DNA of 64,000 nucleotides from an uncultured Gemmatimonadaceae bacterium (GCA_963761305.1 CAVXGK010000002.1:2816001-2880000), one strand, 5' to 3'. Shown: positions 1 through 64,000, counted from the first letter of the stretch. Made by a program: numbers and translations. The notes: a model not told the origin generated them from the sequence alone.

Positions 1-1941
<1,941 letters not shown>

Positions 1942-2115
1942 GTCGTGTACGCCGGAGCCGCAGGACGTCCCGATTAGCGCCCCACTCAACACGTAAGACA
2001 CCCGGCCGAGCGGGAAAGGTTGCGGAAAGTGCCCGGTTCTTACCGAACTCGAACCAACAATCGCCCGCGGCATCGCGGTTTCGCCATCCGAACCTGGCGG
2101 TTACATTCCGGCCCC

Positions 2116-2310
2116 ATGGCACCCCACGTTGATCGGTACGTTCCGGCGGTCACGAACGGCGGCAAAGGCTTCGCCGCGTGCATTGTGGCGCTCGCGCTCG
2201 CTTTGATCGCGACGGCGACCTACATCCATAAACAGACCTACCGGCATCCGACTGACGTGACGTGGCACGGGAAGGGATCTGGGGACTTGGCGCCGCCGGA
2301 CGGCCAGTAG
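2116..2310 (+). CDS. Small single-TM hypothetical protein (64 aa)
   Basis: MAPHVDRYVPAVTNGGKGFAACIVALALALIATATYIHKQTYRHPTDVTW...; one hydrophobic helix and coding-like codon use. Confidence 0.65.
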   Translation: MAPHVDRYVPAVTNGGKGFAACIVALALALIATATYIHKQTYRHPTDVTWHGKGSGDLAPPDGQ

Positions 2311-2459
2311 GTGGACGGGTGGACGGGTGGACGGGTGGACGGGTGGACGGGTGGACGGGTGGACGGGTGGACGGGTGGACGGGTGGACGGGTGGACGGGT
2401 GGACGGGTGGACGGGGTGGACGGGTGGACGGTGGACGGGTGGACGGTGGACGGGTGGAC
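2311..2459 (+). repeat. GTGGAC(GG) short tandem repeat, 19 copies
   Basis: 8-nt period from 2311 to 2407, then units of 7, 8 or 9 nt; begins directly after the stop codon at 2310. Confidence 0.97.
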
Positions 2460-3105
2460 CGCTCGCGAGGTCTTAGTGGCGCCTCGTGAGGCGACTGCGG
2501 CGGGCAGCAGGGCGGCGACATCGCGTGGTGATGACAGAATCCGGCGATGATAACCCGGCGGCGACGAACGTCGAGACGTCAGAGGACGCTGAGCTGCGCA
2601 TCGCTCCGGCCCGCGCCACGAGTGCGCGCGAATTGCGTGTCTTGGTGACGTCGAGAGCGCGAGGAAATCCGGGACGTGACTGAGCTGCGCCGCTGCGACC
2701 GCGCGAGCGTCGCACGTGGTCGAGGTTGAGCGCATTGCGGTGGACGCTTTCCTTGGCCGTTTCAACGGCGCGACGCGTTTGCACATGGTCCGGTTGACCG
2801 GGAGGCTGCTGAGCATCGACGCGGGGTCGTCGAGGCGGGCGCGGCATATCGACCGGTTGATGGTGCCGAATAGATCTCCGTTCGGGTCGAGGTGGCGTTG
2901 CCCGCGGGTGTGAGCGATGAGGGCTGCGGAATACGAAGGTTTTCTCGAGTTCCTTCCTGCGGAGCCCGAGAAGCGGCGACCGACGCGGCGGGCGTTGGTG
3001 GCTGAGCAACCGACCGGATCGGCGTGTGAGTGGCTCGAGCGCTCGTGCCGAAGCGCGCGGCGGAGTTAGCGCGCGGCAAGAGGGACGGCGCGTGGCATTT
3101 CGCGC

Positions 3106-3357
3106 GCGTACTGCGGTCCGTTGCTGTCGCACTTCGATCCGCTGCCGGCGTACGTCCATCCGTTGCCGGCGTGCTTCGATCCGTTGCCGGCGTGCTTCGA
3201 TCCGGTGCCGGCGTACTTCGATCCGTTGCAGGCGTACTTCGATCCGTTGCAGGCGTACTTCGATCCGTTGCAGGCGTACTTCGATCGCGTGCCGTCGCGC
3301 TTCGACGGGGCGCAGTCTTACTGCGATGCGTTGCGATCGTGCTGAGGCGCGTTGTCG
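3106..3357. repeat. 21-bp tandem repeat, about 12 degenerate units (consensus GCGTACTTCGATCCGTTGCMG)
   Basis: Three identical units at 3211-3273, with divergence increasing toward both ends; no spacers. Confidence 0.9.
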
Positions 3358-3904
3358 CAGGCGTCGGTGCGTTGCGACCGGAACGCGATCCGCGGCGATG
3401 CGTGCGCGATGCGGAGCGCTCTCGACGCGTGGCGACGTCGGATGAACACTCGCGATTCGGCACGGACGCGGCGCCGAGCGGGCGCGACCTCGATGATCGA
3501 GCGTTCGGCGCGGTGGATCGTCGTCGTCAGACCCCGGGCCGACGGTCTTGGAACGAGGTGCGGCCGACCGACGGGGCGCCGAGTTCCTGGCGCGCGGCGG
3601 TGTTGTCGGTGGGTGGCGGTCACTTCGCGTTGGAGTGACCGACGTCGCGACCGGGGCGGTGTCGGCGACGAAGAAGATGACGAGCAGGGCGATCGTGACG
3701 GCGTGCATGGCGATGGATTGGGGAGTGGCGGTGGATGAACCGGGTGCTCGGCGATCACCGGTGACCGATGCGAGGCTCCATCTCCCTATAGATGAATCGC
3801 TACGCGGCCCCTTTTGCTACGCGGTGTCCGCTCGGGTGGACATCAGATCGGGTTACGTGCTGGACCGCGGACCGATGGATCGAACAACGAGCGAGACGCA
3901 TATG

Positions 3905-3933
3905 GCGGGACCTACGGGTCCCGCTTTTGTTTT
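3905..3933 (+). terminator. Intrinsic terminator-like hairpin directly upstream of the FAD-subunit gene
   Basis: GCGGGACC-TACG-GGTCCCGC followed by TTTTGTTTT (8-bp stem, UNCG loop). Confidence 0.75.
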
Positions 3934-3938
3934 GTGGC

Positions 3939-4901
3939 GTGACGCAGCCATTCGAATACCAGCCGGCAACATCGCTCGAACACGCCGTTCAGCAGCTCGC
4001 CGATCCCGGCGCTGTGCCGCTCGGCGGCGGCACCGATCTCCTCGTCGCGATCGAGGAGCGACTCACGTCGCCGACGACTCTCGTCGATCTGCGAACGATT
4101 CCGGGCAGCGCCGACATCATGGTGCACCGCGACGGAAGCGTTACGATCGGTGCCGCGGCGAGAATCGCCGACATCGCGAAGGACCAGCGAGTGTCGGCTT
4201 CGTTCCCCGCCCTCGCGCAAGCGTGTGGCGTCGTCGGAACGCCCGCGCTGCGTCACATGGGAACACTCGGCGGCAATCTGTGCCAACGGCCGCGCTGCTG
4301 GTACTTCCGGCGCAACATCTCGTGTTTCAAGAATGGTGGATCGTCGTGCCCCGCCAAGGATGGAGAGAATCAGTACCTCGCCATTCTCGACGCGGGGCCG
4401 TGCTTCGCGGTGCACCCGTCGGATCCGGCGGTGGCGCTGACGGCGCTCGAGGCGACAGTTGTCGTGTCGTCGTCGCGCGGCAGCCGGAAGATCGAGATCA
4501 ACCAACTGTACGTGTTGCCGACGCAGCGCGCCGACCGCGAGACGACGCTCGAACCCGGCGAATTCATCTCGGCGATCACGATCCCGGCCGATTCGGGCGG
4601 CGGCACGCAGCGCTATTACAAACTGATGCAGCGCGACGCGTGGGATTTCGCGCTCGTGAGCGTCGCCGCGTGCAAGCGCATGGACAGCGGCGTTCGCATC
4701 GTGCTCGGCGGAGTCGCGCCGAGGCCATGGCGCGTGAATTCGTCGGTCGAGGAGGACGTGGCGTCGGGCGGGCTGGACGAGGACGCGATCGCGACGTTGG
4801 CCGAACGGGCGCTTCTCGACGCGGCGCCGTTGTCGAAGAACGCTTACAAGGTGGAGCTCGCGGCGTCGCTGCTGCGGCAAGTCATTTCCGAGATCGGCTA
4901 G
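3939..4901 (+). CDS. Xanthine dehydrogenase family FAD-binding subunit (PaoB/YagS-like, with Cys cluster insert)
   Basis: PFEY start, LGGGTDL, LRHMGTLGGNLCQRPRCWYFR...CFKNGGSSC, HPSD, LGGVAPRPWR, NAYKV; GTG start at 3939. Confidence 0.92.
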   Translation: MTQPFEYQPATSLEHAVQQLADPGAVPLGGGTDLLVAIEERLTSPTTLVDLRTIPGSADIMVHRDGSVTIGAAARIADIAKDQRVSASFPALAQACGVVGTPALRHMGTLGGNLCQRPRCWYFRRNISCFKNGGSSCPAKDGENQYLAILDAGPCFAVHPSDPAVALTALEATVVVSSSRGSRKIEINQLYVLPTQRADRETTLEPGEFISAITIPADSGGGTQRYYKLMQRDAWDFALVSVAACKRMDSGVRIVLGGVAPRPWRVNSSVEEDVASGGLDEDAIATLAERALLDAAPLSKNAYKVELAASLLRQVISEIG

Positions 4902-4984
4902 AGGCGCGATGGTGATCCAGACACGCGCGGTCTTTCGGTCCGGCGTCTAGCAATTCGCCTCCCTCACCCGCTCGAACCGAAACC

Positions 4985-5482
4985 ATGCATGTACGCGCGA
5001 TTCTCCTCGTGCTGGCCGCAACCGTCGCGCTCGGATGCGCGAGCTCGGGAAACAAGGTCGCCGGCCAGGCGTCCTGCGGTCTCTCGGTCCGCGACTCCGT
5101 ATTCATCGGCCCGCGCCCCGTGTACCGCGATTGCGACGTTCAGCAGGCGGCGCGACTGATCAGCATCGACGCGCATCCAAACTTCCGGCCGGATGCTGCT
5201 CACATCTCCTGCTACTTCGCGGATCTCGAATTCGTCGTGGACACAGTCGGGCGGCCGGAAACGGAGACCGCCCGCGTGCTTCGGTCGAACGACGAACGAT
5301 TCGGGCTGGCAGAGCTCCAGACGTTGTCGGCGTGGGGATACGAGCCCGCGTTGCGAGAAGGGAAAAAGGTGCGGCAGATCGTCGACTCGCATCAGACGGT
5401 GTCCGTCATGGTGGCGGTCGTGCCGGCCGGATCACCCCCACCCAGCCGACCGCCGTCGTCGCAAAGGCCGCCGAGCTGCTAG
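4985..5482 (+). CDS. Lipoprotein with TonB C-terminal-like domain
   Basis: Lipobox ALGC; LEFVVDTVGRPE...RVLRS...YEPALREGKKVRQIV resembles TonB_C. Confidence 0.75.
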   Translation: MHVRAILLVLAATVALGCASSGNKVAGQASCGLSVRDSVFIGPRPVYRDCDVQQAARLISIDAHPNFRPDAAHISCYFADLEFVVDTVGRPETETARVLRSNDERFGLAELQTLSAWGYEPALREGKKVRQIVDSHQTVSVMVAVVPAGSPPPSRPPSSQRPPSC

Positions 5483-5486
5483 CGCG

Positions 5487-6463
5487 CTACGGCAATCCGA
5501 CGTCGAACGATCCGGTGAGCGCGATCGACGTCGACGTGCCGATCGCCCCGCCAAGTGTGCCGGTGAACGTTCCTTTCGCGCGAGTGGTGGACCAACTCGT
5601 GATGGTCACGCTGCCCGCGCTTCCGGTGATCGCCGAATTCCAGGCTTGTATGACGGAGCCGTTCGTCAGGCTCGCGTTGAGCGTCGTCGAGGGAGTGGTG
5701 TTCGTGAGGGTAAAGGTGCCCGGCCCCGTGATCCCGGAGACCGTGCCGCCCATTCCCTGCGTGTCGGTCGACCGCCGAAGATCAACGTCGTCCCGATGAC
5801 CTGTCCCATGACGTTGCGCGTTTGAGACGTCGTGACCGCGACGGTCGCCATGTTGAACGACTGTCCGGCGATCGACCCCGAGATCGTCCTGCCCGCGTTG
5901 TCCGGAATCGCGCCGATCGTCTGGATGGCCCTGATCGGCAAATCGAACTCCCCGGTCGTCACGTTTTTCGTGCTTGTCGATGGCGCGTTGAGAATGCCGT
6001 TGGCCACGAACGTGAAGGTTCCGGCGATCTCGGTATTCGTGAGCAGCGTGATGACGATCGCGCCGGACGCGCCCGAGAGTCGCGTCGTCCATCCCTGCGA
6101 CGTATTGCTGATCTGGGCGCTGCCGCCGGGGACCCCGACGTTCACCCCTAGCGGGTACGTCGCGGGGCCGCGAATCGTATTCAGGGTGATGGCGATCGTC
6201 GTTGTCGCCGGGGTTGAAAATCCCGTGATTGTGTAGAGTCCTGGCGCGGCCCACACCGCCCCGACGGCGGCGGCGCTCGCGGCGTCTTCCGCCCACGGCA
6301 CGCCATCGACGCTGGCGGTCATGAAATACCGGGCATTCCCGGAGCCTGGACCCGTGGTGGCGGAGTCACCACCGCAGCCGAGCACGACCAGACCGAGCGC
6401 GACGACAACCGCGCGGCCCCCTGTGGCCCGGGTGAGGCGTTCGAGCGTTCTGATTGGGGTCAC
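5487..6463 (-). pseudogene. Two-domain Ser/Thr/Gly-rich lipoprotein with a frameshift near 5772
   Basis: AGGAG RBS, lipobox VLGC. The N-terminal frame reads well to TTLIFGG; the matching second domain (STDTQGMGG...GSVTITS...KGTFTG...GSFDVGLP) continues in another frame. Confidence 0.75.
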
Positions 6464-6603
6464 CGGTGGGCTCCTACTCGGCGGCGAGTGGCGGGGGGGG
6501 CCGGCTGGGTCGCGGGGGGGGGCGATGGCGGACTAGCACTCCGCAATGCGCAGCGAGGGAGCGAGAACCGTCAGATCGAGGCGGCAATCTTACCCTTAGC
6601 CAC

Positions 6604-6628
6604 AAACCCGACTAATTTTATCGAGATA
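6604..6628 (+). promoter_or_regulatory. IscR/Rrf2-type operator upstream of sufB
   Basis: AAACCCGACTAATTTTATCGAGATA matches 19 of 25 positions of the IscR type-1 consensus as I recall it (ATASYYGACTRWWWYAGTCRRSTAT); AT-rich patch about 130 bp before sufB. Confidence 0.6.
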
Positions 6629-6755
6629 GCGGATCGCGCCTTTTTTCGGCTGACCGATCCCAGCCCAATTCCTCGCGCGGAGCGCCTAAGGTATGCGCCG
6701 GTAGCGAGTTGGGACGTCGCTCAAAAGCGCAGGCACAAGCTCTTGTGGAGCATAG

Positions 6756-8189
<1,434 letters not shown>

Positions 8190-8241
8190 GTGCGTTCTGC
8201 ACACTGATACCGATCACTGTTCACCGAAGACTCTAGGCGAC

Positions 8242-8295
8242 AGCATCAGCGACAGCATCAAGAAATCGCTGACAGCAGATGCTGACGCTGATGCT
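8242..8295. repeat. Intercistronic inverted repeat between sufB and sufC
   Basis: AGCATCAGCGACAGCATC (8242-8259) pairs with GATGCTGACGCTGATGCT (8278-8295) with one mismatch. Confidence 0.7.
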
Positions 8296-8307
8296 ACAGA
8301 ATAGGAC

Positions 8308-9071
<764 letters not shown>

Positions 9072-9075
<4 letters not shown>

Positions 9076-10388
9076 GCGCTCCGGTCATGGCTGGGAATAC
9101 CATCGACGCGTACGCGACGGCGTTCGACGTCATCGACAGCGACCCGAGCACGCCGGCGGCTGTGCGCGCGCTGCGCCGCGCGGCCTTCGACCGGTTCGTC
9201 GCGCTCGGATTCCCGACGCCGAAGAACGAGGACTGGCACTACACGAGCGTCGCGCCGATCGTCGACCAGGACTTCGCCGTCCTCGCGTCGAAGACGGGCG
9301 ACGTCGGTCGCGACGACCTCGCGCCGTTCGATTTCGGCGCGAGCGACTGGCACACCATCGCGTTCGTGAACGGCCGGTTCGCGCCCGAGCTGTCGGATCT
9401 CAGGAAGCTTCCCGCCGGAGTCGAGGTCACGGACCTCGCGACGGCGTTCATCAAGTCGCCGGATCTCGCCGACCGCATCGGATCGGTCGCGAGCCACGAG
9501 ACGGACGCGTTCACCGCGCTCAACGCCGCGTTCGCCCAGGACGGCGCCGTGCTGCGGATCGCGCGCGACGTCGAGGTGGCGCGGCCGATCCATCTGCTCT
9601 TCGTGACGGACGCGGCGGCCGCTCGCGCGATGACCCATCCGCGCAACCTCGTCGTCGTCGAACGCAACGCGACGGCGACGGTGATCGAGACCTACGGATC
9701 GGCGACGGACTCGATCTACTTCACCAACGCCGTCACCGAAGTCACGCTCGGCGACGGCGCGACGCTACGCCACTACAAGATGCAGCGCGAGGCGGCACGG
9801 GCGTATCACGTCGGGTCGATCGAAGTGACGCAGGGCCGCGACAGCCACTACGTCTCGTTCTCGCTCGCCACCGGCGCCGAGTTGTCGCGCACGAACGTCT
9901 ACACGACGCTCGACGGCGAGGGCAGCGGCGCCACGCTCAACGGGCTCTACATGCTCGACGGCGAGCAGCACTGCGACCACCAGACGCAGATCATCCACGC
10001 GCAGCCGAACACGTTCAGCCGAGAGCTGTACAAGGGGATTCTCGACGGGCGATCGCACGGCGTGTTCAACGGCAAGGTGTACGTGCGGCCGATCGCGCAG
10101 AAAACCGACGGCAAGCAGACGAACAACACGCTGCTGCTGAGCGACACGGCGCACATCGATACAAAGCCCCAGCTCGAGATCTTCGCCGACGACGTGAAAT
10201 GCACCCACGGCGCGACCGTGGGACAGATCGACAAGTCGGCGCTCTTTTATCTCAAGAGCCGCGGCATCACCAACGCGCTGGCGCGGCGGCTGCTCACGTA
10301 CGCGTTCGCGGCGGACGTGATCGAGACGATCGAAGTCGATGCCGTCCGAGAAGGACTCGAACGCGCTACGCTCGAGCGGTTCGTCTGA
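9072..10388 (+). CDS. sufD: Fe-S cluster assembly protein SufD
   Basis: [18 protein letters not shown]...[32 protein letters not shown] overlap with sufC. Confidence 0.97.
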
Positions 10389-10401
10389 CACCGGAGCGAC
10401 A

Positions 10402-10881
10402 GTGTCCACCGAGGCGCTGTATCAGGAGCTGATCCTCGAGCACAACCGGAAGCCGCGGAACTTTCGCGAGATTCCGGACGCCGATCGCACCGTGGAGGGA
10501 CGCAATCCCCTCTGCGGCGACTCGCTCACGTTATGGGTCAAGCTCGACCACGACCGCATCGCCGACGTGAGCTTCATGGGCACCGGCTGCGCGATCTCGA
10601 AAGCCTCGGCGTCGCTCATGACCGGCGCCGTGAAGGGCAAGAGCCGCGAAGAAGCCGAAGCGATCTTCGATCGCTTTCATCGTTTGGTCACGGGAACGCT
10701 TCCCGAGAACGAGCGCGAGTCGCTCGGCTCGCTGCGCGCCCTCGGCGGCGTGGCGAAATTCCCGCTGCGGGTGAAATGCGCGAGCCTCGCTTGGCACGCG
10801 CTGCACGCCGCGCTCGAGTCCAAGGCCGACGAGGTGCCGGTCGTGTCGACCGACGCCGAAGGTCCGGGAGAAGGCGCATGA
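10402..10881 (+). CDS. sufU: SUF system NifU-family protein SufU
   Basis: LYQELILEH, NPLCGD, GCAISKAS, RVKCA; GGAG before the GTG start. Confidence 0.95.
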   Translation: MSTEALYQELILEHNRKPRNFREIPDADRTVEGRNPLCGDSLTLWVKLDHDRIADVSFMGTGCAISKASASLMTGAVKGKSREEAEAIFDRFHRLVTGTLPENERESLGSLRALGGVAKFPLRVKCASLAWHALHAALESKADEVPVVSTDAEGPGEGA

Positions 10882-12107
10882 TCGGCGGCCGGAAGGACTT
10901 CCCGCTCCTCGCGGCGAATCCCGATCTGCACTACCTCGATTCGGCGGCCACGTCGCAGAAGCCGCGTGCCGTGCTCGACGCGATGCTCGAGTATTACACG
11001 CGCGACAACGCCAACCCGCACCGGGGCGCGTACGCGCTCTCGGCGCGCGCCACCGAGCGGTATCACGACGCGCGAATTCGCGTCGCGCGGTTCATCGGCG
11101 TCAAGGACGCCGATCGCGTCATCTTCACGCGCGGCACGACGGAGTCGCTGAACCTCGTGGCGGCGGCGTGGGGACGCGCGAACGTGCGTGCCGGCGACGA
11201 GATCGTCGTCACGGGGCTCGAGCACCACGCCAACTTCGTCCCGTGGCAGCAGCTGGCCATCGAGAGGGGCGCGATGCTGCGCATCGCGCAAATCACGAGC
11301 GACGGACGCATCGACGTCGACCACTTCGCGTCGCTCGTCGGGCCGCGCACGAAGGTCGTCGCGTTCCCGCACGTCTCGAACGCGCTGGGCACGATCAACG
11401 ACGTCGCGCAGTTGAGCGCGATCGCGCGGAAAGTCGGCGCGGTCGTCGTGTGTGACGGCGCGCAAGCCGCGCCGCACTTCCGGCTCTCGATCGATCAGCT
11501 CGACGTGGACTTCTACGCGTTCAGCGGCCACAAGATGCTCGGGCCTATGGGATGTGGGGTCTTGGTCGGGCGACGAGAGCTACTCGAGGCGATGCCGCCG
11601 TATCAAACCGGCGGCGACATGATCGAGTACGTGGGCGACGAGCGGACGACGTGGAACGTGCTGCCGCACAAGTTCGAGGCGGGAACGCCGAACGTCGGCG
11701 ACGCGGTGGGGCTCGCGGCGGCATGCGACTATCTCGCCGCGATCGGCATGGACGAAATTCGGAAGCACGAGCGCGCCCTGACGGCGCTCGCGTCGTCGAA
11801 GCTCAGCAACGTGCCCGACGTTCGAATCTTCGGACCGTCGCCCGAGCAGCGGAGCGGCGTTGTGAGCTTTGCCGTCGGCGGGATCCATCCCCACGACCTG
11901 GCGACAATTCTGGACGAGGATGGAGTCTGCATTCGCGCGGGGCACCACTGCGCCCAACCGCTCATGCGCCGGCTCGAAGTCCCGGCGACGGCGCGCGCGT
12001 CGTTCTACCTCTACAACGACGAGGCGGACGTCGACGCGCTCGTGGCCGGCGTCCAGCGAGCTCGCGAGGTGTTCGGCGTGGTCGACGCGAGCGCCGCGCC
12101 TATTTGA
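10878..12107 (+). CDS. sufS: Cysteine desulfurase SufS (group II)
   Basis: YLDSAATSQKP, EHHAN, FSGHKM, FEAGTP, RAGHHCAQP; ATGA overlap with sufU. Confidence 0.97.
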   Translation: MIGGRKDFPLLAANPDLHYLDSAATSQKPRAVLDAMLEYYTRDNANPHRGAYALSARATERYHDARIRVARFIGVKDADRVIFTRGTTESLNLVAAAWGRANVRAGDEIVVTGLEHHANFVPWQQLAIERGAMLRIAQITSDGRIDVDHFASLVGPRTKVVAFPHVSNALGTINDVAQLSAIARKVGAVVVCDGAQAAPHFRLSIDQLDVDFYAFSGHKMLGPMGCGVLVGRRELLEAMPPYQTGGDMIEYVGDERTTWNVLPHKFEAGTPNVGDAVGLAAACDYLAAIGMDEIRKHERALTALASSKLSNVPDVRIFGPSPEQRSGVVSFAVGGIHPHDLATILDEDGVCIRAGHHCAQPLMRRLEVPATARASFYLYNDEADVDALVAGVQRAREVFGVVDASAAPI

Positions 12108-12882
12108 TCGTGAGGTCCCACGTCAGTCGCACGTTGACCGGCACGGTCGTGCGTGACGTTCCGTTCGAGAACACCTCCATGCTCGTCGTGTCGACCCATT
12201 GCAGCACGTTGTTCACACGGCTCGATCCCTTGGGGATGGTTCCGGTCACGTATGCCCGGTACCCGTCCGCGCCGTTGGTGTAGGAGCTGAAATAGCTGCT
12301 GTAAGGCACGAGCGAGTAGTGCGCGACCGGCATCGTCGATCGCACGTTGTGTCCGTCGCCGCTGCAGTTGGTGTTGATGACCTCGGTGTCGCTGGTCGGC
12401 GTGCCCGTGACACTGCTGGAGATGGAGATCTGGTAGGTGCCGTTCGGAAACACTTCCAGGGAGACGCTGCCCGGCTGGCCCCCGGCTGCGGCGCTCGAGA
12501 AGGACCAAGTCGTCGAGTCCACCTCGGCGCAGGCCATGAAATTCTTGGTGCCGGGTATCTGAACGCTGCTCGGCTTCGTGAATTCCTCGTACCAGCTCGC
12601 CGTTCCGCCGTACTGGGCGTCGCTCCACTCGAAGAACGCGCCGCCCTTGCCTGTCACGTCGGGCAGGTCGAACGCGAGGTCCGATTGGGCCAGCTCGCGC
12701 TTGGTGTAGGTGGTGCCGACGAGTGTTTGCGTGGCCGACGCGTCGATCGAGACCGCGAGGGAGATCCGGCCGCTCGCGTGATTGCCGTCGCTCGTCGTGC
12801 CGCCCAGTAAGGTCGAGTCGGCGGAACAGCCGCCGAGCAGAAATCCGCCGAGCAGCAAGCCTACGAATCCGTTGTGTCGCAT
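12100..12882 (-). CDS. Hypothetical lipoprotein
   Basis: MRHNGFVGLLLGGFLLGGC lipobox; beta-rich Ser/Thr-rich mature part; its 3' end overlaps the 3' end of sufS. Confidence 0.75.
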   Translation of the reverse strand: MRHNGFVGLLLGGFLLGGCSADSTLLGGTTSDGNHASGRISLAVSIDASATQTLVGTTYTKRELAQSDLAFDLPDVTGKGGAFFEWSDAQYGGTASWYEEFTKPSSVQIPGTKNFMACAEVDSTTWSFSSAAAGGQPGSVSLEVFPNGTYQISISSSVTGTPTSDTEVINTNCSGDGHNVRSTMPVAHYSLVPYSSYFSSYTNGADGYRAYVTGTIPKGSSRVNNVLQWVDTTSMEVFSNGTSRTTVPVNVRLTWDLTIK

Positions 12883-13158
12883 GAGAACCTGACCGAAGAG
12901 GGCTCCTGGGCTGCCGACGATCGATCGGCGTGCGCAACGCCGCGACCGTCGAGCGCTAACATCGGCGGGAATTTCGGCGCCGGGCCTCATGCGAGAATCA
13001 CGCGCGTTTCATCTGGGCGTCATCGAGGGCCAACCGGCTGCGACTACGAATGTTTCGGCCGGTGGTGAACCCTGGGTGGGGGGAACCGCGTGGTTTAGCT
13101 ATCAGGACAGCCGGTCCCGCCCCCACCCCACCCAACCCCACCCACCCACGGACCAGTC

Positions 13159-13824
13159 ATGCGAACACATTGCTTGGGAGTTGCGGCCCTCGTCCTTGGT
13201 CTGACCCACATCGCCCGGGGGCAGACGTGCCTCGGGACGGCTTCGTACGCGTCTGGAATCGTCAGAGTTGACGGCGGCATCCAATTCAGCGCGGGACAAG
13301 ACGCGTACGGAGGCGGACTCGCCGTGGGCGCACCGAGCGGCCTGTTCGCCAGCGGCGACATTTCACGGGCCAGTTTCGACGCCGTCGATGGAAACGCGAC
13401 CGGACTCACGACTCAGGCCGGCTACGCGCTCAATCTCGTCGCCGGAGGGGCCCTCCAAGTCTGCCCGACCGTCGGCTTTGCCTATCAGTCAGGACCCGAC
13501 TACCGCAACGTCCTGGGTTCGTTCTCTTCGTCTTCCCACGCGTTCGTGTTCGGCGCGTCGTTGGGATCAGCCTTCACCACGTCCTCGGCCTTCACGCTCG
13601 CTCCATTCACCGCGGTCACGCGCGAGGCGAGACACATTTCTCAGAGCAGTCCGGGCGCGGACCTGTCGGCCTCGCAGAACTACTACAACGTTGCGTTTGG
13701 CGTCGGATTGGTCATCGATCGGACGATCACCTTGCAACCGGCGATTTCCCTTCCCGCCGGACTGAGTGGCCCCAGACCGATCTATTCGTTCGCGTTTTCG
13801 GTCAACTTCGGGCCGAAGAAGTAG
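13159..13824 (+). CDS. Putative small outer-membrane beta-barrel protein
   Basis: Signal peptide (ARG-Q), alternating beta-strand pattern, C-terminal YSFAFSVNF. Confidence 0.7.
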   Translation: MRTHCLGVAALVLGLTHIARGQTCLGTASYASGIVRVDGGIQFSAGQDAYGGGLAVGAPSGLFASGDISRASFDAVDGNATGLTTQAGYALNLVAGGALQVCPTVGFAYQSGPDYRNVLGSFSSSSHAFVFGASLGSAFTTSSAFTLAPFTAVTREARHISQSSPGADLSASQNYYNVAFGVGLVIDRTITLQPAISLPAGLSGPRPIYSFAFSVNFGPKK

Positions 13825-13871
13825 CGCTCACCCGCCGCGGCCATCTATTGTATGGTCGTATGCGCCGTACG

Positions 13872-15302
13872 ATGCCGCCGCGGCCGGTTGGTTTCGCGCT
13901 TCTCCTCGCCCTTGTCGGCGCCGCGGCTCTCGCAACGTGCACCCACGCGCCGGGTGTGGCTGATTCGAGCCGAATCGAGTCGGAGTTCGAGCTTCCGCCG
14001 CCGGCTCCGCCGGAGACGTCGCGCTTCAGTGTGCCGCTCGACTACGATTTCAGCGCGATCCTGCGCGTCGTCGAGCACGCGGTGCCGAAGACGTTCGGGT
14101 CAATGGACAGCGTTCGCCAAGCGGGCGACGACACGCATCGGCACTACGCGTTCGAGGCCACGCGCGGACCCTTCACCGCGTTCGCCGACGGCCGCCTCGT
14201 GCACCTGCAGGCCACGCTCGAGTACTCGGTGCGCGGCTGGTTCAAGCCTTTTATCGGCCCCACGATCAGCGCCGGGTGCGGGAAGGACGCGAACATCCGC
14301 CCGCGCCTCATCATCGAGATGGCGACGCCGCTCAATCTCACCGACAACTGGCATCTCGCCTCGCACGCGCAGATCGTGCGCGTGGAGCCGGCGTCGACGC
14401 TGCCGCAGGACCACTGCGACGTCAGCCTTCTGCACAAAGACATCACGCCGCAGGTCGTCGAGGCGGCGCGGCTCGGCATCATCGAGCACCTGCCCGACAT
14501 CGACAAGAAAGTCGCCGAGGTGGATCTCAAGAAGCGGTTCATCGAGTGGTGGGGGCTGCTGACGCAACCGATTCGGTTGACGGACGGCGTGTGGCTCCTG
14601 CTCGGCCCCGACAAGCTTGCGATGGGCAAAGTGCGCGGAGCGGGTCACACGCTGCGCGTGCCGGTGACGCTCGCCGCGTCGCCGAGGATTCTCACATCGG
14701 TGGGCACGCCGCGCGTCGACACGACCGCGCTGCCGCCGCTGGGCCGCGACACGACGGCGAACGGTTTTCGCATCGCGATGGATGGCATCGTCGGCTACGA
14801 CGCGGCGACCAAGGCCGTGGCCGCCGCGCTTCAAGGGCGCAAGCTGACCGAGAGCGGCCGCACGGTGCAGATCGACACGACGATCGTGACACCGGCGTCG
14901 CGCGGCCGGCTGATGCTCACCGTCGCGTTCAGCGGCGACGCGCACGGACGCCTCCACTTCCTCGGCACACCGGTTTACAACGCGAAAAAGCGCGAAGTGC
15001 TCGTTCCGGATCTCGACTACGACCTCCAGACTGACGACAAGCTCATCAACACCTACGCGTGGCTCAAGGCGGACGATCTTCGTTTGACGTTCCGGCAGCG
15101 CGCGCGGTTTTCAGTCGGCGACGCGATCGATCGCGGCAAGAGCCTGCTCTTGATGGGCCTCAACCGCACGATCGGCGACGCGTTGACGCTCGGCGCGACG
15201 GTGGATTCAGTCGCCGTGCGCGGCCTCTTCGTGACGAAGACCGGGTTGATCGTGCGCGCCGAAGCGACGGGGCAGGCCCACGTCGCCGTTCACCAGCGCT
15301 GA
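13872..15302 (+). CDS. Exported DUF4403-like protein
   Basis: Hydrophobic N-terminus; FLGTPVYN...VPDLDYDLQT and WGLLTQPIRL..VWLLLGP resemble DUF4403. The start could also be 13860. Confidence 0.7.
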   Translation: MPPRPVGFALLLALVGAAALATCTHAPGVADSSRIESEFELPPPAPPETSRFSVPLDYDFSAILRVVEHAVPKTFGSMDSVRQAGDDTHRHYAFEATRGPFTAFADGRLVHLQATLEYSVRGWFKPFIGPTISAGCGKDANIRPRLIIEMATPLNLTDNWHLASHAQIVRVEPASTLPQDHCDVSLLHKDITPQVVEAARLGIIEHLPDIDKKVAEVDLKKRFIEWWGLLTQPIRLTDGVWLLLGPDKLAMGKVRGAGHTLRVPVTLAASPRILTSVGTPRVDTTALPPLGRDTTANGFRIAMDGIVGYDAATKAVAAALQGRKLTESGRTVQIDTTIVTPASRGRLMLTVAFSGDAHGRLHFLGTPVYNAKKREVLVPDLDYDLQTDDKLINTYAWLKADDLRLTFRQRARFSVGDAIDRGKSLLLMGLNRTIGDALTLGATVDSVAVRGLFVTKTGLIVRAEATGQAHVAVHQR

Positions 15303-15312
15303 TCGGGCTAAT

Positions 15313-15566
15313 CAAGAAAACCTCACCGCAGAGACGCGGAGACGCAGAGAACGGCCGCAGAGGACGACCCAGCATCATCGCACAACGAGCCGAGATGTTT
15401 TTGTGATAGCCGCTCGGGACGCTTCGATTCGCCGCGAAAGCATCCACGACCACGAGGCTTCCCGAGCGGCTGTTCCAAAGAATCCCGGCCCGTTGAGCGA
15501 CGAGACTCGATTGTCCCTCTGCGGCCGTTCTCTGCGTCTCTGCGACTCCGCGGTGAGCTTTTCTTG
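15313..15566. repeat. Long palindromic intergenic element, copy 1 of 3
   Basis: Arms CTCACCGCAGAGACGCGGAGACGCAGAGAACGGCCGCAGAGG and CCTCTGCGGCCGTTCTCTGCGTCTCTGCGACTCCGCGGTGAG; inner stem AGCCGCTCGGGA/TCCCGAGCGGCT; lies between convergent genes. Confidence 0.92.
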
Positions 15567-15583
15567 TTGTTGTTATCTGAGAC

Positions 15584-16984
15584 CTACCGGGCGATTCGTT
15601 TGAGGAAATCGTACGTGAAATCGAGCCCGTCGTCGAACGCCGTGACGAGGATGCGTTCGTCCTTACCGTGCGCGCGGACGTCGTTCGTGGCGATGAACAG
15701 ACCACTGAATCCGTAGACTGGCACACCGGCGTTTCGCAGAAAGAGCCCGTCCGTCGCGCCGGTCTCCATGATCGGCACGACCGGCACGTTTCCCCACACC
15801 GCCTTCACGGACGCCTCGACCGCCGAGAAGACGTCGGGCCTGAGCGGCGACGCGGGACTCGGGACGGCCGTGTCGATCGGCGCAAGGTGCACACTCGTGT
15901 CGGCGATGGCGCGGACCAGCGCGTGCTCGACGGCGGATGGATCGTCGCCGGGGAGCATGCGACAGTTCACGGTCGCGGTGGCGGATTGCGGGAGCGCGTT
16001 GGGCGCGTGTCCACCGTTCAGCATCGTAGCGACGCACGTGGTTCGCAGCAGCGCATTGTAGAGCGGCGTGGCGCTGAGTCGCGCGATCGCGGCCGGCGTC
16101 GCGGTGCCGGCGGCGACGGCGCGCATGTCGGCGCCGACCTGCGGCGCGACGGTCGACGCGGCCTGCGCGAAGTACTTCTTCACGACGTCGTTGGGCTTGG
16201 CGGGGAACTCGTAGGCCGAGACGTGATCGAGCGCGCGCGCCAGCGCGTAGATGGCGTTGTCCTTGCGCGGCAACGAGCTGTGGCCGCCCGGATTCTTCGC
16301 CGTGAGCGACACCGAGTGGTAGACCTTCTCCGCGGCCTGGACGTCGAACAGCGTGTGCTTGCCGTTCTCCAGCTCGCCGCCGCCCGCGTCGACATTGATC
16401 ACGTACTCGGCGTCGATGAGCGATTTTTTATTCGCGATCAACCATTGCACGCCGTTGTACGGCATGCCGCCCTCTTCGCCGGCCGTTAGCGCGAGGATGA
16501 GGTCGCGGTCGGGAACGAACTTCTCCTGCTTGAGCCGCAGGAGCGCCGAGACGAGCATCGCGGCGCCGCCCTTCTGGTCCTGCGTGCCGCGTCCATAGAA
16601 ATAGCCGTCGCGCTCGGTGAGCACGAACGGATCGATCGTCCAGTCCTCGCGCTTCGCTTCGACGACGTCGAGATGGGCGATGAGAAGGACGGGTTTGTGC
16701 GCGCCGCTGCCGCGGTAGCGCACGACGAGGTTGCGGTTCTTCACCGTCGGCCCGATCACCTGATCGTCTTCCGGCGCGAAGCCGGCGTCCTTGAAGCGCA
16801 CCTGGAGCTGTTCGGCCGCCGTCGTCGTGTTGCCGGCCGACGCGGTGGTGTTTGTCTCGATCAGCTCGCGCAGGATTGCGTGGCCGAGCTGATGGAAGTT
16901 GGACGACGGCGGCTGCTGCGCGACGACCGGCGTCGCCGCGAAGGCAACCGCGACCGCGAGGGACGCAAACCGTGTCGATGTCAT
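15584..16984 (-). CDS. Exported M20/M25/M40 family metallo-hydrolase
   Basis: Signal peptide VVA-QQ; AHLDVVEA, YGRGTQDQKG, AGEE, GGHSS, GATDG, AHGKDERI; ATGA-coupled to the upstream gene. Confidence 0.93.
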   Translation of the reverse strand: MTSTRFASLAVAVAFAATPVVAQQPPSSNFHQLGHAILRELIETNTTASAGNTTTAAEQLQVRFKDAGFAPEDDQVIGPTVKNRNLVVRYRGSGAHKPVLLIAHLDVVEAKREDWTIDPFVLTERDGYFYGRGTQDQKGGAAMLVSALLRLKQEKFVPDRDLILALTAGEEGGMPYNGVQWLIANKKSLIDAEYVINVDAGGGELENGKHTLFDVQAAEKVYHSVSLTAKNPGGHSSLPRKDNAIYALARALDHVSAYEFPAKPNDVVKKYFAQAASTVAPQVGADMRAVAAGTATPAAIARLSATPLYNALLRTTCVATMLNGGHAPNALPQSATATVNCRMLPGDDPSAVEHALVRAIADTSVHLAPIDTAVPSPASPLRPDVFSAVEASVKAVWGNVPVVPIMETGATDGLFLRNAGVPVYGFSGLFIATNDVRAHGKDERILVTAFDDGLDFTYDFLKRIAR

Positions 16985-18243
16985 TGATGAACTCCGGCGA
17001 GTGCCGCGACGAGCAAGGCCGCCCATTGCGGACCGAGATACGCGTTCGGCGTATCCTCATACGATTCGCCGAGCGAGTGCGCACCTTCTTCGTTGCCTCC
17101 GCCTTCGATGCGAATGGCGGGAATGCCGAGCGAGATCGGAATGTTCGCGTCGGTACTGGATGCCGTCGTCGACGAGGTGAAGCCCAGCGCTTTGGCGGCC
17201 GCCAGCGCGGTTTGCACCATTGGCGCGGCGTCGGACTGACCGCCGGTCGGGCGAATGCCGATCGTGTCGACGACGAGCGAGAGCTTCGCCGCCGCGGCGC
17301 GCGGCCCGGTCCATCGCGCGTTCTCGGCGACGAGCGCGTCGTGGAAGATGCGCTGCATCTTCGCGCCGACCGTTGCCAGCGACGCAGCGTCTTCGGATCG
17401 CATGTCGACTTCCATCGAGGCCTCGCCGGCGATCGAGTTTACTGATGTGCCGCCCTGAATCACGCCGACGTTGAATGTCGTCTTGGGGGTCAACGGCACC
17501 TGAATGTCCGAGATCGCGGAAATCGCGCGGCCGAGCGCATGGATGGGATTGGGAATTCCGAATGCGCCGTAGCTGTGGCCGCCCGGTCCCTTGTACGTGA
17601 CGCGGTAGCGATAGCTGCCGACGGCGCGGCTCGCGATGCCGAGTCCCGCGTCGTCGACCGAGATGAAGTAGTCGACTTTTCCCTTCAGCTCTTTGCCGAA
17701 CAGATTCCGCATGCCGCGAAGATTGCCCGGGCCTTCCTCGCCGACGTCGCCGACGAAGTAGACGGTGCCGTTGGTCTGCACACCGGCTTTCTCGAATGCG
17801 CGCACGACGGCGAGGACGACGGCGAGCCCGCGATCGTCATCACCGATTCCCGGCGCACGGAGCTTGGTGCCGTCGTGTTTGACGGTGACGTCGGTGCCTT
17901 CGGGGAAGACTGTATCGAGGTGTCCGGCGATGACGACGGTCGGCCCGCTGCCGGCACCGCGTCGCTCGGCGATGACGTTGCCGGCGGTGTCAGTGCGAAC
18001 GTTGGTGAGGCCGAGGGCTTCGAGGCGTTTTCTGAACTCGGCGCCGCGTGCGGATTCTTTGAACGGCGGCGCCGGGATCGCGGTCAGCTCGACTTGTTGC
18101 TGGACGGTCCAGGCGTTGTCGGATTTGAGGATGTCGAGAGCGGCGCGGATCTTGGCGTTCGACGACGGGATGGGGAGTTGGGCGAGAGCGGTCGTCGATG
18201 TGAAGAGGAGCGCGGCGAGGGAGAGTCGGGCTGGGATTGGCAT
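16981..18243 (-). CDS. Exported M20/M25/M40 family metallo-hydrolase (peptidase T-like)
   Basis: Signal peptide ALA-Q; GHLDTVF, PGIGDD, VGEEG, GGHSYG, STDAN, AHSLGE. Confidence 0.93.
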   Translation of the reverse strand: MPIPARLSLAALLFTSTTALAQLPIPSSNAKIRAALDILKSDNAWTVQQQVELTAIPAPPFKESARGAEFRKRLEALGLTNVRTDTAGNVIAERRGAGSGPTVVIAGHLDTVFPEGTDVTVKHDGTKLRAPGIGDDDRGLAVVLAVVRAFEKAGVQTNGTVYFVGDVGEEGPGNLRGMRNLFGKELKGKVDYFISVDDAGLGIASRAVGSYRYRVTYKGPGGHSYGAFGIPNPIHALGRAISAISDIQVPLTPKTTFNVGVIQGGTSVNSIAGEASMEVDMRSEDAASLATVGAKMQRIFHDALVAENARWTGPRAAAAKLSLVVDTIGIRPTGGQSDAAPMVQTALAAAKALGFTSSTTASSTDANIPISLGIPAIRIEGGGNEEGAHSLGESYEDTPNAYLGPQWAALLVAALAGVHQ

Positions 18244-18336
18244 GCGACGAACGTATCGTCGTGGGCGGCGCTGGTGAAGAGCACTGGTTGGTCTGGCGAT
18301 GCGCGGGATGCTGCCTCGCCGGTTGGAGCGAGCGAA

Positions 18337-18356
18337 GGGCCGGCCCGCGCCGGCCC
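18337..18356 (-). terminator. GC hairpin after the lipoprotein gene (possible terminator)
   Basis: GGGCCGGC-CCGC-GCCGGCCC 8-bp stem about 16 nt after the stop; the U-tract is weak. Confidence 0.4.
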
Positions 18357-18372
18357 CTCGTCGTTCAGGATT

Positions 18373-19650
18373 CTATTTGCTGTCCCCAGCGCGACAGCAA
18401 CCCATGTCGCACTCCGCCCATAGATCTTCGTCATCATCTTTCCAGCGCCAACGCATGGTCGCCGGAATCTTCGCGTTAATACCATAGACCAGTTGATAGA
18501 ACTTGCTGTGGTCGGTACGGTGGGTATGGATATCTGGCTTCACCTCACCGCGAGCGTTCTTGACTTGCGTGTACCACGTCGTGTCGGGGTTTCCGTTGGC
18601 GTCCTTCGACTTTTCCGCGCGCATGGACACGACGTTGATTCCTCGACTAAACCCGAAGACCTGGACGTACTTCGAGCCCACGTCAGGGTCCTGAGGGAAG
18701 TACACAACGCCAACTGTTTTGTAGGTCTCCTGTCCCGCGGGCACCATGAAGTCTTGAATGTGCAGCAGGGCGAGATTCCGATCGGGAATCGCCGAAGCGC
18801 GGAACTGACGGTGAATCCTGTGGTTGGGCTGGCCGTCGGGAACTCCCAGGACTTGATCGTCGAACCAGCCCTTTACCCTCCCTTGGACGGCACTGACCAA
18901 ACCAGGAACGGTGTCGTGCGCACTCTTGGGAATCTCGGTAAAGCCGCGTGGCCCGATGGCGCACCAGCGATTGGCGCACTTCACGCCGATTAGCGTGTGT
19001 CCCTTGGGTCCTTCGATGAAGCGCGCTGTAGGAGGATAGTCATCACTGTTGTTTGAAGCCGGTTGGTCGACCGCCACATCGAGCGGCGGACCGCCCGGGA
19101 CCGGCGTCACCGTGCCGGGGCATTGAAGGTCGGCGGATGGGGGTAGGATTGCGGCTTCGAAACGCCCCGACGAGCCAACGTGGTGAAGATAGACACAATT
19201 GAGTTGGTTGATGAGGCCCATGCGTTGATACGGGGGCGGTGGAGGAGCCGACTCTTGTTCAATCTCCACGATGGCCACCTGAACGAACTGCGCATCGAAC
19301 TGCGTTGGGCTGGTCAGAGCTCCAAGTCTTGGAGCGGCAAGTACGTGCGCGATGGGGCCATATTCTCGTTCGGGTGTGCCATCGGGTTTGAGCTTGCCGT
19401 CGTGCCAACGTTGATCGTCATCGAATTCTGGAATACACCAATTGCTGTAGCCGTTTGCTCTCGCAAACTGGACGGCGGTTGCGTCCAACCCTCTGTCACG
19501 CGCCAGCGCCGTATCACCGGCGTTGCACAGCGCATCCTGCGGCAGAAGAACAACGGTCTGGTTTGGCTGATTACCACCACAGGAGAACGTCATTCCGCCA
19601 ATTGCAACCGCGGCAGCAACTCGGATGTACCTGTTCAGGGTGGGTCTCAC
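18373..19650 (-). CDS. Cys-rich hypothetical lipoprotein with internal duplication
   Basis: AAGGAG before GTG at 19650; lipobox-like TFSC; paired motifs PEFDDDQ/GWFDDQ and PPTARF...KCANRWC/PATMRWRW...ECDMGCC. Confidence 0.8.
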   Translation of the reverse strand: MRPTLNRYIRVAAAVAIGGMTFSCGGNQPNQTVVLLPQDALCNAGDTALARDRGLDATAVQFARANGYSNWCIPEFDDDQRWHDGKLKPDGTPEREYGPIAHVLAAPRLGALTSPTQFDAQFVQVAIVEIEQESAPPPPPYQRMGLINQLNCVYLHHVGSSGRFEAAILPPSADLQCPGTVTPVPGGPPLDVAVDQPASNNSDDYPPTARFIEGPKGHTLIGVKCANRWCAIGPRGFTEIPKSAHDTVPGLVSAVQGRVKGWFDDQVLGVPDGQPNHRIHRQFRASAIPDRNLALLHIQDFMVPAGQETYKTVGVVYFPQDPDVGSKYVQVFGFSRGINVVSMRAEKSKDANGNPDTTWYTQVKNARGEVKPDIHTHRTDHSKFYQLVYGINAKIPATMRWRWKDDDEDLWAECDMGCCRAGDSK

Positions 19651-19754
19651 GGTCACTCCTTGGGGTGGTGGGCTCACATGTGCTTCCGGATTGCCATCAG
19701 TCGAGGCACGGCGATGGTGACTTGGGGGGTTCGCGTCAGGAGCGCGTGCAGCCG

Positions 19755-22700
19755 TCAACGGATGATTTGGCCCAGGCGGGCCGTCTGCGGCCGAAGACCT
19801 TCATCGGCATTGCGCCACATGGTCGCCGCGACCGTCGCGCTCCGAAGCGCCCTGGCGGGGTTGCGACCGGCGAGGAGCAAGGCGTGAAGAGCGTACGCTT
19901 GAATTAGAAAACCGAGACGGCCTGTGTTGTAGCGCGGATCGTCCGTAATGAGTGAAGTGGCTTGCCGTGCGGTACCGAGCGCGGATTCGAGCGAAGCGAT
20001 CGCATGGGCGGTATCGCTCATCACCAGCCAGACCTCCGCCTCCGCAACGACCGCGTCTGCGGTGACTTGACCGGGCAGGGCGCCGCGACGCGCGCGGGCC
20101 ACGCTCGTGAGCTGAATGCGCGCCGAATCGGGTTTCCGCTCCGCAAGCTGGCGCTCGGCAACGAGCGTGCGACCCGCGTTCGCGAGTCGCTCAACCCAAG
20201 CCGAATCGGGCGGGACGATCGATCGAACAATGACGTTCAGCTGCATGTAATCGCGTTGTTGCGACAGGTCGCTGACTGCCGAAGGGAGCCGGCCGGAGAT
20301 ATCATCCAGCCGACGCCAAACGTCTTTGGGACGGCATCCCGCGTAGACAACTCCTTCTAGCCCGACGATGTCCGCCAAGACGTCGCGCGGCAGCTGAGCG
20401 TCTTCGCTGGCCAAGGACGGCGCGCTCTGACGAAGCAAACGCTCGGTCAGAGCGCACCGACCCGTCATCGCGGCGATTGGGGCGAGGAGGCCCGCGATCT
20501 GCGGCGTTCGAGGCGGTGTGTTCGCGAGCAGGGAATCGGCGGACGTCGCCACGCGCGACAGACCGGCCCCGGATCCAGAAGCGCTCAGCTTGAACCACAT
20601 GGAAAGCCGACTGACCGCCAGGCGCAGCCGTTCCGCCGGATCCGTGGCGAGTCGCTCCGCCGCCTGCATCGTGTCGAGAGCGGTCGGATCGCCGCGAAGC
20701 TCCATCGAGATCGCTAGCGCTTCCTTTGTACCTGCGCTTCGAGGGAAGGTGTTCGCCCATCTAGTTACGACCGTGTCGAAGATGGTCCGAAGCCGCATGA
20801 CCACGGCGGGTGGGCTCGTGTTCGAGACGCGCTGACTGGTCACGTCGCCGCGGGGCCAGGGCACAAAAACGATCGAGTCACCGGCAACGGCACCGATCCC
20901 CCAAAACGTGCGACTCGGGTCGCCCAAGAACGATCCCGGGCTCCACGCATTGCCGTCTATGAATAGCAACCGCCGCAGCCTGCCATAACCATCTTGCTGG
21001 AATCCTCGATATGTCGAAGGAATCAGCTGAAATGAGCGCCGGTAGGACGTTATCGCCTCTTGAAGACTTGCCCGAAACCGCACCCCCGACGGCGAACGCC
21101 GATCTGCGACCACGATATGGTCGTTTCGATTGCATTCACCGAGGCCATACCAACCGACGAAGTTCATCGAGTCCGCTCGCACGAGCGACCGATAGGTCGC
21201 GCACGCCTCCGGATATTGACCGTGCCCCAGGTACGCGAGTGCGTACGCCATCGAGCGTTCTTGTGAGGTGAGTGCCGCGGTGTCCCTTAGAGCGCGTTCC
21301 GCCGAGACAATCCATCGCTGCGCCGGAAACCCGCGCCACGATCCTTGCTGCGCTTGCCACAGATAAGCACGTGAAAAGCGCGCATCGAGCGACAACGCGA
21401 GTTCGATTTCGGAGTCCGCACGAGCCAAACTCCATTCTTGGCGCGCGTCCGCGGCGCGTATGAAGGCCTGCGTCGCAAACAAATGGCGAGGCCCAAGGCC
21501 GCCCGAAGGACCACCGTCGCTCTGACCGCGAAGGACCATCGAGTCCGCGAGGGTGGCGTAGGTCGTAGCGATGTGCGAGGGCTCGACAGGCAACTCCATT
21601 TGCGCGGAATACAGGGAGCCGTCCTGCACGTCGCGATACTCAGCGAAAAGCGCCGGACCAGTAGGCGTCTGAACCGATTTGACGACGATGAATCGACGTG
21701 CGCCAAGCGACGTGGCGATTGCGTTCATGTCATCGAGCGTGAGTCGACCGGCGCGCCGTCGGGCGAACGCGTCGAGTGTTCGGTCAATCGCGACGACGTG
21801 GAGCCCTTGCCACCGTCTGAGAGCGGTGTGAAACAACTCCTGCGGTGACCCGCCGTTCGCAACGATCGCGCCCGTTTCGGCGGGAAAGACGACGATCTGT
21901 GTCGAATCGGTCGGGAGGCCAGTTCGCCCTAACCAAAAGCGCGTCACCCCGTACGCGCTCACGGCCGCCAAGACGACCACGCCCACCGCAAACTTTAGCA
22001 ACGCTCGGCGCCGATCCGCATGCGACGTGCTGCGCTCAGGGCCGACTGAACCCGGCGGCTCCGCCACCGCCGCCTCGAACGCCTTCACGAACTCCCCCAT
22101 GTTCGCATACCGATCCGCCGGCGCGAGCGACATCGCCTTCTCGATCACTCGCTCCAGCCCGCGCGGCACGCTCGGCCGATACACGTTGATCGCTCTCGGC
22201 GCATGCCGGAACCGCAGCGCGATCGTCGATTCTTGCGTCGGGCCGTGAAACGGCGGCAGCCCCGCCAACATCTCGTACACGACGCACCCGAACGAGTATT
22301 GATCCGTTCGGCCGTCGAGATGGTGGTCGCCGCTCGCCTGCTCCGGACTCATGTAGGCCGGCGTGCCGCGCACGATGCCCGACGACGTCGTCGAATCGCC
22401 CGTCGATCGCTCCATCCCGCGCGCGATGCCGAAGTCCGACAGGTAGGCGCGATCGCCAGAGAAGAGAATGTTTTCCGGTTTCACGTCTCGGTGGATCAGC
22501 CCGCGCTCGTGCGCGTGCTGCAGCGCCGAGCCGATCGACCGTACGACCTCGACGACCGCGTCGACCGAGAGCTGCCGCTCCTTCTCCAGACGAAGACGCA
22601 GCGAGCCGCCTTCCATATGAGGCATCACGAGGTACAGATCCCGATCGAACTGCCCTGAATCGAGAATCGGCGTGACGTGCGGATGCCGCAGCGCCGCGTT

Positions 22701-22895
22701 CAGTCGGAACTCGCGCAGGAATCGGTCGGCGGCGACGCTCTCCGCGAGCTCACGGTGCAGGACCTTGAGCGCGACGGGCTTCGATGTCTCGCTGTCGGTC
22801 GCGAGATACACGGTTGCCGTACCACCGCGACCGAGCTCGCGCTCGATCGTGTAGCGATTCGCGAACATACCGGACGGTTGTGTCTGCGAGTCCAT
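19755..22895 (-). CDS. Membrane Ser/Thr protein kinase with large helical/TPR-like extracytoplasmic region
   Basis: LGRGGTATVY, VALKVL, IHRDVKPENIL, DFGIARG, GTPAYMSPEQ; TM at FAVGVVVLAAVSAYGV; TPR-like segments after it. Confidence 0.95.
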   Translation of the reverse strand: MDSQTQPSGMFANRYTIERELGRGGTATVYLATDSETSKPVALKVLHRELAESVAADRFLREFRLNAALRHPHVTPILDSGQFDRDLYLVMPHMEGGSLRLRLEKERQLSVDAVVEVVRSIGSALQHAHERGLIHRDVKPENILFSGDRAYLSDFGIARGMERSTGDSTTSSGIVRGTPAYMSPEQASGDHHLDGRTDQYSFGCVVYEMLAGLPPFHGPTQESTIALRFRHAPRAINVYRPSVPRGLERVIEKAMSLAPADRYANMGEFVKAFEAAVAEPPGSVGPERSTSHADRRRALLKFAVGVVVLAAVSAYGVTRFWLGRTGLPTDSTQIVVFPAETGAIVANGGSPQELFHTALRRWQGLHVVAIDRTLDAFARRRAGRLTLDDMNAIATSLGARRFIVVKSVQTPTGPALFAEYRDVQDGSLYSAQMELPVEPSHIATTYATLADSMVLRGQSDGGPSGGLGPRHLFATQAFIRAADARQEWSLARADSEIELALSLDARFSRAYLWQAQQGSWRGFPAQRWIVSAERALRDTAALTSQERSMAYALAYLGHGQYPEACATYRSLVRADSMNFVGWYGLGECNRNDHIVVADRRSPSGVRFRASLQEAITSYRRSFQLIPSTYRGFQQDGYGRLRRLLFIDGNAWSPGSFLGDPSRTFWGIGAVAGDSIVFVPWPRGDVTSQRVSNTSPPAVVMRLRTIFDTVVTRWANTFPRSAGTKEALAISMELRGDPTALDTMQAAERLATDPAERLRLAVSRLSMWFKLSASGSGAGLSRVATSADSLLANTPPRTPQIAGLLAPIAAMTGRCALTERLLRQSAPSLASEDAQLPRDVLADIVGLEGVVYAGCRPKDVWRRLDDISGRLPSAVSDLSQQRDYMQLNVIVRSIVPPDSAWVERLANAGRTLVAERQLAERKPDSARIQLTSVARARRGALPGQVTADAVVAEAEVWLVMSDTAHAIASLESALGTARQATSLITDDPRYNTGRLGFLIQAYALHALLLAGRNPARALRSATVAATMWRNADEGLRPQTARLGQIIR

Positions 22896-23018
22896 GGGGG
22901 TGGGGTCCCGTCGACGGGCTGGACTGCGTGCCTACGATACGTCGCGCACCGGCCGCGCGCTAGACGATCGGGCTTATGCTACACCCTCAATTCGCGGCTG
23001 GATCCGTGCGGACTCTGA

Positions 23019-24092
23019 TTAACAAAGATGCACGGCCGTGGCCTTGAACCCCGCCACGATCTCCCGCCCCACCTCCAGCGACAACTCGCGAACGGACCGC
23101 GCCGTCACCGCCGCCACGATCGGCGTGCCGCTCGCTTCCACCGTCACCTTGCTCAACGCACCAGCCGGCACGATCTCCACGATGCGCCCACGGAACTGAT
23201 TCTGCATCGAGGACATCGACGGTTCGACGGAGAGCGACACCTCTTCGGCCCGAATCACCGCGTGCGCCGGCCCGGGGACGACGTCGCCCAGCGCGTAGAA
23301 CGTGAGCCCGCCCGTCGTGAATGCCACCGGCAGCTCGGCGAATTGGTTCTTGGCCGCGTCGCGCCAGTCGGGCGCCTCGGCGCGAATCGGGCGCGCCGTT
23401 CCCGCGAACACGTTCTCCACGCCGAGGAAGTCGGCGATGTAGGGCGTGATGGGCCGGTGAAACACGTCGGCCGGATCGCCCTTCTGAACCACGCGCCCGC
23501 GATCGAGCACGATCGCCACGTCGCCGAGCACGCCGGCTTCGGCGAAATCGTGCGTGACTTGCAAGACTGTAAATCCGCGCTCGAAGTAGGTCGCGCGCAG
23601 TTGGCGCCTGGTGGCGGCGCGCGTGCGAGGGTCGAGCGCGCTGAACGGTTCGTCGAGCAGCAGGACCTCGGGGCGTGCCGCGAGCGCGCGCACGATCGCG
23701 ACGAGCTGCCGTTCGCCGCCGCTCAGCGAGGCGACCGGGCGATCGTACAGGTCGTCCACGCCGAACCGGTCGGCCGCGTCGGCGGCGTCGGCGGCACTCG
23801 CCGCGCCATACTGCACGTTCTGGCGTACGCTCAGATGAGGAAACAAGTATGCGTGTTGATAGACGATCCCCAACCGCCGCCGCTCGGGCGCAAGCGTCGT
23901 CACGTCGGCGCCGCGGAGAAAGATCCGCCCCGAGGTCGCGCGCGTGACACCGGCGATCGTCTCGAGCAGCGTCGTCTTGCCCGCCCCCGCCGGGCCGATG
24001 ACCACGCCATAACCCCCGTCGGCGACGTCGAACGTGACGTCGGCCAATCGAAAGTCGCCGGCGCGCGCATTGACGAGGCGAAGGGAGATCAT
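23019..24092 (-). CDS. Molybdate/tungstate ABC transporter ATP-binding protein with TOBE domain (ModC/WtpC-like)
   Basis: GPAGAGKTT, LFPHLSV, LSGGERQ, LLDEPF; C-terminal SSMQNQFRGRIV...FKATAVH TOBE/mop motif. Confidence 0.9.
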   Translation of the reverse strand: MISLRLVNARAGDFRLADVTFDVADGGYGVVIGPAGAGKTTLLETIAGVTRATSGRIFLRGADVTTLAPERRRLGIVYQHAYLFPHLSVRQNVQYGAASAADAADAADRFGVDDLYDRPVASLSGGERQLVAIVRALAARPEVLLLDEPFSALDPRTRAATRRQLRATYFERGFTVLQVTHDFAEAGVLGDVAIVLDRGRVVQKGDPADVFHRPITPYIADFLGVENVFAGTARPIRAEAPDWRDAAKNQFAELPVAFTTGGLTFYALGDVVPGPAHAVIRAEEVSLSVEPSMSSMQNQFRGRIVEIVPAGALSKVTVEASGTPIVAAVTARSVRELSLEVGREIVAGFKATAVHLC

Positions 24093-24096
24093 TCGG

Positions 24097-24954
24097 TCAA
24101 CGCGCTCCCGCCGGCGCGTCGCCGCGGCTTCCCCGCAGCGCGCGCAACGCCGCCAACGGAATGAGCGCGAGGAGCACCAGCACCGCCGCCACCGGCAGCG
24201 CTTCACGCAAGCCGAACGCCGTGAAGCGGTCGTAGCTCAACACGCTCGCGACCTTCGGATTGTACGTGAGAATGACGATCGCGCCGAACTCGCTCACCGC
24301 ACGCGCCCACATCACGATCGCGGCGGCAGTGATGCCACGCGCCGCGAGCGGCAGCGTGACGCGCCGAAACGCGCGCCACGCGTCGTCCCCGAGCGTGCGC
24401 GCGACCGCCTCGAACCGCGCGTCCACGCGGGCGAACGACTCGCGCGCCGCGCTCACGTAAAGCGGCGCCGAGACGAACAGCATCGCGCAGATGATGCCCG
24501 TCGGCGACCCGGCGACGCGCACTCCCGCCGCGTAAAGCGCCGAGCCGAGCGGGCTCCCTCGCCCGAGCACGAGGAGCAGCGCGATGCCGGCCACCGGATG
24601 CGGAATCACGAGCGGCAGATCCATGATGGCCGCCAGCAGCGCCTTGCCGCGAAAGGTCCGGCGCGCCAGCAAGTACGCGACCGGCGTCCCGCCGATGATG
24701 CCGAGCAGCGTCGCCGTCGTCGCCGCGAAGGCGGTGAGCAAGAGCGACTGCCGCAACTCCGCGTCGGTGCCCAGGGCCCCGATGCCGCGGACGCCGCCCG
24801 ACGCGACGAGACCGGCCACCGGGCCGAGGATGAACAGCAGAAACAACGAAGCGACGACGGCGACGACGACCGACGCGACAGCCCGCGACCCGACCGGGCG
24901 GCCCGGGGGAACCGCGATCGCACCCTCATCGGCCGCCGCCAGGACCCCAATCAT
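24097..24954 (-). CDS. Molybdate/tungstate ABC transporter permease (ModB/WtpB-like)
   Basis: DLPLVIPHPVAGIALL, FEAVARTLG, WARAVSEFGA. Confidence 0.92.
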   Translation of the reverse strand: MIGVLAAADEGAIAVPPGRPVGSRAVASVVVAVVASLFLLFILGPVAGLVASGGVRGIGALGTDAELRQSLLLTAFAATTATLLGIIGGTPVAYLLARRTFRGKALLAAIMDLPLVIPHPVAGIALLLVLGRGSPLGSALYAAGVRVAGSPTGIICAMLFVSAPLYVSAARESFARVDARFEAVARTLGDDAWRAFRRVTLPLAARGITAAAIVMWARAVSEFGAIVILTYNPKVASVLSYDRFTAFGLREALPVAAVLVLLALIPLAALRALRGSRGDAPAGAR

Positions 24955-24959
24955 GGCCT

Positions 24960-25034
24960 AAAGAAAGCCCCGCCGAGGGGGGCGCGCCACGGAGAGAAAC
25001 TTTCGCCATCTTTCTCCGTCGTGGTCAGCCGGGG
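24960..25034 (-). promoter_or_regulatory. Candidate structured leader or attenuator upstream of the molybdate permease
   Basis: On the minus strand: CCCCGGCTGA, then the hairpin ACGGAGA...GGC-GAAA-GTT...TCTCCGT, then GCCCC-N7-GGGGC-TTTCTTT ending 5 nt before the ATG. Confidence 0.45.
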
Positions 25035-25129
25035 TCATTGCGCAAGCCGAAACGCGCCCGGTAGAATCGACTCTCTCCCCGTCCCGACCCGGCCCAACCG
25101 GCGCCCGGCCCTCTCCGAACACTCAGCTC

Positions 25130-26101
25130 ATGTCTGATCTGGCAATCGACATCCGCAAGATCGTGAAGCGCTTCGACGAGCACGTCGCCGTGCGCGAGCT
25201 GTCGCTTCAGGTTCCACGCGGTTCGGTCTACGGTCTCCTCGGCCCAAACGGCGCCGGGAAGACGACGACCATTCGCATGATTCTCGACGTGCTGCTTCCC
25301 GACTCCGGATCGATCTCGATCTTCGGGCGTCCGAACACCGACTACGGTGTGCTCGACAAGGTCGGGTATCTGCCGGAGGAGCGCGGCCTCTACAAGAAGA
25401 TGCAGGTGAGGCGTGTGCTGCTCTTCCTCGCCGAGTTGAAAGGCATGCGCGCCGCCGAGGCGGCGCCGCGAATCGATGAATGGCTTCGCCGATTCAGCCT
25501 CGTGACGCCCGAGAAGAACTGGGGCGAGTCGAAGGTCGACGAGCTGTCGCGCGGCATGCAGCAGAAGGTCCAGTTCATCGCCACGCTGTTGCACGACCCC
25601 GACCTCGTGATCCTCGACGAGCCGTTCAGCGGACTCGATCCGATCAACGCGCAGGCGCTCAAGGATGCCGTCCTCGAGCTCAAGCGGCGCGGCAAGACGG
25701 TCATCTTCAGCACGCACGTCATGGACAACGCCGAACGCATGTGCGATTCGGTGTGCATCATCGCGCACGGCGAGAAGGTGCTCGACGGCAGCATGGCGGA
25801 CGTGAAGCGCACCGCCGGCACGCGCAACGTGGCGCTCGCACTGGCGAGCGGCGGGGGCGCGCACAACGGCGTGACGGAGGTGCTGCGCGATTCACGCCTC
25901 GTCACCAAGTACGACGACACCAACAACTACTTCGAGCTCGAGCTGGCGCCGAACGCCGACACGCAGGTATTGCTGCGGCGGCTCATCGACGCCGGCGCGT
26001 CGATCGAACGATTCGAGCTGATGCAGCCGTCGCTGCATCAGATCTTCCTTCAGCGCGTCGGCGCGGCCGGCGTTGAAACGGGGATGTCCGGTCATGGGTA
26101 A
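25130..26101 (+). CDS. ABC-2 type exporter ATP-binding protein (NatA-like)
   Basis: GPNGAGKTT, GYLPEERGLY, LSRGMQQKVQF, LDEPFSGLDP, PSLHQIF. Confidence 0.95.
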   Translation: MSDLAIDIRKIVKRFDEHVAVRELSLQVPRGSVYGLLGPNGAGKTTTIRMILDVLLPDSGSISIFGRPNTDYGVLDKVGYLPEERGLYKKMQVRRVLLFLAELKGMRAAEAAPRIDEWLRRFSLVTPEKNWGESKVDELSRGMQQKVQFIATLLHDPDLVILDEPFSGLDPINAQALKDAVLELKRRGKTVIFSTHVMDNAERMCDSVCIIAHGEKVLDGSMADVKRTAGTRNVALALASGGGAHNGVTEVLRDSRLVTKYDDTNNYFELELAPNADTQVLLRRLIDAGASIERFELMQPSLHQIFLQRVGAAGVETGMSGHG

Positions 26102-27428
26102 CTTCGGCAAGCTCTTCGTCGTCGCGAAACGCGAGTACATGGAGCGCATCCGCTCGCGCTGGTTCATCGTGATGACGCTGCTCGTTCCGGCGATCTTCTC
26201 CGGCGCGATGCTCTTCCCCGTCTACATGGCGGCGCGGGGCGGCGCATCGGGCAGTGCGCTGCGCAACATCGCCATCATCGACGCCACGGGCGCGGGACTC
26301 GGCGAGCAGATCGCCACGACGCTCAAGACGGACAGCACGCTCGGCCGCGCGAACGACACGATCGCGCCGCGGGTGATCGTGTCGTCGCCGGCGGACGTGC
26401 CCGCGCACGAGCGCGAGCTGCAGGCGCAAGTCCAGCAGCCGAACGGCTTGATCGGCTATCTAGTGCTGACCGACAGCACGCTCGCCGGCAATTCCGCGAG
26501 CTACGCCGGGCGCAACGCGTCGACGATCAACGACGTCGACAAACTGCGGTCGCTCGTACGGCAGGAGGTGATGATCGCGCGCCTGCAGCACGAGGGCGTG
26601 CGCGCGGACGTCGTGAAGGATATCGCGACGACGACCTTCCGGCTGAAATCGGAGCGCATCACCGAGCGCGGACGGTCGGGATCCGGCACCGGCGGCCTCT
26701 TCGCCGGCATCATCGTCGGCGTGCTGCTGTTCATGTCGATCGTCTTCCACGGTCAGAACGTGTTGCGCGGCGTACTCGAGGAGAAATCGACGCGCGTCGC
26801 CGAGGTCGTGATCTCGAGCGTCAAACCGGAGGTGCTGCTGGCCGGCAAGGTGCTCGGCGTCGGTGCCGTCGGGTTGACGCAACAGGCGGCGTGGCTCGGC
26901 ATTGCCGCGTACCTCATGAACTTCGTGACGCCGATCATCACGAAAGGACTGAGTGGTCCCGCGGCGGCCGCGGCGGCGGATCAATTCGGCGGCGGCTTCG
27001 CGACGATCAGCATGGGGACGATCGGGCTGGTGCTCGTCTATTTCGTCATCGGCTTCGTGTTCTACGCGAGCCTGTACGCCGCCGCCGGCTCGATGGTGAA
27101 CAGCGAGCAGGAAGCGCAGCAAGCAGCGACGCCGGTGCTGATCCTGCTCATGAGCACGTGGCTGCTCGTCCAGACGATCATCGTGAATCCGAACAGCAAG
27201 CTCGCGATCGTCCTTTCGTGGCTGCCCTGGTCGTCGCCGATCATCGTGCCGCTGCGGATGGGATTGACGACCGTTTCACCGTTCACTATCGCCGGCTCGA
27301 TCGTCGTCGCGATCCTCGGCTGCGTCGGCGCTGTGTGGCTCTCGGCGCGCATTTACCGCGTCGGCATGCTGATGTACGGGAAGAAACCGAGCTTCGCGGA
27401 AGTGGCCCGCTGGATTCGGTACGCGTGA
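26094..27428 (+). CDS. ABC-2 type exporter permease (NatB/YhaP-like)
   Basis: AKREY, VLEEKSTRVAEVVISSV, LAGKVLG, RIYRVGMLMYG; several TM helices. Confidence 0.93.
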   Translation: MGNFGKLFVVAKREYMERIRSRWFIVMTLLVPAIFSGAMLFPVYMAARGGASGSALRNIAIIDATGAGLGEQIATTLKTDSTLGRANDTIAPRVIVSSPADVPAHERELQAQVQQPNGLIGYLVLTDSTLAGNSASYAGRNASTINDVDKLRSLVRQEVMIARLQHEGVRADVVKDIATTTFRLKSERITERGRSGSGTGGLFAGIIVGVLLFMSIVFHGQNVLRGVLEEKSTRVAEVVISSVKPEVLLAGKVLGVGAVGLTQQAAWLGIAAYLMNFVTPIITKGLSGPAAAAAADQFGGGFATISMGTIGLVLVYFVIGFVFYASLYAAAGSMVNSEQEAQQAATPVLILLMSTWLLVQTIIVNPNSKLAIVLSWLPWSSPIIVPLRMGLTTVSPFTIAGSIVVAILGCVGAVWLSARIYRVGMLMYGKKPSFAEVARWIRYA

Positions 27429-27431
27429 TTT

Positions 27432-27448
27432 GGGTGGACGGGTGGACG
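27432..27448 (+). repeat. Two-copy GGGTGGAC repeat after a stop codon
   Basis: Same unit as at 2311 and 53553; starts 3 nt after the TGA at 27428. Confidence 0.7.
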
Positions 27449-27450
27449 AA

Positions 27451-28026
27451 TCAGTCGGTGACGACCCGTTCGATGCGGCGGTCGGGGACCAGCCACACGA
27501 GGGCGACGACGACGAACAGCGCGTCCGACATCAGTGGCTGTACGAAGGCGATGGGGATCGCGAGCACATAAAGGATGAGCGAGGTCACGCCTTTGCGATT
27601 GGCCCCGATGGCTCGAGCGAGCTTCGAGTCGGGGCCCTGCGCGGCGATGATGGTGTATTCAAGAATGGTATAAGCGATCGACGCGAGGACCATCACGACT
27701 CCGTACAGCGCGGTCGGCCCGGCCGAGTAGTGATTCGCTCCCATCCACGCGGTGACGAATGGAACGAGCGAAAGCCAGAAGAGGAGATGCAGGTTGGCCC
27801 AGAGCACGCCGCCAGTGACGCGATCGACCAGGTGCATCAGGTGGTGGTGGTTGCTCCAGTAGATGCCGAGGAGCACGAAGCTCAACACGTACGCCAGCAG
27901 TGACGGGACGGCTTCACGCAGTGCGGACAGCGTCGCGCCTTGCGGGACCTTGAGCTCCAGGACCATGATCGTGATCAGAATGGCGATCACGCCGTCGCTG
28001 AACGCCTCGAGTCTCCCCTTTTTCAT
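27451..28026 (-). CDS. TMEM175-family (DUF1211) potassium channel
   Basis: RLEAFSDGVIAILITIMVLEL, YWSNHHH, WANLHLLFWLSLVPF, WLVPDRRIE. Confidence 0.95.
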   Translation of the reverse strand: MKKGRLEAFSDGVIAILITIMVLELKVPQGATLSALREAVPSLLAYVLSFVLLGIYWSNHHHLMHLVDRVTGGVLWANLHLLFWLSLVPFVTAWMGANHYSAGPTALYGVVMVLASIAYTILEYTIIAAQGPDSKLARAIGANRKGVTSLILYVLAIPIAFVQPLMSDALFVVVALVWLVPDRRIERVVTD

Positions 28027-28086
28027 GCCGAACACTGGGACTGCCGCTCGAACAGGGCAAGCCGCTCAACACTCATCGACGATTCC

Positions 28087-28584
28087 ATGACACACCCCGT
28101 TCCGCCCGTGCCCGATGGCCGCCAGCTGCTTCGGCACACGCTGGCCACGCTCGCATATCGCGCGTCGAAGGCCGTGCGCGGCGCGCCGCCGTCGTTCTCG
28201 ACTTTCCTCGTCGCCGAGGGCTCTCGCAGGCCGGGGCAGATCCTCGCGCACCTCGGCGACTTGATGGACTGGGCGCTGTCACAGGCGCAGGGACAGCAGA
28301 AGTGGAACGACACGCCGCCCGGGGATTGGAACGCCGACGTCGACCGCTTCTTTCGCTCGGTCGGCGCGCTCGACGAGTATCTCGCGTCGAATGCCGACGT
28401 GCACTTTGGCGCGCAGACGATCTTTCAGGGTGCGATCGCCGATTCACTGACGCACGTGGGGCAGATCAACATGCTGCGGCGGATCGCCAGCTCGCCGGTG
28501 CGAGGCGAGAACTACTCGAAGGCGCAGATCGCGGTCGGTCGCGTCACGCTCGAGCAGCCCGCGCCGCGCGCCGAATTCGGCTGA
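28087..28584 (+). CDS. DinB/YfiT-like four-helix protein
   Basis: LLRHTLATLAYR, QILAHLGDL, DSLTHVGQINMLRR. Confidence 0.75.
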   Translation: MTHPVPPVPDGRQLLRHTLATLAYRASKAVRGAPPSFSTFLVAEGSRRPGQILAHLGDLMDWALSQAQGQQKWNDTPPGDWNADVDRFFRSVGALDEYLASNADVHFGAQTIFQGAIADSLTHVGQINMLRRIASSPVRGENYSKAQIAVGRVTLEQPAPRAEFG

Positions 28585-29913
28585 TCACGACCGCTCGGCT
28601 GCGTCGAGCTCGGCGATCGTTCGGCGAAACGGCGCCAGCCCGAGCGCGAACAGAATGATCGCCGTCGTCATACCGACGACGTTCACGATGGCGAGCGATC
28701 GTCCGATCGCCATCGGGTCGTGGAAGACGTAGTCGTTCAGCCAGCCGACGGAGCTCGGCCCGAGCGAGCGCGAGATCAGGCTGACGACGAGCACGTAGAG
28801 CGCGACGCCCTGCGCTCGAAGCCGCGGTGGGACGATCTCGGCCGCCGACGCCGACGCGGCGCCCCACGGCATGGCCGCGAACAGATTGACGACGGCAAGC
28901 CACCATCCGGCGACCGTCGCCGTGGGCGCGAGGGGAAAGGCCGTCGCCGCGATCAGCATGCCGGCGGCGCCGGCGATCCCGACGCGCAACGGTGCGTCGG
29001 TCTTCCCGGCCCGGACGAGTCGATTCGCGATCCATCCCCCAACGAGCACGCCGATCGGTCCGATCGTCATCGTGAGTAAACCCTGAAGACGTCCGGCCTG
29101 CACTTCGTTCCAATCGAACCGCCGCAGGAACACGGCCGGGATCCAGAGCACGAGCGAAAAGTTCACGCTCGACGACATGGCGAACCCGAGACCTTGCGTC
29201 GCGAAGGTGCGTCGATGCCTGGCGACGTGCGCCATGAGCGCGCTGAATGGCGGCGCCGATGCCGACGCGTCGCGCGTTCGCCGCGGTTCCTTCACGGTGA
29301 GCAGGAGCAGGGCGACGAGCAGTCCCGGGAGTCCGACGGCGAGAAACACCAGCTGCCACGGATGTATCACGCCGAGAATCGGGACTTCCCTGGTCGCGGC
29401 GTTGCCCGCCGCGCCGACCATGTACCCGCCGATGGCGTACCCCGCGCCGGAGCCGATGAAGATACCTAAGCTGAGAACGCTCATCGCCCCGGCGAACTTG
29501 TCGCGCGGAAAATAGTCGGAGAGCAGCGACGCGGCGGGAGCGCTGAGTGTGGCCTCGCCGACCCCGACGCCCATCCGCATGAGGAAGAGCTGCGGAAACG
29601 TCTTCGCGGCCGCGCACAGCGACGTGAATACGCTCCACAACGTCGCGCCGCCGACGAGCACGTTGCGACGGCTGGTCCGATCCGCCAAGCGCGCGATCGG
29701 CAAACCGAGCACGGCGAAAAACAACGCGAACGCGAAGCCGCTGAGATAGCTCACTTGCGAATCGGTGATCCCGAGGTCGCGCTCCATCGGCCGGACGAGC
29801 AGGCTCAGGATCTGCTGATCGATGTTTCCGCTGACGCTGAACAGCGTCAACACGGCGACGACGTACCACGGGTACCACGCCTGTCGCGGCGCGCCTGTGC
29901 TCGAGTCGGGCAT
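28585..29913 (-). CDS. MFS transporter (spinster-like)
   Basis: ARLADRTSRR motif A, RMGVGVGEA, SLLSDYFP, KEPRR; about 12 TM helices. Confidence 0.93.
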   Translation of the reverse strand: MPDSSTGAPRQAWYPWYVVAVLTLFSVSGNIDQQILSLLVRPMERDLGITDSQVSYLSGFAFALFFAVLGLPIARLADRTSRRNVLVGGATLWSVFTSLCAAAKTFPQLFLMRMGVGVGEATLSAPAASLLSDYFPRDKFAGAMSVLSLGIFIGSGAGYAIGGYMVGAAGNAATREVPILGVIHPWQLVFLAVGLPGLLVALLLLTVKEPRRTRDASASAPPFSALMAHVARHRRTFATQGLGFAMSSSVNFSLVLWIPAVFLRRFDWNEVQAGRLQGLLTMTIGPIGVLVGGWIANRLVRAGKTDAPLRVGIAGAAGMLIAATAFPLAPTATVAGWWLAVVNLFAAMPWGAASASAAEIVPPRLRAQGVALYVLVVSLISRSLGPSSVGWLNDYVFHDPMAIGRSLAIVNVVGMTTAIILFALGLAPFRRTIAELDAAERS

Positions 29914-30029
29914 GCGAACAAGATAGCCGAGCCGGCATCGCCGCTCGGTCGAGGCACCGCCTTTGACCGAATGGCGAGATGTCCCGTTTTCCCTCAGTCT
30001 GTCGTCGTCACCGACGGAGCACAGCAACG

Positions 30030-31031
30030 ATGCGTTGGATCGGCCTCGTGGGGTTGCTGCTGGTCAGTGCGTGCGGACGCTGGGCGTGGGTGCCGCCCTC
30101 GTCGCTTCCGCGAGCGACCACCATCCCCAACGGCACGATCCGCCAGGACTTGTTCGTCGCACCGTCGCTCGGCGTCGCGAAGCATGTCGTCATATATCTG
30201 CCGCCATCGTACGCGCACGACACGACGCGGCGATATCCCGTCGCGTACTATCTCCACGGCCTGTCGGGTTCGGAATCGGATTGGGTGGCGAAAGGCGGCA
30301 TCGACGCCGCGGCCGACTCGCTGTTCACGCGCGGCACGCCGGAGATGATCATCGTCATGCCCGACGGCGACGACGGCTGGTACACGACGTGGGTGAACCA
30401 GCTGGCGTACCGCACGTGCGCCGACACGCTGCACGGAGAGGCGCCCCAGTCGTATTGCGTCAAGCACCAACGCTACGACGACTACATCGCGCACGACGTC
30501 GTGCGGTACGTCGACGACCGCTACCGCACGCAGGCGGACCGCCAGCACCGCGGGATCGGCGGTCTGAGCATGGGCGGCTACGGAGCGCTCAGCATCGCGC
30601 TGCGCTTCCCCGACGTATTCAGCGCGGCGGCGAGTCATTCGGGCGTCGTGTCGCCGATGTACGTCGGCCCGCATCCGTTCGCCGAACCGGTCAAGTACGC
30701 GACCGACGGGGAGATCGCACGCCCCGCGGCCGCGACATACTTGGCACGCTATCAACTGTACTGGGGCACTGACCTCGAGCGCTGGCGCGCCGCCGATCCC
30801 GCGCACGAGGCGGAGCTCGTGCAGAAGCACGGCGCGCGAATGCCGGCGCTGTTCATCGACTGCGGGACCGAGGACGCGCTCGTCGATCAGAACCGAGCGC
30901 TACACGCCGAGCTGTCGCGTCTCGGCGTGCGGCACGAGTACGCCGAGTGGCCCGGCGCGCACACGTGGCGCTACTGGAGCACGCACGTGCGCGAGAGCTT
31001 GGCGTGGATGGGAAAACGAATTGGAGAGTGA
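30030..31031 (+). CDS. Exported alpha/beta-hydrolase (putative esterase), possible lipoprotein
   Basis: VSAC lipobox; YLPPSY, YYLHG, GLSMGG nucleophile elbow, DCGTED, GAHTWRYW. Confidence 0.9.
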   Translation: MRWIGLVGLLLVSACGRWAWVPPSSLPRATTIPNGTIRQDLFVAPSLGVAKHVVIYLPPSYAHDTTRRYPVAYYLHGLSGSESDWVAKGGIDAAADSLFTRGTPEMIIVMPDGDDGWYTTWVNQLAYRTCADTLHGEAPQSYCVKHQRYDDYIAHDVVRYVDDRYRTQADRQHRGIGGLSMGGYGALSIALRFPDVFSAAASHSGVVSPMYVGPHPFAEPVKYATDGEIARPAAATYLARYQLYWGTDLERWRAADPAHEAELVQKHGARMPALFIDCGTEDALVDQNRALHAELSRLGVRHEYAEWPGAHTWRYWSTHVRESLAWMGKRIGE

Positions 31032-31060
31032 ATCGCCGGTGGACGGTAGGGCGGAGCGCG

Positions 31061-31315
31061 TCAGTTCGCCGCGCGGAAGCCTTCGGCGGTGAGCGCGCTC
31101 ATCACGCGAGAGCGGAGATCGGTGCTGATCTGCAGGTGAGGGCGAGCGGCGGCGACGGCGTCGAGGAACGCGTTCGCGAAATCAAAGTGCGAGTGGCAAT
31201 TGCCGCAGATCTCGAGGTGACGAACGATTCGCTCACGCTCCTCCTCGGAGAGCGCGCTATCGAGGTACGGCCACAGCCGCATGACGACGAATTCACATTC
31301 TGAGCGACTAGCCAT
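31061..31315 (-). CDS. Zinc-binding anti-sigma factor (zf-HC2/ZAS, RsrA/RshA-like)
   Basis: C...LWPYLD..L....RERIVRHLEICGNC (HxxxCxxC); 84 aa, no TM; overlaps the end of the sigma gene. Confidence 0.92.
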   Translation of the reverse strand: MASRSECEFVVMRLWPYLDSALSEEERERIVRHLEICGNCHSHFDFANAFLDAVAAARPHLQISTDLRSRVMSALTAEGFRAAN

Positions 31316-31943
31316 GGCGGCGCTCCGGAATCGGACGAAAAGGCATTGGTGTCGGCCATGTCAAGGCGGTCGATGTCTTGAATCCCGCGTCGATCGCGTA
31401 GTCGATGAGGGATTCCTGAAGTTGTCGCCGCGCGCGGTAGAGGCGGGATCGCACGGTGCCAATCGGGATGTCGAGCGCGACGGCGACCTGCTCGTACGTG
31501 AAGTCGTCCACGTCCACCAACGTCACGACGTCGCGGTAGTGCGGCTCGAGCGCGGCGATGGCGTCGGCGATCGCCGGCCCGAGGTCGAGACGGCTGAACA
31601 TGCCGTCCAGATCGCTGGCTTTGGCGCGGTCGTGTTGACGCGTCGCCGCGAGGTTCTCGAGCTCCTGATCATCGGCCACGATTGATTTGGCGTCGCGGCG
31701 CTTCTTCTCGGCGAACACGTGGCGGCAGATGGTGGAGAGCCAGGCCTTGCAATCCGAACCGGGCAGGAACGTGTGCCAGTGCCGATACGCGCGCAGAAAG
31801 GTCTCCTGCACGAGATCGTCGGCGTCGGCCGGATCCTGCGCCAGCGCCGCCGCGACGCGCGCGATCGTCGGAAGCAGCGGTAGCGCCGTCTCCGCGAACT
31901 CTCGGTCGCGATCAGAAGTCGTTGGAGGCGCTGGTGGTGGCAT
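31308..31943 (-). CDS. ECF sigma-70 factor (SigR/SigH-like)
   Basis: DADDLVQETFLRAY, KAWLSTI, YRDVVTLVDVDDFTYEQVA, PIGTVRSRLYRAR. Confidence 0.95.
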   Translation of the reverse strand: MPPPAPPTTSDRDREFAETALPLLPTIARVAAALAQDPADADDLVQETFLRAYRHWHTFLPGSDCKAWLSTICRHVFAEKKRRDAKSIVADDQELENLAATRQHDRAKASDLDGMFSRLDLGPAIADAIAALEPHYRDVVTLVDVDDFTYEQVAVALDIPIGTVRSRLYRARRQLQESLIDYAIDAGFKTSTALTWPTPMPFRPIPERRHG

Positions 31944-31952
31944 CGTGAGCAG

Positions 31953-31978
31953 AACGGTGTGGGCTTGCAGAGAGTTCC
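31953..31978 (-). promoter_or_regulatory. SigR-type promoter GGAAC-N18-GTT upstream of the sigma gene
   Basis: GGAAC TCTCTGCAAGCCCACACC GTT, ending 9 nt before the ATG. Confidence 0.75.
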
Positions 31979-32034
31979 GTTGCGAGTGGACGGCTGAGCC
32001 GGAGACGTCGACGTCAGACGTCTGACATCTGACG

Positions 32035-32991
32035 TCAGATTTCTCGATTCACGCCGTTAGCCTTCCGGTCCACCGGTTCACCCGCTGTCGCCACCTCGAA
32101 CGCCGCGTTCGCCAGATCCGCGATTGGCGTCGGAACGCCGTGCTGGCGACCCAAGCGTCGCACCGTGCCGGCGAGCAGATCCAGCTCGGTCGGTCCGCCT
32201 CGCTCGAGATCCAACAGAAAACTCGGCTTGATCGTCGGGCCGATGGCGAAGAGATCGTCGCGCACCTTCGCTTCGTCGGCGTCGTCGAGCGTGCCGGCGA
32301 CCGCTCGCGCGACCATCACGACTTCGTGGAGCGAACCGGTGAGCAGCTTGCGCCCCGAATCCGTCGCGAGCACGGGGCCCATCGGCTGACGCGACAGACC
32401 GCACGCGATTCCCATCGAGACGATGAACGAAAATTTCCGCCAGATGTCGCGCGTGATGTCCGGGCTCAGCGTCGCGGTCGAACCGGCGCCGGCGAATGCG
32501 TCGACGATGCGCGACGTCCGCTCGCTCGTCGGTCGGTCGAATTCACCGATCGTGACACGATCGCCCGGACTCTTCCGCTGCACGACGCCCGGCTCGGGGC
32601 GGACGAGACTCGCGTGAATGATTCCGCCGACGATCGCCGGGCTTGGAACACCGAGCCCCGCGAGCCGTTCCGCGACGTCGGCGCCGTTGAGCAACGGTAC
32701 GATCGTCGCGCCGTTCTTCGCCGCGCCGACGAGCGCCGGGCCGACCTCGTTCAGCGAGTAGCTCTTGACCGACACGATTACGTAGTCGCATTTGGCGACG
32801 ATGCTGCCGTCGTCCGACACCTCGGGCCGTACGACGAACGAACCGTCGAGGGTCCGCACCTCGAGACCGCGCTGTCGCATCGCGGTCAGATGCTCGCCGC
32901 GGGCCACCAGGCGAACCTGATGACCCGCGCGACACAACGTTCCCGCGTAGTAGCTGCCGATCCCGCCCGCGCCGACGACGCCGATGTCCAC
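32035..32991 (-). CDS. panE: 2-dehydropantoate 2-reductase (ketopantoate reductase family)
   Basis: VVGAGGIGSYY, ARGEHL, VKSY, LLNG, WRKF, KPSFLLDLERG, ELD, VPTP. Confidence 0.85.
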   Translation of the reverse strand: MDIGVVGAGGIGSYYAGTLCRAGHQVRLVARGEHLTAMRQRGLEVRTLDGSFVVRPEVSDDGSIVAKCDYVIVSVKSYSLNEVGPALVGAAKNGATIVPLLNGADVAERLAGLGVPSPAIVGGIIHASLVRPEPGVVQRKSPGDRVTIGEFDRPTSERTSRIVDAFAGAGSTATLSPDITRDIWRKFSFIVSMGIACGLSRQPMGPVLATDSGRKLLTGSLHEVVMVARAVAGTLDDADEAKVRDDLFAIGPTIKPSFLLDLERGGPTELDLLAGTVRRLGRQHGVPTPIADLANAAFEVATAGEPVDRKANGVNREI

Positions 32992-33004
32992 GCGGTGCGC
33001 GCCG

Positions 33005-33592
33005 TTACTTCTTCGCCGGCGCGGTGAAGAGGTACGCGTACTGCCCGTACCCTTCCTCGACGAGCTTCGACGCCGGAATGAAACGCATCGACGCCGAGTT
33101 CATGCAGTAGCGCATGCCGGTGGGACGCGGGCCGTCGTCGAACAGGTGGCCGAGGTGCGAGTCGGCGTGAGCGGAACGCACTTCGGTGCGCACCATGCCG
33201 AGCGTGCGGTCGCTCTTGGTGGTGACGTTCTCGGGAACGAGCGGTTTGGTGAAGCTCGGCCAACCGGTGCCGGATTCGAATTTGTCGGTCGAGCTGAAGA
33301 GCGCCTCGCCCGACACGACGTCGACGTAGATGCCCGGCTCGTGGTTGTCCCAATACGCGTTCTGGAAAGGACGCTCGGTCGCTTCGTGCTGCGTGACCTC
33401 GTACTGGAGCGGCGTGAGCTCCTTCTTCAGACTGTCGTCGGACGGCTTCTTGTAGTTGTTCATGGAATGGCTACCCGATTGGGCCAGCTTGGTGGTCTGG
33501 GCGGAGAGACCGCTCGCGATCATCGGCAGCGCGGCCATGGCCGCAGTAGCAACGACTCCGGCGAGCCGCGAAACACGCATACGTTCGAGCAT
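33005..33592 (-). CDS. msrB: Peptide-methionine (R)-S-oxide reductase MsrB with signal peptide
   Basis: [46 protein letters not shown]-terminal signal ending LSA-Q; GAGG RBS. Confidence 0.96.
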
Positions 33593-33633
33593 ATCGATTC
33601 CTCGGTGGAACGCGTCTAAATCCTCGATATCAA

Positions 33634-33659
33634 AACTGGTCGGCGCAGCGTTTGGTTCC
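33634..33659 (-). promoter_or_regulatory. SigR-type promoter GGAAC-N18-GTT upstream of msrB
   Basis: GGAAC CAAACGCTGCGCCGACCA GTTTTGA. Confidence 0.75.
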
Positions 33660-33780
33660 ACTTTGAATAAGTTACGCCGACCGGCGAGGGGCGGTATCCG
33701 GCTGTATCCGGTTATAGTACGCCCGTGGAACGTCCAGCGGATCTCGGGCGTCGTGGGCTCACCCCTAAGCGGAGCTAGCC

Positions 33781-34611
33781 GTGGCAGTCACGATCGATCC
33801 TGGCCTGGCGCAGACGCTCAGCGACGCTCGCCTGCAGCTGCACCATGCGGCGCAGCTCGCCACGGCCACCGGCATCTCGTATCTCCCCGCGCAGCCCGAC
33901 GACAGCCATACCAACCTGGAATGGATCGAGGCCCTGCGCGCGCTCGCCGGGCACGTGATTCCCGCACCTCAGCCGTTTCGCGCCGTCGTGCAACCGGCCG
34001 ACCTCTCGCTCTCGATCGTCGGCGAGGACGGACAGATCGTCACGTCGAAGCTGCTCAACGGTCAGACGATGAACGACGCGGCCGATTGGCTTCGCGCGCG
34101 GATCGCCGAACGCGGCGCCGACGGCGATCATCTCACGCTCGAGCGCCACTACGAGATTCCCGCGCATGCCGTGGACGACGGCGCGACGTTCGAGACGAAA
34201 AATGCCGCCGCGTTCGCGCAACTCGATGCGTGGTACTTCGCCGCGAACCGCGCGCTGGAGTACGTCCGCGGGTCCACGCCTGGCGCAAGCGAGATTCGCT
34301 GCTGGCCGCACCACTTCGACATCGCCACGCTGATCGACGTCGGTAAGGGTCGGAGCATCGGCGTCGGCATGGAGCCGGGCGATCAGTACTACGACGAACC
34401 GTATTTCTACGTGAACATGTCTCCGTCGCCGAAACCGGCGGCCGCCACGGCGTCGCTCTCCGGCGGCGGCACCTGGCACACCAAGGAGTGGGTCGGCGCG
34501 GTACTGCCCGGTTCACGAATCGCGGATGCCGATTCGGCGAAAGACCAGGTTCATGCGTTTCTCGATTCGGCAATCGTGGCGTGTCGGGAACTGCAAGACG
34601 CTGTGGCCTGA
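33781..34611 (+). CDS. Hypothetical protein (DUF5996-like)
   Basis: [42 protein letters not shown] before GTG. Confidence 0.75.
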
Positions 34612-34660
34612 CGCCGTCCGGCGTGCGCGACTCGCACCTACGACGGACGAGCAAATGTTG

Positions 34661-34753
34661 ACACAGATGCCGCAGACAAAAACAACAATTCCGCAGATAA
34701 ACCCGTTGGGATGTCATCTGCGGAATTGCCGTCCAAATCTGCGGCATCTGTGT
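34661..34753. repeat. Nested inverted repeat between convergent genes
   Basis: Perfect 16-bp outer stem ACACAGATGCCGCAGA/TCTGCGGCATCTGTGT and perfect 13-bp inner stem CAATTCCGCAGAT/ATCTGCGGAATTG. Confidence 0.88.
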
Positions 34754-34788
34754 TGAATTCTCTTCTACGCCACGTCGTGCCCGTGCAC

Positions 34789-35970
34789 TCAGCCGGAATG
34801 CTCGGCGATCGCGGGCGCGCCCTCGTCCACGCCCAGCTCCTCAGCCACCATCCGGTGCGCCTTGCGCCCGCCGCGCGCCGTTGTGTGGGGCGCTTCCTCG
34901 TGATCGAGTAGCAGCTGCGCCGTGTCCACCGCGCGCGCCACGAGACTGCGCGCGCCTTCGCGCAATTCCGGACTCATCTGAACCGCGCGAGTGTTGTTCT
35001 CCATGTCTTCTGCCGTCCAGCCGCGCGAGTGGGCGATGTACGGAAACTGCGGAAAGTGGCATCCGATCTCGGCGAAGAAGCCCAGCATTTGTCCCGCCAC
35101 CGCCTGCACGTTGTCCTGTCCGCCCGTGATGATGAACGACGCGACCTTGTTTCGAAGGAGGACGCGGTTCGCGATCGTCACCTGGTTCTGAACGCAGTTC
35201 ATTCGCTCGACCATGCGATAGTAGAGCGAGCTGGCGTTGCCCCAGCGGATCGGCGTGGCAACGAGCACCACGTCCGCCCAGTGAACGATCGCCTCGTACA
35301 CGACCTCCATCTGATCCTTCGGATCCATCTGCGTGATGGAGCACGGCCACGTGCAGGCGTGCGCGCTCTTCGAGTAGTAGCCCTCGCACGGACGAAAACG
35401 CAGCCCCGCCAGATGAATCGTCTGCGTGTCGACGTCGAGCTGCGTCGCCGCGTGATGAATCGATTCGGCGAGCAGATCATCCGACGTGGAGTAGCGCGGA
35501 TTCTTCATGTCCATGTTCGTCGTCGAGATGCCGAGCACGCGCACTCGACCCGGCGAGCGCTCGATGCGGCGGGCGACGGGATGCGGCGGATGCGACCCGC
35601 GCGTCCGCTTCGTCACCGCAGACGACGACACGAACAGCCGTCCGTCGGCGACCTTCACGTTGTACGACGGAACCGCGTCGATCTCGAACCCGGGCTCGCC
35701 GAGTCCGGTCTGGAAATGGTATTTCCAATTGTGCCACGGGCAGGTGACGTACTCGCCGTCGATGCGGCCGTCGGCGAGCGGACCGCCTGCATGATTGCAC
35801 ACGCCCGACAGCGCGCCGAACGCCTCACCGACGTGCGTGACGGCGACTTTCAGATTGTTCACCGTCACCGCGGTGAGGGGACGTTTCGCGAGATCCGCCG
35901 TCGCGCCGACGTCGATCCAGTCCCGATTCGCGGGCGACGATTCTTCCCCGCCCCCCGTCGGCTCGCTCAC
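34789..35970 (-). CDS. Rieske [2Fe-2S] ferredoxin fused to a flavodoxin-fold FMN reductase/iron-sulfur flavoprotein domain
   Basis: CNHAGGPL...CPWH Rieske motif; then RPCEGYYS...CTWPC, ADVVLVATPIRWG, ERMN, NKVASFIITGGQD; GTGA overlap with egtD. Confidence 0.9.
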   Translation of the reverse strand: MSEPTGGGEESSPANRDWIDVGATADLAKRPLTAVTVNNLKVAVTHVGEAFGALSGVCNHAGGPLADGRIDGEYVTCPWHNWKYHFQTGLGEPGFEIDAVPSYNVKVADGRLFVSSSAVTKRTRGSHPPHPVARRIERSPGRVRVLGISTTNMDMKNPRYSTSDDLLAESIHHAATQLDVDTQTIHLAGLRFRPCEGYYSKSAHACTWPCSITQMDPKDQMEVVYEAIVHWADVVLVATPIRWGNASSLYYRMVERMNCVQNQVTIANRVLLRNKVASFIITGGQDNVQAVAGQMLGFFAEIGCHFPQFPYIAHSRGWTAEDMENNTRAVQMSPELREGARSLVARAVDTAQLLLDHEEAPHTTARGGRKAHRMVAEELGVDEGAPAIAEHSG

Positions 35971-36944
35971 GACGCGGCCGTCATCGCACCAACCCAGAAG
36001 AGTTCGTTCGCGTCGGTCCACAGGCGGTCGAGGCGGAAGCCGGCCGCGCTGGCCACCGTCGCGAGCTGCTCTTCGTCGTACTTGTACGACGATTCGGTCC
36101 AGATCGTCTCGCCCCGCGCGAAATCGAACGTGCTCCCCGCGACGTGCACCGACTGGTCGCGCGTGCTCTCGAGATGCATCTCGATGCGGCTCGCGTCGTC
36201 GTTGAAGAACGCGACGTGCCGGAAACTCGCCAGATCGAAGTCGGCGCCGAGCTCGCGGTTGATGCGGCGCAGTACGTTGCGGTTGAACGCGGCCGTCACG
36301 CCCTGCGGATCGTCGTACGCGGCGTGCAGCACGGCGGCATCCTTCCGGCGGTCGACACCGATCACCAACGCGCCGCCCGTTCCCACCGTGCGCCGAACGC
36401 GGGTGAGAAACGCCGCCGCCTCGGCCGGATGGAAATTGCCGATCGTCGATCCCGGGAAAAACGCCACGCGGCGCGCGTGCGGCGGGAGGCTCGGCAGCGG
36501 GAGGAGTCGCGTATAGTCGCCGCAGATCGGACGCACGGCGAGCGCCGGATAGTCCGCTTCGAGATCGGCCGCCACACGCGACAATTGCTCGCGCGAGATG
36601 TCGATCGGAACGTACGCCGCCGGATCGCGCAACGCGTCGAGCAGGAAGCGCACCTTCGTGGCCGCGCCGCTGCCGTACTCGATCAACGCGGCGCGCGGTC
36701 CGATGAAATCCGCGATCTCGCCCGCACGCGCGCGCAGAATCGAGAGCTCGCTGCGCGTGAGATAGTACTCGTCGAGCTTGCAGATGCGCTCGAAGAGCCG
36801 AGCGCCCACCTCGTCGTAGAAGAGCTTCGGCGGGAGCGTCTTTCGCGTCGCGCCCAGTCCCGCGAGCACGTCGGCGAGGATCTCGCTCGTGTCGAACTGC
36901 GGCGCGACGTGTGTCGCGCGCTGCGGATTCATCGACGCGCTCAT
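35967..36944 (-). CDS. egtD: L-histidine N-alpha-methyltransferase EgtD
   Basis: KTLPPKLFYD, EYYLTRSE, IEYGSG, PIDIS, FPGSTIGNF, AAYDDPQGVTAAFN, RIEMHL, TESSYKY. Confidence 0.97.
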   Translation of the reverse strand: MSASMNPQRATHVAPQFDTSEILADVLAGLGATRKTLPPKLFYDEVGARLFERICKLDEYYLTRSELSILRARAGEIADFIGPRAALIEYGSGAATKVRFLLDALRDPAAYVPIDISREQLSRVAADLEADYPALAVRPICGDYTRLLPLPSLPPHARRVAFFPGSTIGNFHPAEAAAFLTRVRRTVGTGGALVIGVDRRKDAAVLHAAYDDPQGVTAAFNRNVLRRINRELGADFDLASFRHVAFFNDDASRIEMHLESTRDQSVHVAGSTFDFARGETIWTESSYKYDEEQLATVASAAGFRLDRLWTDANELFWVGAMTAAS

Positions 36945-38218
36945 GTGTTCTTGGCCAGACGCACGCCCATGAACTGCCAGCGCGCGTCAGACGGGAAAAA
37001 GTTTCGATAGCTGATGCGTGCATGCGACCGTGGAGTCGCGCACGACGCGCCGCGCAACACCCACTGGTCGCACATCCATTTGCCGTTGTACTCGCCGAGT
37101 GCTCCGGCCGACGGCGCGTAGCCGGGATACGCCGTGTACGCGCTCTGCGTCCATTGCCACACGTCGCCGTACAGCTGGCGCAACGAGTCGCCCCCAGCGC
37201 GCGCCGGCCGCGCCGGCGTCGGATGAAAGTGGCGCGCGTCGACGAACTCGCCGTCCACTCTCTGACTCTTCGCCGCGATCTCCCACTCGGCTTCCGTCGG
37301 CAGGCGAGCGCCGGCCCAGCGCGCGAAGGCGTCGGCCTCGTAGTAGCTCACGTGACACACCGGCGCGCCGGGATCCACCGCGTGCGTGCCGGCCAACGTG
37401 AACTCTGTCCAGCCGTCCGGCGTACGCTCCCAGTAAAACGGCGCTTCCCAGTTCGACGTGCGCACCGTCGCCCAGCCGTTCGACAGCCACAGCTCGGGGC
37501 GATGATATCCGCGGTCGTTCATGAACTCGAGCCATTCGCCGTTCGTCACGAGTCGATCCGCGACGCTGAACGCTTCGACGTACACGCGATGCGCCGGCGA
37601 CTCGTTGTCGAACGAAAATCCGTCGATCTCGTGGCCGATGCGATGAATGCCCGCCGTCACGCCGACCCAGTTCGCGGCGTCGCTTGCGTGCGACGTGGCG
37701 CGACGCGTGATGTACGCCGGCCGCAAAGGATTCGTCCAGAACACGTGCTTGATGTCGGTGAGCATCAGCTCCTGGTGCTGCTGCTCGTGGTGCAGCCCGA
37801 GCTCGATCACTGGAACCGCCGGATGATGCGAGTCGTCGCCGATGCGCTCGACCAGCGCGCGCAACGCCGCGTCCACGTGGGCGCGATACGCGAACACCTC
37901 GGCCACTGTCGGGCGAGTGACCAGGCCACGCTGCGCACGACAGTGGCGCTCGCCGGCCTGCACGTAGTACGAGTTGAACAGGAACGCGTACTTCGGATTC
38001 GGCGTGACGTACGTCGGATCGAATTGCGCCAGCACGAACGTCTCGAAGAACCAGCTGGTGTGCGCGAGGTGCCACTTCGTAGGACTCACGTCGGCCATCG
38101 TGCTCACGACGTAGTCTTCCGTCTCGAGCGGGGCACACAGCGCTTCGGTCTGCGCGCGCACCTCGATGCAGCGATCGAGCAAAGCCGGCGTGGCGGCGCG
38201 TACGTCGAGAATGGTCAT
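36941..38218 (-). CDS. egtB: Ergothioneine sulfoxide synthase EgtB
   Basis: SPTKWHLAHTSWFFETF, FLFNSYY, HEQQHQEL, FDNE, RLPTEAEWE, EYNGKWM, SYRNFF; ATGA overlap with egtD. Confidence 0.96.
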   Translation of the reverse strand: MTILDVRAATPALLDRCIEVRAQTEALCAPLETEDYVVSTMADVSPTKWHLAHTSWFFETFVLAQFDPTYVTPNPKYAFLFNSYYVQAGERHCRAQRGLVTRPTVAEVFAYRAHVDAALRALVERIGDDSHHPAVPVIELGLHHEQQHQELMLTDIKHVFWTNPLRPAYITRRATSHASDAANWVGVTAGIHRIGHEIDGFSFDNESPAHRVYVEAFSVADRLVTNGEWLEFMNDRGYHRPELWLSNGWATVRTSNWEAPFYWERTPDGWTEFTLAGTHAVDPGAPVCHVSYYEADAFARWAGARLPTEAEWEIAAKSQRVDGEFVDARHFHPTPARPARAGGDSLRQLYGDVWQWTQSAYTAYPGYAPSAGALGEYNGKWMCDQWVLRGASCATPRSHARISYRNFFPSDARWQFMGVRLAKNT

Positions 38219-38266
38219 ACCATCCAAACCCCCAAAACCGTTCTGTGCAGCCCCCGAACCCGTCAA

Positions 38267-38292
38267 AACCGATACGGCCGCCTCAAAGTTCC
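38267..38292 (-). promoter_or_regulatory. SigR-type promoter GGAAC-N18-GTT upstream of egtB
   Basis: GGAAC TTTGAGGCGGCCGTATCG GTTTTGA, with the same extended -10 as msrB. Confidence 0.75.
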
Positions 38293-38296
38293 AGAT

Positions 38297-39541
38297 TCAT
38301 CGGCGGCGCGCTGTGATCAACGTGGCTACTTCGTCCGGTCTCGGGTTGATGAAATCGAGACGGACTCGGCCGTCGGGCAGCGTGGTCACGGTCGCGGGGA
38401 TCGCGCTGTTGGTGAGCACCCAACCGGCGGGGAGCACAACCGCATTCGACGGCCGGCCGAAACTGCGATCCCACACGAGCTCGTCGCCGACGAGCTTATA
38501 ACGCGCCGTGTCGGTGTAGGTCTCGAACATTCGGAGCCGGATCGATTCGCCAGGCTTCACCGCCGCGAAACGGAACACTACGATCTCCAATTCGGGAGTG
38601 ACGTTGCTGACGCCGAGGTTGGCGCGCGAGATGGCTTCGCCCTTGAGGATCTCGAACTTGAGCGGCTCGCCCGTGTCGAGGTTCATCGCGCGCGGGCCCG
38701 ATACCGCGCTCCCCGCGCGCACCTCGTTGATGTATGTGCCAGTTCCGGGCCGCGATTCCGTGTAATCGTGATACAAGTCGAACGCGTGGGTCTCGGGCTG
38801 CTGGAGGAAGTACACGATCTCGCGATTCTGGCGGGCGCGATCGCCGAGGCGTGACGCGACACTGGACGTCGTCGCGCCGGACACTTTCGGGCCGACGCGC
38901 ACCGCGCGCATCATCAGCGGCGCTTCAGCCGGGGTGTTGTTCCAGAACGTGATGCCGATCCGACCGTCGTTCTCCTGCAGCACCTGCGACGGGAAGTTGC
39001 ACGACACCAGCTCATATCCTTTGGGCAGCACGACGGCGTTGCGTTTGATGCCGAGCGGCCGGCTGAACACGATCGTGTCGCCGCGCAGGAGATAGCTCGA
39101 CGCGTCCTCGTACGTCTTGTCGATGAGCAGCCGCGCTTCGCCTCCATCCGCGGGCACCGGATGCGTGAGCTTGACGCGGATGTAGGTCTGCGTCGTGTCC
39201 TGGCTGCGCACGCCGCCGTCGCGCGCCGCCGCCGCGCCGACGACGTCGAACTGGAGCGGCTTGCCGGTTGCGCGATCGCTCACGCTTTCGTTGCTGGCGA
39301 CGCTTCCCTTGCGAATCGGATTGAAGAAATACGTCGCGCCCGCGGTGGTCGCGGTGACTTCGTAGATGATTCGAAACTTGGCCGAGCCGGGCTCGAGCAG
39401 TTCGTAGCGCGTGTATTCGTCGGATTCCGTTTGGCGCGCCTGCGCCTCGACCGAACGCGGGGTCGAGGCCGTCATGACGCACGCGACGATCAGCGACGCC
39501 AGCACACGGAAAAGTCCAACGGCACCACGACGACGTCTCAT
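38297..39541 (-). CDS. Exported hypothetical protein with two tandem homologous beta domains
   Basis: Signal peptide; TGKPLQFDV/TGEPLKFEI, KTYED/ETYTD, NAVVLPKGY/NAVVLPAGW, DGRIGITFWN/DGRVRLDFIN. Confidence 0.85.
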   Translation of the reverse strand: MRRRRGAVGLFRVLASLIVACVMTASTPRSVEAQARQTESDEYTRYELLEPGSAKFRIIYEVTATTAGATYFFNPIRKGSVASNESVSDRATGKPLQFDVVGAAAARDGGVRSQDTTQTYIRVKLTHPVPADGGEARLLIDKTYEDASSYLLRGDTIVFSRPLGIKRNAVVLPKGYELVSCNFPSQVLQENDGRIGITFWNNTPAEAPLMMRAVRVGPKVSGATTSSVASRLGDRARQNREIVYFLQQPETHAFDLYHDYTESRPGTGTYINEVRAGSAVSGPRAMNLDTGEPLKFEILKGEAISRANLGVSNVTPELEIVVFRFAAVKPGESIRLRMFETYTDTARYKLVGDELVWDRSFGRPSNAVVLPAGWVLTNSAIPATVTTLPDGRVRLDFINPRPDEVATLITARRR

Positions 39542-39615
39542 CGCTCCCCTCGGATGGTCCGGGGCGTTGAACCTACGGTGGCCCTGACGGGTCCGCCATC
39601 CTATCTTCGTCGCCC

Positions 39616-41247
39616 ATGACGACAGCGACGGCGGTCGACGCGCCCCGCCCGCGCTACGCGTGGGCGACGACGGGTGACATCAACGCGTTCTTCGGGCTGA
39701 TGCTCGACAACGTCGTGAATCTCGCCGTGCTCGCGGGCATTCTCGTCGCCGGCTTCGGATTTCCGGCGACGCTCGTCTACACGCGAATGTTTCCGGGCAC
39801 CGCGCTCGGCGTGTTGTTCGGCGACGTCGTGTACACGGTGATGGCCATTCGGCTCGCGCAGCGGACCGGCCGCGACGACGTGACGGCGATGCCGCTCGGT
39901 CTCGACGCGCCGTCCACGATCGGCATGGCGCTCACCGTACTTGGTCCGGCGTTTCTCGTCGCGAAGACGAAGATGCCGGCGGCCGACGCGGCCATCGCCG
40001 CGTGGCAGGTCGGCATGGCGACGATGGTGCTGATGGGTGTGTTCAAGCTCGTCATGTCGTTCATCGGCGACCGCGTGCGGCGCGCGATTCCCGAAGCCGG
40101 ATTGCTCGGCTCCATCGGCGGCGTGGGGATCGCACTCCTCGGCACGTTGCAGCTGGGCGAGATCTACGGCGAGCCGATCGTCGGCATGATGGCGCTCGGG
40201 ATCATTCTCTACGCGCTGGTCGCGAAGCTGCGCCTTCCGATGCGCGCGCCGCAGGTGCTGGCGAGCGTCGTCGTCGGGGCCGCGCTCTACTACGGACTCG
40301 GTGCCGCCGGATTGCTGGTGCACCCGGTCGCGGTGCCGGCGGCGAACTTTCCGATGGGCGCGCCGCTGCCGTCGTTAGGGTTCTTGAAAGGCATGCCGGT
40401 CGCGGTGCACGACTACCTGCCGCTCGCGCTTCCCTTCGCGATCCTCACCGTGATCGGCGGCATCAACGTCACCGAGAGCGCGCGCATCGCGGGCGACGAC
40501 TACAACACGCGCGACATCCTGCTCACCGAAGCGATCGCGACGCTGATCGCCGGCGTGTGCGGCGGCGTGAGCCAGTCGACGCCGTACATCGGGCATCCGG
40601 CGTACAAGGCGATGGGCGGACGGGCCGGATACACGTTGGCCACCGGACTGTTCATCGGACTGGGCGGCATCTTCGGCTACATCGCGTTCATGGCCGACGC
40701 GTTGCCCAAACCCGCGCTGGCGCCGATTCTCGTATTCGTCGCGCTCGACATCACGGAGCAGAGCTACATCGCGACGCCCAGGCGCCACGCCGCGGCGGTC
40801 ACGCTCGCCGTATTTCCGAGCGTCGCGCAGCTGGTACAGATCTTCTTGTCGCAGACGTATAACGGCGCGCTGATGTCGGCCGCGATCGATCCCGTCGGTA
40901 CGATGAAGGCGACCGGCCTCACCAACCCGGACTTCATTTCAACCGTCGCCGTGATGGTGATGCTCGCGCACGGGTTCATTCTCACGGCCATGCTCTGGGG
41001 CGGCGGGCTGGCGTTCTTGATAGACCGGCGCATCACCGCCGCCGCGACGACCTTCGCGGCGTGCGCCGTGCTCGCGTTTTTCGGATTCATTCATTCCGTT
41101 ACGCCGGCCGGCGGCATCTATCTGCCGTGGCGCGCGGGATCGGCATTGCCGTATCACTGGGCCGCGGCGTATCTCGGGTTCGCGATCCTCATCATGATCC
41201 TCGGGAACACGCGAGCCGCGCGCGAGCAACCCGTTCTCGTGCATTGA
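39616..41247 (+). CDS. Multi-pass permease (xanthine/uracil, AzgA-related family)
   Basis: GDINAFFGL, DVTAMPLGLDAPS, TESARIAGDDY, TPYIGHPAYKAMG; more than 12 TM helices. Confidence 0.85.
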   Translation: MTTATAVDAPRPRYAWATTGDINAFFGLMLDNVVNLAVLAGILVAGFGFPATLVYTRMFPGTALGVLFGDVVYTVMAIRLAQRTGRDDVTAMPLGLDAPSTIGMALTVLGPAFLVAKTKMPAADAAIAAWQVGMATMVLMGVFKLVMSFIGDRVRRAIPEAGLLGSIGGVGIALLGTLQLGEIYGEPIVGMMALGIILYALVAKLRLPMRAPQVLASVVVGAALYYGLGAAGLLVHPVAVPAANFPMGAPLPSLGFLKGMPVAVHDYLPLALPFAILTVIGGINVTESARIAGDDYNTRDILLTEAIATLIAGVCGGVSQSTPYIGHPAYKAMGGRAGYTLATGLFIGLGGIFGYIAFMADALPKPALAPILVFVALDITEQSYIATPRRHAAAVTLAVFPSVAQLVQIFLSQTYNGALMSAAIDPVGTMKATGLTNPDFISTVAVMVMLAHGFILTAMLWGGGLAFLIDRRITAAATTFAACAVLAFFGFIHSVTPAGGIYLPWRAGSALPYHWAAAYLGFAILIMILGNTRAAREQPVLVH

Positions 41248-41276
41248 GCAGGTGACGGTCGCGCCGCAGGCAACAG

Positions 41277-41523
41277 AACTGCTTTACCGCAGAGACGCGG
41301 AGACGCAGAGAACGGCCGCCGAGGACCGCCAAGCATTTTCGCGCCACGAGCCGTGATTTTTTTGGGAACTGCCGCTCGGGATGCGGCGATGCAGCACGAG
41401 GATTTCCACCCGATGGAAGCGTCCCGGAGCGGCGGTTCCCCAAAGATCCCGGCTCGTTGCGGGACGACGCTTGGCCTGTGCGGCCGTTTCTCTGCGTCCT
41501 CTGCGTCTCGGCGGTGAGCAGTT
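41277..41523. repeat. Long palindromic intergenic element, copy 2 of 3
   Basis: ACCGCAGAGACGCGGAGACGCAGAGAACGGCCGC ... GCCGCTCGGGATGC ... GCGTCCCGGAGCGGC ... GCGGCCGTTTCTCTGCGTCCTCTGCGTCTCGGCGGTGAG. Confidence 0.92.
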
Positions 41524-41760
41524 TGAATGCTCGGTGGCAGAAATGACGAACAGGAGTCTGGCGCCGCGCGTGAATTTCCCACCCACCCGTTCAGCGCGCG
41601 AACGCCAGAGCTCCTGTCGCCTTCTACACACGCCGCCGAATGACGTTTGGGGGGCAATCTGCGGCGCGCAATGAAATTACGAATTGCGCTGCGCGGCTGT
41701 TGGTAAAGATTCCACAAAGACGCCCCCCGATCGCCGTAACGCGCTGTGTATCAACGTTTT

Positions 41761-44700
41761 TTAGCGCGCCTCGACGTCGCTCAGACGAGCCAAACGTTTA
41801 CGAACGTCCGTCACCTGCGGCTGCAGCGCGGGATCGGCGTTCTTCCACAGGTCGAGGAATTTCGCATAGTAGTGCGCAGCCTTCGCGCGGTCGCCCTTCG
41901 CTTCAAACAACTCGCCGAGCCGTTTGTACGAGCCGGCGAGAAAAAATCGGTCCTGCTGGTAGCGTTGGAGAATCGACGTCGAATTCACATATCGCGTGAA
42001 CGCCTCGATCGCCGAATCGGGCATTTGCGCGAGGTCGAACGCCAAGCCCGTCGCGGGCAGGCGGCAGACCGTGCAATTCCCGATATCCGCAGCCTCCGAC
42101 TCGTGCGCCGAATCCAGATATCGGTGTTCCGCCATCGCAATCATACTCTCGATGGCGTGGCGCGTCCGAGACGCCGCCTCCTGCGTGTAGGCCGGCGAAA
42201 TCCGATCGAACTCCGTGAGCATGGACCGCGCGAGATCCGGCTTGCCCATCAAGGCGTACGCTTGCGCCAGGCCGCCGTACGGTCGATCGAGCGGCTGAAA
42301 ACTCGTCAGAGGCACGCGCCTCAGCGCATTCTGCACCATCGCGAGCGCCTTCGCCGTGTCATTGAGGAACCAAACGGCAACCAGCGCCGAGTCGACCGCG
42401 GACCCGAGCGCGGATTGCACATTGCCTTGCGCAATGTTGTACGCGGTGTTCAGCGCGGCCAGTCGCATCCCTTCGGCGATTTGGCCGCGCGTCGTCGCGA
42501 CGATGCCGGCGACCCCATTGCGTTGGGCCTTGAGGAACTCATCCGTCGGATTCGCCACGGACAGGGAATCCATGAATGCGATCGTGCTGTCGTACTGCCC
42601 GCGCGCGAACAAGTACGTCGCCCGGCCCATCGCGACGCGCGGATTGTTGGCGGAGACCTTCAATACAGTAGCTGCCGTCGAGTCCACCGCCGACCACTTT
42701 CCGAGCTCCGCTTCGTTGGTGATCAAGTTGTTGTAGCTCGTGACCGCCGCGGGATTCGACGCGACCGCCCGCCGCAACAACGCCGCGGCCGAATCGAACT
42801 GTCGCTGATTCGCGTAGAGCAAGGCGAGGTTGTTGAGCGCCGCAGCCTGCGTCGGCCGGATCGACAGCAGCTTCTTGTAGGCATCGGCCGCCTTCGTCTC
42901 GTTGGGATGCGGCCCCTGCGTCCAGTACGTCGCCACCGCGAGCCAGCGCTCCACTTCCGGCAAGCGCGCGGTGTCCGCGTACGCCCGCTCCATCGCCGCG
43001 ATTTGACCCTCACGGTCCAACCCGCGATTCGAGAGCGCGACGGCGAGGGCGCGATAGGCCGACGCGAATCCCGTGTCGATCTTCACGGCTTCCTTGAACA
43101 ACGGAATCGCCTTGTCGGGGTCACCCTGAGTCATCGCGCGCTGCGCCGCAGTGTACTTCTCCAGGGCATCGATCGACGCGGTCGTGACCTGAGCGAGTTC
43201 GGCCGACGCCTGCACGTGTTTGAGCGACTCGCCCATTTGCCGCCGCAGCGACCGCGTGAGACCGCCGATCGTCGGGATGAGATCCCTCGCGCCATTCGCG
43301 CTGCCGGTGAGCAACGCGAGATTCTGGCCGGAGTCCGCGCCGACCAGGCGCATCGTGACGACGAAGCCGCCGCTCGCCAGCGAATGGACTTCGCCGGTGA
43401 CGATCGCCTTCGCGCCCTCGCGCCGCGCCACGACGCGCGCCACCGCCGTGTCGATCGGTGTGTTCGCCGCCCGCTGCATGAGCTGGAGATCCGCGGCCAC
43501 CGCCTGCGGCGTGATGATCGAAATGACCGGCGACTGCCCGAGGTCCGCCCGAACCGCCTCGGCAATGACGCTCCCGAGCGTGGTGTCGGATCCGGTCGAT
43601 GCGAAATCGCCGATGAGAATCTTGTCGCGGTCGTGCAGCTGGCCGCTCGCCATGAGCGACTTGAGCGGGCCGAGTCCGAGCGGCCGTAGCAGCATGAGCA
43701 CGACGACGAGCAGCGCGAAGCTGCCGATCGCGCTCGCCATGAATCCGCCGGCGTGCCGCCAGGAGAGGTACGGACTCGCCCGGACCGCGATCGTCGACAT
43801 CGTCGCCGGCGCGGAGGCGGATGCCGTCGCCGTTCGAGGCGTCGACGCGGTAGCCCGACGCGTCACACGCTGCACGTAGGCCGTCGCGAGGATGACCGGA
43901 ATGCCGAACGCCATGATCCCGATCGTCGCCGGCACGACCCAATCCGGAACGCCGAACGCGACTTCCGCCGCCTTCGCAAGAATGACCGCCGCGGCGAACG
44001 CGACGACGTAGCTGATCGACGCACGCCGAAGACCTCCCGGACGGCTCGCGCCCGACAGCGACGCCGTCGAACCCGTCGACACGGCGTCGAGCACGCGCGC
44101 GATGTCGGCGGCGCTCTGGGGCCTCGCGTCCGGATCCTTTTCCAGACACTGCATGACGACGTCGGCGAGCACCGCCGGCGTGTCGGGACGCGGATCGAGA
44201 ACGGGCTGCGGCTTCGTGCCCATGTGCGCCGCGAGCAGCTTGTGCGGCGATGGCTCGTTGAACGGCGGCCGACCGGTCAGCATCTCGTACGCCATGCAGC
44301 CGAACGAGTAGATGTCGGCGCGATGGTCCGTGCTCGGATCCGCCGCGGCCTGCTCGGGCGCCATGTACGCCGGCGTTCCAATCGACATGCCGAGCTGCGT
44401 CAGCGCGCCGGCGGGAGATCCGGCGAGCGTGTCCGGCGCGCGGGCCGCGGTGATGGCTTTCGCGATTCCAAAATCGGTGACCGTCGCCGACGCGCCGCTG
44501 ATCAGCACGTTGTCGGGCTTGATGTCGCGATGGACGACCCCGCGCTCGTGCGCGTAGGCCAACGCGCGCGACACGTCGCGCAAATAGCTCACGCACTCGG
44601 CGATCGGGATCGGGCCGGCGGCCAGCCGCGCGCGAAGCGACTGGCCGTCGATGAACGGCATCGTGTAGAACGGCACGCCGTCCATCTCGCCGGCCGTGAG

Positions 44701-44931
44701 CACGGGCACGATGTGCGGATGCTGCAGGTTCGCCGCGACCTGGATCTCGCGATTGAACCGGTCGACGTTGACGCCCGCGCCGAGCTCCGCCGGCAGCACC
44801 TTGATCACGACCTTGCGGCCGAACGCGGTTTCCGTCGCCGCAAACACGCGCGACATGCCGCCGCCGCCCAGCTCGCGATCGATCTGGTATGCGCCGCCCA
44901 GCAGCGTCTGGAGTTGTTCGCGAAGCTCCAT
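41761..44931 (-). CDS. Membrane Ser/Thr protein kinase with TolB-like and TPR domains
   Basis: LGGGGMSRVF, HRDIKPDNVL, DFGIAKA, GTPAYMAPEQ; about 3 TM helices; many TPRs; ends FLDLWKNADPALQP. Confidence 0.96.
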   Translation of the reverse strand: MELREQLQTLLGGAYQIDRELGGGGMSRVFAATETAFGRKVVIKVLPAELGAGVNVDRFNREIQVAANLQHPHIVPVLTAGEMDGVPFYTMPFIDGQSLRARLAAGPIPIAECVSYLRDVSRALAYAHERGVVHRDIKPDNVLISGASATVTDFGIAKAITAARAPDTLAGSPAGALTQLGMSIGTPAYMAPEQAAADPSTDHRADIYSFGCMAYEMLTGRPPFNEPSPHKLLAAHMGTKPQPVLDPRPDTPAVLADVVMQCLEKDPDARPQSAADIARVLDAVSTGSTASLSGASRPGGLRRASISYVVAFAAAVILAKAAEVAFGVPDWVVPATIGIMAFGIPVILATAYVQRVTRRATASTPRTATASASAPATMSTIAVRASPYLSWRHAGGFMASAIGSFALLVVVLMLLRPLGLGPLKSLMASGQLHDRDKILIGDFASTGSDTTLGSVIAEAVRADLGQSPVISIITPQAVAADLQLMQRAANTPIDTAVARVVARREGAKAIVTGEVHSLASGGFVVTMRLVGADSGQNLALLTGSANGARDLIPTIGGLTRSLRRQMGESLKHVQASAELAQVTTASIDALEKYTAAQRAMTQGDPDKAIPLFKEAVKIDTGFASAYRALAVALSNRGLDREGQIAAMERAYADTARLPEVERWLAVATYWTQGPHPNETKAADAYKKLLSIRPTQAAALNNLALLYANQRQFDSAAALLRRAVASNPAAVTSYNNLITNEAELGKWSAVDSTAATVLKVSANNPRVAMGRATYLFARGQYDSTIAFMDSLSVANPTDEFLKAQRNGVAGIVATTRGQIAEGMRLAALNTAYNIAQGNVQSALGSAVDSALVAVWFLNDTAKALAMVQNALRRVPLTSFQPLDRPYGGLAQAYALMGKPDLARSMLTEFDRISPAYTQEAASRTRHAIESMIAMAEHRYLDSAHESEAADIGNCTVCRLPATGLAFDLAQMPDSAIEAFTRYVNSTSILQRYQQDRFFLAGSYKRLGELFEAKGDRAKAAHYYAKFLDLWKNADPALQPQVTDVRKRLARLSDVEAR

Positions 44932-45077
44932 TCAGCGGCGCTCGAAACCTCACAGGGGGAAGACCGTCGGCGAACCTGCCCGAGGCCGGGAAAGCGCCCT
45001 TAAGCTAGGAAAGACGCAGAGGCCCGGCCAGTCGGAGCGCGTTTCGCCACCGACGCGCCGACACGCTCATTACAGCG

Positions 45078-46511
45078 TCAGACCGGCTGCGCGATGGGTT
45101 CGAGCGCGTCGGCGCGGAGCTCGCTCGCGGGCAGGCGCAGCTCGAACACGGCGCCGCCGCCTTTGCGCGACGTGTAGCTCACCGACCCACCTTGGATCTG
45201 CGCCAGTGTGCGGGCGATCGACAGACCGAGTCCCGCCCGTGCCGCCGCATCGGGCGCCGAGCCGGCGGCTCGGTAAAACGGCTCGAAGATCCGACCGCGA
45301 TCCGCGTCCGGAACTCCCGGGCCGCGATCCGATACCGAGAAGACGATCTCGTCTCCGTCGCGCCGCGCCGCCAGCTCGACGGCTTCCAACGGCGGCGAAT
45401 ATCGCGCCGCGTTCTCGAGGAAGTTTCCGAGCACGCGCAGTGATTGCGCGAAATCGAAAAAGCCGACGAGAGCCGGGCTGTCGAGATCGATCACGGCGCG
45501 CACGGGTCGGCCGTTGAACAACCCACGGGTCTGCCGGACCGCCGCGCCGATGAGATCCTCCGCGGTGTTGAGCTCCGGTATCGCCGAAAAGCCGCCGCTC
45601 TTCAAGCGCGACAGGTCGAGCAGGTCACTGACGAGCCGCGTGAGGCGGTCGGCCTGTTCTTCGATCGCCGCCGCGCCCTCGCTGCCTTGCAGCGCTTCGC
45701 TCTGCGCGAGCGCCTTGATCGTGGTGAGCGGCGTGCGCAAGTCGTGCGACACCGACGCCAGTACGATGTCCTTCAATCGGTCCGCTTCGCGAAGGGCTTC
45801 GGCGCGCTCCGCTTCGGCGACGAGCCGCACGCGATCGAGCGCGAGCGCGGCGTAGTACGCGATGGCGTCGAGAAATCGTTTGTGCGCCGCGTCGAGCGCG
45901 ACCGGAGCCGCGTTGGCGAGGCGCAGCGCGCCGACGGAGCGGTCCTGCACCGTCAGCGGGATCACGACCTCGCGCACCCGGCCGTCGGCGGTGGCGTTCC
46001 AGAGAGCTTCCACGCGCCCGGTGTTGGCGGTGATCGAGCACTCCGACATCCCGAGCGCGGTCTTGATGATGTCGGCGATTCGCGACGGCGCGTCTTCGGC
46101 GCGTCCGGCGCTCAAGGTCTCCGATCCGAGTCGCGCCAGCGACTCGACCTCGACGGTTCGGCGCCGCGCTTCCTCAGCCTCGCTGCGCGCGCGCGCCAAG
46201 AGGTTCGTCGAGACCAGCGCGGTGACCAGGAACGCGATCAGCGCCAGCCAATCGAGCGGCTTCCCGATCGCCACTTCGCCGTACGGCGGCTGAAAGTAGT
46301 AGTCGATGAGAACGAAGCCGGCACACGCCAGCGTGATTCCGAGCGCGCGCCCCGAGCTCGCGCTCGCGAACAGCACGATCAGCAGGTACATGAGCACGAC
46401 ATGCACCTGGTCGAAATCGCCGCGAAACTGGATCATGACCACGGTCACCGCCGTCGTGACGGTGATCGCCAGTCCCCATGTCAGGGCCTGGCGACGGGCG
46501 AGCTTCGACAC
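45078..46511 (-). CDS. KdpD-like sensor histidine kinase (DUF4118 TM, HisKA, HATPase) lacking the N-terminal KdpD/Usp domains
   Basis: DYYFQPPY, SVSHDLRTPLT, NFLENAARY, DRGPG, IFEPFYR, GLGLSI; GTG start 2 nt after the regulator stop. Confidence 0.9.
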   Translation of the reverse strand: MSKLARRQALTWGLAITVTTAVTVVMIQFRGDFDQVHVVLMYLLIVLFASASSGRALGITLACAGFVLIDYYFQPPYGEVAIGKPLDWLALIAFLVTALVSTNLLARARSEAEEARRRTVEVESLARLGSETLSAGRAEDAPSRIADIIKTALGMSECSITANTGRVEALWNATADGRVREVVIPLTVQDRSVGALRLANAAPVALDAAHKRFLDAIAYYAALALDRVRLVAEAERAEALREADRLKDIVLASVSHDLRTPLTTIKALAQSEALQGSEGAAAIEEQADRLTRLVSDLLDLSRLKSGGFSAIPELNTAEDLIGAAVRQTRGLFNGRPVRAVIDLDSPALVGFFDFAQSLRVLGNFLENAARYSPPLEAVELAARRDGDEIVFSVSDRGPGVPDADRGRIFEPFYRAAGSAPDAAARAGLGLSIARTLAQIQGGSVSYTSRKGGGAVFELRLPASELRADALEPIAQPV

Positions 46512-46513
46512 GC

Positions 46514-47272
46514 TCAGCGCGGTTGCTCGACGCGGTACCCCACGCCGGGCTCGGTGATGATGATCTGCGGCGTCGCCGGGTCGACTTCGATCTTTCGCCG
46601 CAGATTGGTGATGTGAACGCGCAGGTACTGTTGAGGACTTCCGAATTCGCGGTCCCACACGGCGTCGAAGATCTGCTGGTGGGTCAACGTGCGTCCGGCG
46701 GTGCTGAGCAGCGTCGCCAGGATCTGCCATTCGATGGGCGTGAGGTGGATCGGCACTTCGTCGCGTGACACGCGGCGGTTGATCGTGTCCACGATCAACG
46801 ACCCGATGACCACGGGCGCGGTGCTCGCGCCGGCGGCGAATGTCTTCGCGCGGCGAATTTGCGCTTTGGCGCGCGCCGCCAGCTCGAGTACGCTGAACGG
46901 CTTCGTCACGTAGTCGTCCGCGCCCGCGTTGAGCAGGTCGACCTTCTCGTGCTCGGAGTGACGTGCCGACAGCACGATGATCGGGACCGCGGAGCGCCGG
47001 CGGATCTCGCGGCACACGTCCACGCCGGCCATGTCCGGCAGTCCGAGGTCGAGCACGACCAGATCGGGGTGCGCCGACGTCGCCGCGTCCACGCCTTCGG
47101 CACCGTTCGCCGCTTCGTCGACTTTCACCGTGACGTCGCGCAGCGCGTCGCGCACCGCGCGGCGAATCTGCGGCTCGTCGTCGATGATCAGCACGAGATC
47201 GGCATCCGGTACGGCGGACGACCTGAACGGCGGGGCGTCGGTTTCCGCGGTCATAGCGAAAAAGTGGCTCAT
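46514..47272 (-). CDS. KdpE-like OmpR-family response regulator
   Basis: IIDDEPQIRR, PDLVVLDLGLPD, GADDYVTKPF, HLTPIEW, YLRVHITNLRRKIE, TEPGVGYR; the start may be 47254. Confidence 0.93.
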   Translation of the reverse strand: MSHFFAMTAETDAPPFRSSAVPDADLVLIIDDEPQIRRAVRDALRDVTVKVDEAANGAEGVDAATSAHPDLVVLDLGLPDMAGVDVCREIRRRSAVPIIVLSARHSEHEKVDLLNAGADDYVTKPFSVLELAARAKAQIRRAKTFAAGASTAPVVIGSLIVDTINRRVSRDEVPIHLTPIEWQILATLLSTAGRTLTHQQIFDAVWDREFGSPQQYLRVHITNLRRKIEVDPATPQIIITEPGVGYRVEQPR

Positions 47273-47381
47273 CGTTCGCTGGCCGGCACGACTGTTGGCA
47301 TTTCTTAGCGCAACGCGAGGCGCCGCGGAACGGCCCGTTTGCGAGACGGTCGTGGGCACGGATTCTGTTCCTGGTCGGTGC

Positions 47382-47759
47382 ATGACTCGGCAGCTCCTTT
47401 TTTCAATTGCGGCGAGCGCGGCTCTCGCCGCTGTCGCCTGCGACACGAACCCGCGAAATCAGATCGCTCTGGTCGGCCCACCTGTGATCGATACGGTGGT
47501 CTCGAACGGGGCGTTGATCATCACGCCTTCGTTCGTTCAAGTCGACGCCGGGAGCATCGTGCAGCTCTCGACGCCAGCGGGCACGTTCGCCCCGGACCTC
47601 ATTTGGGAATCGGACCGACCGTCCGTCGCATCGGTGTCGCAAACCGGCCTCGTAACGACCCTGCTCCCCGGAACAGCAACCATCACCGCCCACTTTTCGT
47701 TCGACCCGCTCACCCGCGGCTTCGCAACGATCGTCGTGACGCCCTTCGGCAACCCGTAG
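47382..47759 (+). CDS. Small lipoprotein with bacterial Ig-like (Big_2) domain
   Basis: AVAC lipobox; WESDRPSVASVSQTGLVT..PGTATITA. Confidence 0.88.
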   Translation: MTRQLLFSIAASAALAAVACDTNPRNQIALVGPPVIDTVVSNGALIITPSFVQVDAGSIVQLSTPAGTFAPDLIWESDRPSVASVSQTGLVTTLLPGTATITAHFSFDPLTRGFATIVVTPFGNP

Positions 47760-47812
47760 GGAGATCCGCTATCACAGCACCCATCGAGGCCGCCTCGTGT
47801 TTAATTATATGA

Positions 47813-48205
47813 GTGCGCCTCGATCGAAAACTGCTGCTCATCGCGCCGGCCTTCGTGCTGGCCCTCGTCGTCGCCGGAATGGTCTACACCGCGACCGAGC
47901 TTCAGGTTCTCGTCCAATCCAACGAGACCATCGCCGGGCGAAAAAGCTTCGTTGACGCGGTGGTCCGCGGCGAGAAGCCGCTCGACCGACAGCAGGCCGT
48001 TGGGATTCTCCAGGTGGCCCTCGACGTCGAGGCCAAGCGCAGCGCGGCCATCGTCGCGACGCGCGACCTGCTCATCGAGCTGGCCGCGGTAGCGCTCGTC
48101 GCCTGGGTCGTGCTCGCCATCGGCATTCGGGGCGTTCCGCGCGAACATTGGCCGCGTTTCGGACGCTCGCCGACAACGGACGCGGCGCGGCCGGAAAGCG
48201 GGTGA
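47813..48205 (+). CDS. Hypothetical two-TM membrane protein
   Basis: Two hydrophobic helices, coding-like codon use, 13 nt before the next gene. Confidence 0.75.
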   Translation: MRLDRKLLLIAPAFVLALVVAGMVYTATELQVLVQSNETIAGRKSFVDAVVRGEKPLDRQQAVGILQVALDVEAKRSAAIVATRDLLIELAAVALVAWVVLAIGIRGVPREHWPRFGRSPTTDAARPESG

Positions 48206-48218
48206 CGCCCTCCGCGCG

Positions 48219-49394
48219 ATGACCCACCGCCACTACTACACCGACGCGTACCGGCGCGAATTCACCGCGACCGTCCTCGAGCGTAGCGCCGACGGGACCC
48301 GGCTCTACCTCGACGAAACCGCCTTCTATCCGACCTCCGGCGGCCAGCCCCACGACCTCGGGACACTCGGCGGCGTCGACGTGGTCGATGTCGTGGACGA
48401 GGATTCGCGAATCGCCCACGTCGTGTCCCGCCCGATCGACGCGGTCGAGCCACGGCTCGTCGGGCGCATCGACTGGACGCGGCGCTACGACCATATGCAG
48501 CAGCACACGGGGCAGCACCTGCTCTCGGCGGTATTCGAGGACCTGTTCGGCGCCAGGACAGTGAGCGTGCACTTCGGCCCCGAGTCGTCGACGCTCGACC
48601 TCGACGTCGAAGGCCTCACGCGCGAGCAGATCGTCACGGCCGAGTCGCGGGCGAACGACGTGGTCGGCGAAGCGAGGCCCGTGTTGGTGACGTTCGAAGA
48701 TGCCGCGACCGCGCAGGGACTCCGCAAGGCGTCCGAGCGGGCGGGCACGCTGCGCATCGTGTCGATCGAAGGCGTGGATCGGAGCGCCTGCGGCGGAACC
48801 CACGTTCGCACGACGGCCGAGATCGGGGCTGTGCTGGTCCGGTCGTCGGAGAAGGTTCGCAAGACGACCCGCGTCGAATTCGTCTGCGGCCGCCGCGCGC
48901 TGCGTCGCGCACGCCGCGACCTCGAGGCGCTGTCCGCCATAGCCGGGTCGCTGTCGTCGTCGCTCGACGACGCGCCGGCCGTCGTCGCCACGCAAAGCGA
49001 GCGCCTGCGCGACGCGGACAACGTGCGCAAGAAGCTCGACCGCGAGTTGAGCGCGTATCGCGTGCGCGAGCGTTACGACGCGACGACGCCCGATGCGGCC
49101 GGCGTGCGCACCATCGTCGTGCGCGACGCGGCGTCGATCGACGAGTTGCGCGCGCTCGCGCAGGCGGCGTTCGCGCTGCCGCGCGCCGTCGTCGTCGGGT
49201 CGTTGGCCTCGCCGCCGTCCGTGCTGCTCGCGTCGTCGGAAGATTCCGGCGTCGATGCGGGCAAGCTGTTGAAGGAGCGACTGGCCGCCGTCGGCGGACG
49301 TGGCGGCGGTTCGCCGCGCCTCGCGCAGGGGAGCGTTCCCGACGCGAGCGCCGTCGAGTCGGTCGTCGCCGCGCTCGTCAGCCGCGGCGGCTGA
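48219..49394 (+). CDS. Alanyl-tRNA editing protein (AlaX, long form) with DHHA1 domain
   Basis: TAFYPTSGGQPHDLG, HMQQHTGQHLLS, ACGGTHV, GGRGGGSPRLAQG. Confidence 0.93.
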   Translation: MTHRHYYTDAYRREFTATVLERSADGTRLYLDETAFYPTSGGQPHDLGTLGGVDVVDVVDEDSRIAHVVSRPIDAVEPRLVGRIDWTRRYDHMQQHTGQHLLSAVFEDLFGARTVSVHFGPESSTLDLDVEGLTREQIVTAESRANDVVGEARPVLVTFEDAATAQGLRKASERAGTLRIVSIEGVDRSACGGTHVRTTAEIGAVLVRSSEKVRKTTRVEFVCGRRALRRARRDLEALSAIAGSLSSSLDDAPAVVATQSERLRDADNVRKKLDRELSAYRVRERYDATTPDAAGVRTIVVRDAASIDELRALAQAAFALPRAVVVGSLASPPSVLLASSEDSGVDAGKLLKERLAAVGGRGGGSPRLAQGSVPDASAVESVVAALVSRGG

Positions 49395-50466
49395 CGGCGG
49401 ACTCCCACACCGCGTCGACGGCATCGATCACACGATCCGCCGGCAGATCCTCGAGCGACGATGCCGGATGTATGACCATCCGTCCGGGATTGTCGTAGAG
49501 GCCCCACCGCTCGCTCTTCCCGCTCGTGTACATCGCGACGGCGGGAACTCGGAACGCTGACGCGGCGTGCGCGATGCTCGTGTCCGGCGTGATCACGAGA
49601 TCGGCGGTGGCGACGAGTGAAAACGCGTCGCGAATCGTTCCCGTCGACACGACGCGCGCGTCCGTCTCCCGCGCGATTCGCGCCGCTCGCTCCAACTCCG
49701 CCGGCGAGGCGATCACGCGCAACACGACGTCGGGGTGCCGCTCGCGGATGTGCAGCATCACCTCCGCGTAGCGACCGTCGGGCCACGTGCGCTCGGCGGT
49801 TCCGGCCGAGATGTTCATGAGCACGCGAATGCCGCCGCGGTCGGCCGGCCCCGCGCCCCACATTTGATTCGCTCTGGCGCGTTCGGTTTCACTGAGCGCG
49901 AGCGACGGACCGCGCGCCATCGTCTCGGGATCCACGTCGAACGCGCGCGCCAGGGCCGAGAGGCGATCCACCATGTGGCCGTCGGGGCGCGGATCCGGCG
50001 GCACGGTGATCGTGAACGCCGCGTCGTTCCCGCGCCCGGCGATCCCGATTCGATGATGCGCGCCGCTCGCCAGCACCAGGAGCAACGTCGTCACCGACGG
50101 TGCGGTGACCATGCAATCCACGACCGCGTCGTATCGCGCGCGTCGCAGCCGAAGCGCCGTCGGCACGTAGGACGCGAGCGAGTGCTTGTCGAACGAAATC
50201 ACGTCGCACACGTAATCGGCGCCTTCGAGAATCGGAGCGTTCATCGGCGACGCGAGCACGTCGAGCGTGATCGTCGGATGTGACTTGGCGATGGCGCGCA
50301 GCACGCCGGTCGAGAGGACCATGTCGCCGGCGCGGTCGTGGCGCAGAAAGAGCACCCGGAACGGGCGCTCGCTCCAGCGGGGCGACGACGGCGCCCTGCG
50401 CATCAGCCGCACAAGCGACTTGATCCACAGACCCCTCCACCAAAGCTCGAGACGCCGCAGCCGCAT
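49378..50466 (-). CDS. Glycosyltransferase family 9 (heptosyltransferase-like)
   Basis: RHDRAGDMVL, ERTWP, ADLVITPDTSIAHAASA. Confidence 0.92.
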   Translation of the reverse strand: MRLRRLELWWRGLWIKSLVRLMRRAPSSPRWSERPFRVLFLRHDRAGDMVLSTGVLRAIAKSHPTITLDVLASPMNAPILEGADYVCDVISFDKHSLASYVPTALRLRRARYDAVVDCMVTAPSVTTLLLVLASGAHHRIGIAGRGNDAAFTITVPPDPRPDGHMVDRLSALARAFDVDPETMARGPSLALSETERARANQMWGAGPADRGGIRVLMNISAGTAERTWPDGRYAEVMLHIRERHPDVVLRVIASPAELERAARIARETDARVVSTGTIRDAFSLVATADLVITPDTSIAHAASAFRVPAVAMYTSGKSERWGLYDNPGRMVIHPASSLEDLPADRVIDAVDAVWESAVSRRG

Positions 50467-50612
50467 GTAAGGAATCTATGAGCCCGTCTGGCCGTCTTGT
50501 CACTCGCACATTGAGTTTTCCCTTCCCGTCTTCATACTTCTGAGAATCGCCTCGACACGCCCGCCGCCGGGCGTCGACGAGGGCCCGGCCTCCTTCTCCC
50601 ACGGGTGGCGTC

Positions 50613-52043
50613 ATGTCACGCATTCGGTTCGTTGTAGTGGTCGCGGCGCTCCTGCCCGCGACCACGATCGCCGCGCAAGGCTCGAAGAGCGCGAGCAAAT
50701 CGGCGATCAACATTCCCTTCGAGAAGTACACCCTCCCCAACGGGCTCACCGTGGTCCTGTCAGAGGATCACACCACGCCCACGGTCGCCGTCGAGGTGAT
50801 CTACCACGTCGGCTCGAAGAACGAGATCCCGGGGCACACCGGGTTCGCGCACATGTTCGAGCACGTGATGTTCACCGGCTCGGGCCACGTGCCGTACGGC
50901 ACGCACGACCGCTTCACCGAAGGCGTCGGCGGCAGCAACAATGGCCAGACGTTCTACGACTGGACGCGGTATTGGGAGACCGATCCCTCGAACTATCTCG
51001 AGACGACGCTCTGGCTCGAGGCCGATCGCATGGGGTTTCTCCTCGATTCGCTCGACGAGGCGAAGTTCAAGGCCCAGCGCGACATCGTGAAGAACGAGCG
51101 GCGCCAGAGCTACGACAACCAACCGAACGGGCGCGACGGCGAAGTGATCAGCCTCGCGATGTACCCGAATGGCCATCCGCACTCGTGGCCCGTCATCGGC
51201 GCCATGAGCGATCTCACGGGCGCCGGCGTCGACGATGTGAAGCGCTTCTTCCGCTTGTACTACGCGCCGAACAACGCCACGCTCTCCATCGTCGGCGACA
51301 TCGACAAAGCACAGACCAAGGCGTGGATCGCCAAGTACTTCGGCGACCTCCCGCGCGGCAAGCCGATCGTGCGGCCGCATCTCGGACCGACGGCGCTCAC
51401 CGGCGAAAAGCGACTGACGTTCGAGGATCGCGTGCAGGTTCCGCGTTTGAACATTCGCTGGCCTTCCGCCGACCAGGCGAGCGTCGATGCGCCGGCGCTT
51501 CAGATGCTCGGCCGCGTGCTCGCCGGTTCGCGCACCGCGCGCCTCACCAAGCCGCTCGTCTACGACGCGCAGTCCGCGGCGAACGTGAACGCGTTTCAAT
51601 CAGGGTTCGAGGGCGACGGCGAGTTCACGGTCGTCGCCACGCCGCGACCGGGGCATACGCTCACCGAGCTCGAGACGCAAGTCGACTCGATTCTCACACG
51701 TCTCAAGAAGGACGGCCCGACGGCCGAAGAGCTCGAGCGCGCGAAGGCCGGGCAGGAATTCGCGTTTCTCAGCGGACTCCAGTCGAACCTCGGCAAGGCG
51801 TTCGAGCTCGCCGAGGATCAGACTTTCTATAACGACCCCAGTTACACGTTCCGCACCGAGTATCCGCGAATTCAGGCGGTGACGCCGGCCGACATCAAGC
51901 GCGTCGCCAACAAGTACCTCGGCGACAAACGCGTCGTGCTCAGCAACGTGCCGCTCGGCAAGACCGACCTCGCGTCGCACTCCGACAAGAGCACCGTCGT
52001 CACCGATCCGCTCACCGAGATGACCACGGGGATCAAACCATGA
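50613..52043 (+). CDS. M16 zinc peptidase, catalytic subunit
   Basis: Signal peptide; LPNGL, TGFAHMFEH (HxxEH), LEADRM, VKNERR, YYAPNNA. Confidence 0.96.
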   Translation: MSRIRFVVVVAALLPATTIAAQGSKSASKSAINIPFEKYTLPNGLTVVLSEDHTTPTVAVEVIYHVGSKNEIPGHTGFAHMFEHVMFTGSGHVPYGTHDRFTEGVGGSNNGQTFYDWTRYWETDPSNYLETTLWLEADRMGFLLDSLDEAKFKAQRDIVKNERRQSYDNQPNGRDGEVISLAMYPNGHPHSWPVIGAMSDLTGAGVDDVKRFFRLYYAPNNATLSIVGDIDKAQTKAWIAKYFGDLPRGKPIVRPHLGPTALTGEKRLTFEDRVQVPRLNIRWPSADQASVDAPALQMLGRVLAGSRTARLTKPLVYDAQSAANVNAFQSGFEGDGEFTVVATPRPGHTLTELETQVDSILTRLKKDGPTAEELERAKAGQEFAFLSGLQSNLGKAFELAEDQTFYNDPSYTFRTEYPRIQAVTPADIKRVANKYLGDKRVVLSNVPLGKTDLASHSDKSTVVTDPLTEMTTGIKP

Positions 52044-53545
52044 CGCGGACCATGCATCGCGCCTTCGTGCGCCACGCCGCGGCGATCGTCGCCGCCGGCG
52101 CGTTCGTTTCGCTCGCCGCGCCGCTCGCGGCGCAACAGAAGGCCGTTCAGGCGGGCAACGCGTCGAAGACGACGCTCGATCGGACCAGGATTCCGGCCCC
52201 CGCCAAGCCCGCCGATTTGCGCGTGCCGACGTGGACGAAGACGACGCTCGGCGACGGCGCGGAACTGATCGTCTCCGAAAAGCACGACCTGCCGCTCGTG
52301 TCGTTCACGATCAACTTCGTCGGCGGCGCGGCGCAGTTCGAGCCGGCGGACAAGACGGGACTCGCGTCGATCGTGGCGTCGATGCTCACCGAAGGCACCA
52401 CGCACCGCACCGGCGATCAGATCTCGAACGATCTCCAGTTGCTCGGCACGTTCCTCAACGCCGGCGTGGGGAGCGAGTCGGGCCGCCTCGGCTTCACGTC
52501 GACCACCGACAAGTTCGACAAAGCGCTCGCGATCGCCGCCGACCTGCTCGAGAACCCGACGTTCCCGCAGGAAGCGCTCGACCGCCTCAAGGGGCGGCTC
52601 AACGTGTCGTTGCTCCAGAACCGCGACCGCACCTCGGGAATCGCCAGCGTCGTGTTCACCAAGGTGCTCTACACGACGAGTCATCCGTACGGCACGTCGC
52701 TCACGCCGGCGACGCTCGCGTCGATCACCCGCGACGACGTCGTGTCGTTCTACAAATCGTACTTCCAACCGGGCCGCGCGGTCATCACCGTCGTGGGCGA
52801 CATCACGCCCGCGGCGGCGAAGCAGACCATCGAGCGCGAGCTCGCGGGTTGGCACGCCGGCGGATCGATGCCGACGTTCGCGTATCCGGCGGTAGCGGCG
52901 GCGAAGCCGACGACGATCTACCTCGTCGACAAGCCGGGCGCCGCGCAATCGACGTTCGCCATCGGTGCGCCGGGCCCGGCGCGCGACACGCCCGACTACT
53001 ACGCGCTCCGGGTGATGAACGAGATGCTCGGCGTGCTCTTCCAGTCGCGGCTCAATCACAACATTCGCGAGGTGAAGGGCTACAGCTACGGCGTGTTCTC
53101 GAGCTACGCGTTCGGCAAGGGCCCCGGTGCGTTCCGCGCCGGCGGCGAGATCGTCACGGCGAAATCGGACAGCGCACTCATCGAGTTCATGAAAGAGCTG
53201 CGCGACATCCGCGGTCCGCGTCCACCGACGGACGATGAGCTCGCGCAGGCGAAGGCGAGCTTGGTGCAGAGCCTGCCGGAGAGTTTCTCGTCGGTCGGCG
53301 GAATCAACGGCAGCATCGGGTCCCTCTACGTGCAGGGCCTGCCGGAGAACTATTTCCAGCAGTTCGCGCATGCCGTGAACGCGGTGACGAAGGACGACGT
53401 CGTTCGCGTGGCCAAGCAGTACATCGACCCGGACCACCTGGCGATCGTGATCGTCGGCGATCGCTCGAAGATCGAAGCCCCGCTCGCCGCAACAAGCATC
53501 GCGCCGATCGTGCACCTCGATCTGGACGGGAACCCGCTGCCGTGA
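52040..53545 (+). CDS. M16 peptidase, non-catalytic partner subunit
   Basis: No HxxEH; SRLNHNIREVKGYSYG R/Y motif; ATGA-coupled to the catalytic subunit. Confidence 0.93.
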   Translation: MTRTMHRAFVRHAAAIVAAGAFVSLAAPLAAQQKAVQAGNASKTTLDRTRIPAPAKPADLRVPTWTKTTLGDGAELIVSEKHDLPLVSFTINFVGGAAQFEPADKTGLASIVASMLTEGTTHRTGDQISNDLQLLGTFLNAGVGSESGRLGFTSTTDKFDKALAIAADLLENPTFPQEALDRLKGRLNVSLLQNRDRTSGIASVVFTKVLYTTSHPYGTSLTPATLASITRDDVVSFYKSYFQPGRAVITVVGDITPAAAKQTIERELAGWHAGGSMPTFAYPAVAAAKPTTIYLVDKPGAAQSTFAIGAPGPARDTPDYYALRVMNEMLGVLFQSRLNHNIREVKGYSYGVFSSYAFGKGPGAFRAGGEIVTAKSDSALIEFMKELRDIRGPRPPTDDELAQAKASLVQSLPESFSSVGGINGSIGSLYVQGLPENYFQQFAHAVNAVTKDDVVRVAKQYIDPDHLAIVIVGDRSKIEAPLAATSIAPIVHLDLDGNPLP

Positions 53546-53552
53546 CGCGGGA

Positions 53553-53604
53553 GGACGGGTGGACGGGTGGACGGGTGGACGGATGGACGGATGGACGGAT
53601 GAAC
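53553..53604 (+). repeat. GGACGG(G/A)T tandem repeat, about 6 copies, after a stop codon
   Basis: Same unit family as at 2311, drifting from GGGT to GGAT. Confidence 0.9.
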
Positions 53605-53682
53605 AGCGTGGGTTGCGTCGGGCATCAGGCCCCGTTTAGCTTGCCCGTCCCGCGTTGAACACACACGGAGATTGGTGATTCA

Positions 53683-53784
53683 ATGAGCACTCAGTTCAGC
53701 CCGATGACCGTTGCCGGTCTGGCCGCCCTCCGAGGCGTCCCGACGGGCTATGGCATCGTCCCCGGCCCCGCTCTCAATCACTGA
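53683..53784 (+). CDS. Putative 33-aa leader peptide (uORF) of the MATE gene
   Basis: GGAG upstream; MSTQFSPMTVAGLAALRGVPTGYGIVPGPALNH*; followed by a terminator-like hairpin. Confidence 0.5.
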   Translation: MSTQFSPMTVAGLAALRGVPTGYGIVPGPALNH

Positions 53785-53811
53785 TCGCGCATCAAGGCTC
53801 GAGTAGTCACG

Positions 53812-53848
53812 AGGGCGGCGCCGCGATCGGTGCCGCCCTTTCGATTTT
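53812..53848 (+). terminator. Terminator-like hairpin between the uORF and MATE
   Basis: AGGGCGGCGCCG-CGAT-CGGTGCCGCCCT followed by TTCGATTTT (12-bp stem with one G-U pair). Confidence 0.7.
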
Positions 53849-53922
53849 CATCACACTCGATCGCTCGGCGTTCGCCGCCACGCCACGATCGCTTCGAACC
53901 CGGAGTTCCCTTGAGTACGTCG

Positions 53923-55368
53923 ATGTCTGATTCAACCGAATCCATGGCGATCCCTTCCGCGGCGGCGGATGGGCCAGCCGCGCCGCTGTCGCTACGGGCG
54001 GCCGTTCGCGAAGCCCTGCGCGGCACGCATCGCGACTACACCGAAGGCGCCGTCGCCCAGGCGATCCTCATCCTCGCCATTCCGATGGTGCTGGAGATGA
54101 TCATGGAGAGCGTGTTCGCGGTCTGCGACGTGTTCTTCGTCTCCAAGCTCGGGGCAAGTGCCATCGCGACCGTCGGTCTCACCGAATCCTGGATCGCGAT
54201 CGTGTTCGCGCTCGCCATGGGTCTGGCGATCGCGACCTCGGCGACGGTCGCGCGTCGAACGGGAGAGCGCGATCGCGAGGGCGCAGCGCGCGCCGCGACG
54301 CAGGGAATTCTCCTGGCACTCGCACTGTCGCTCGTGCTCGGCGTGTTCGGCGGCATTTTCGCGCCGCAGGCGCTGCGCGTGATGGGCGCGTCGCCCGACG
54401 TCGTCGCACAGGGCACGGGTTACGCCCGCGTCATGCTCGGCGGCAACGCGACGATCGTCATGCTCTTTCTCATCAACGCCGTCTTCCGCGGTGCGGGAGA
54501 CGCGGCGATCGCGATGCGCGTGCTGTGGCTCGCCAATGCGATCAACATCGTGCTGGGACCTTGTTTGATCTTCGGCCTCGGCCCGTTTCCCCGGCTTGGC
54601 GTGACCGGGGCGGCTGTCGCCACGAACATCGGCCGAGGCACCGGCGCGCTGTTCGCGCTGTGGAGTCTCTTGAAGCCTGGATCGCGCGTCGACATCCACG
54701 CGCGCCATCTCAAGATCGAACCGGCATTGATCGGCAAGCTGCTCCAGCTCGCGTGGTCGGCGGCGCTGCAGTTTCTGATCGGGATGGGCAGTTGGATCGC
54801 GTTGGTGCGAATCCTGTCGAGCTTCGGCAGCGACACGCTGGCCGGATACACGATCGGCATTCGCGTCATCATGTTCACGCTGCTTCCGTCGTCCGGCGTC
54901 GCCAACGCCGCCGCGACGATGGTCGGGCAGGCACTCGGCGCGCGGAAGCCCGAGCGGGCCGAGGCCGCGGTGAAGATCGCGGGGAAGTACAACATGATCG
55001 TGCTCACGGCGATCGGCGTCCTGCTCGCGTTCGGGGCTCCACTGATCGCTCGGCTGTTCTCGTCCGACCCGAACGTCGCGTCGGTGGCGACGAATCTGCT
55101 GCGACTCGTCGCGTGCGGCTTCCCGTTCTATGGGTGGGGCATGGTGTACTCGCAGTCGTTCAACGGCGCCGGCGACACGCGCACGCCGACGTTGCTGAAC
55201 CTGGCGGTGTTCTGGTGCTGGGAGATTCCGTTGGCCTACGTGCTGGCGGTGCCGCTCCGCATGGGGCCATTCGGCGTCTTTCTCGCGCTGGCGATCGCGT
55301 TCTCGACGTACGCGGTGGCCGGAAGTTGGGCGTTCAAGCGTGGAACCTGGAAGCGCCGTCACGTCTGA
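53923..55368 (+). CDS. MATE family efflux transporter
   Basis: LAIPMVLEMIMESVFAVCD, FRGAGDA, NAAATMVGQALGA, FNGAGDTRTP; about 12 TM helices; exact start uncertain. Confidence 0.95.
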   Translation: MSDSTESMAIPSAAADGPAAPLSLRAAVREALRGTHRDYTEGAVAQAILILAIPMVLEMIMESVFAVCDVFFVSKLGASAIATVGLTESWIAIVFALAMGLAIATSATVARRTGERDREGAARAATQGILLALALSLVLGVFGGIFAPQALRVMGASPDVVAQGTGYARVMLGGNATIVMLFLINAVFRGAGDAAIAMRVLWLANAINIVLGPCLIFGLGPFPRLGVTGAAVATNIGRGTGALFALWSLLKPGSRVDIHARHLKIEPALIGKLLQLAWSAALQFLIGMGSWIALVRILSSFGSDTLAGYTIGIRVIMFTLLPSSGVANAAATMVGQALGARKPERAEAAVKIAGKYNMIVLTAIGVLLAFGAPLIARLFSSDPNVASVATNLLRLVACGFPFYGWGMVYSQSFNGAGDTRTPTLLNLAVFWCWEIPLAYVLAVPLRMGPFGVFLALAIAFSTYAVAGSWAFKRGTWKRRHV

Positions 55369-55419
55369 CTTCTCGCGGCCGGCGATTTCGAGCGCGTCGA
55401 AGGCGGCTTCTCTGACCTG

Positions 55420-55617
55420 TCAGAGGAGCCGTTTTCGTTTCTTTCTTCTCCGCCCTTTCGACGACGGCCGCTTGGGTCGATCCGCGCCGATCACGGCGTC
55501 GAGCGCGAGCTCGGCCGTATGCCGAGACGCCGTCCACCGCACGCGTCCTCGCTTCTCGCTCCTGATCTCTCGCAGCCGCTTCTCGACTTCTTCGATGTCG
55601 TCCGGCTCACTCGCCAT
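55420..55617 (-). CDS. Small hypothetical protein with basic C-terminus (65 aa)
   Basis: Strong GGAGG before the ATG; MASEPDDIEEVEKRLREIRSEKRG...KGRRRKKRKRLL. Confidence 0.45.
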   Translation of the reverse strand: MASEPDDIEEVEKRLREIRSEKRGRVRWTASRHTAELALDAVIGADRPKRPSSKGRRRKKRKRLL

Positions 55618-55665
55618 TGAATCCTCCCCGTTCTCTTCCCATACCCGCATATTCCACTCGCCGTC

Positions 55666-55738
55666 TTTCGGCGTTCGTCACTTTCGCACTTCGTTACCCT
55701 CGCCCGTCGTCACCTTCGCAGTTCGTCACTTTCGCCGT
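55666..55738. repeat. Degenerate TTCGTCAC/TTTCGCA tandem repeats upstream of the aminotransferase
   Basis: TTCGTCACTTTCGC occurs twice exactly, with variants TTCGTTACCCTCGC and GTCGTCACCTTCGC at a 16-nt period. Confidence 0.65.
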
Positions 55739-55746
55739 CCGGTGTT

Positions 55747-57084
55747 ATGACTCTCGCCTCTCCGCTGGTTTCCGCCCCGCCGTCGCTCGACGAGCTCTGG
55801 CTTCCCTTCACCGCGAACCGCACCTTCAAGCGCGCGCCTCGTATGCTCGTCGCCGCGAACGGTATGTACTACACCGCGGCCGATGGTCGGCAAATTCTCG
55901 ATGGCACCGCCGGCCTCTGGTGCGTGAACGCCGGCCATTGCCGCGAGTCCATCACGGCGGCCATTCGCGAACAAGCGGGGGTGATGGACTACGCTCCGCC
56001 GTTCCAGATGGCCCACCCGCTCGCCTTCGAGCTCGCGCAGCAGTTGGCGCACATGCTCCCCGGCGATCTCGATCACGTGTTTTTCACCAACTCGGGCTCG
56101 GAAGCGGTCGACACGGCACTCAAGATCGCGCTCGCCTATTGGCAGGCCAAGGGTGAACCCGAGCGCGTGCGCTTCGTCGGTCGTGCGCGCGGCTACCATG
56201 GCGTGGGTTTCGGCGGTACGGCCGTCGGCGGCATCGAGCCGAATCGCCGCCAGTTCGCCGCGCAGTTGCCCGCCGCCGTCGATCATCTTCCGCACACGCA
56301 CGATCTCGCCGCCAACGCGTTCACGCGGGGACAGCCGCGCAGCGGCGCCCAACTGGCCGACGCGCTCGAGGACCTCGTGCGCACGCGCGGTGCGCACACC
56401 ATCGCCGCCGTGATCGTGGAACCCGTCGCCGGTTCGACCGGTGTGCTCGTTCCGCCGGTCGGCTATCTCGAGCGTCTGCGCGAGATCTGCGACGCGCATG
56501 GGATCTTACTCATCTTCGACGAGGTGATCACGGGCTTCGGCCGACTCGGCTCGGCGTTCGGCGCCACCAAGTTCGGCGTGACGCCCGACATGATGACGCT
56601 CGCGAAAGGCATCACCAACGCCGCGGTACCGATGGGCGCCGTGTGTCTGCGGCGCGGCATCTATGACGCGATCGTCGAGAACGCCCCGGCGGGCATCGAG
56701 CTGTTTCACGGATACACGTACTCTGGCCATCCGCTGGCCGCCGCCGCGGGCTTGGCGACGCTCGATCTCTACGCGTCGGAAGGGTTGTTCGATCGCGCGG
56801 AGTCGCTGGAGCCGGTGGTGGCCGACGCGGTGCATTCGCTTCGTGGCTCGCCGCACGTGATCGATCTCCGCAGCATCGGCGTAGTGGGCGGCATCGAGCT
56901 CGAGCCGCGTCCCGGCGCACCGGGCGCGCGAGGATTCGAGACGTTCCTCAAGTGCTTCGAGGCCGGCGTGCTCGTTCGGTCGACCGGCGACACGATCGCG
57001 CTGTCGCCGCCGCTCATCGTCGAGCCGGGTCAGGTTGCGCAGATGATCGACACAGTGCGCACGGCGCTTCGCTCAGTCGCCTGA
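55747..57084 (+). CDS. Class III omega-amino acid:pyruvate aminotransferase (beta-alanine/taurine type)
   Basis: WLPFTANR, DGTAGLWCVNAGH, DYAPPFQMAHP, NSGSEAVDTALK, FDEVITGFGR, AKGIT, ELFHGYTYSGHP. Confidence 0.93.
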   Translation: MTLASPLVSAPPSLDELWLPFTANRTFKRAPRMLVAANGMYYTAADGRQILDGTAGLWCVNAGHCRESITAAIREQAGVMDYAPPFQMAHPLAFELAQQLAHMLPGDLDHVFFTNSGSEAVDTALKIALAYWQAKGEPERVRFVGRARGYHGVGFGGTAVGGIEPNRRQFAAQLPAAVDHLPHTHDLAANAFTRGQPRSGAQLADALEDLVRTRGAHTIAAVIVEPVAGSTGVLVPPVGYLERLREICDAHGILLIFDEVITGFGRLGSAFGATKFGVTPDMMTLAKGITNAAVPMGAVCLRRGIYDAIVENAPAGIELFHGYTYSGHPLAAAAGLATLDLYASEGLFDRAESLEPVVADAVHSLRGSPHVIDLRSIGVVGGIELEPRPGAPGARGFETFLKCFEAGVLVRSTGDTIALSPPLIVEPGQVAQMIDTVRTALRSVA

Positions 57085-57092
57085 CGACACGC

Positions 57093-58070
57093 ATGCGTTT
57101 CGCGGAGGGGCCGGTCGTCTCGCGACTGCTCGCGATCGCCGTGGCGGCGGTCGCGAGCGGCGCTCTCGCCGCGTGCACGATTCAGGAAGCTGGACGTCCC
57201 GACTCGACGGCCACCGCCGCGCAGCGCACGGCGACGCGTGCCTACAATCCCGAGACCTGGCAGCCGCCGGTCGTCGACAGCACGCCCGACGATGCGCTCG
57301 CGGCGTCGGTGTACCGCGGGTTGGCACTCGTCACCCACACGCGCGACAGCCTGCGCGCGTTCGTCGGCGGGAATCTCGTCTGCACGAGCTGTCACCTCGA
57401 CGAAGGGCGACGCCCCAACGCGGCGCCGCTCGTGGGCGTCATGGCGCGGTTCCCGCGATTCATCGACCGCGCCGGCGCCGTCGTGCCGATCGAGGACCGC
57501 ATCAACTATTGCTTCACGCGGAGCCTCTCGGGATCCAAGCTCCCGTCCGACAGCCGCGAGATGCAGGACATCGTCGCCTATCTGGCGTACATCTCCAAAG
57601 GCGTGCCAACGGGCGAGCATGTACGCGGCGAAGGCTTCGCGACGATGCCCAAGCTCATCGGCGACGCCGGCCCTGGGAAAAAGCTCTACACCGACAACTG
57701 CGCCCGCTGTCATGGAAACGACGGCGCGGGCATCGGCCCCGTTCCGGCGCTGTGGGGGCCGAAGTCGTTCAGCATCGGCGCGTCGATGGCGCGCACCGAG
57801 CGGGCCGCGTCTTTCATCCGGCACAACATGCCGTTCGACAAACCCGGCTCGCTCACCAACCAGCAGTCGTTCGACATCGCCGCGTACGTCACGTCGATGC
57901 CCCGCCCCGACCAGCCGGGGAAGGAAGCCGACTGGCCGACCGGCGGCGCGCCGCCCGACGTCCCCTACGACACGAGAGGACACAAGGCCTTCCACCCGCC
58001 CAAAGTGCTCCCGCGCGCGAACCCGGCGCTGGCCGTCGTCGGCGTGCCGTCGTCGGTCATTCACAAGTAG
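57093..58070 (+). CDS. tsdA: Diheme cytochrome c, thiosulfate dehydrogenase TsdA-like lipoprotein
   Basis: LAAC lipobox; CTSCH and CARCH; DRINYCFTRS Cys-ligand motif; PALWG..SFSIGASMAR; NMP. Confidence 0.8.
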   Translation: MRFAEGPVVSRLLAIAVAAVASGALAACTIQEAGRPDSTATAAQRTATRAYNPETWQPPVVDSTPDDALAASVYRGLALVTHTRDSLRAFVGGNLVCTSCHLDEGRRPNAAPLVGVMARFPRFIDRAGAVVPIEDRINYCFTRSLSGSKLPSDSREMQDIVAYLAYISKGVPTGEHVRGEGFATMPKLIGDAGPGKKLYTDNCARCHGNDGAGIGPVPALWGPKSFSIGASMARTERAASFIRHNMPFDKPGSLTNQQSFDIAAYVTSMPRPDQPGKEADWPTGGAPPDVPYDTRGHKAFHPPKVLPRANPALAVVGVPSSVIHK

Positions 58071-58086
58071 TCATTCCAGGAGTGAA

Positions 58087-59355
58087 ATGAGCCCTCCCCA
58101 ACGCCCGATCAGCCGTCGGTCGATGATCGCGGGCACCGCCGCCGCGGCCGGCAGCGCGTTGGTGGCCAAGCTCCCTGTCCCGGCGGCCGAGGCGCAGCAG
58201 GCCGCCGCGGCGCCGGCGCCGCCGATTCCTCCCGCGGTCGGCGATCCCACCAAGGCACCCGGTGCGCCGACCACGGCCGTCGGCGGGCGCTCGCCGTTCG
58301 TTCAGCCCAAACGCGCTCCGGTGGGCGACATCGCCGGCACGACGCTCACGCCGCTGCAGGATTTCGCCGGCACCATCACGCCGGCCGACCTGCACTTCGC
58401 GCGCATCCATTCCGGCATCCCCACGATCGACCCGGCAACGCACACGCTCCTCATCCACGGCCTCGTCGATCGTCCGATGACCTTCACCGTCGAGGATATC
58501 AAGCGTTTTCCGGCGGTCACGCAGATTCATTTCATCGAGTGCTCGGGCAACGGACGCGCCGCGTACCGAGCGCCACGTCCCGACATGACGCCGCAGCAAG
58601 TCGATGGCATGACCAGCCAGAGCGAATGGACCGGCGTTCCGCTGTCGCTTCTCTTGCGCGAGACCGGCGTGCAGCGCGACGCCAAATGGTTCCTCGCCGA
58701 GGGAGGCGATTCGTGTCTCCTCGCGCGCAGCATTCCGGTCGCCAAGGCGTTCGACGACGCGCTCATCGCGTGGGCGCAGAACGGCGAACCGCTGCGACCC
58801 GAGCAAGGCTTCCCGATCCGGCTGCTGCTCCCCGGCTTCGAGGGCAACACGAACGTGAAGTGGCTGCGCCGCCTCAAATTCGGCACCGAGCCATTCATGA
58901 CGCGGTGGGAGACGTCGAAGTACACCGATCCGCTCCCCGGCGGCAAAGCACGCCAGTTCAGCCTCGAGATGGACGCGAAGTCGATCATCACGAGCCCCAC
59001 GTATCCCGAACGACTCGCGTCGCCCGGGTGGTGGCCCATTCGCGGGCTCGCCTGGAGCGGTCGCGGCCGCATCACCCGCGTCGACGTGAGCACCGACGGC
59101 GGAGGAACATGGCACGCGGCGTCGCTCCGTACGCCGTCGCTCGTGAAAGCGCACGTGCGGTTCGAGCTGCCGTGGCACTGGACCGGCGATCCGAGTTTTC
59201 TCATGAGCCGCGCCGTCGACGACACGGGCTACGTGCAGCCGACGTTCGCCGAGCTTCGATCGGCGCGCGGGCCGGCGACCGAGTACCACTTCAACTGCAT
59301 TCGCGGCTGGCGCGTCGCGCGCGACGGCTCGGTGACGTTCGAGGCCAACACGTGA
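58087..59355 (+). CDS. soxC: Sulfite oxidase-family molybdoprotein SoxC/SorA-like with Tat signal
   Basis: SRRSMI Tat motif; TPLQD..GTITP, FIECSGNG, AQNGEPLRPEQGFPIRL, PGFEGNTNVKWLRR, ETSKYTD, GLAWSGRG. Confidence 0.92.
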   Translation: MSPPQRPISRRSMIAGTAAAAGSALVAKLPVPAAEAQQAAAAPAPPIPPAVGDPTKAPGAPTTAVGGRSPFVQPKRAPVGDIAGTTLTPLQDFAGTITPADLHFARIHSGIPTIDPATHTLLIHGLVDRPMTFTVEDIKRFPAVTQIHFIECSGNGRAAYRAPRPDMTPQQVDGMTSQSEWTGVPLSLLLRETGVQRDAKWFLAEGGDSCLLARSIPVAKAFDDALIAWAQNGEPLRPEQGFPIRLLLPGFEGNTNVKWLRRLKFGTEPFMTRWETSKYTDPLPGGKARQFSLEMDAKSIITSPTYPERLASPGWWPIRGLAWSGRGRITRVDVSTDGGGTWHAASLRTPSLVKAHVRFELPWHWTGDPSFLMSRAVDDTGYVQPTFAELRSARGPATEYHFNCIRGWRVARDGSVTFEANT

Positions 59356-59954
59356 ACCGCGGCCTCATCTGCGCGGTGACTGCGATGGCCGTCGTCGCGT
59401 GCGCGCCACAGTCGCAACGATCGCGCGACCCATCCATCGCCGACGGTTTGCCCGCCAACCTCGGTCTCGGACGCACCGCGACCCCCGCCGAGATTGCCGC
59501 GCGTAACGTCGAGATCGGCCCCGATGGCGCGGGTCTCCCCGCCGGGTCTGGAACGCCGGAGCAGGGCAGAGCCGTGTTCCTTATGAACTGCGCGACGTGC
59601 CACGGCAACGACGGTGAAGGCCGGCCACCGCTCTACCCGCAAATACTCGGCGGTCCGCGCGGGTCGTTCAATTTCGCGAACGACCCGAAGATGACGCGCA
59701 CCATCGGCAACTACTGGCCGTACGCGACGACCGTCTTCGACTACGTCCGGCGCGCGATGCCGTTCGGCGCGCCGCGCTCATTGACCGACGATCAGTACTA
59801 CGCCGTCACCGCGTACCTCCTCGAGCGCGAAGGAATCATCGCGCCCGGCACCGTCGTCGACGCGAAATCACTTCCGGCCGTGCAGATGCCGGCGCGCGCC
59901 CATTTCGTGCTCGACGATCGCGCCGGCACCACCGGCGGACGGAACGCCCGGTAG
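59352..59954 (+). CDS. soxD: Monoheme cytochrome c, SoxD-like lipoprotein
   Basis: VVAC lipobox; LGRTATPAEIA, PDGAGLPAGSG, CATCH, TIGNYWPYATTVFDYVRRAMP; GTGA overlap with soxC. Confidence 0.88.
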   Translation: MNRGLICAVTAMAVVACAPQSQRSRDPSIADGLPANLGLGRTATPAEIAARNVEIGPDGAGLPAGSGTPEQGRAVFLMNCATCHGNDGEGRPPLYPQILGGPRGSFNFANDPKMTRTIGNYWPYATTVFDYVRRAMPFGAPRSLTDDQYYAVTAYLLEREGIIAPGTVVDAKSLPAVQMPARAHFVLDDRAGTTGGRNAR

Positions 59955-59979
59955 CTCCCTCTTTCGGGGCGATTCGTGA

Positions 59980-60229
59980 AACTGCTCGACGCAGAGACGC
60001 GGAGAAACCGCTGAGGACATGCCGAGTCCGTCGCGCAACGAGCCGGGATTTTTGGGGGAACAGCCGCTCGGGATGCATCGCGATGCGTGGTACCTTCGCC
60101 GATGCGTCGAAGCATCCCGAGCGGCTGTTCACAAAAACATCCCGGCTCGTTGCGCGACAGAGCCGGCTTCAGCGGCAGTTCTCTGCGTGTCTTGCGCCCT
60201 CTGCGCCTCTGCGTCGAGCTGTTGCAGTT
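59980..60229. repeat. Long palindromic intergenic element, copy 3 of 3
   Basis: CTCGACGCAGAGACGCGGAG ... CGAGCCGGGATTTTT..AACAGCCGCTCGGGATGC / GCATCCCGAGCGGCTGTT..AAAAACATCCCGGCTCG ... CTCTGCGCCTCTGCGTCGAG. Confidence 0.92.
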
Positions 60230-60243
60230 CCCGAGAGCGGGCG

Positions 60244-61413
60244 CTATTTGCCGGCCAGGTGCTTGGCGAAGAACGCCCACGTGCGATTCCACGAATCGAT
60301 CTGCTCCGGTGAATCATCGCGCTCGAGCGTCTGCTCGTTCACGCGCCGGCTGAACGTGTGCCCGCAGCCGTGCGGACCTTCCGGAGGATTCACGTAGATC
60401 TTCGTCTCGGCGAGATCGGGCTTGAGCGCACGCAGCGTATAGACCATCTGCTGGTCTTCGCGGAAGAACACGTCGCAGTCGTTCGTCGCGACGTGGACGA
60501 GCATCGGGACTTTGAGGTTGTCGGCGTGGAAGACCGGCGACCGTTTGAGATACTCGTCGATGCAATCGTGATCGTGATTCGGTCCGCAGTTCTGTTCCCA
60601 GGGAAGCCCCTGAATTCCCGTCTCCGCCGCGTAGTCGCGAGCGTAGCCGGGCCCGTGGTCCATCAGGCGGAAGACGAGGTTCGTCACCGGCACGATCGCC
60701 GCACCCGCCTTGAACGGATTGTCGTCGCGGAAGAGAATGTGTGACGTGATGAAGCCGCCGTGGCTCCAGCCCATGATCCCCAGCTTGGTGTTGTCCACGT
60801 ACGGCAGCGTCGCGAGATAGTCGACCGACGACAGCACGTCGTCGACCTCCTTACCGCCGTAGTCGATCTTCTTCATCCACTCGTCGCCGTAGCCGGTGCT
60901 GCCGCGGTAGTCGGGCGTGAGGATCACGTAGCCGCGCTTGACCGCCTCGACGATGAACGGATAGAGCGCCGTGTCCCAATCGCCGTGCACGCCGCCGTGG
61001 ACCCACACCAGTGCGACGTGCTTCGCCGTCCCGTGGTTGATCGGCGAGAAGAGGTACGCCGGAATCTCGAGCCCGTCGGCGCGGCTCTTGTACTTGATCT
61101 TCTGAAATTCGTAGTTGCCGGCCGCCTTCGCCGCGTAGACGCTGTCCGTGAGGTGCTTGTTCTGGATGTCGCGCTCGCAGATCTGCGGCGAGCACCCGCG
61201 AAGATCCTTCGGGTCCTTGCTCACGTAGAGATCCCGCTCGCGCGTCGAGTCGAGGGTGCCGCGCCACGGCGACGCCGGGCCGGCACGATGCGGGTCCCGC
61301 GCGGCGCGTCCTCCGCCGCGTCCTTGTTGGCGGACCCCCGACGTGTCCTGGGCGGCGAGCGGCCGCGCGACGAGCGGCGCGGCGATGAGTGCGACAAGAA
61401 CGAGACGTCTCAT
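60244..61413 (-). CDS. Exported S9 (prolyl oligopeptidase family) serine hydrolase
   Basis: Signal ending LAA-Q; VWVHGG, DYRGSTGYG, GWSHGG, NDCDV, GHTF. Confidence 0.92.
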   Translation of the reverse strand: MRRLVLVALIAAPLVARPLAAQDTSGVRQQGRGGGRAARDPHRAGPASPWRGTLDSTRERDLYVSKDPKDLRGCSPQICERDIQNKHLTDSVYAAKAAGNYEFQKIKYKSRADGLEIPAYLFSPINHGTAKHVALVWVHGGVHGDWDTALYPFIVEAVKRGYVILTPDYRGSTGYGDEWMKKIDYGGKEVDDVLSSVDYLATLPYVDNTKLGIMGWSHGGFITSHILFRDDNPFKAGAAIVPVTNLVFRLMDHGPGYARDYAAETGIQGLPWEQNCGPNHDHDCIDEYLKRSPVFHADNLKVPMLVHVATNDCDVFFREDQQMVYTLRALKPDLAETKIYVNPPEGPHGCGHTFSRRVNEQTLERDDSPEQIDSWNRTWAFFAKHLAGK

Positions 61414-61502
61414 GCGACCCTCGGCCAAGCTGTTGACTGGCGACTGGTGCCCGACGACGACTCGTCGTCGGCCCGACGAATCTACGCGCGGGCCTTTCGC
61501 CC

Positions 61503-63035
61503 TCAACTCCCCGAACGGCGGCCTCGAGAGGGCGGCCCGACTCCGACATCGAGAGTTGTTGCAGGACTTTCCACGCCGGTGCGACTCACCGCCGTCACGA
61601 CGACTCGTTTCGTTGCCGGATCCGTCAGGCGATGCTGCCTGAGCGACCCGGGTAACACTTCTGTCGTCCAGCTCGCTGCGCCGAGCGAACGGACGGTCCA
61701 CAGCCACACTCGCTGGTCCGGTGCCACGGTCAGGCGCACCAGCAGATCGCCGGTGGCCGAGTCGCGCGCCACGCGCGCCGTCGGCCGAGCGGGCGTGACG
61801 CCGCCGAGCCACGGCGACGCCGGGACGAGCGCCGGTTCGCGGTAGCGCGCGGCCAGCTTCTCATCGAGGCTGTCCGGGTCCTTCATGAGCGCCGTCATGT
61901 TGAAGTGGATGTGGCCTTCGTCGCGATCGCGCGAGCGCAGCGTGTCGATCTGGTCGGCGATCTCTTGTGCCGGTATGTGGGCCGCACCGGGATCGGTCAC
62001 GCGATAGTCGGCGAGCCCCGGCCACACGTGGCGATGTTGAGTGTTCTGTGACAACCACCAGTCGAGCAGCACCGGAAAGCTCTGTTCGGTTTGACGAATC
62101 GGCCAATAGAGCTGTGGCGCGAGGTAGTCGACCCACCCTTTCTCGAGCCACAGCTTCGAGTCGCCGTAGATCTGCGCGTACGCGTCGAGCCCGCGAATCT
62201 GCGGCGGGTTGCCGGGGCGCCAGATGCCGAACGGGCTGATCCCGACTCTGACCCACGGCTTGGCCGCGTGCACGGCGCGGTAGAGCGTGACGACCATCGA
62301 ATCGACGTTTGCACGCCGCCAATCCGGCTTCGCCAGCGTGCCGCCGGCTTTCTTATAGACGGCGAAGGTAGTGGCGTCGGGAAAATCCAGCGTGCGTCCG
62401 GCCGCGTCGGTTTCCGGATACGGATAGAAGTAGTCGTCGAGATGGACGCCGTCGATGTCGTAGCGCTTCACCACGTCCACGATCGCGCGAATGGTTCGCC
62501 GTTGTACCTCGGGGCTCCCCGGATCCATCCAGAGGAAGCGGCCGTATGGGCGAACGAGATCGGGACGCGTGCGCACGATGTGCGTTGCGGCGATTGCCGT
62601 GTCGCGCACGTAGGCCGCCCGATACGGATTGAACCACGCGTGCAACTCGAGGCCGCGTTTGTGCGCCGCGTCGACGGCGAACGCGAGCGGATCCCACGGC
62701 GGCTCCGGCGCGCGTCCCTGTCGCCCGGTGAGGAACTGCGACCATGGCTCGTAGGGCGACGCATAGAACGCGTCGCCGCCCGGCCGCACGTGAAGAATGA
62801 TCGCGTTCAGCCCGAGGCTCGTCGCCCGATCGAGAATCGTCAACAGCTCGCGCTGCTGATCCCAGGTGGACAGGCCCGGTTTGGACGGCCAATCCATGTT
62901 CCCGACCGTGGTGACCCACACGGCGCGAAACTCGCGCGGCACCGGCGGCGGTTCCTGTGCCGCGGCGGCCGCGGCGGCCGAGCTCAGCACGCCACTCAGC
63001 GCCACGGTGACGCACACAAAAAAAATCGAGCGCAT
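61503..63035 (-). CDS. Glycosyl hydrolase-like 10 family protein (YddW/DigH-like)
   Basis: REFRAVWV, DWPS, LELHAWFNPYR, YDIDGVHLDDYFYPY, GISPFGIW, DYLAPQLYW. Confidence 0.93.
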   Translation of the reverse strand: MRSIFFVCVTVALSGVLSSAAAAAAAQEPPPVPREFRAVWVTTVGNMDWPSKPGLSTWDQQRELLTILDRATSLGLNAIILHVRPGGDAFYASPYEPWSQFLTGRQGRAPEPPWDPLAFAVDAAHKRGLELHAWFNPYRAAYVRDTAIAATHIVRTRPDLVRPYGRFLWMDPGSPEVQRRTIRAIVDVVKRYDIDGVHLDDYFYPYPETDAAGRTLDFPDATTFAVYKKAGGTLAKPDWRRANVDSMVVTLYRAVHAAKPWVRVGISPFGIWRPGNPPQIRGLDAYAQIYGDSKLWLEKGWVDYLAPQLYWPIRQTEQSFPVLLDWWLSQNTQHRHVWPGLADYRVTDPGAAHIPAQEIADQIDTLRSRDRDEGHIHFNMTALMKDPDSLDEKLAARYREPALVPASPWLGGVTPARPTARVARDSATGDLLVRLTVAPDQRVWLWTVRSLGAASWTTEVLPGSLRQHRLTDPATKRVVVTAVSRTGVESPATTLDVGVGPPSRGRRSGS

Positions 63036-63072
63036 ACTGCAAGCTATGCGCTCGAGCGCTGCTACTCGAAGC

Positions 63073-63906
63073 TCAGCGTTCTCGCGTCCAGAGGACGAGC
63101 GTGCCGCACCCTTGCTTGGTCTCGTTGTACTCGGGGGGCGCCGCCGCGCCGCCGGCGTAGTACTCTGCCGCCGCGAGATCGAGTCCATCCATCTTGGAGA
63201 AGTCCAGCGGCTGCATGCGCGTCGTAATGTCGTAAATCGTCACGCCATCTTCCACGACTTGCACGAAGCAATTGGGCTGCCTGCAACCCGCGAGCGCAGC
63301 GCCGGCGCACGGCTTTCGGGACGAAACCAGATACTCCTCGCCATGCGGTCCGTTGCTTCGCAGAATACCCGGAATGTGCGAGACCAGGATGTTGGCCAAC
63401 GTCTTCCCGTCGTCTTTGCGGAACTGGTCCTCGGTCACGAAATGGCCGAAGCCCATTTTCATGTGCTCCTCGAAGGTCCGGAGCCCACCGCCGATGTACT
63501 TGCTCGCCGTATCGTTCACGATGACAGGCGCGAGGGTCGTCGCATGCGCCAGGACCACTGTGACCGGCGCCGTATCCGCGGGTGAGATCGCCACCGTGAG
63601 CGTCTGCATCTCGTAACCCACCTTGCGAACACGCACCAGGCTCCCGCCGTCCGGCAGGAACATGAGGCTCACGGTCCCCGTTTTCGTGGTCAGGGCCTTG
63701 GTGCCGGTGAACGCGTCGATTACCTCGACGCCCTCGATCGGGTCGCCCGACGCCGCGTCGTACACGCCGAGGAACCGGTACCGGTACCTGTAATCCACGG
63801 GTTTCTTGGCGGCCCCCGTGTCGGCGGGAGGCTTCTGCGCCGCGACTAGCGGAGCCGCGATGGCCGCAAGAAGGGCGGCGCACCCGAACGCCATGAATGT
63901 TTTCAT
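63073..63906 (-). CDS. Exported protein with carboxypeptidase-regulatory-like domain and plug-like C-terminal domain, no barrel
   Basis: Signal peptide; GVYDAASGDPIEGVEV...VRKVGY; AAEYY...PPEY...CGTLVLWTR. Confidence 0.75.
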   Translation of the reverse strand: MKTFMAFGCAALLAAIAAPLVAAQKPPADTGAAKKPVDYRYRYRFLGVYDAASGDPIEGVEVIDAFTGTKALTTKTGTVSLMFLPDGGSLVRVRKVGYEMQTLTVAISPADTAPVTVVLAHATTLAPVIVNDTASKYIGGGLRTFEEHMKMGFGHFVTEDQFRKDDGKTLANILVSHIPGILRSNGPHGEEYLVSSRKPCAGAALAGCRQPNCFVQVVEDGVTIYDITTRMQPLDFSKMDGLDLAAAEYYAGGAAAPPEYNETKQGCGTLVLWTRER

Positions 63907-63959
63907 AACCCGTCTAACCCCACGAAAGCCGTAACCGTCACGCGGCTATATTGATACGC

Positions 63960-64000
63960 ATGGCCAAGTACGACAAGACCCGCGCATGGAAAGAAGCCAA
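63960..64000 (+). CDS. Start of a truncated CDS, possibly a four-helix-bundle protein
   Basis: MAKYDKTRAWKEA resembles the N-terminus of four-helix-bundle (IVP) proteins, but only 13 codons are visible. Confidence 0.3.
   Translation, partial: MAKYDKTRAWKEA

Follow-up and report, generated by a model that had tools for sequence, protein, structure and literature searches.

The closest described counterparts of the locus reported here are the SigR-RsrA pair of S. coelicolor and the SigH-RshA pair of M. tuberculosis (ECF12), in which the gene of an ECF sigma factor is directly followed by that of a soluble zinc-finger anti-sigma factor. Promoters in these systems follow a GGAAY-N18-GTT architecture, the motif also lies upstream of the sigma factor's own gene, and the targets include a methionine sulfoxide reductase along with genes for a low-molecular-weight thiol. 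All of these traits recur in the Gemmatimonadaceae locus, where the targets are predicted ones. In contrast, the thiol is mycothiol in the actinobacterial systems and would be ergothioneine here, their regulons comprise dozens of dispersed genes whereas the present one seems to consist of four adjacent units, and the -10 element here is (G/C)TTyTG. Furthermore, the present sigma factor comes from a different phylum, falls in a separate clade and scores under the curated family cut-offs. The terms "ergothioneine" and "egt" have no occurrence in the main text of the paper on the M. tuberculosis SigH regulon.

Published work has already placed egtBD under an ECF, namely EcfG of the sphingomonad Sphingopyxis granuli TFA, whose general-stress regulon includes a putative egtB-egtD pair (PMC7083833). 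The present locus resembles that system in that an ECF-type stress sigma factor is predicted to stand over a two-gene egtB-egtD pathway. It differs in that EcfG (EcfG/ECF15) is governed by NepR-PhyR partner switching rather than by a ZAS anti-sigma factor, recognizes a different promoter motif and serves a global regulon of 79 transcriptional units rather than a local island. In mycobacteria, egtABCDE is under the stress-responsive regulators PafBC, as part of its regulon, and WhiB3 (PMC8223512, PMC5430705). Ergothioneine genes are predicted to be under a stress-responsive regulator here as well, whereas PafBC and WhiB3 are not sigma factors. The mycobacterial route is a five-gene pathway via gamma-glutamylcysteine; here, in contrast, no EgtC or true EgtE was found, and the enzyme most similar to EgtB is that of Chloracidobacterium. 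A sigma/ZAS switch connected to ergothioneine and methionine sulfoxide repair would amount to a known switch type wired in a new way.

The window is the whole 64,000-nt stretch of DNA that was analysed. An earlier reading of it, made from sequence alone, had taken the genome as apparently non-actinobacterial, and it indeed belongs to a soil member of the Gemmatimonadaceae. The features of the locus are as follows.

31061..31315, minus strand: soluble zinc-finger (ZAS) anti-sigma factor, 84 aa (Pfam zf-HC2, E 2.7e-10)
31308..31943, minus strand: ECF sigma factor, SigH/SigR-like, 211 aa (Pfam Sigma70_r2 and Sigma70_r4_2)
31953..31978, minus strand: predicted autoregulatory sigma promoter, GGAACTCT-...-CGTTCTG
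32035..32991, minus strand: ApbA/PanE-family oxidoreductase, annotated type 2-dehydropantoate 2-reductase (TIGR00745, 194 bits, cut-off 141.35)
33005..33591, minus strand: MsrB, methionine-R-sulfoxide reductase (TIGR00357, 201.2 bits, cut-off 113.05)
33630..33659, minus strand: predicted msrB-panE promoter, GGAACCAAAC-...-GTTTTGA
33727..33752, plus strand: weaker predicted divergent promoter of the DUF5996-like gene, GGAAC-N18-GTC
33781..34611, plus strand: DUF5996-like protein, 276 aa (Pfam DUF5996, 23.9 bits, just under the cut-off of 25)
34661..34753, no strand assigned: inverted repeat of 38 nt where the Rieske/FMN and DUF5996-like genes converge
34789..35970, minus strand: fusion protein of a Rieske [2Fe-2S] domain and an NADPH-dependent FMN reductase / flavodoxin-like domain, 393 aa (Pfam Rieske 5.6e-14, FMN_red 3.6e-10)
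35967..36944, minus strand: EgtD, L-histidine N-alpha-methyltransferase, 325 aa (TIGR03438, 405.1 bits, cut-off 290.9)
36941..38218, minus strand: EgtB, ergothioneine sulfoxide synthase, 425 aa (TIGR03440, 571 bits, cut-off 360)
38263..38292, minus strand: predicted egtB-egtD-Rieske/FMN promoter, GGAACTTTG-...-GTTTTGA

The sigma factor contains sigma-70 regions 2 and 4 only (Pfam), as an ECF requires. Its best PDB match is M. tuberculosis SigH (E 1.5e-27; next other sigma factor, 4.6e-20), which by sequence comparison is its nearest characterised relative. The tree assigns it to a clade of Gemmatimonadota (SH-aLRT 99) next to the Actinomycetota SigH/R clade (92). A superclade supported at 99 unites the two with Bacteroidota and Ignavibacteriota sequences and is separate from six of the eight other ECFs of the same genome that served as outgroup. 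The supplement of PMC7826278 names Bacteroidota and Ignavibacteriota, and not Gemmatimonadetes, among the phyla with ECF12. The locus had previously been described as a SigR-like regulon. The kinship with SigH/SigR, the conserved promoter architecture and the RsrA ligand spacing bear this out in part, but the scores stay under the formal SigH and RsrA family cut-offs. The ECF group assignment is likewise divided, with TIGR02947 (SigH_actino) as the best NCBIfam match and a place beside the SigH/R clade on one side, and a score of 112.9 bits under the cut-off of 251.55 on the other.

The DNA-contacting residues fit this kinship in part. SigH R186 and S182 contact G-34 and G-33, and W81 and I85 form the T-10 pocket (PMC6411747); their equivalents here, R170, S166, W68 and I72, are kept and are invariant in 11 orthologues. 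SigH I91 and N92, which read G-11 (PMC6411747), are not kept, which makes a variable first -10 base plausible. The genome carries at least 15 ECF-like genes, and a 45%-identical paralogue of the sigma factor on contig C1 was found in all genus members sampled. The module probably arose by duplication of a SigH-like gene within Gemmatimonadota.

The claim that the sigma gene is followed by that of a soluble anti-sigma factor was borne out, since the product is a zf-HC2 protein with no long hydrophobic stretch, whose gene overlaps the end of the sigma gene by 8 nt. Its Cys7, His33, Cys37 and Cys40 are arranged C-x25-H-x3-C-x2-C and are invariant across 13 sequences, and the 26 residues from C7 to H33 equal the C11-H37 distance of RsrA, the Cys/His spacing being the same. 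The protein would bind the sigma factor and keep it inactive until, likely, thiol oxidation sensed via Cys7/Cys37/Cys40 frees it. The redox determinants of RsrA described by Jung et al. are E39, E40, L45 and E46 (PMC3177212), of which the anti-sigma factor retains, unlike RsrA, only the E39 equivalent (E35), with I/V/Q..., H/E/A... and S at the other three positions. Because only this one of the four is kept, thiol sensing is a property that we infer.

An unlikely but possible alternative is that the sigma factor drives the same four units while the anti-sigma factor answers some other cue, such as metal, heat, singlet oxygen, a partner protein or proteolysis, like redox-insensitive ZAS proteins. 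RsiW, which is reported to be redox-insensitive, outscores RsrA in the PDB search with the anti-sigma factor (E 4e-4 and 0.035, respectively), and the best NCBIfam match, TIGR03988 (antisig_RsrA), reaches 41.1 bits, under its cut-off of 62.5. Together with the three altered determinants and the possibility that ECF12 anti-sigma factors bind different metals (PMC7826278 supplement), these scores would accommodate a non-thiol cue. However, the invariant C7-x25-H-x3-C-x2-C arrangement matches the zinc and disulfide ligand spacing of RsrA, the protein is small and soluble like RsrA, and MsrB, a low-molecular-weight thiol pathway and an NAD(P)H-type reductase are the expected cargo of a thiol- or oxidant-responsive switch.

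Among the putative targets, the egt genes had been taken for an egtB-egtD-Rieske fusion. They are instead three separate genes with 4-nt overlaps, egtD lying in another frame than egtB, and the 744-aa ORF that suggested a fusion is a frame artefact. EgtB has its best PDB match in Chloracidobacterium EgtB (6O6L/6QKI, E ~1e-147; mycobacterial 4X8B, 2.6e-36). Type II EgtB uses cysteine. The genome has no match to EgtC, and its best match to EgtE (96 bits against a cut-off of 400) is SufS of a suf operon; the lack of EgtC and of a true EgtE fits a two-gene, cysteine-using route. The Rieske/FMN gene is the last of the operon, with a GTG start overlapping the egtD stop, and belongs to a large, uncharacterised family (7174 matches). 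MsrB carries a hydrophobic, signal-peptide-like N-terminal segment, an extension that the MsrB proteins of three relatives (L036-L038) lack. The panE gene lies downstream of msrB. The proposal that it supplies CoA precursor is weak, because two further ApbA/PanE paralogues in the genome also score above the cut-off.

The exact motif GGAAC-N18-GTT was reported to lie upstream of the sigma gene, msrB and egtB, and it is found there at 31953-31978, 33634-33659 and 38267-38292, respectively, all on the minus (coding) strand. The GTTTTGA common to the msrB and egtB sites and the weaker GGAAC-N18-GTC at 33727-33752 (+) before the divergent DUF5996-like gene also proved correct. GGAAC-type -35 boxes are used by many ECFs. 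All three exact sites have the architecture of the SigH consensus, GGAAYR-N17-GTT (PMC4803200), and are predicted to be used by this sigma factor. The distance from GTT to ATG is 42 nt at msrB (ATG at 33591) and 48 nt at egtB (38218), and the DUF5996-like gene has 28 nt from GTC to its GTG start. At the sigma gene (ATG at 31943), the distance is only 9 nt, so the sigma mRNA would be leaderless.

The window holds four GGAAC-N18-GTT matches against 1.35 expected, and 4 of 100 shuffles reach four; the fourth match (63657-63682, +) lies antisense within a coding region. A genome-wide scan, suggested earlier as a check, revealed no excess of the raw motif, N18 giving 99 matches and the other spacings between 88 and 157. 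When positions were limited to intergenic, gene-upstream DNA, 15 matches were found at N18, 13 at N17 and 4-8 at other spacings. The refined motif GGAAC-N18-STTYTG has seven genome-wide matches in G000, three of them within this 6.3-kb stretch, and the cluster likewise accounts for 3 of 6 matches in G005 and for 3 of 13 in G017. With a scoring matrix built from relatives only, the window being left out, the egtB site (28.3) was the best and the msrB site (23.9) the second-best intergenic site of the 5.2-Mb genome, the next scoring 19.5. The real support for the motif is its conservation in relatives rather than raw counts, as judged by sequence comparison.

Across the genus, the cluster is conserved together with the refined motif GGAAC-N18-(G/C)TTyTG. 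The earlier suggestion to look for the motif at egtB and msrB orthologues was answered positively, for it is conserved there, co-occurs with the sigma factor and is also found at the sigma and DUF5996-like genes. When GGAAC-N17-19-[GC]TT was counted in the sense orientation within 200 nt upstream, matches were obtained for sigma (8/14), msrB (8/13), egtB (10/12) and DUF5996 (10/12); because the relatives are kin, such counts are not independent. No match was found before panE (0/12), egtD (0/12), the Rieske gene (0/10), the gene upstream of egtB (0/9) or the anti-sigma gene (0/14), so that the motifs, correctly oriented, are confined to positions ahead of operon-first genes. At the sigma gene, GGAACTCT...CGTT(C/T)(C/T)G is retained in six close relatives, and a similar GGAACTCTC-N18-CTT precedes the 51%-identical Gemmatimonadaceae sigma gene of L048. 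The motif preceded the sigma factor's own gene in 1 of 19 non-actinobacterial relatives versus 24 of 46 from Actinomycetota, in a crude test in which some starts are misplaced. Upstream of msrB, GGAAC(C/T)(A/T)A... occurs in 14 of the 15 loci scored, and by eye also in L038. At the DUF5996-like promoter position, relatives show GGAAC-N18-(G/C/A)TT(T/C)NG, with GGAAC in 14/14 loci.

Congeners without the sigma factor provide the complementary comparison. Three of them, G018, G023 and G046, contain orthologues of egtBD at 71-75% identity while having no sigma orthologue, and carry no motif at -70 to -133 of egtB, where island genomes have it; in G046, a single GGAAC-N18-CTT lies farther out, some 150 nt before egtB. 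In five congeners without the sigma factor, the search recovered the Rieske/FMN gene from none and the DUF5996-like gene from one, and this single homologue has no motif. The motifs are, on this comparison, gained and lost together with the sigma factor, their presumed reader. It is very improbable that they are read by a different ECF of the genome, for example the C1 paralogue, or arose by chance, the adjacency to the sigma gene being coincidental. The raw motif's lack of genome-wide excess, the borderline excess in the window and the presence of the paralogue in all genus members sampled would agree with such a reading. Yet G018 and G023 keep the paralogue, lack the island sigma factor and have no egtB motif. 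Such a reading is further opposed by the orientation of the motifs before operon-first genes with none before internal genes, by the share of refined matches inside 6.3 kb and by their outlasting the divergence of the flanks.

The egtB promoter calls for separate consideration. GGAAC is present at -70 to -133 of egtB in 13 of 15 island-type loci, with GGGGC in its place in the island genomes L036 and L037, and seven of the 13 motif-bearing loci open the -10 element with C instead of G. Mutations at nearly every consensus position of a SigH promoter abolished activity in vitro (PMC6411747). These departures might mean that the sigma factor controls only msrB-panE, its own gene with that of the anti-sigma factor, and perhaps the DUF5996-like gene, the egtB motif being weak or non-functional and egtBD being transcribed by read-through or from a housekeeping sigma factor. 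The egtB -35 box begins only 4 nt past the stop of the upstream gene, so that read-through could also supply egtB transcripts, and G018, G023 and G046 have egtBD but not the island. However, GGAACTTT and (G/C)TTyTG are retained upstream of egtB in L038, L039, L042, L145 and L146, lineages whose flanking DNA can no longer be aligned, and the site has the highest intergenic score in the genome with the relatives-only matrix. Tolerance of G or C at the first -10 base is plausible given the missing G-11-reading residues, and C also stands first in the -10 element of msrB promoters of distant relatives. Moreover, the span 30900-39700 yielded no sigma-70-like promoter. Restriction of the sigma factor to the other units is rather improbable.

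The reading that we consider reasonably probable from these comparisons is that the sigma factor drives four local units, restrained by the anti-sigma factor until, likely, thiol oxidation. The sigma factor (31308-31943) would transcribe its own gene, msrB-panE, the DUF5996-like gene and egtB-egtD-Rieske/FMN reductase from GGAAC-N18-(G/C)TTyTG promoters, and induction could raise ergothioneine and the activity of a predicted exported MsrB. The regulon looks small and local, and the module probably forms an accessory island whose regulon is not a global one.

The nearest Atlas clusters of the DUF5996-like protein are partly DUF5996 (score 0.96), and its AF2 model (pLDDT 90.4) gave no clear fold match in the PDB (best Z 6.5). 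The 38-nt inverted repeat downstream of this gene is likely a bidirectional terminator or a repeat element.

Based on the conservation of predicted promoters and the co-occurrence of genes among relatives, the island at 31061–38292 is, on a modest balance of probability, a duplicated SigH/RsrA-like module that would direct a local regulon of four promoters, including that for ergothioneine synthesis. The island lies in a 5.2-Mb genome of 66% G+C (G000) and comprises the following genes.

31061–31315, minus strand: zf-HC2 protein of 84 aa, the putative anti-sigma factor (domain search)
31308–31943, minus strand: ECF sigma factor (domain search)
32035–32991, minus strand: ApbA/PanE-family reductase
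33005–33591, minus strand: MsrB with a signal-peptide-like N-terminus (NCBIfam equivalog, 201 against a cut-off of 113)
33781–34611, plus strand: DUF5996-like gene, divergent from msrB
34789–35970, minus strand: Rieske and FMN_red fusion of 393 aa
35967–36944, minus strand: EgtD (NCBIfam equivalog, 405 against a cut-off of 291)
36941–38218, minus strand: EgtB (NCBIfam equivalog, 571 against a cut-off of 360)

The sequence-only reading fared unevenly: its motif positions were confirmed, and its egtB-egtD-Rieske fusion resolves into three separate genes, with egtD ending at 35967 and the GTG start of the Rieske gene overlapping the egtD stop. The fusion protein was rejected as an artefact of a high-G+C frame, a 744-aa open frame (34789–37023, minus strand) that covers egtD out of frame before running on into the Rieske gene. 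The proposed role of the PanE-like gene in CoA supply is unsupported because the gene is one of three paralogues in the genome. EgtB resembles the Chloracidobacterium enzyme far more than it does its mycobacterial counterpart, and enzymes of its type presumably use cysteine directly. EgtC was not found in the genome search. The genome's best match to the EgtE model (10878–12107, sub-threshold) is SufS of the suf operon and was discarded as an EgtE candidate; this operon (6756–12107, plus strand) encodes SufB, SufC, SufD, a NifU-like protein and SufS.

GGAAC-N18-GTT occurs on the coding strand 9, 42 and 48 nt ahead of the sigma, msrB and egtB start codons, respectively, GTTTTGA is common to the msrB and egtB promoters, and the DUF5996-like gene follows a GGAAC-N18-GTC at a distance of 28 nt. 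In the window, GGAAC-N18-GTT has 4 matches against 1.35 expected, a number reached in 4 of 100 shuffles, and the fourth match is antisense and inside a gene. A genome-wide scan returned 99 matches at N18 against 88–157 at other spacings. The bare pattern is not remarkable, and the strict motif alone is unusable as a regulon predictor because N18 is not enriched genome-wide. With gene calls from a codon-usage scorer made for this analysis (4140 genes, 86% coverage, approximate starts), intergenic matches upstream of genes numbered 15 at N18 and 13 at N17 against 4–8 at other spacings. A position matrix built over the -35 and -10 columns from 27 distinct sites of relatives only, with the window excluded, ranked the egtB promoter first (28.3) and the msrB promoter second (23.9) among all intergenic sites in the genome, ahead of the third-ranked site at 19.5; the sigma promoter scored 14.9. 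As the egtB and msrB sites are orthologous to training sites, this ranking mainly shows that there is no comparably good site elsewhere.

The longer pattern GGAAC-N18-STTYTG is found 7 times in the genome (reversed-pattern control, 3), with 3 of these within the island; the corresponding genome-wide and island counts in congeners are 6 and 3 (G005), 13 and 3 (G017), 8 and 1 (G002), and 4 and 0 (G009). No coherent set emerges from the genes that follow other matrix or motif matches, among them a multicopper oxidase, CstA, a methyltransferase and a GGDEF protein, and a receiver-domain-fused thioredoxin-reductase-like gene (contig C2, 37689–39344) was rejected as a target, the motif being present in 0/3 orthologous upstream regions. 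The regulon therefore looks local. The region upstream of the latter gene is filled, in this genome (C2, 37450–37689) and two relatives (L148 and L149), with long arrays of short tandem repeats of about 12–15 nt, CGCCGTTCGCC-like when read by eye.

Orthologues of the sigma factor (60–83% identity) are present in 14 of 24 sampled congeners, and a paralogue (45–48% identity) occurs throughout the genus. The island is syntenic in 13 loci, with some losses, in the order anti-sigma, sigma, panE, msrB, DUF5996-like, Rieske/FMN, egtD and egtB. When GGAAC-N17-19-[GC]TT was sought on the sense strand within 200 nt upstream of each gene in relatives, it was found before sigma in 8/14, msrB in 8/13, egtB in 10/12 and the DUF5996-like gene in 10/12 cases; the same search returned nothing before panE (0/12), egtD (0/12), Rieske (0/10), the gene upstream of egtB (0/9) or the anti-sigma gene (0/14). 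In a later tally with three further loci, GGAAC lies at -70 to -133 of egtB in 13/15 loci (GGGGC in L036 and L037), before the DUF5996-like gene in 14/14, and before msrB in 14 of 15 scored loci as well as in the MsrB locus L038, which was read by eye outside those 15. The consensus from the relatives is GGAAC-N18-(G/C)TT(T/C)NG; at the first -10 base of egtB, 6 loci have G and 7 have C, and the flanks of the boxes are no longer alignable in distant relatives. The window and six close relatives carry a predicted GGAACTCT promoter of the sigma gene's own; in the other loci the sigma gene abuts panE, an arrangement in which it would be co-transcribed from the msrB promoter. With transcription predicted to begin some 8-9 nt past the (G/C)TT, the window's sigma mRNA would be leaderless, its 5' end falling at the AUG or 1 nt ahead of it.

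Co-occurrence was considered among genomes that are kin, so that counts are not independent events. GGAAC-N17/18-GTT precedes egtB in G042, G021 and G014, all of which carry a sigma orthologue. Three congeners possess egtBD orthologues (71–75% identity) without the island: in G018 and G023 the sole sigma match is the 48% paralogue, and G046 has no sigma match at E <= 1e-30. None of their egtB genes has the motif at the equivalent upstream place, a single GGAAC-N18-CTT lying about 150 nt upstream of egtB in G046. Conversely, sigma and msrB are present in G006 and G009 with no egtB orthologue. In five congeners without sigma, the Rieske/FMN gene is found in none and the DUF5996-like gene in one, at 47% identity and with no motif.

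The best PDB match of the sigma factor is Mycobacterium tuberculosis SigH (E 1.5e-27), followed by SigE (4.6e-20), and its best NCBIfam match is SigH_actino at 112.9 bits, below the cut-off of 251.55. The described SigH consensus is GGAAYR-N17-GTT, each -10 position of which tolerates change (PMC4803200, whose main text has 0 occurrences of "ergothioneine" or "egt"). In the structural account of PMC6411747, the extended -10 is GTTNNNS, R186 and S182 contact G-34 and G-33, M181 positions -31/-30, W81, I85 and N88 form the T-10 pocket, and I91 and N92 read G-11. By alignment, R186, S182, W81 and I85 correspond to R170, S166, W68 and I72 of the island sigma, all invariant in 11 orthologues, and M181, N88 and I91/N92 are replaced by R165, H75 and A78/E79. 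We infer that the island sigma would recognise GG and TT in the manner of SigH and that the G-11 readers differ, which matches the observed G/C variation at the first -10 base. Two region 2 cysteines, C65 and C73, flank W68 and I72; they are invariant in the 11 orthologues and also present in the paralogue on contig C1, and SigH carries leucines at these positions.

The best NCBIfam match of the anti-sigma factor is antisig_RsrA, at 41.1 bits (cut-off 62.5). All 13 anti-sigma sequences compared share C7, H33, C37 and C40, and the 26 residues from C7 to H33 equal the distance from C11 to H37 of RsrA in the alignment. Of the redox determinants reported for RsrA, E39, E40, L45 and E46 (PMC3177212), only the first is kept. 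With the Cys/His spacing retained and one redox determinant only, this protein may plausibly act as a thiol sensor.

In a quick maximum-likelihood tree of 113 rows, with SH-aLRT support only and an outgroup of 8 own ECFs that no single branch set apart, the sigma factor falls inside a Gemmatimonadota clade (99) that holds an island clade (98) and a paralogue clade (99). This clade stands beside an Actinomycetota clade (92), both within a 99-supported superclade that also includes Bacteroidota, Ignavibacteriota, Myxococcota and others. The placement indicates that the sigma factor probably arose by duplication within the phylum and not by recent transfer from Actinobacteria. The ECF12 portion of the supplement of PMC7826278 gives Actinobacteria (88.8%), Bacteroidetes, Proteobacteria, Chlorobi, Ignavibacteriae and others; Gemmatimonadetes are absent from that portion, and no egt or msr context is mentioned there. 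Outside the genus, egtB, egtD and msrB were found within 10 kb in 0/80 loci of sigma relatives, and 1 of 19 non-actinobacterial sigma relatives has the motif before its own gene in a crude test with some misplaced starts. In a Gemmatimonas MAG (L047, 8420–10830), a sigma/zinc-finger anti-sigma pair of the orthologous clade comes immediately after genes for cytochrome b561 and a molybdopterin oxidoreductase, which make up a periplasmic oxidoreductase pair. Such a context hints at envelope oxidation repair as the older theme of the clade. The 45%-identical sigma paralogue of G000, encoded outside the window (C1, 1408046–1410084; L138–L140), has no adjacent anti-sigma gene and is convergent to OsmC-like and rhodanese genes.

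To our knowledge, the regulation of ergothioneine synthesis is understood mainly from Actinobacteria and from the general stress response of alphaproteobacteria. A search of openly accessible full texts turned up no paper tying ergothioneine regulation to SigH/SigR-type factors or to Gemmatimonadetes. For egtB-egtD, ECF control is already known from Sphingopyxis granuli TFA, in which EcfG controls both genes (PMC7083833), and mycobacterial egtABCDE has been placed under PafBC and WhiB3 (PMC8223512, PMC5430705). If the duplicated-module reading is true, duplication within Gemmatimonadota has yielded a disulfide-stress switch of SigH/RsrA type that is now wired to another low-molecular-weight thiol, and the four-promoter regulon would be compact, portable and easy to test heterologously.

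A further-reaching and improbable reading is that the island forms a self-contained module of oxidant defence based on ergothioneine, in which the thiol-sensing sigma/anti-sigma pair would switch on ergothioneine synthesis together with the Rieske-flavodoxin reductase and its DUF5996-like partner; the reductase and its partner would then be the missing enzymes for using or recycling oxidised ergothioneine at the expense of NAD(P)H. These two are kept together on soil metagenome contigs: the DUF5996-like gene neighbours the Rieske/FMN gene in 20 of 80 loci (L154–L233), and island-type egtD is present in 8. The two appear to be a functional pair, conserved and as yet uncharacterised. In L193 and L202, tblastn matches to EgtB/EgtD hint at a tie to egt genes in other lineages. 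No consistently placed motif was found near 20 such pairs on metagenome contigs without sigma. The AF2 model of the DUF5996-like protein (pLDDT 90.4) gave no Foldseek match at E <= 0.001, and its best VIA Z, 6.5, was to structural-genomics hypothetical proteins, with no clear match to a solved fold; the idea of a DinB-fold thiol transferase is without support. Under the duplicated-module reading, if true, both proteins, which are widespread and uncharacterised, would gain a link with oxidant defence and with it an entry point to their function.

Several minor features accompany these genes. The paired Rieske/FMN and DUF5996-like genes also occur in lineages without egt genes or the island sigma; L180 has a zf-HC2 protein and a plastocyanin-like gene ahead of its Rieske gene, and in L202 an EgtD-like methyltransferase gene, confirmed by Pfam, lies 1.3 kb from the pair. 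Overlapping GACGTCAGACGTC palindromes with 21-nt spacing (32010–32044), between panE and the sigma promoter, are missing from the aligned region of close relatives; a regulator site, a terminator and a small insertion are all conceivable interpretations. A 402-aa protein (38297–39505, minus strand), whose stop lies 4 nt before the egtB -35 box, has an internal duplication with halves about 32% identical (tblastn) and no Pfam or NCBIfam match; in most island genomes its gene is kept at this place ahead of egtB. A 38-nt inverted repeat of 82% complementarity (34661–34753) lies between the convergent Rieske/FMN and DUF5996-like genes and is made of four ATCTGCGG(A/C)AT-like units with 21-nt spacing. 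Large Ser/Thr protein kinases are encoded at a distance on both sides of the island, at 19755–22868 (minus strand, 1037 aa) and 41761–44931 (minus strand, 1056 aa, with TPR repeats).
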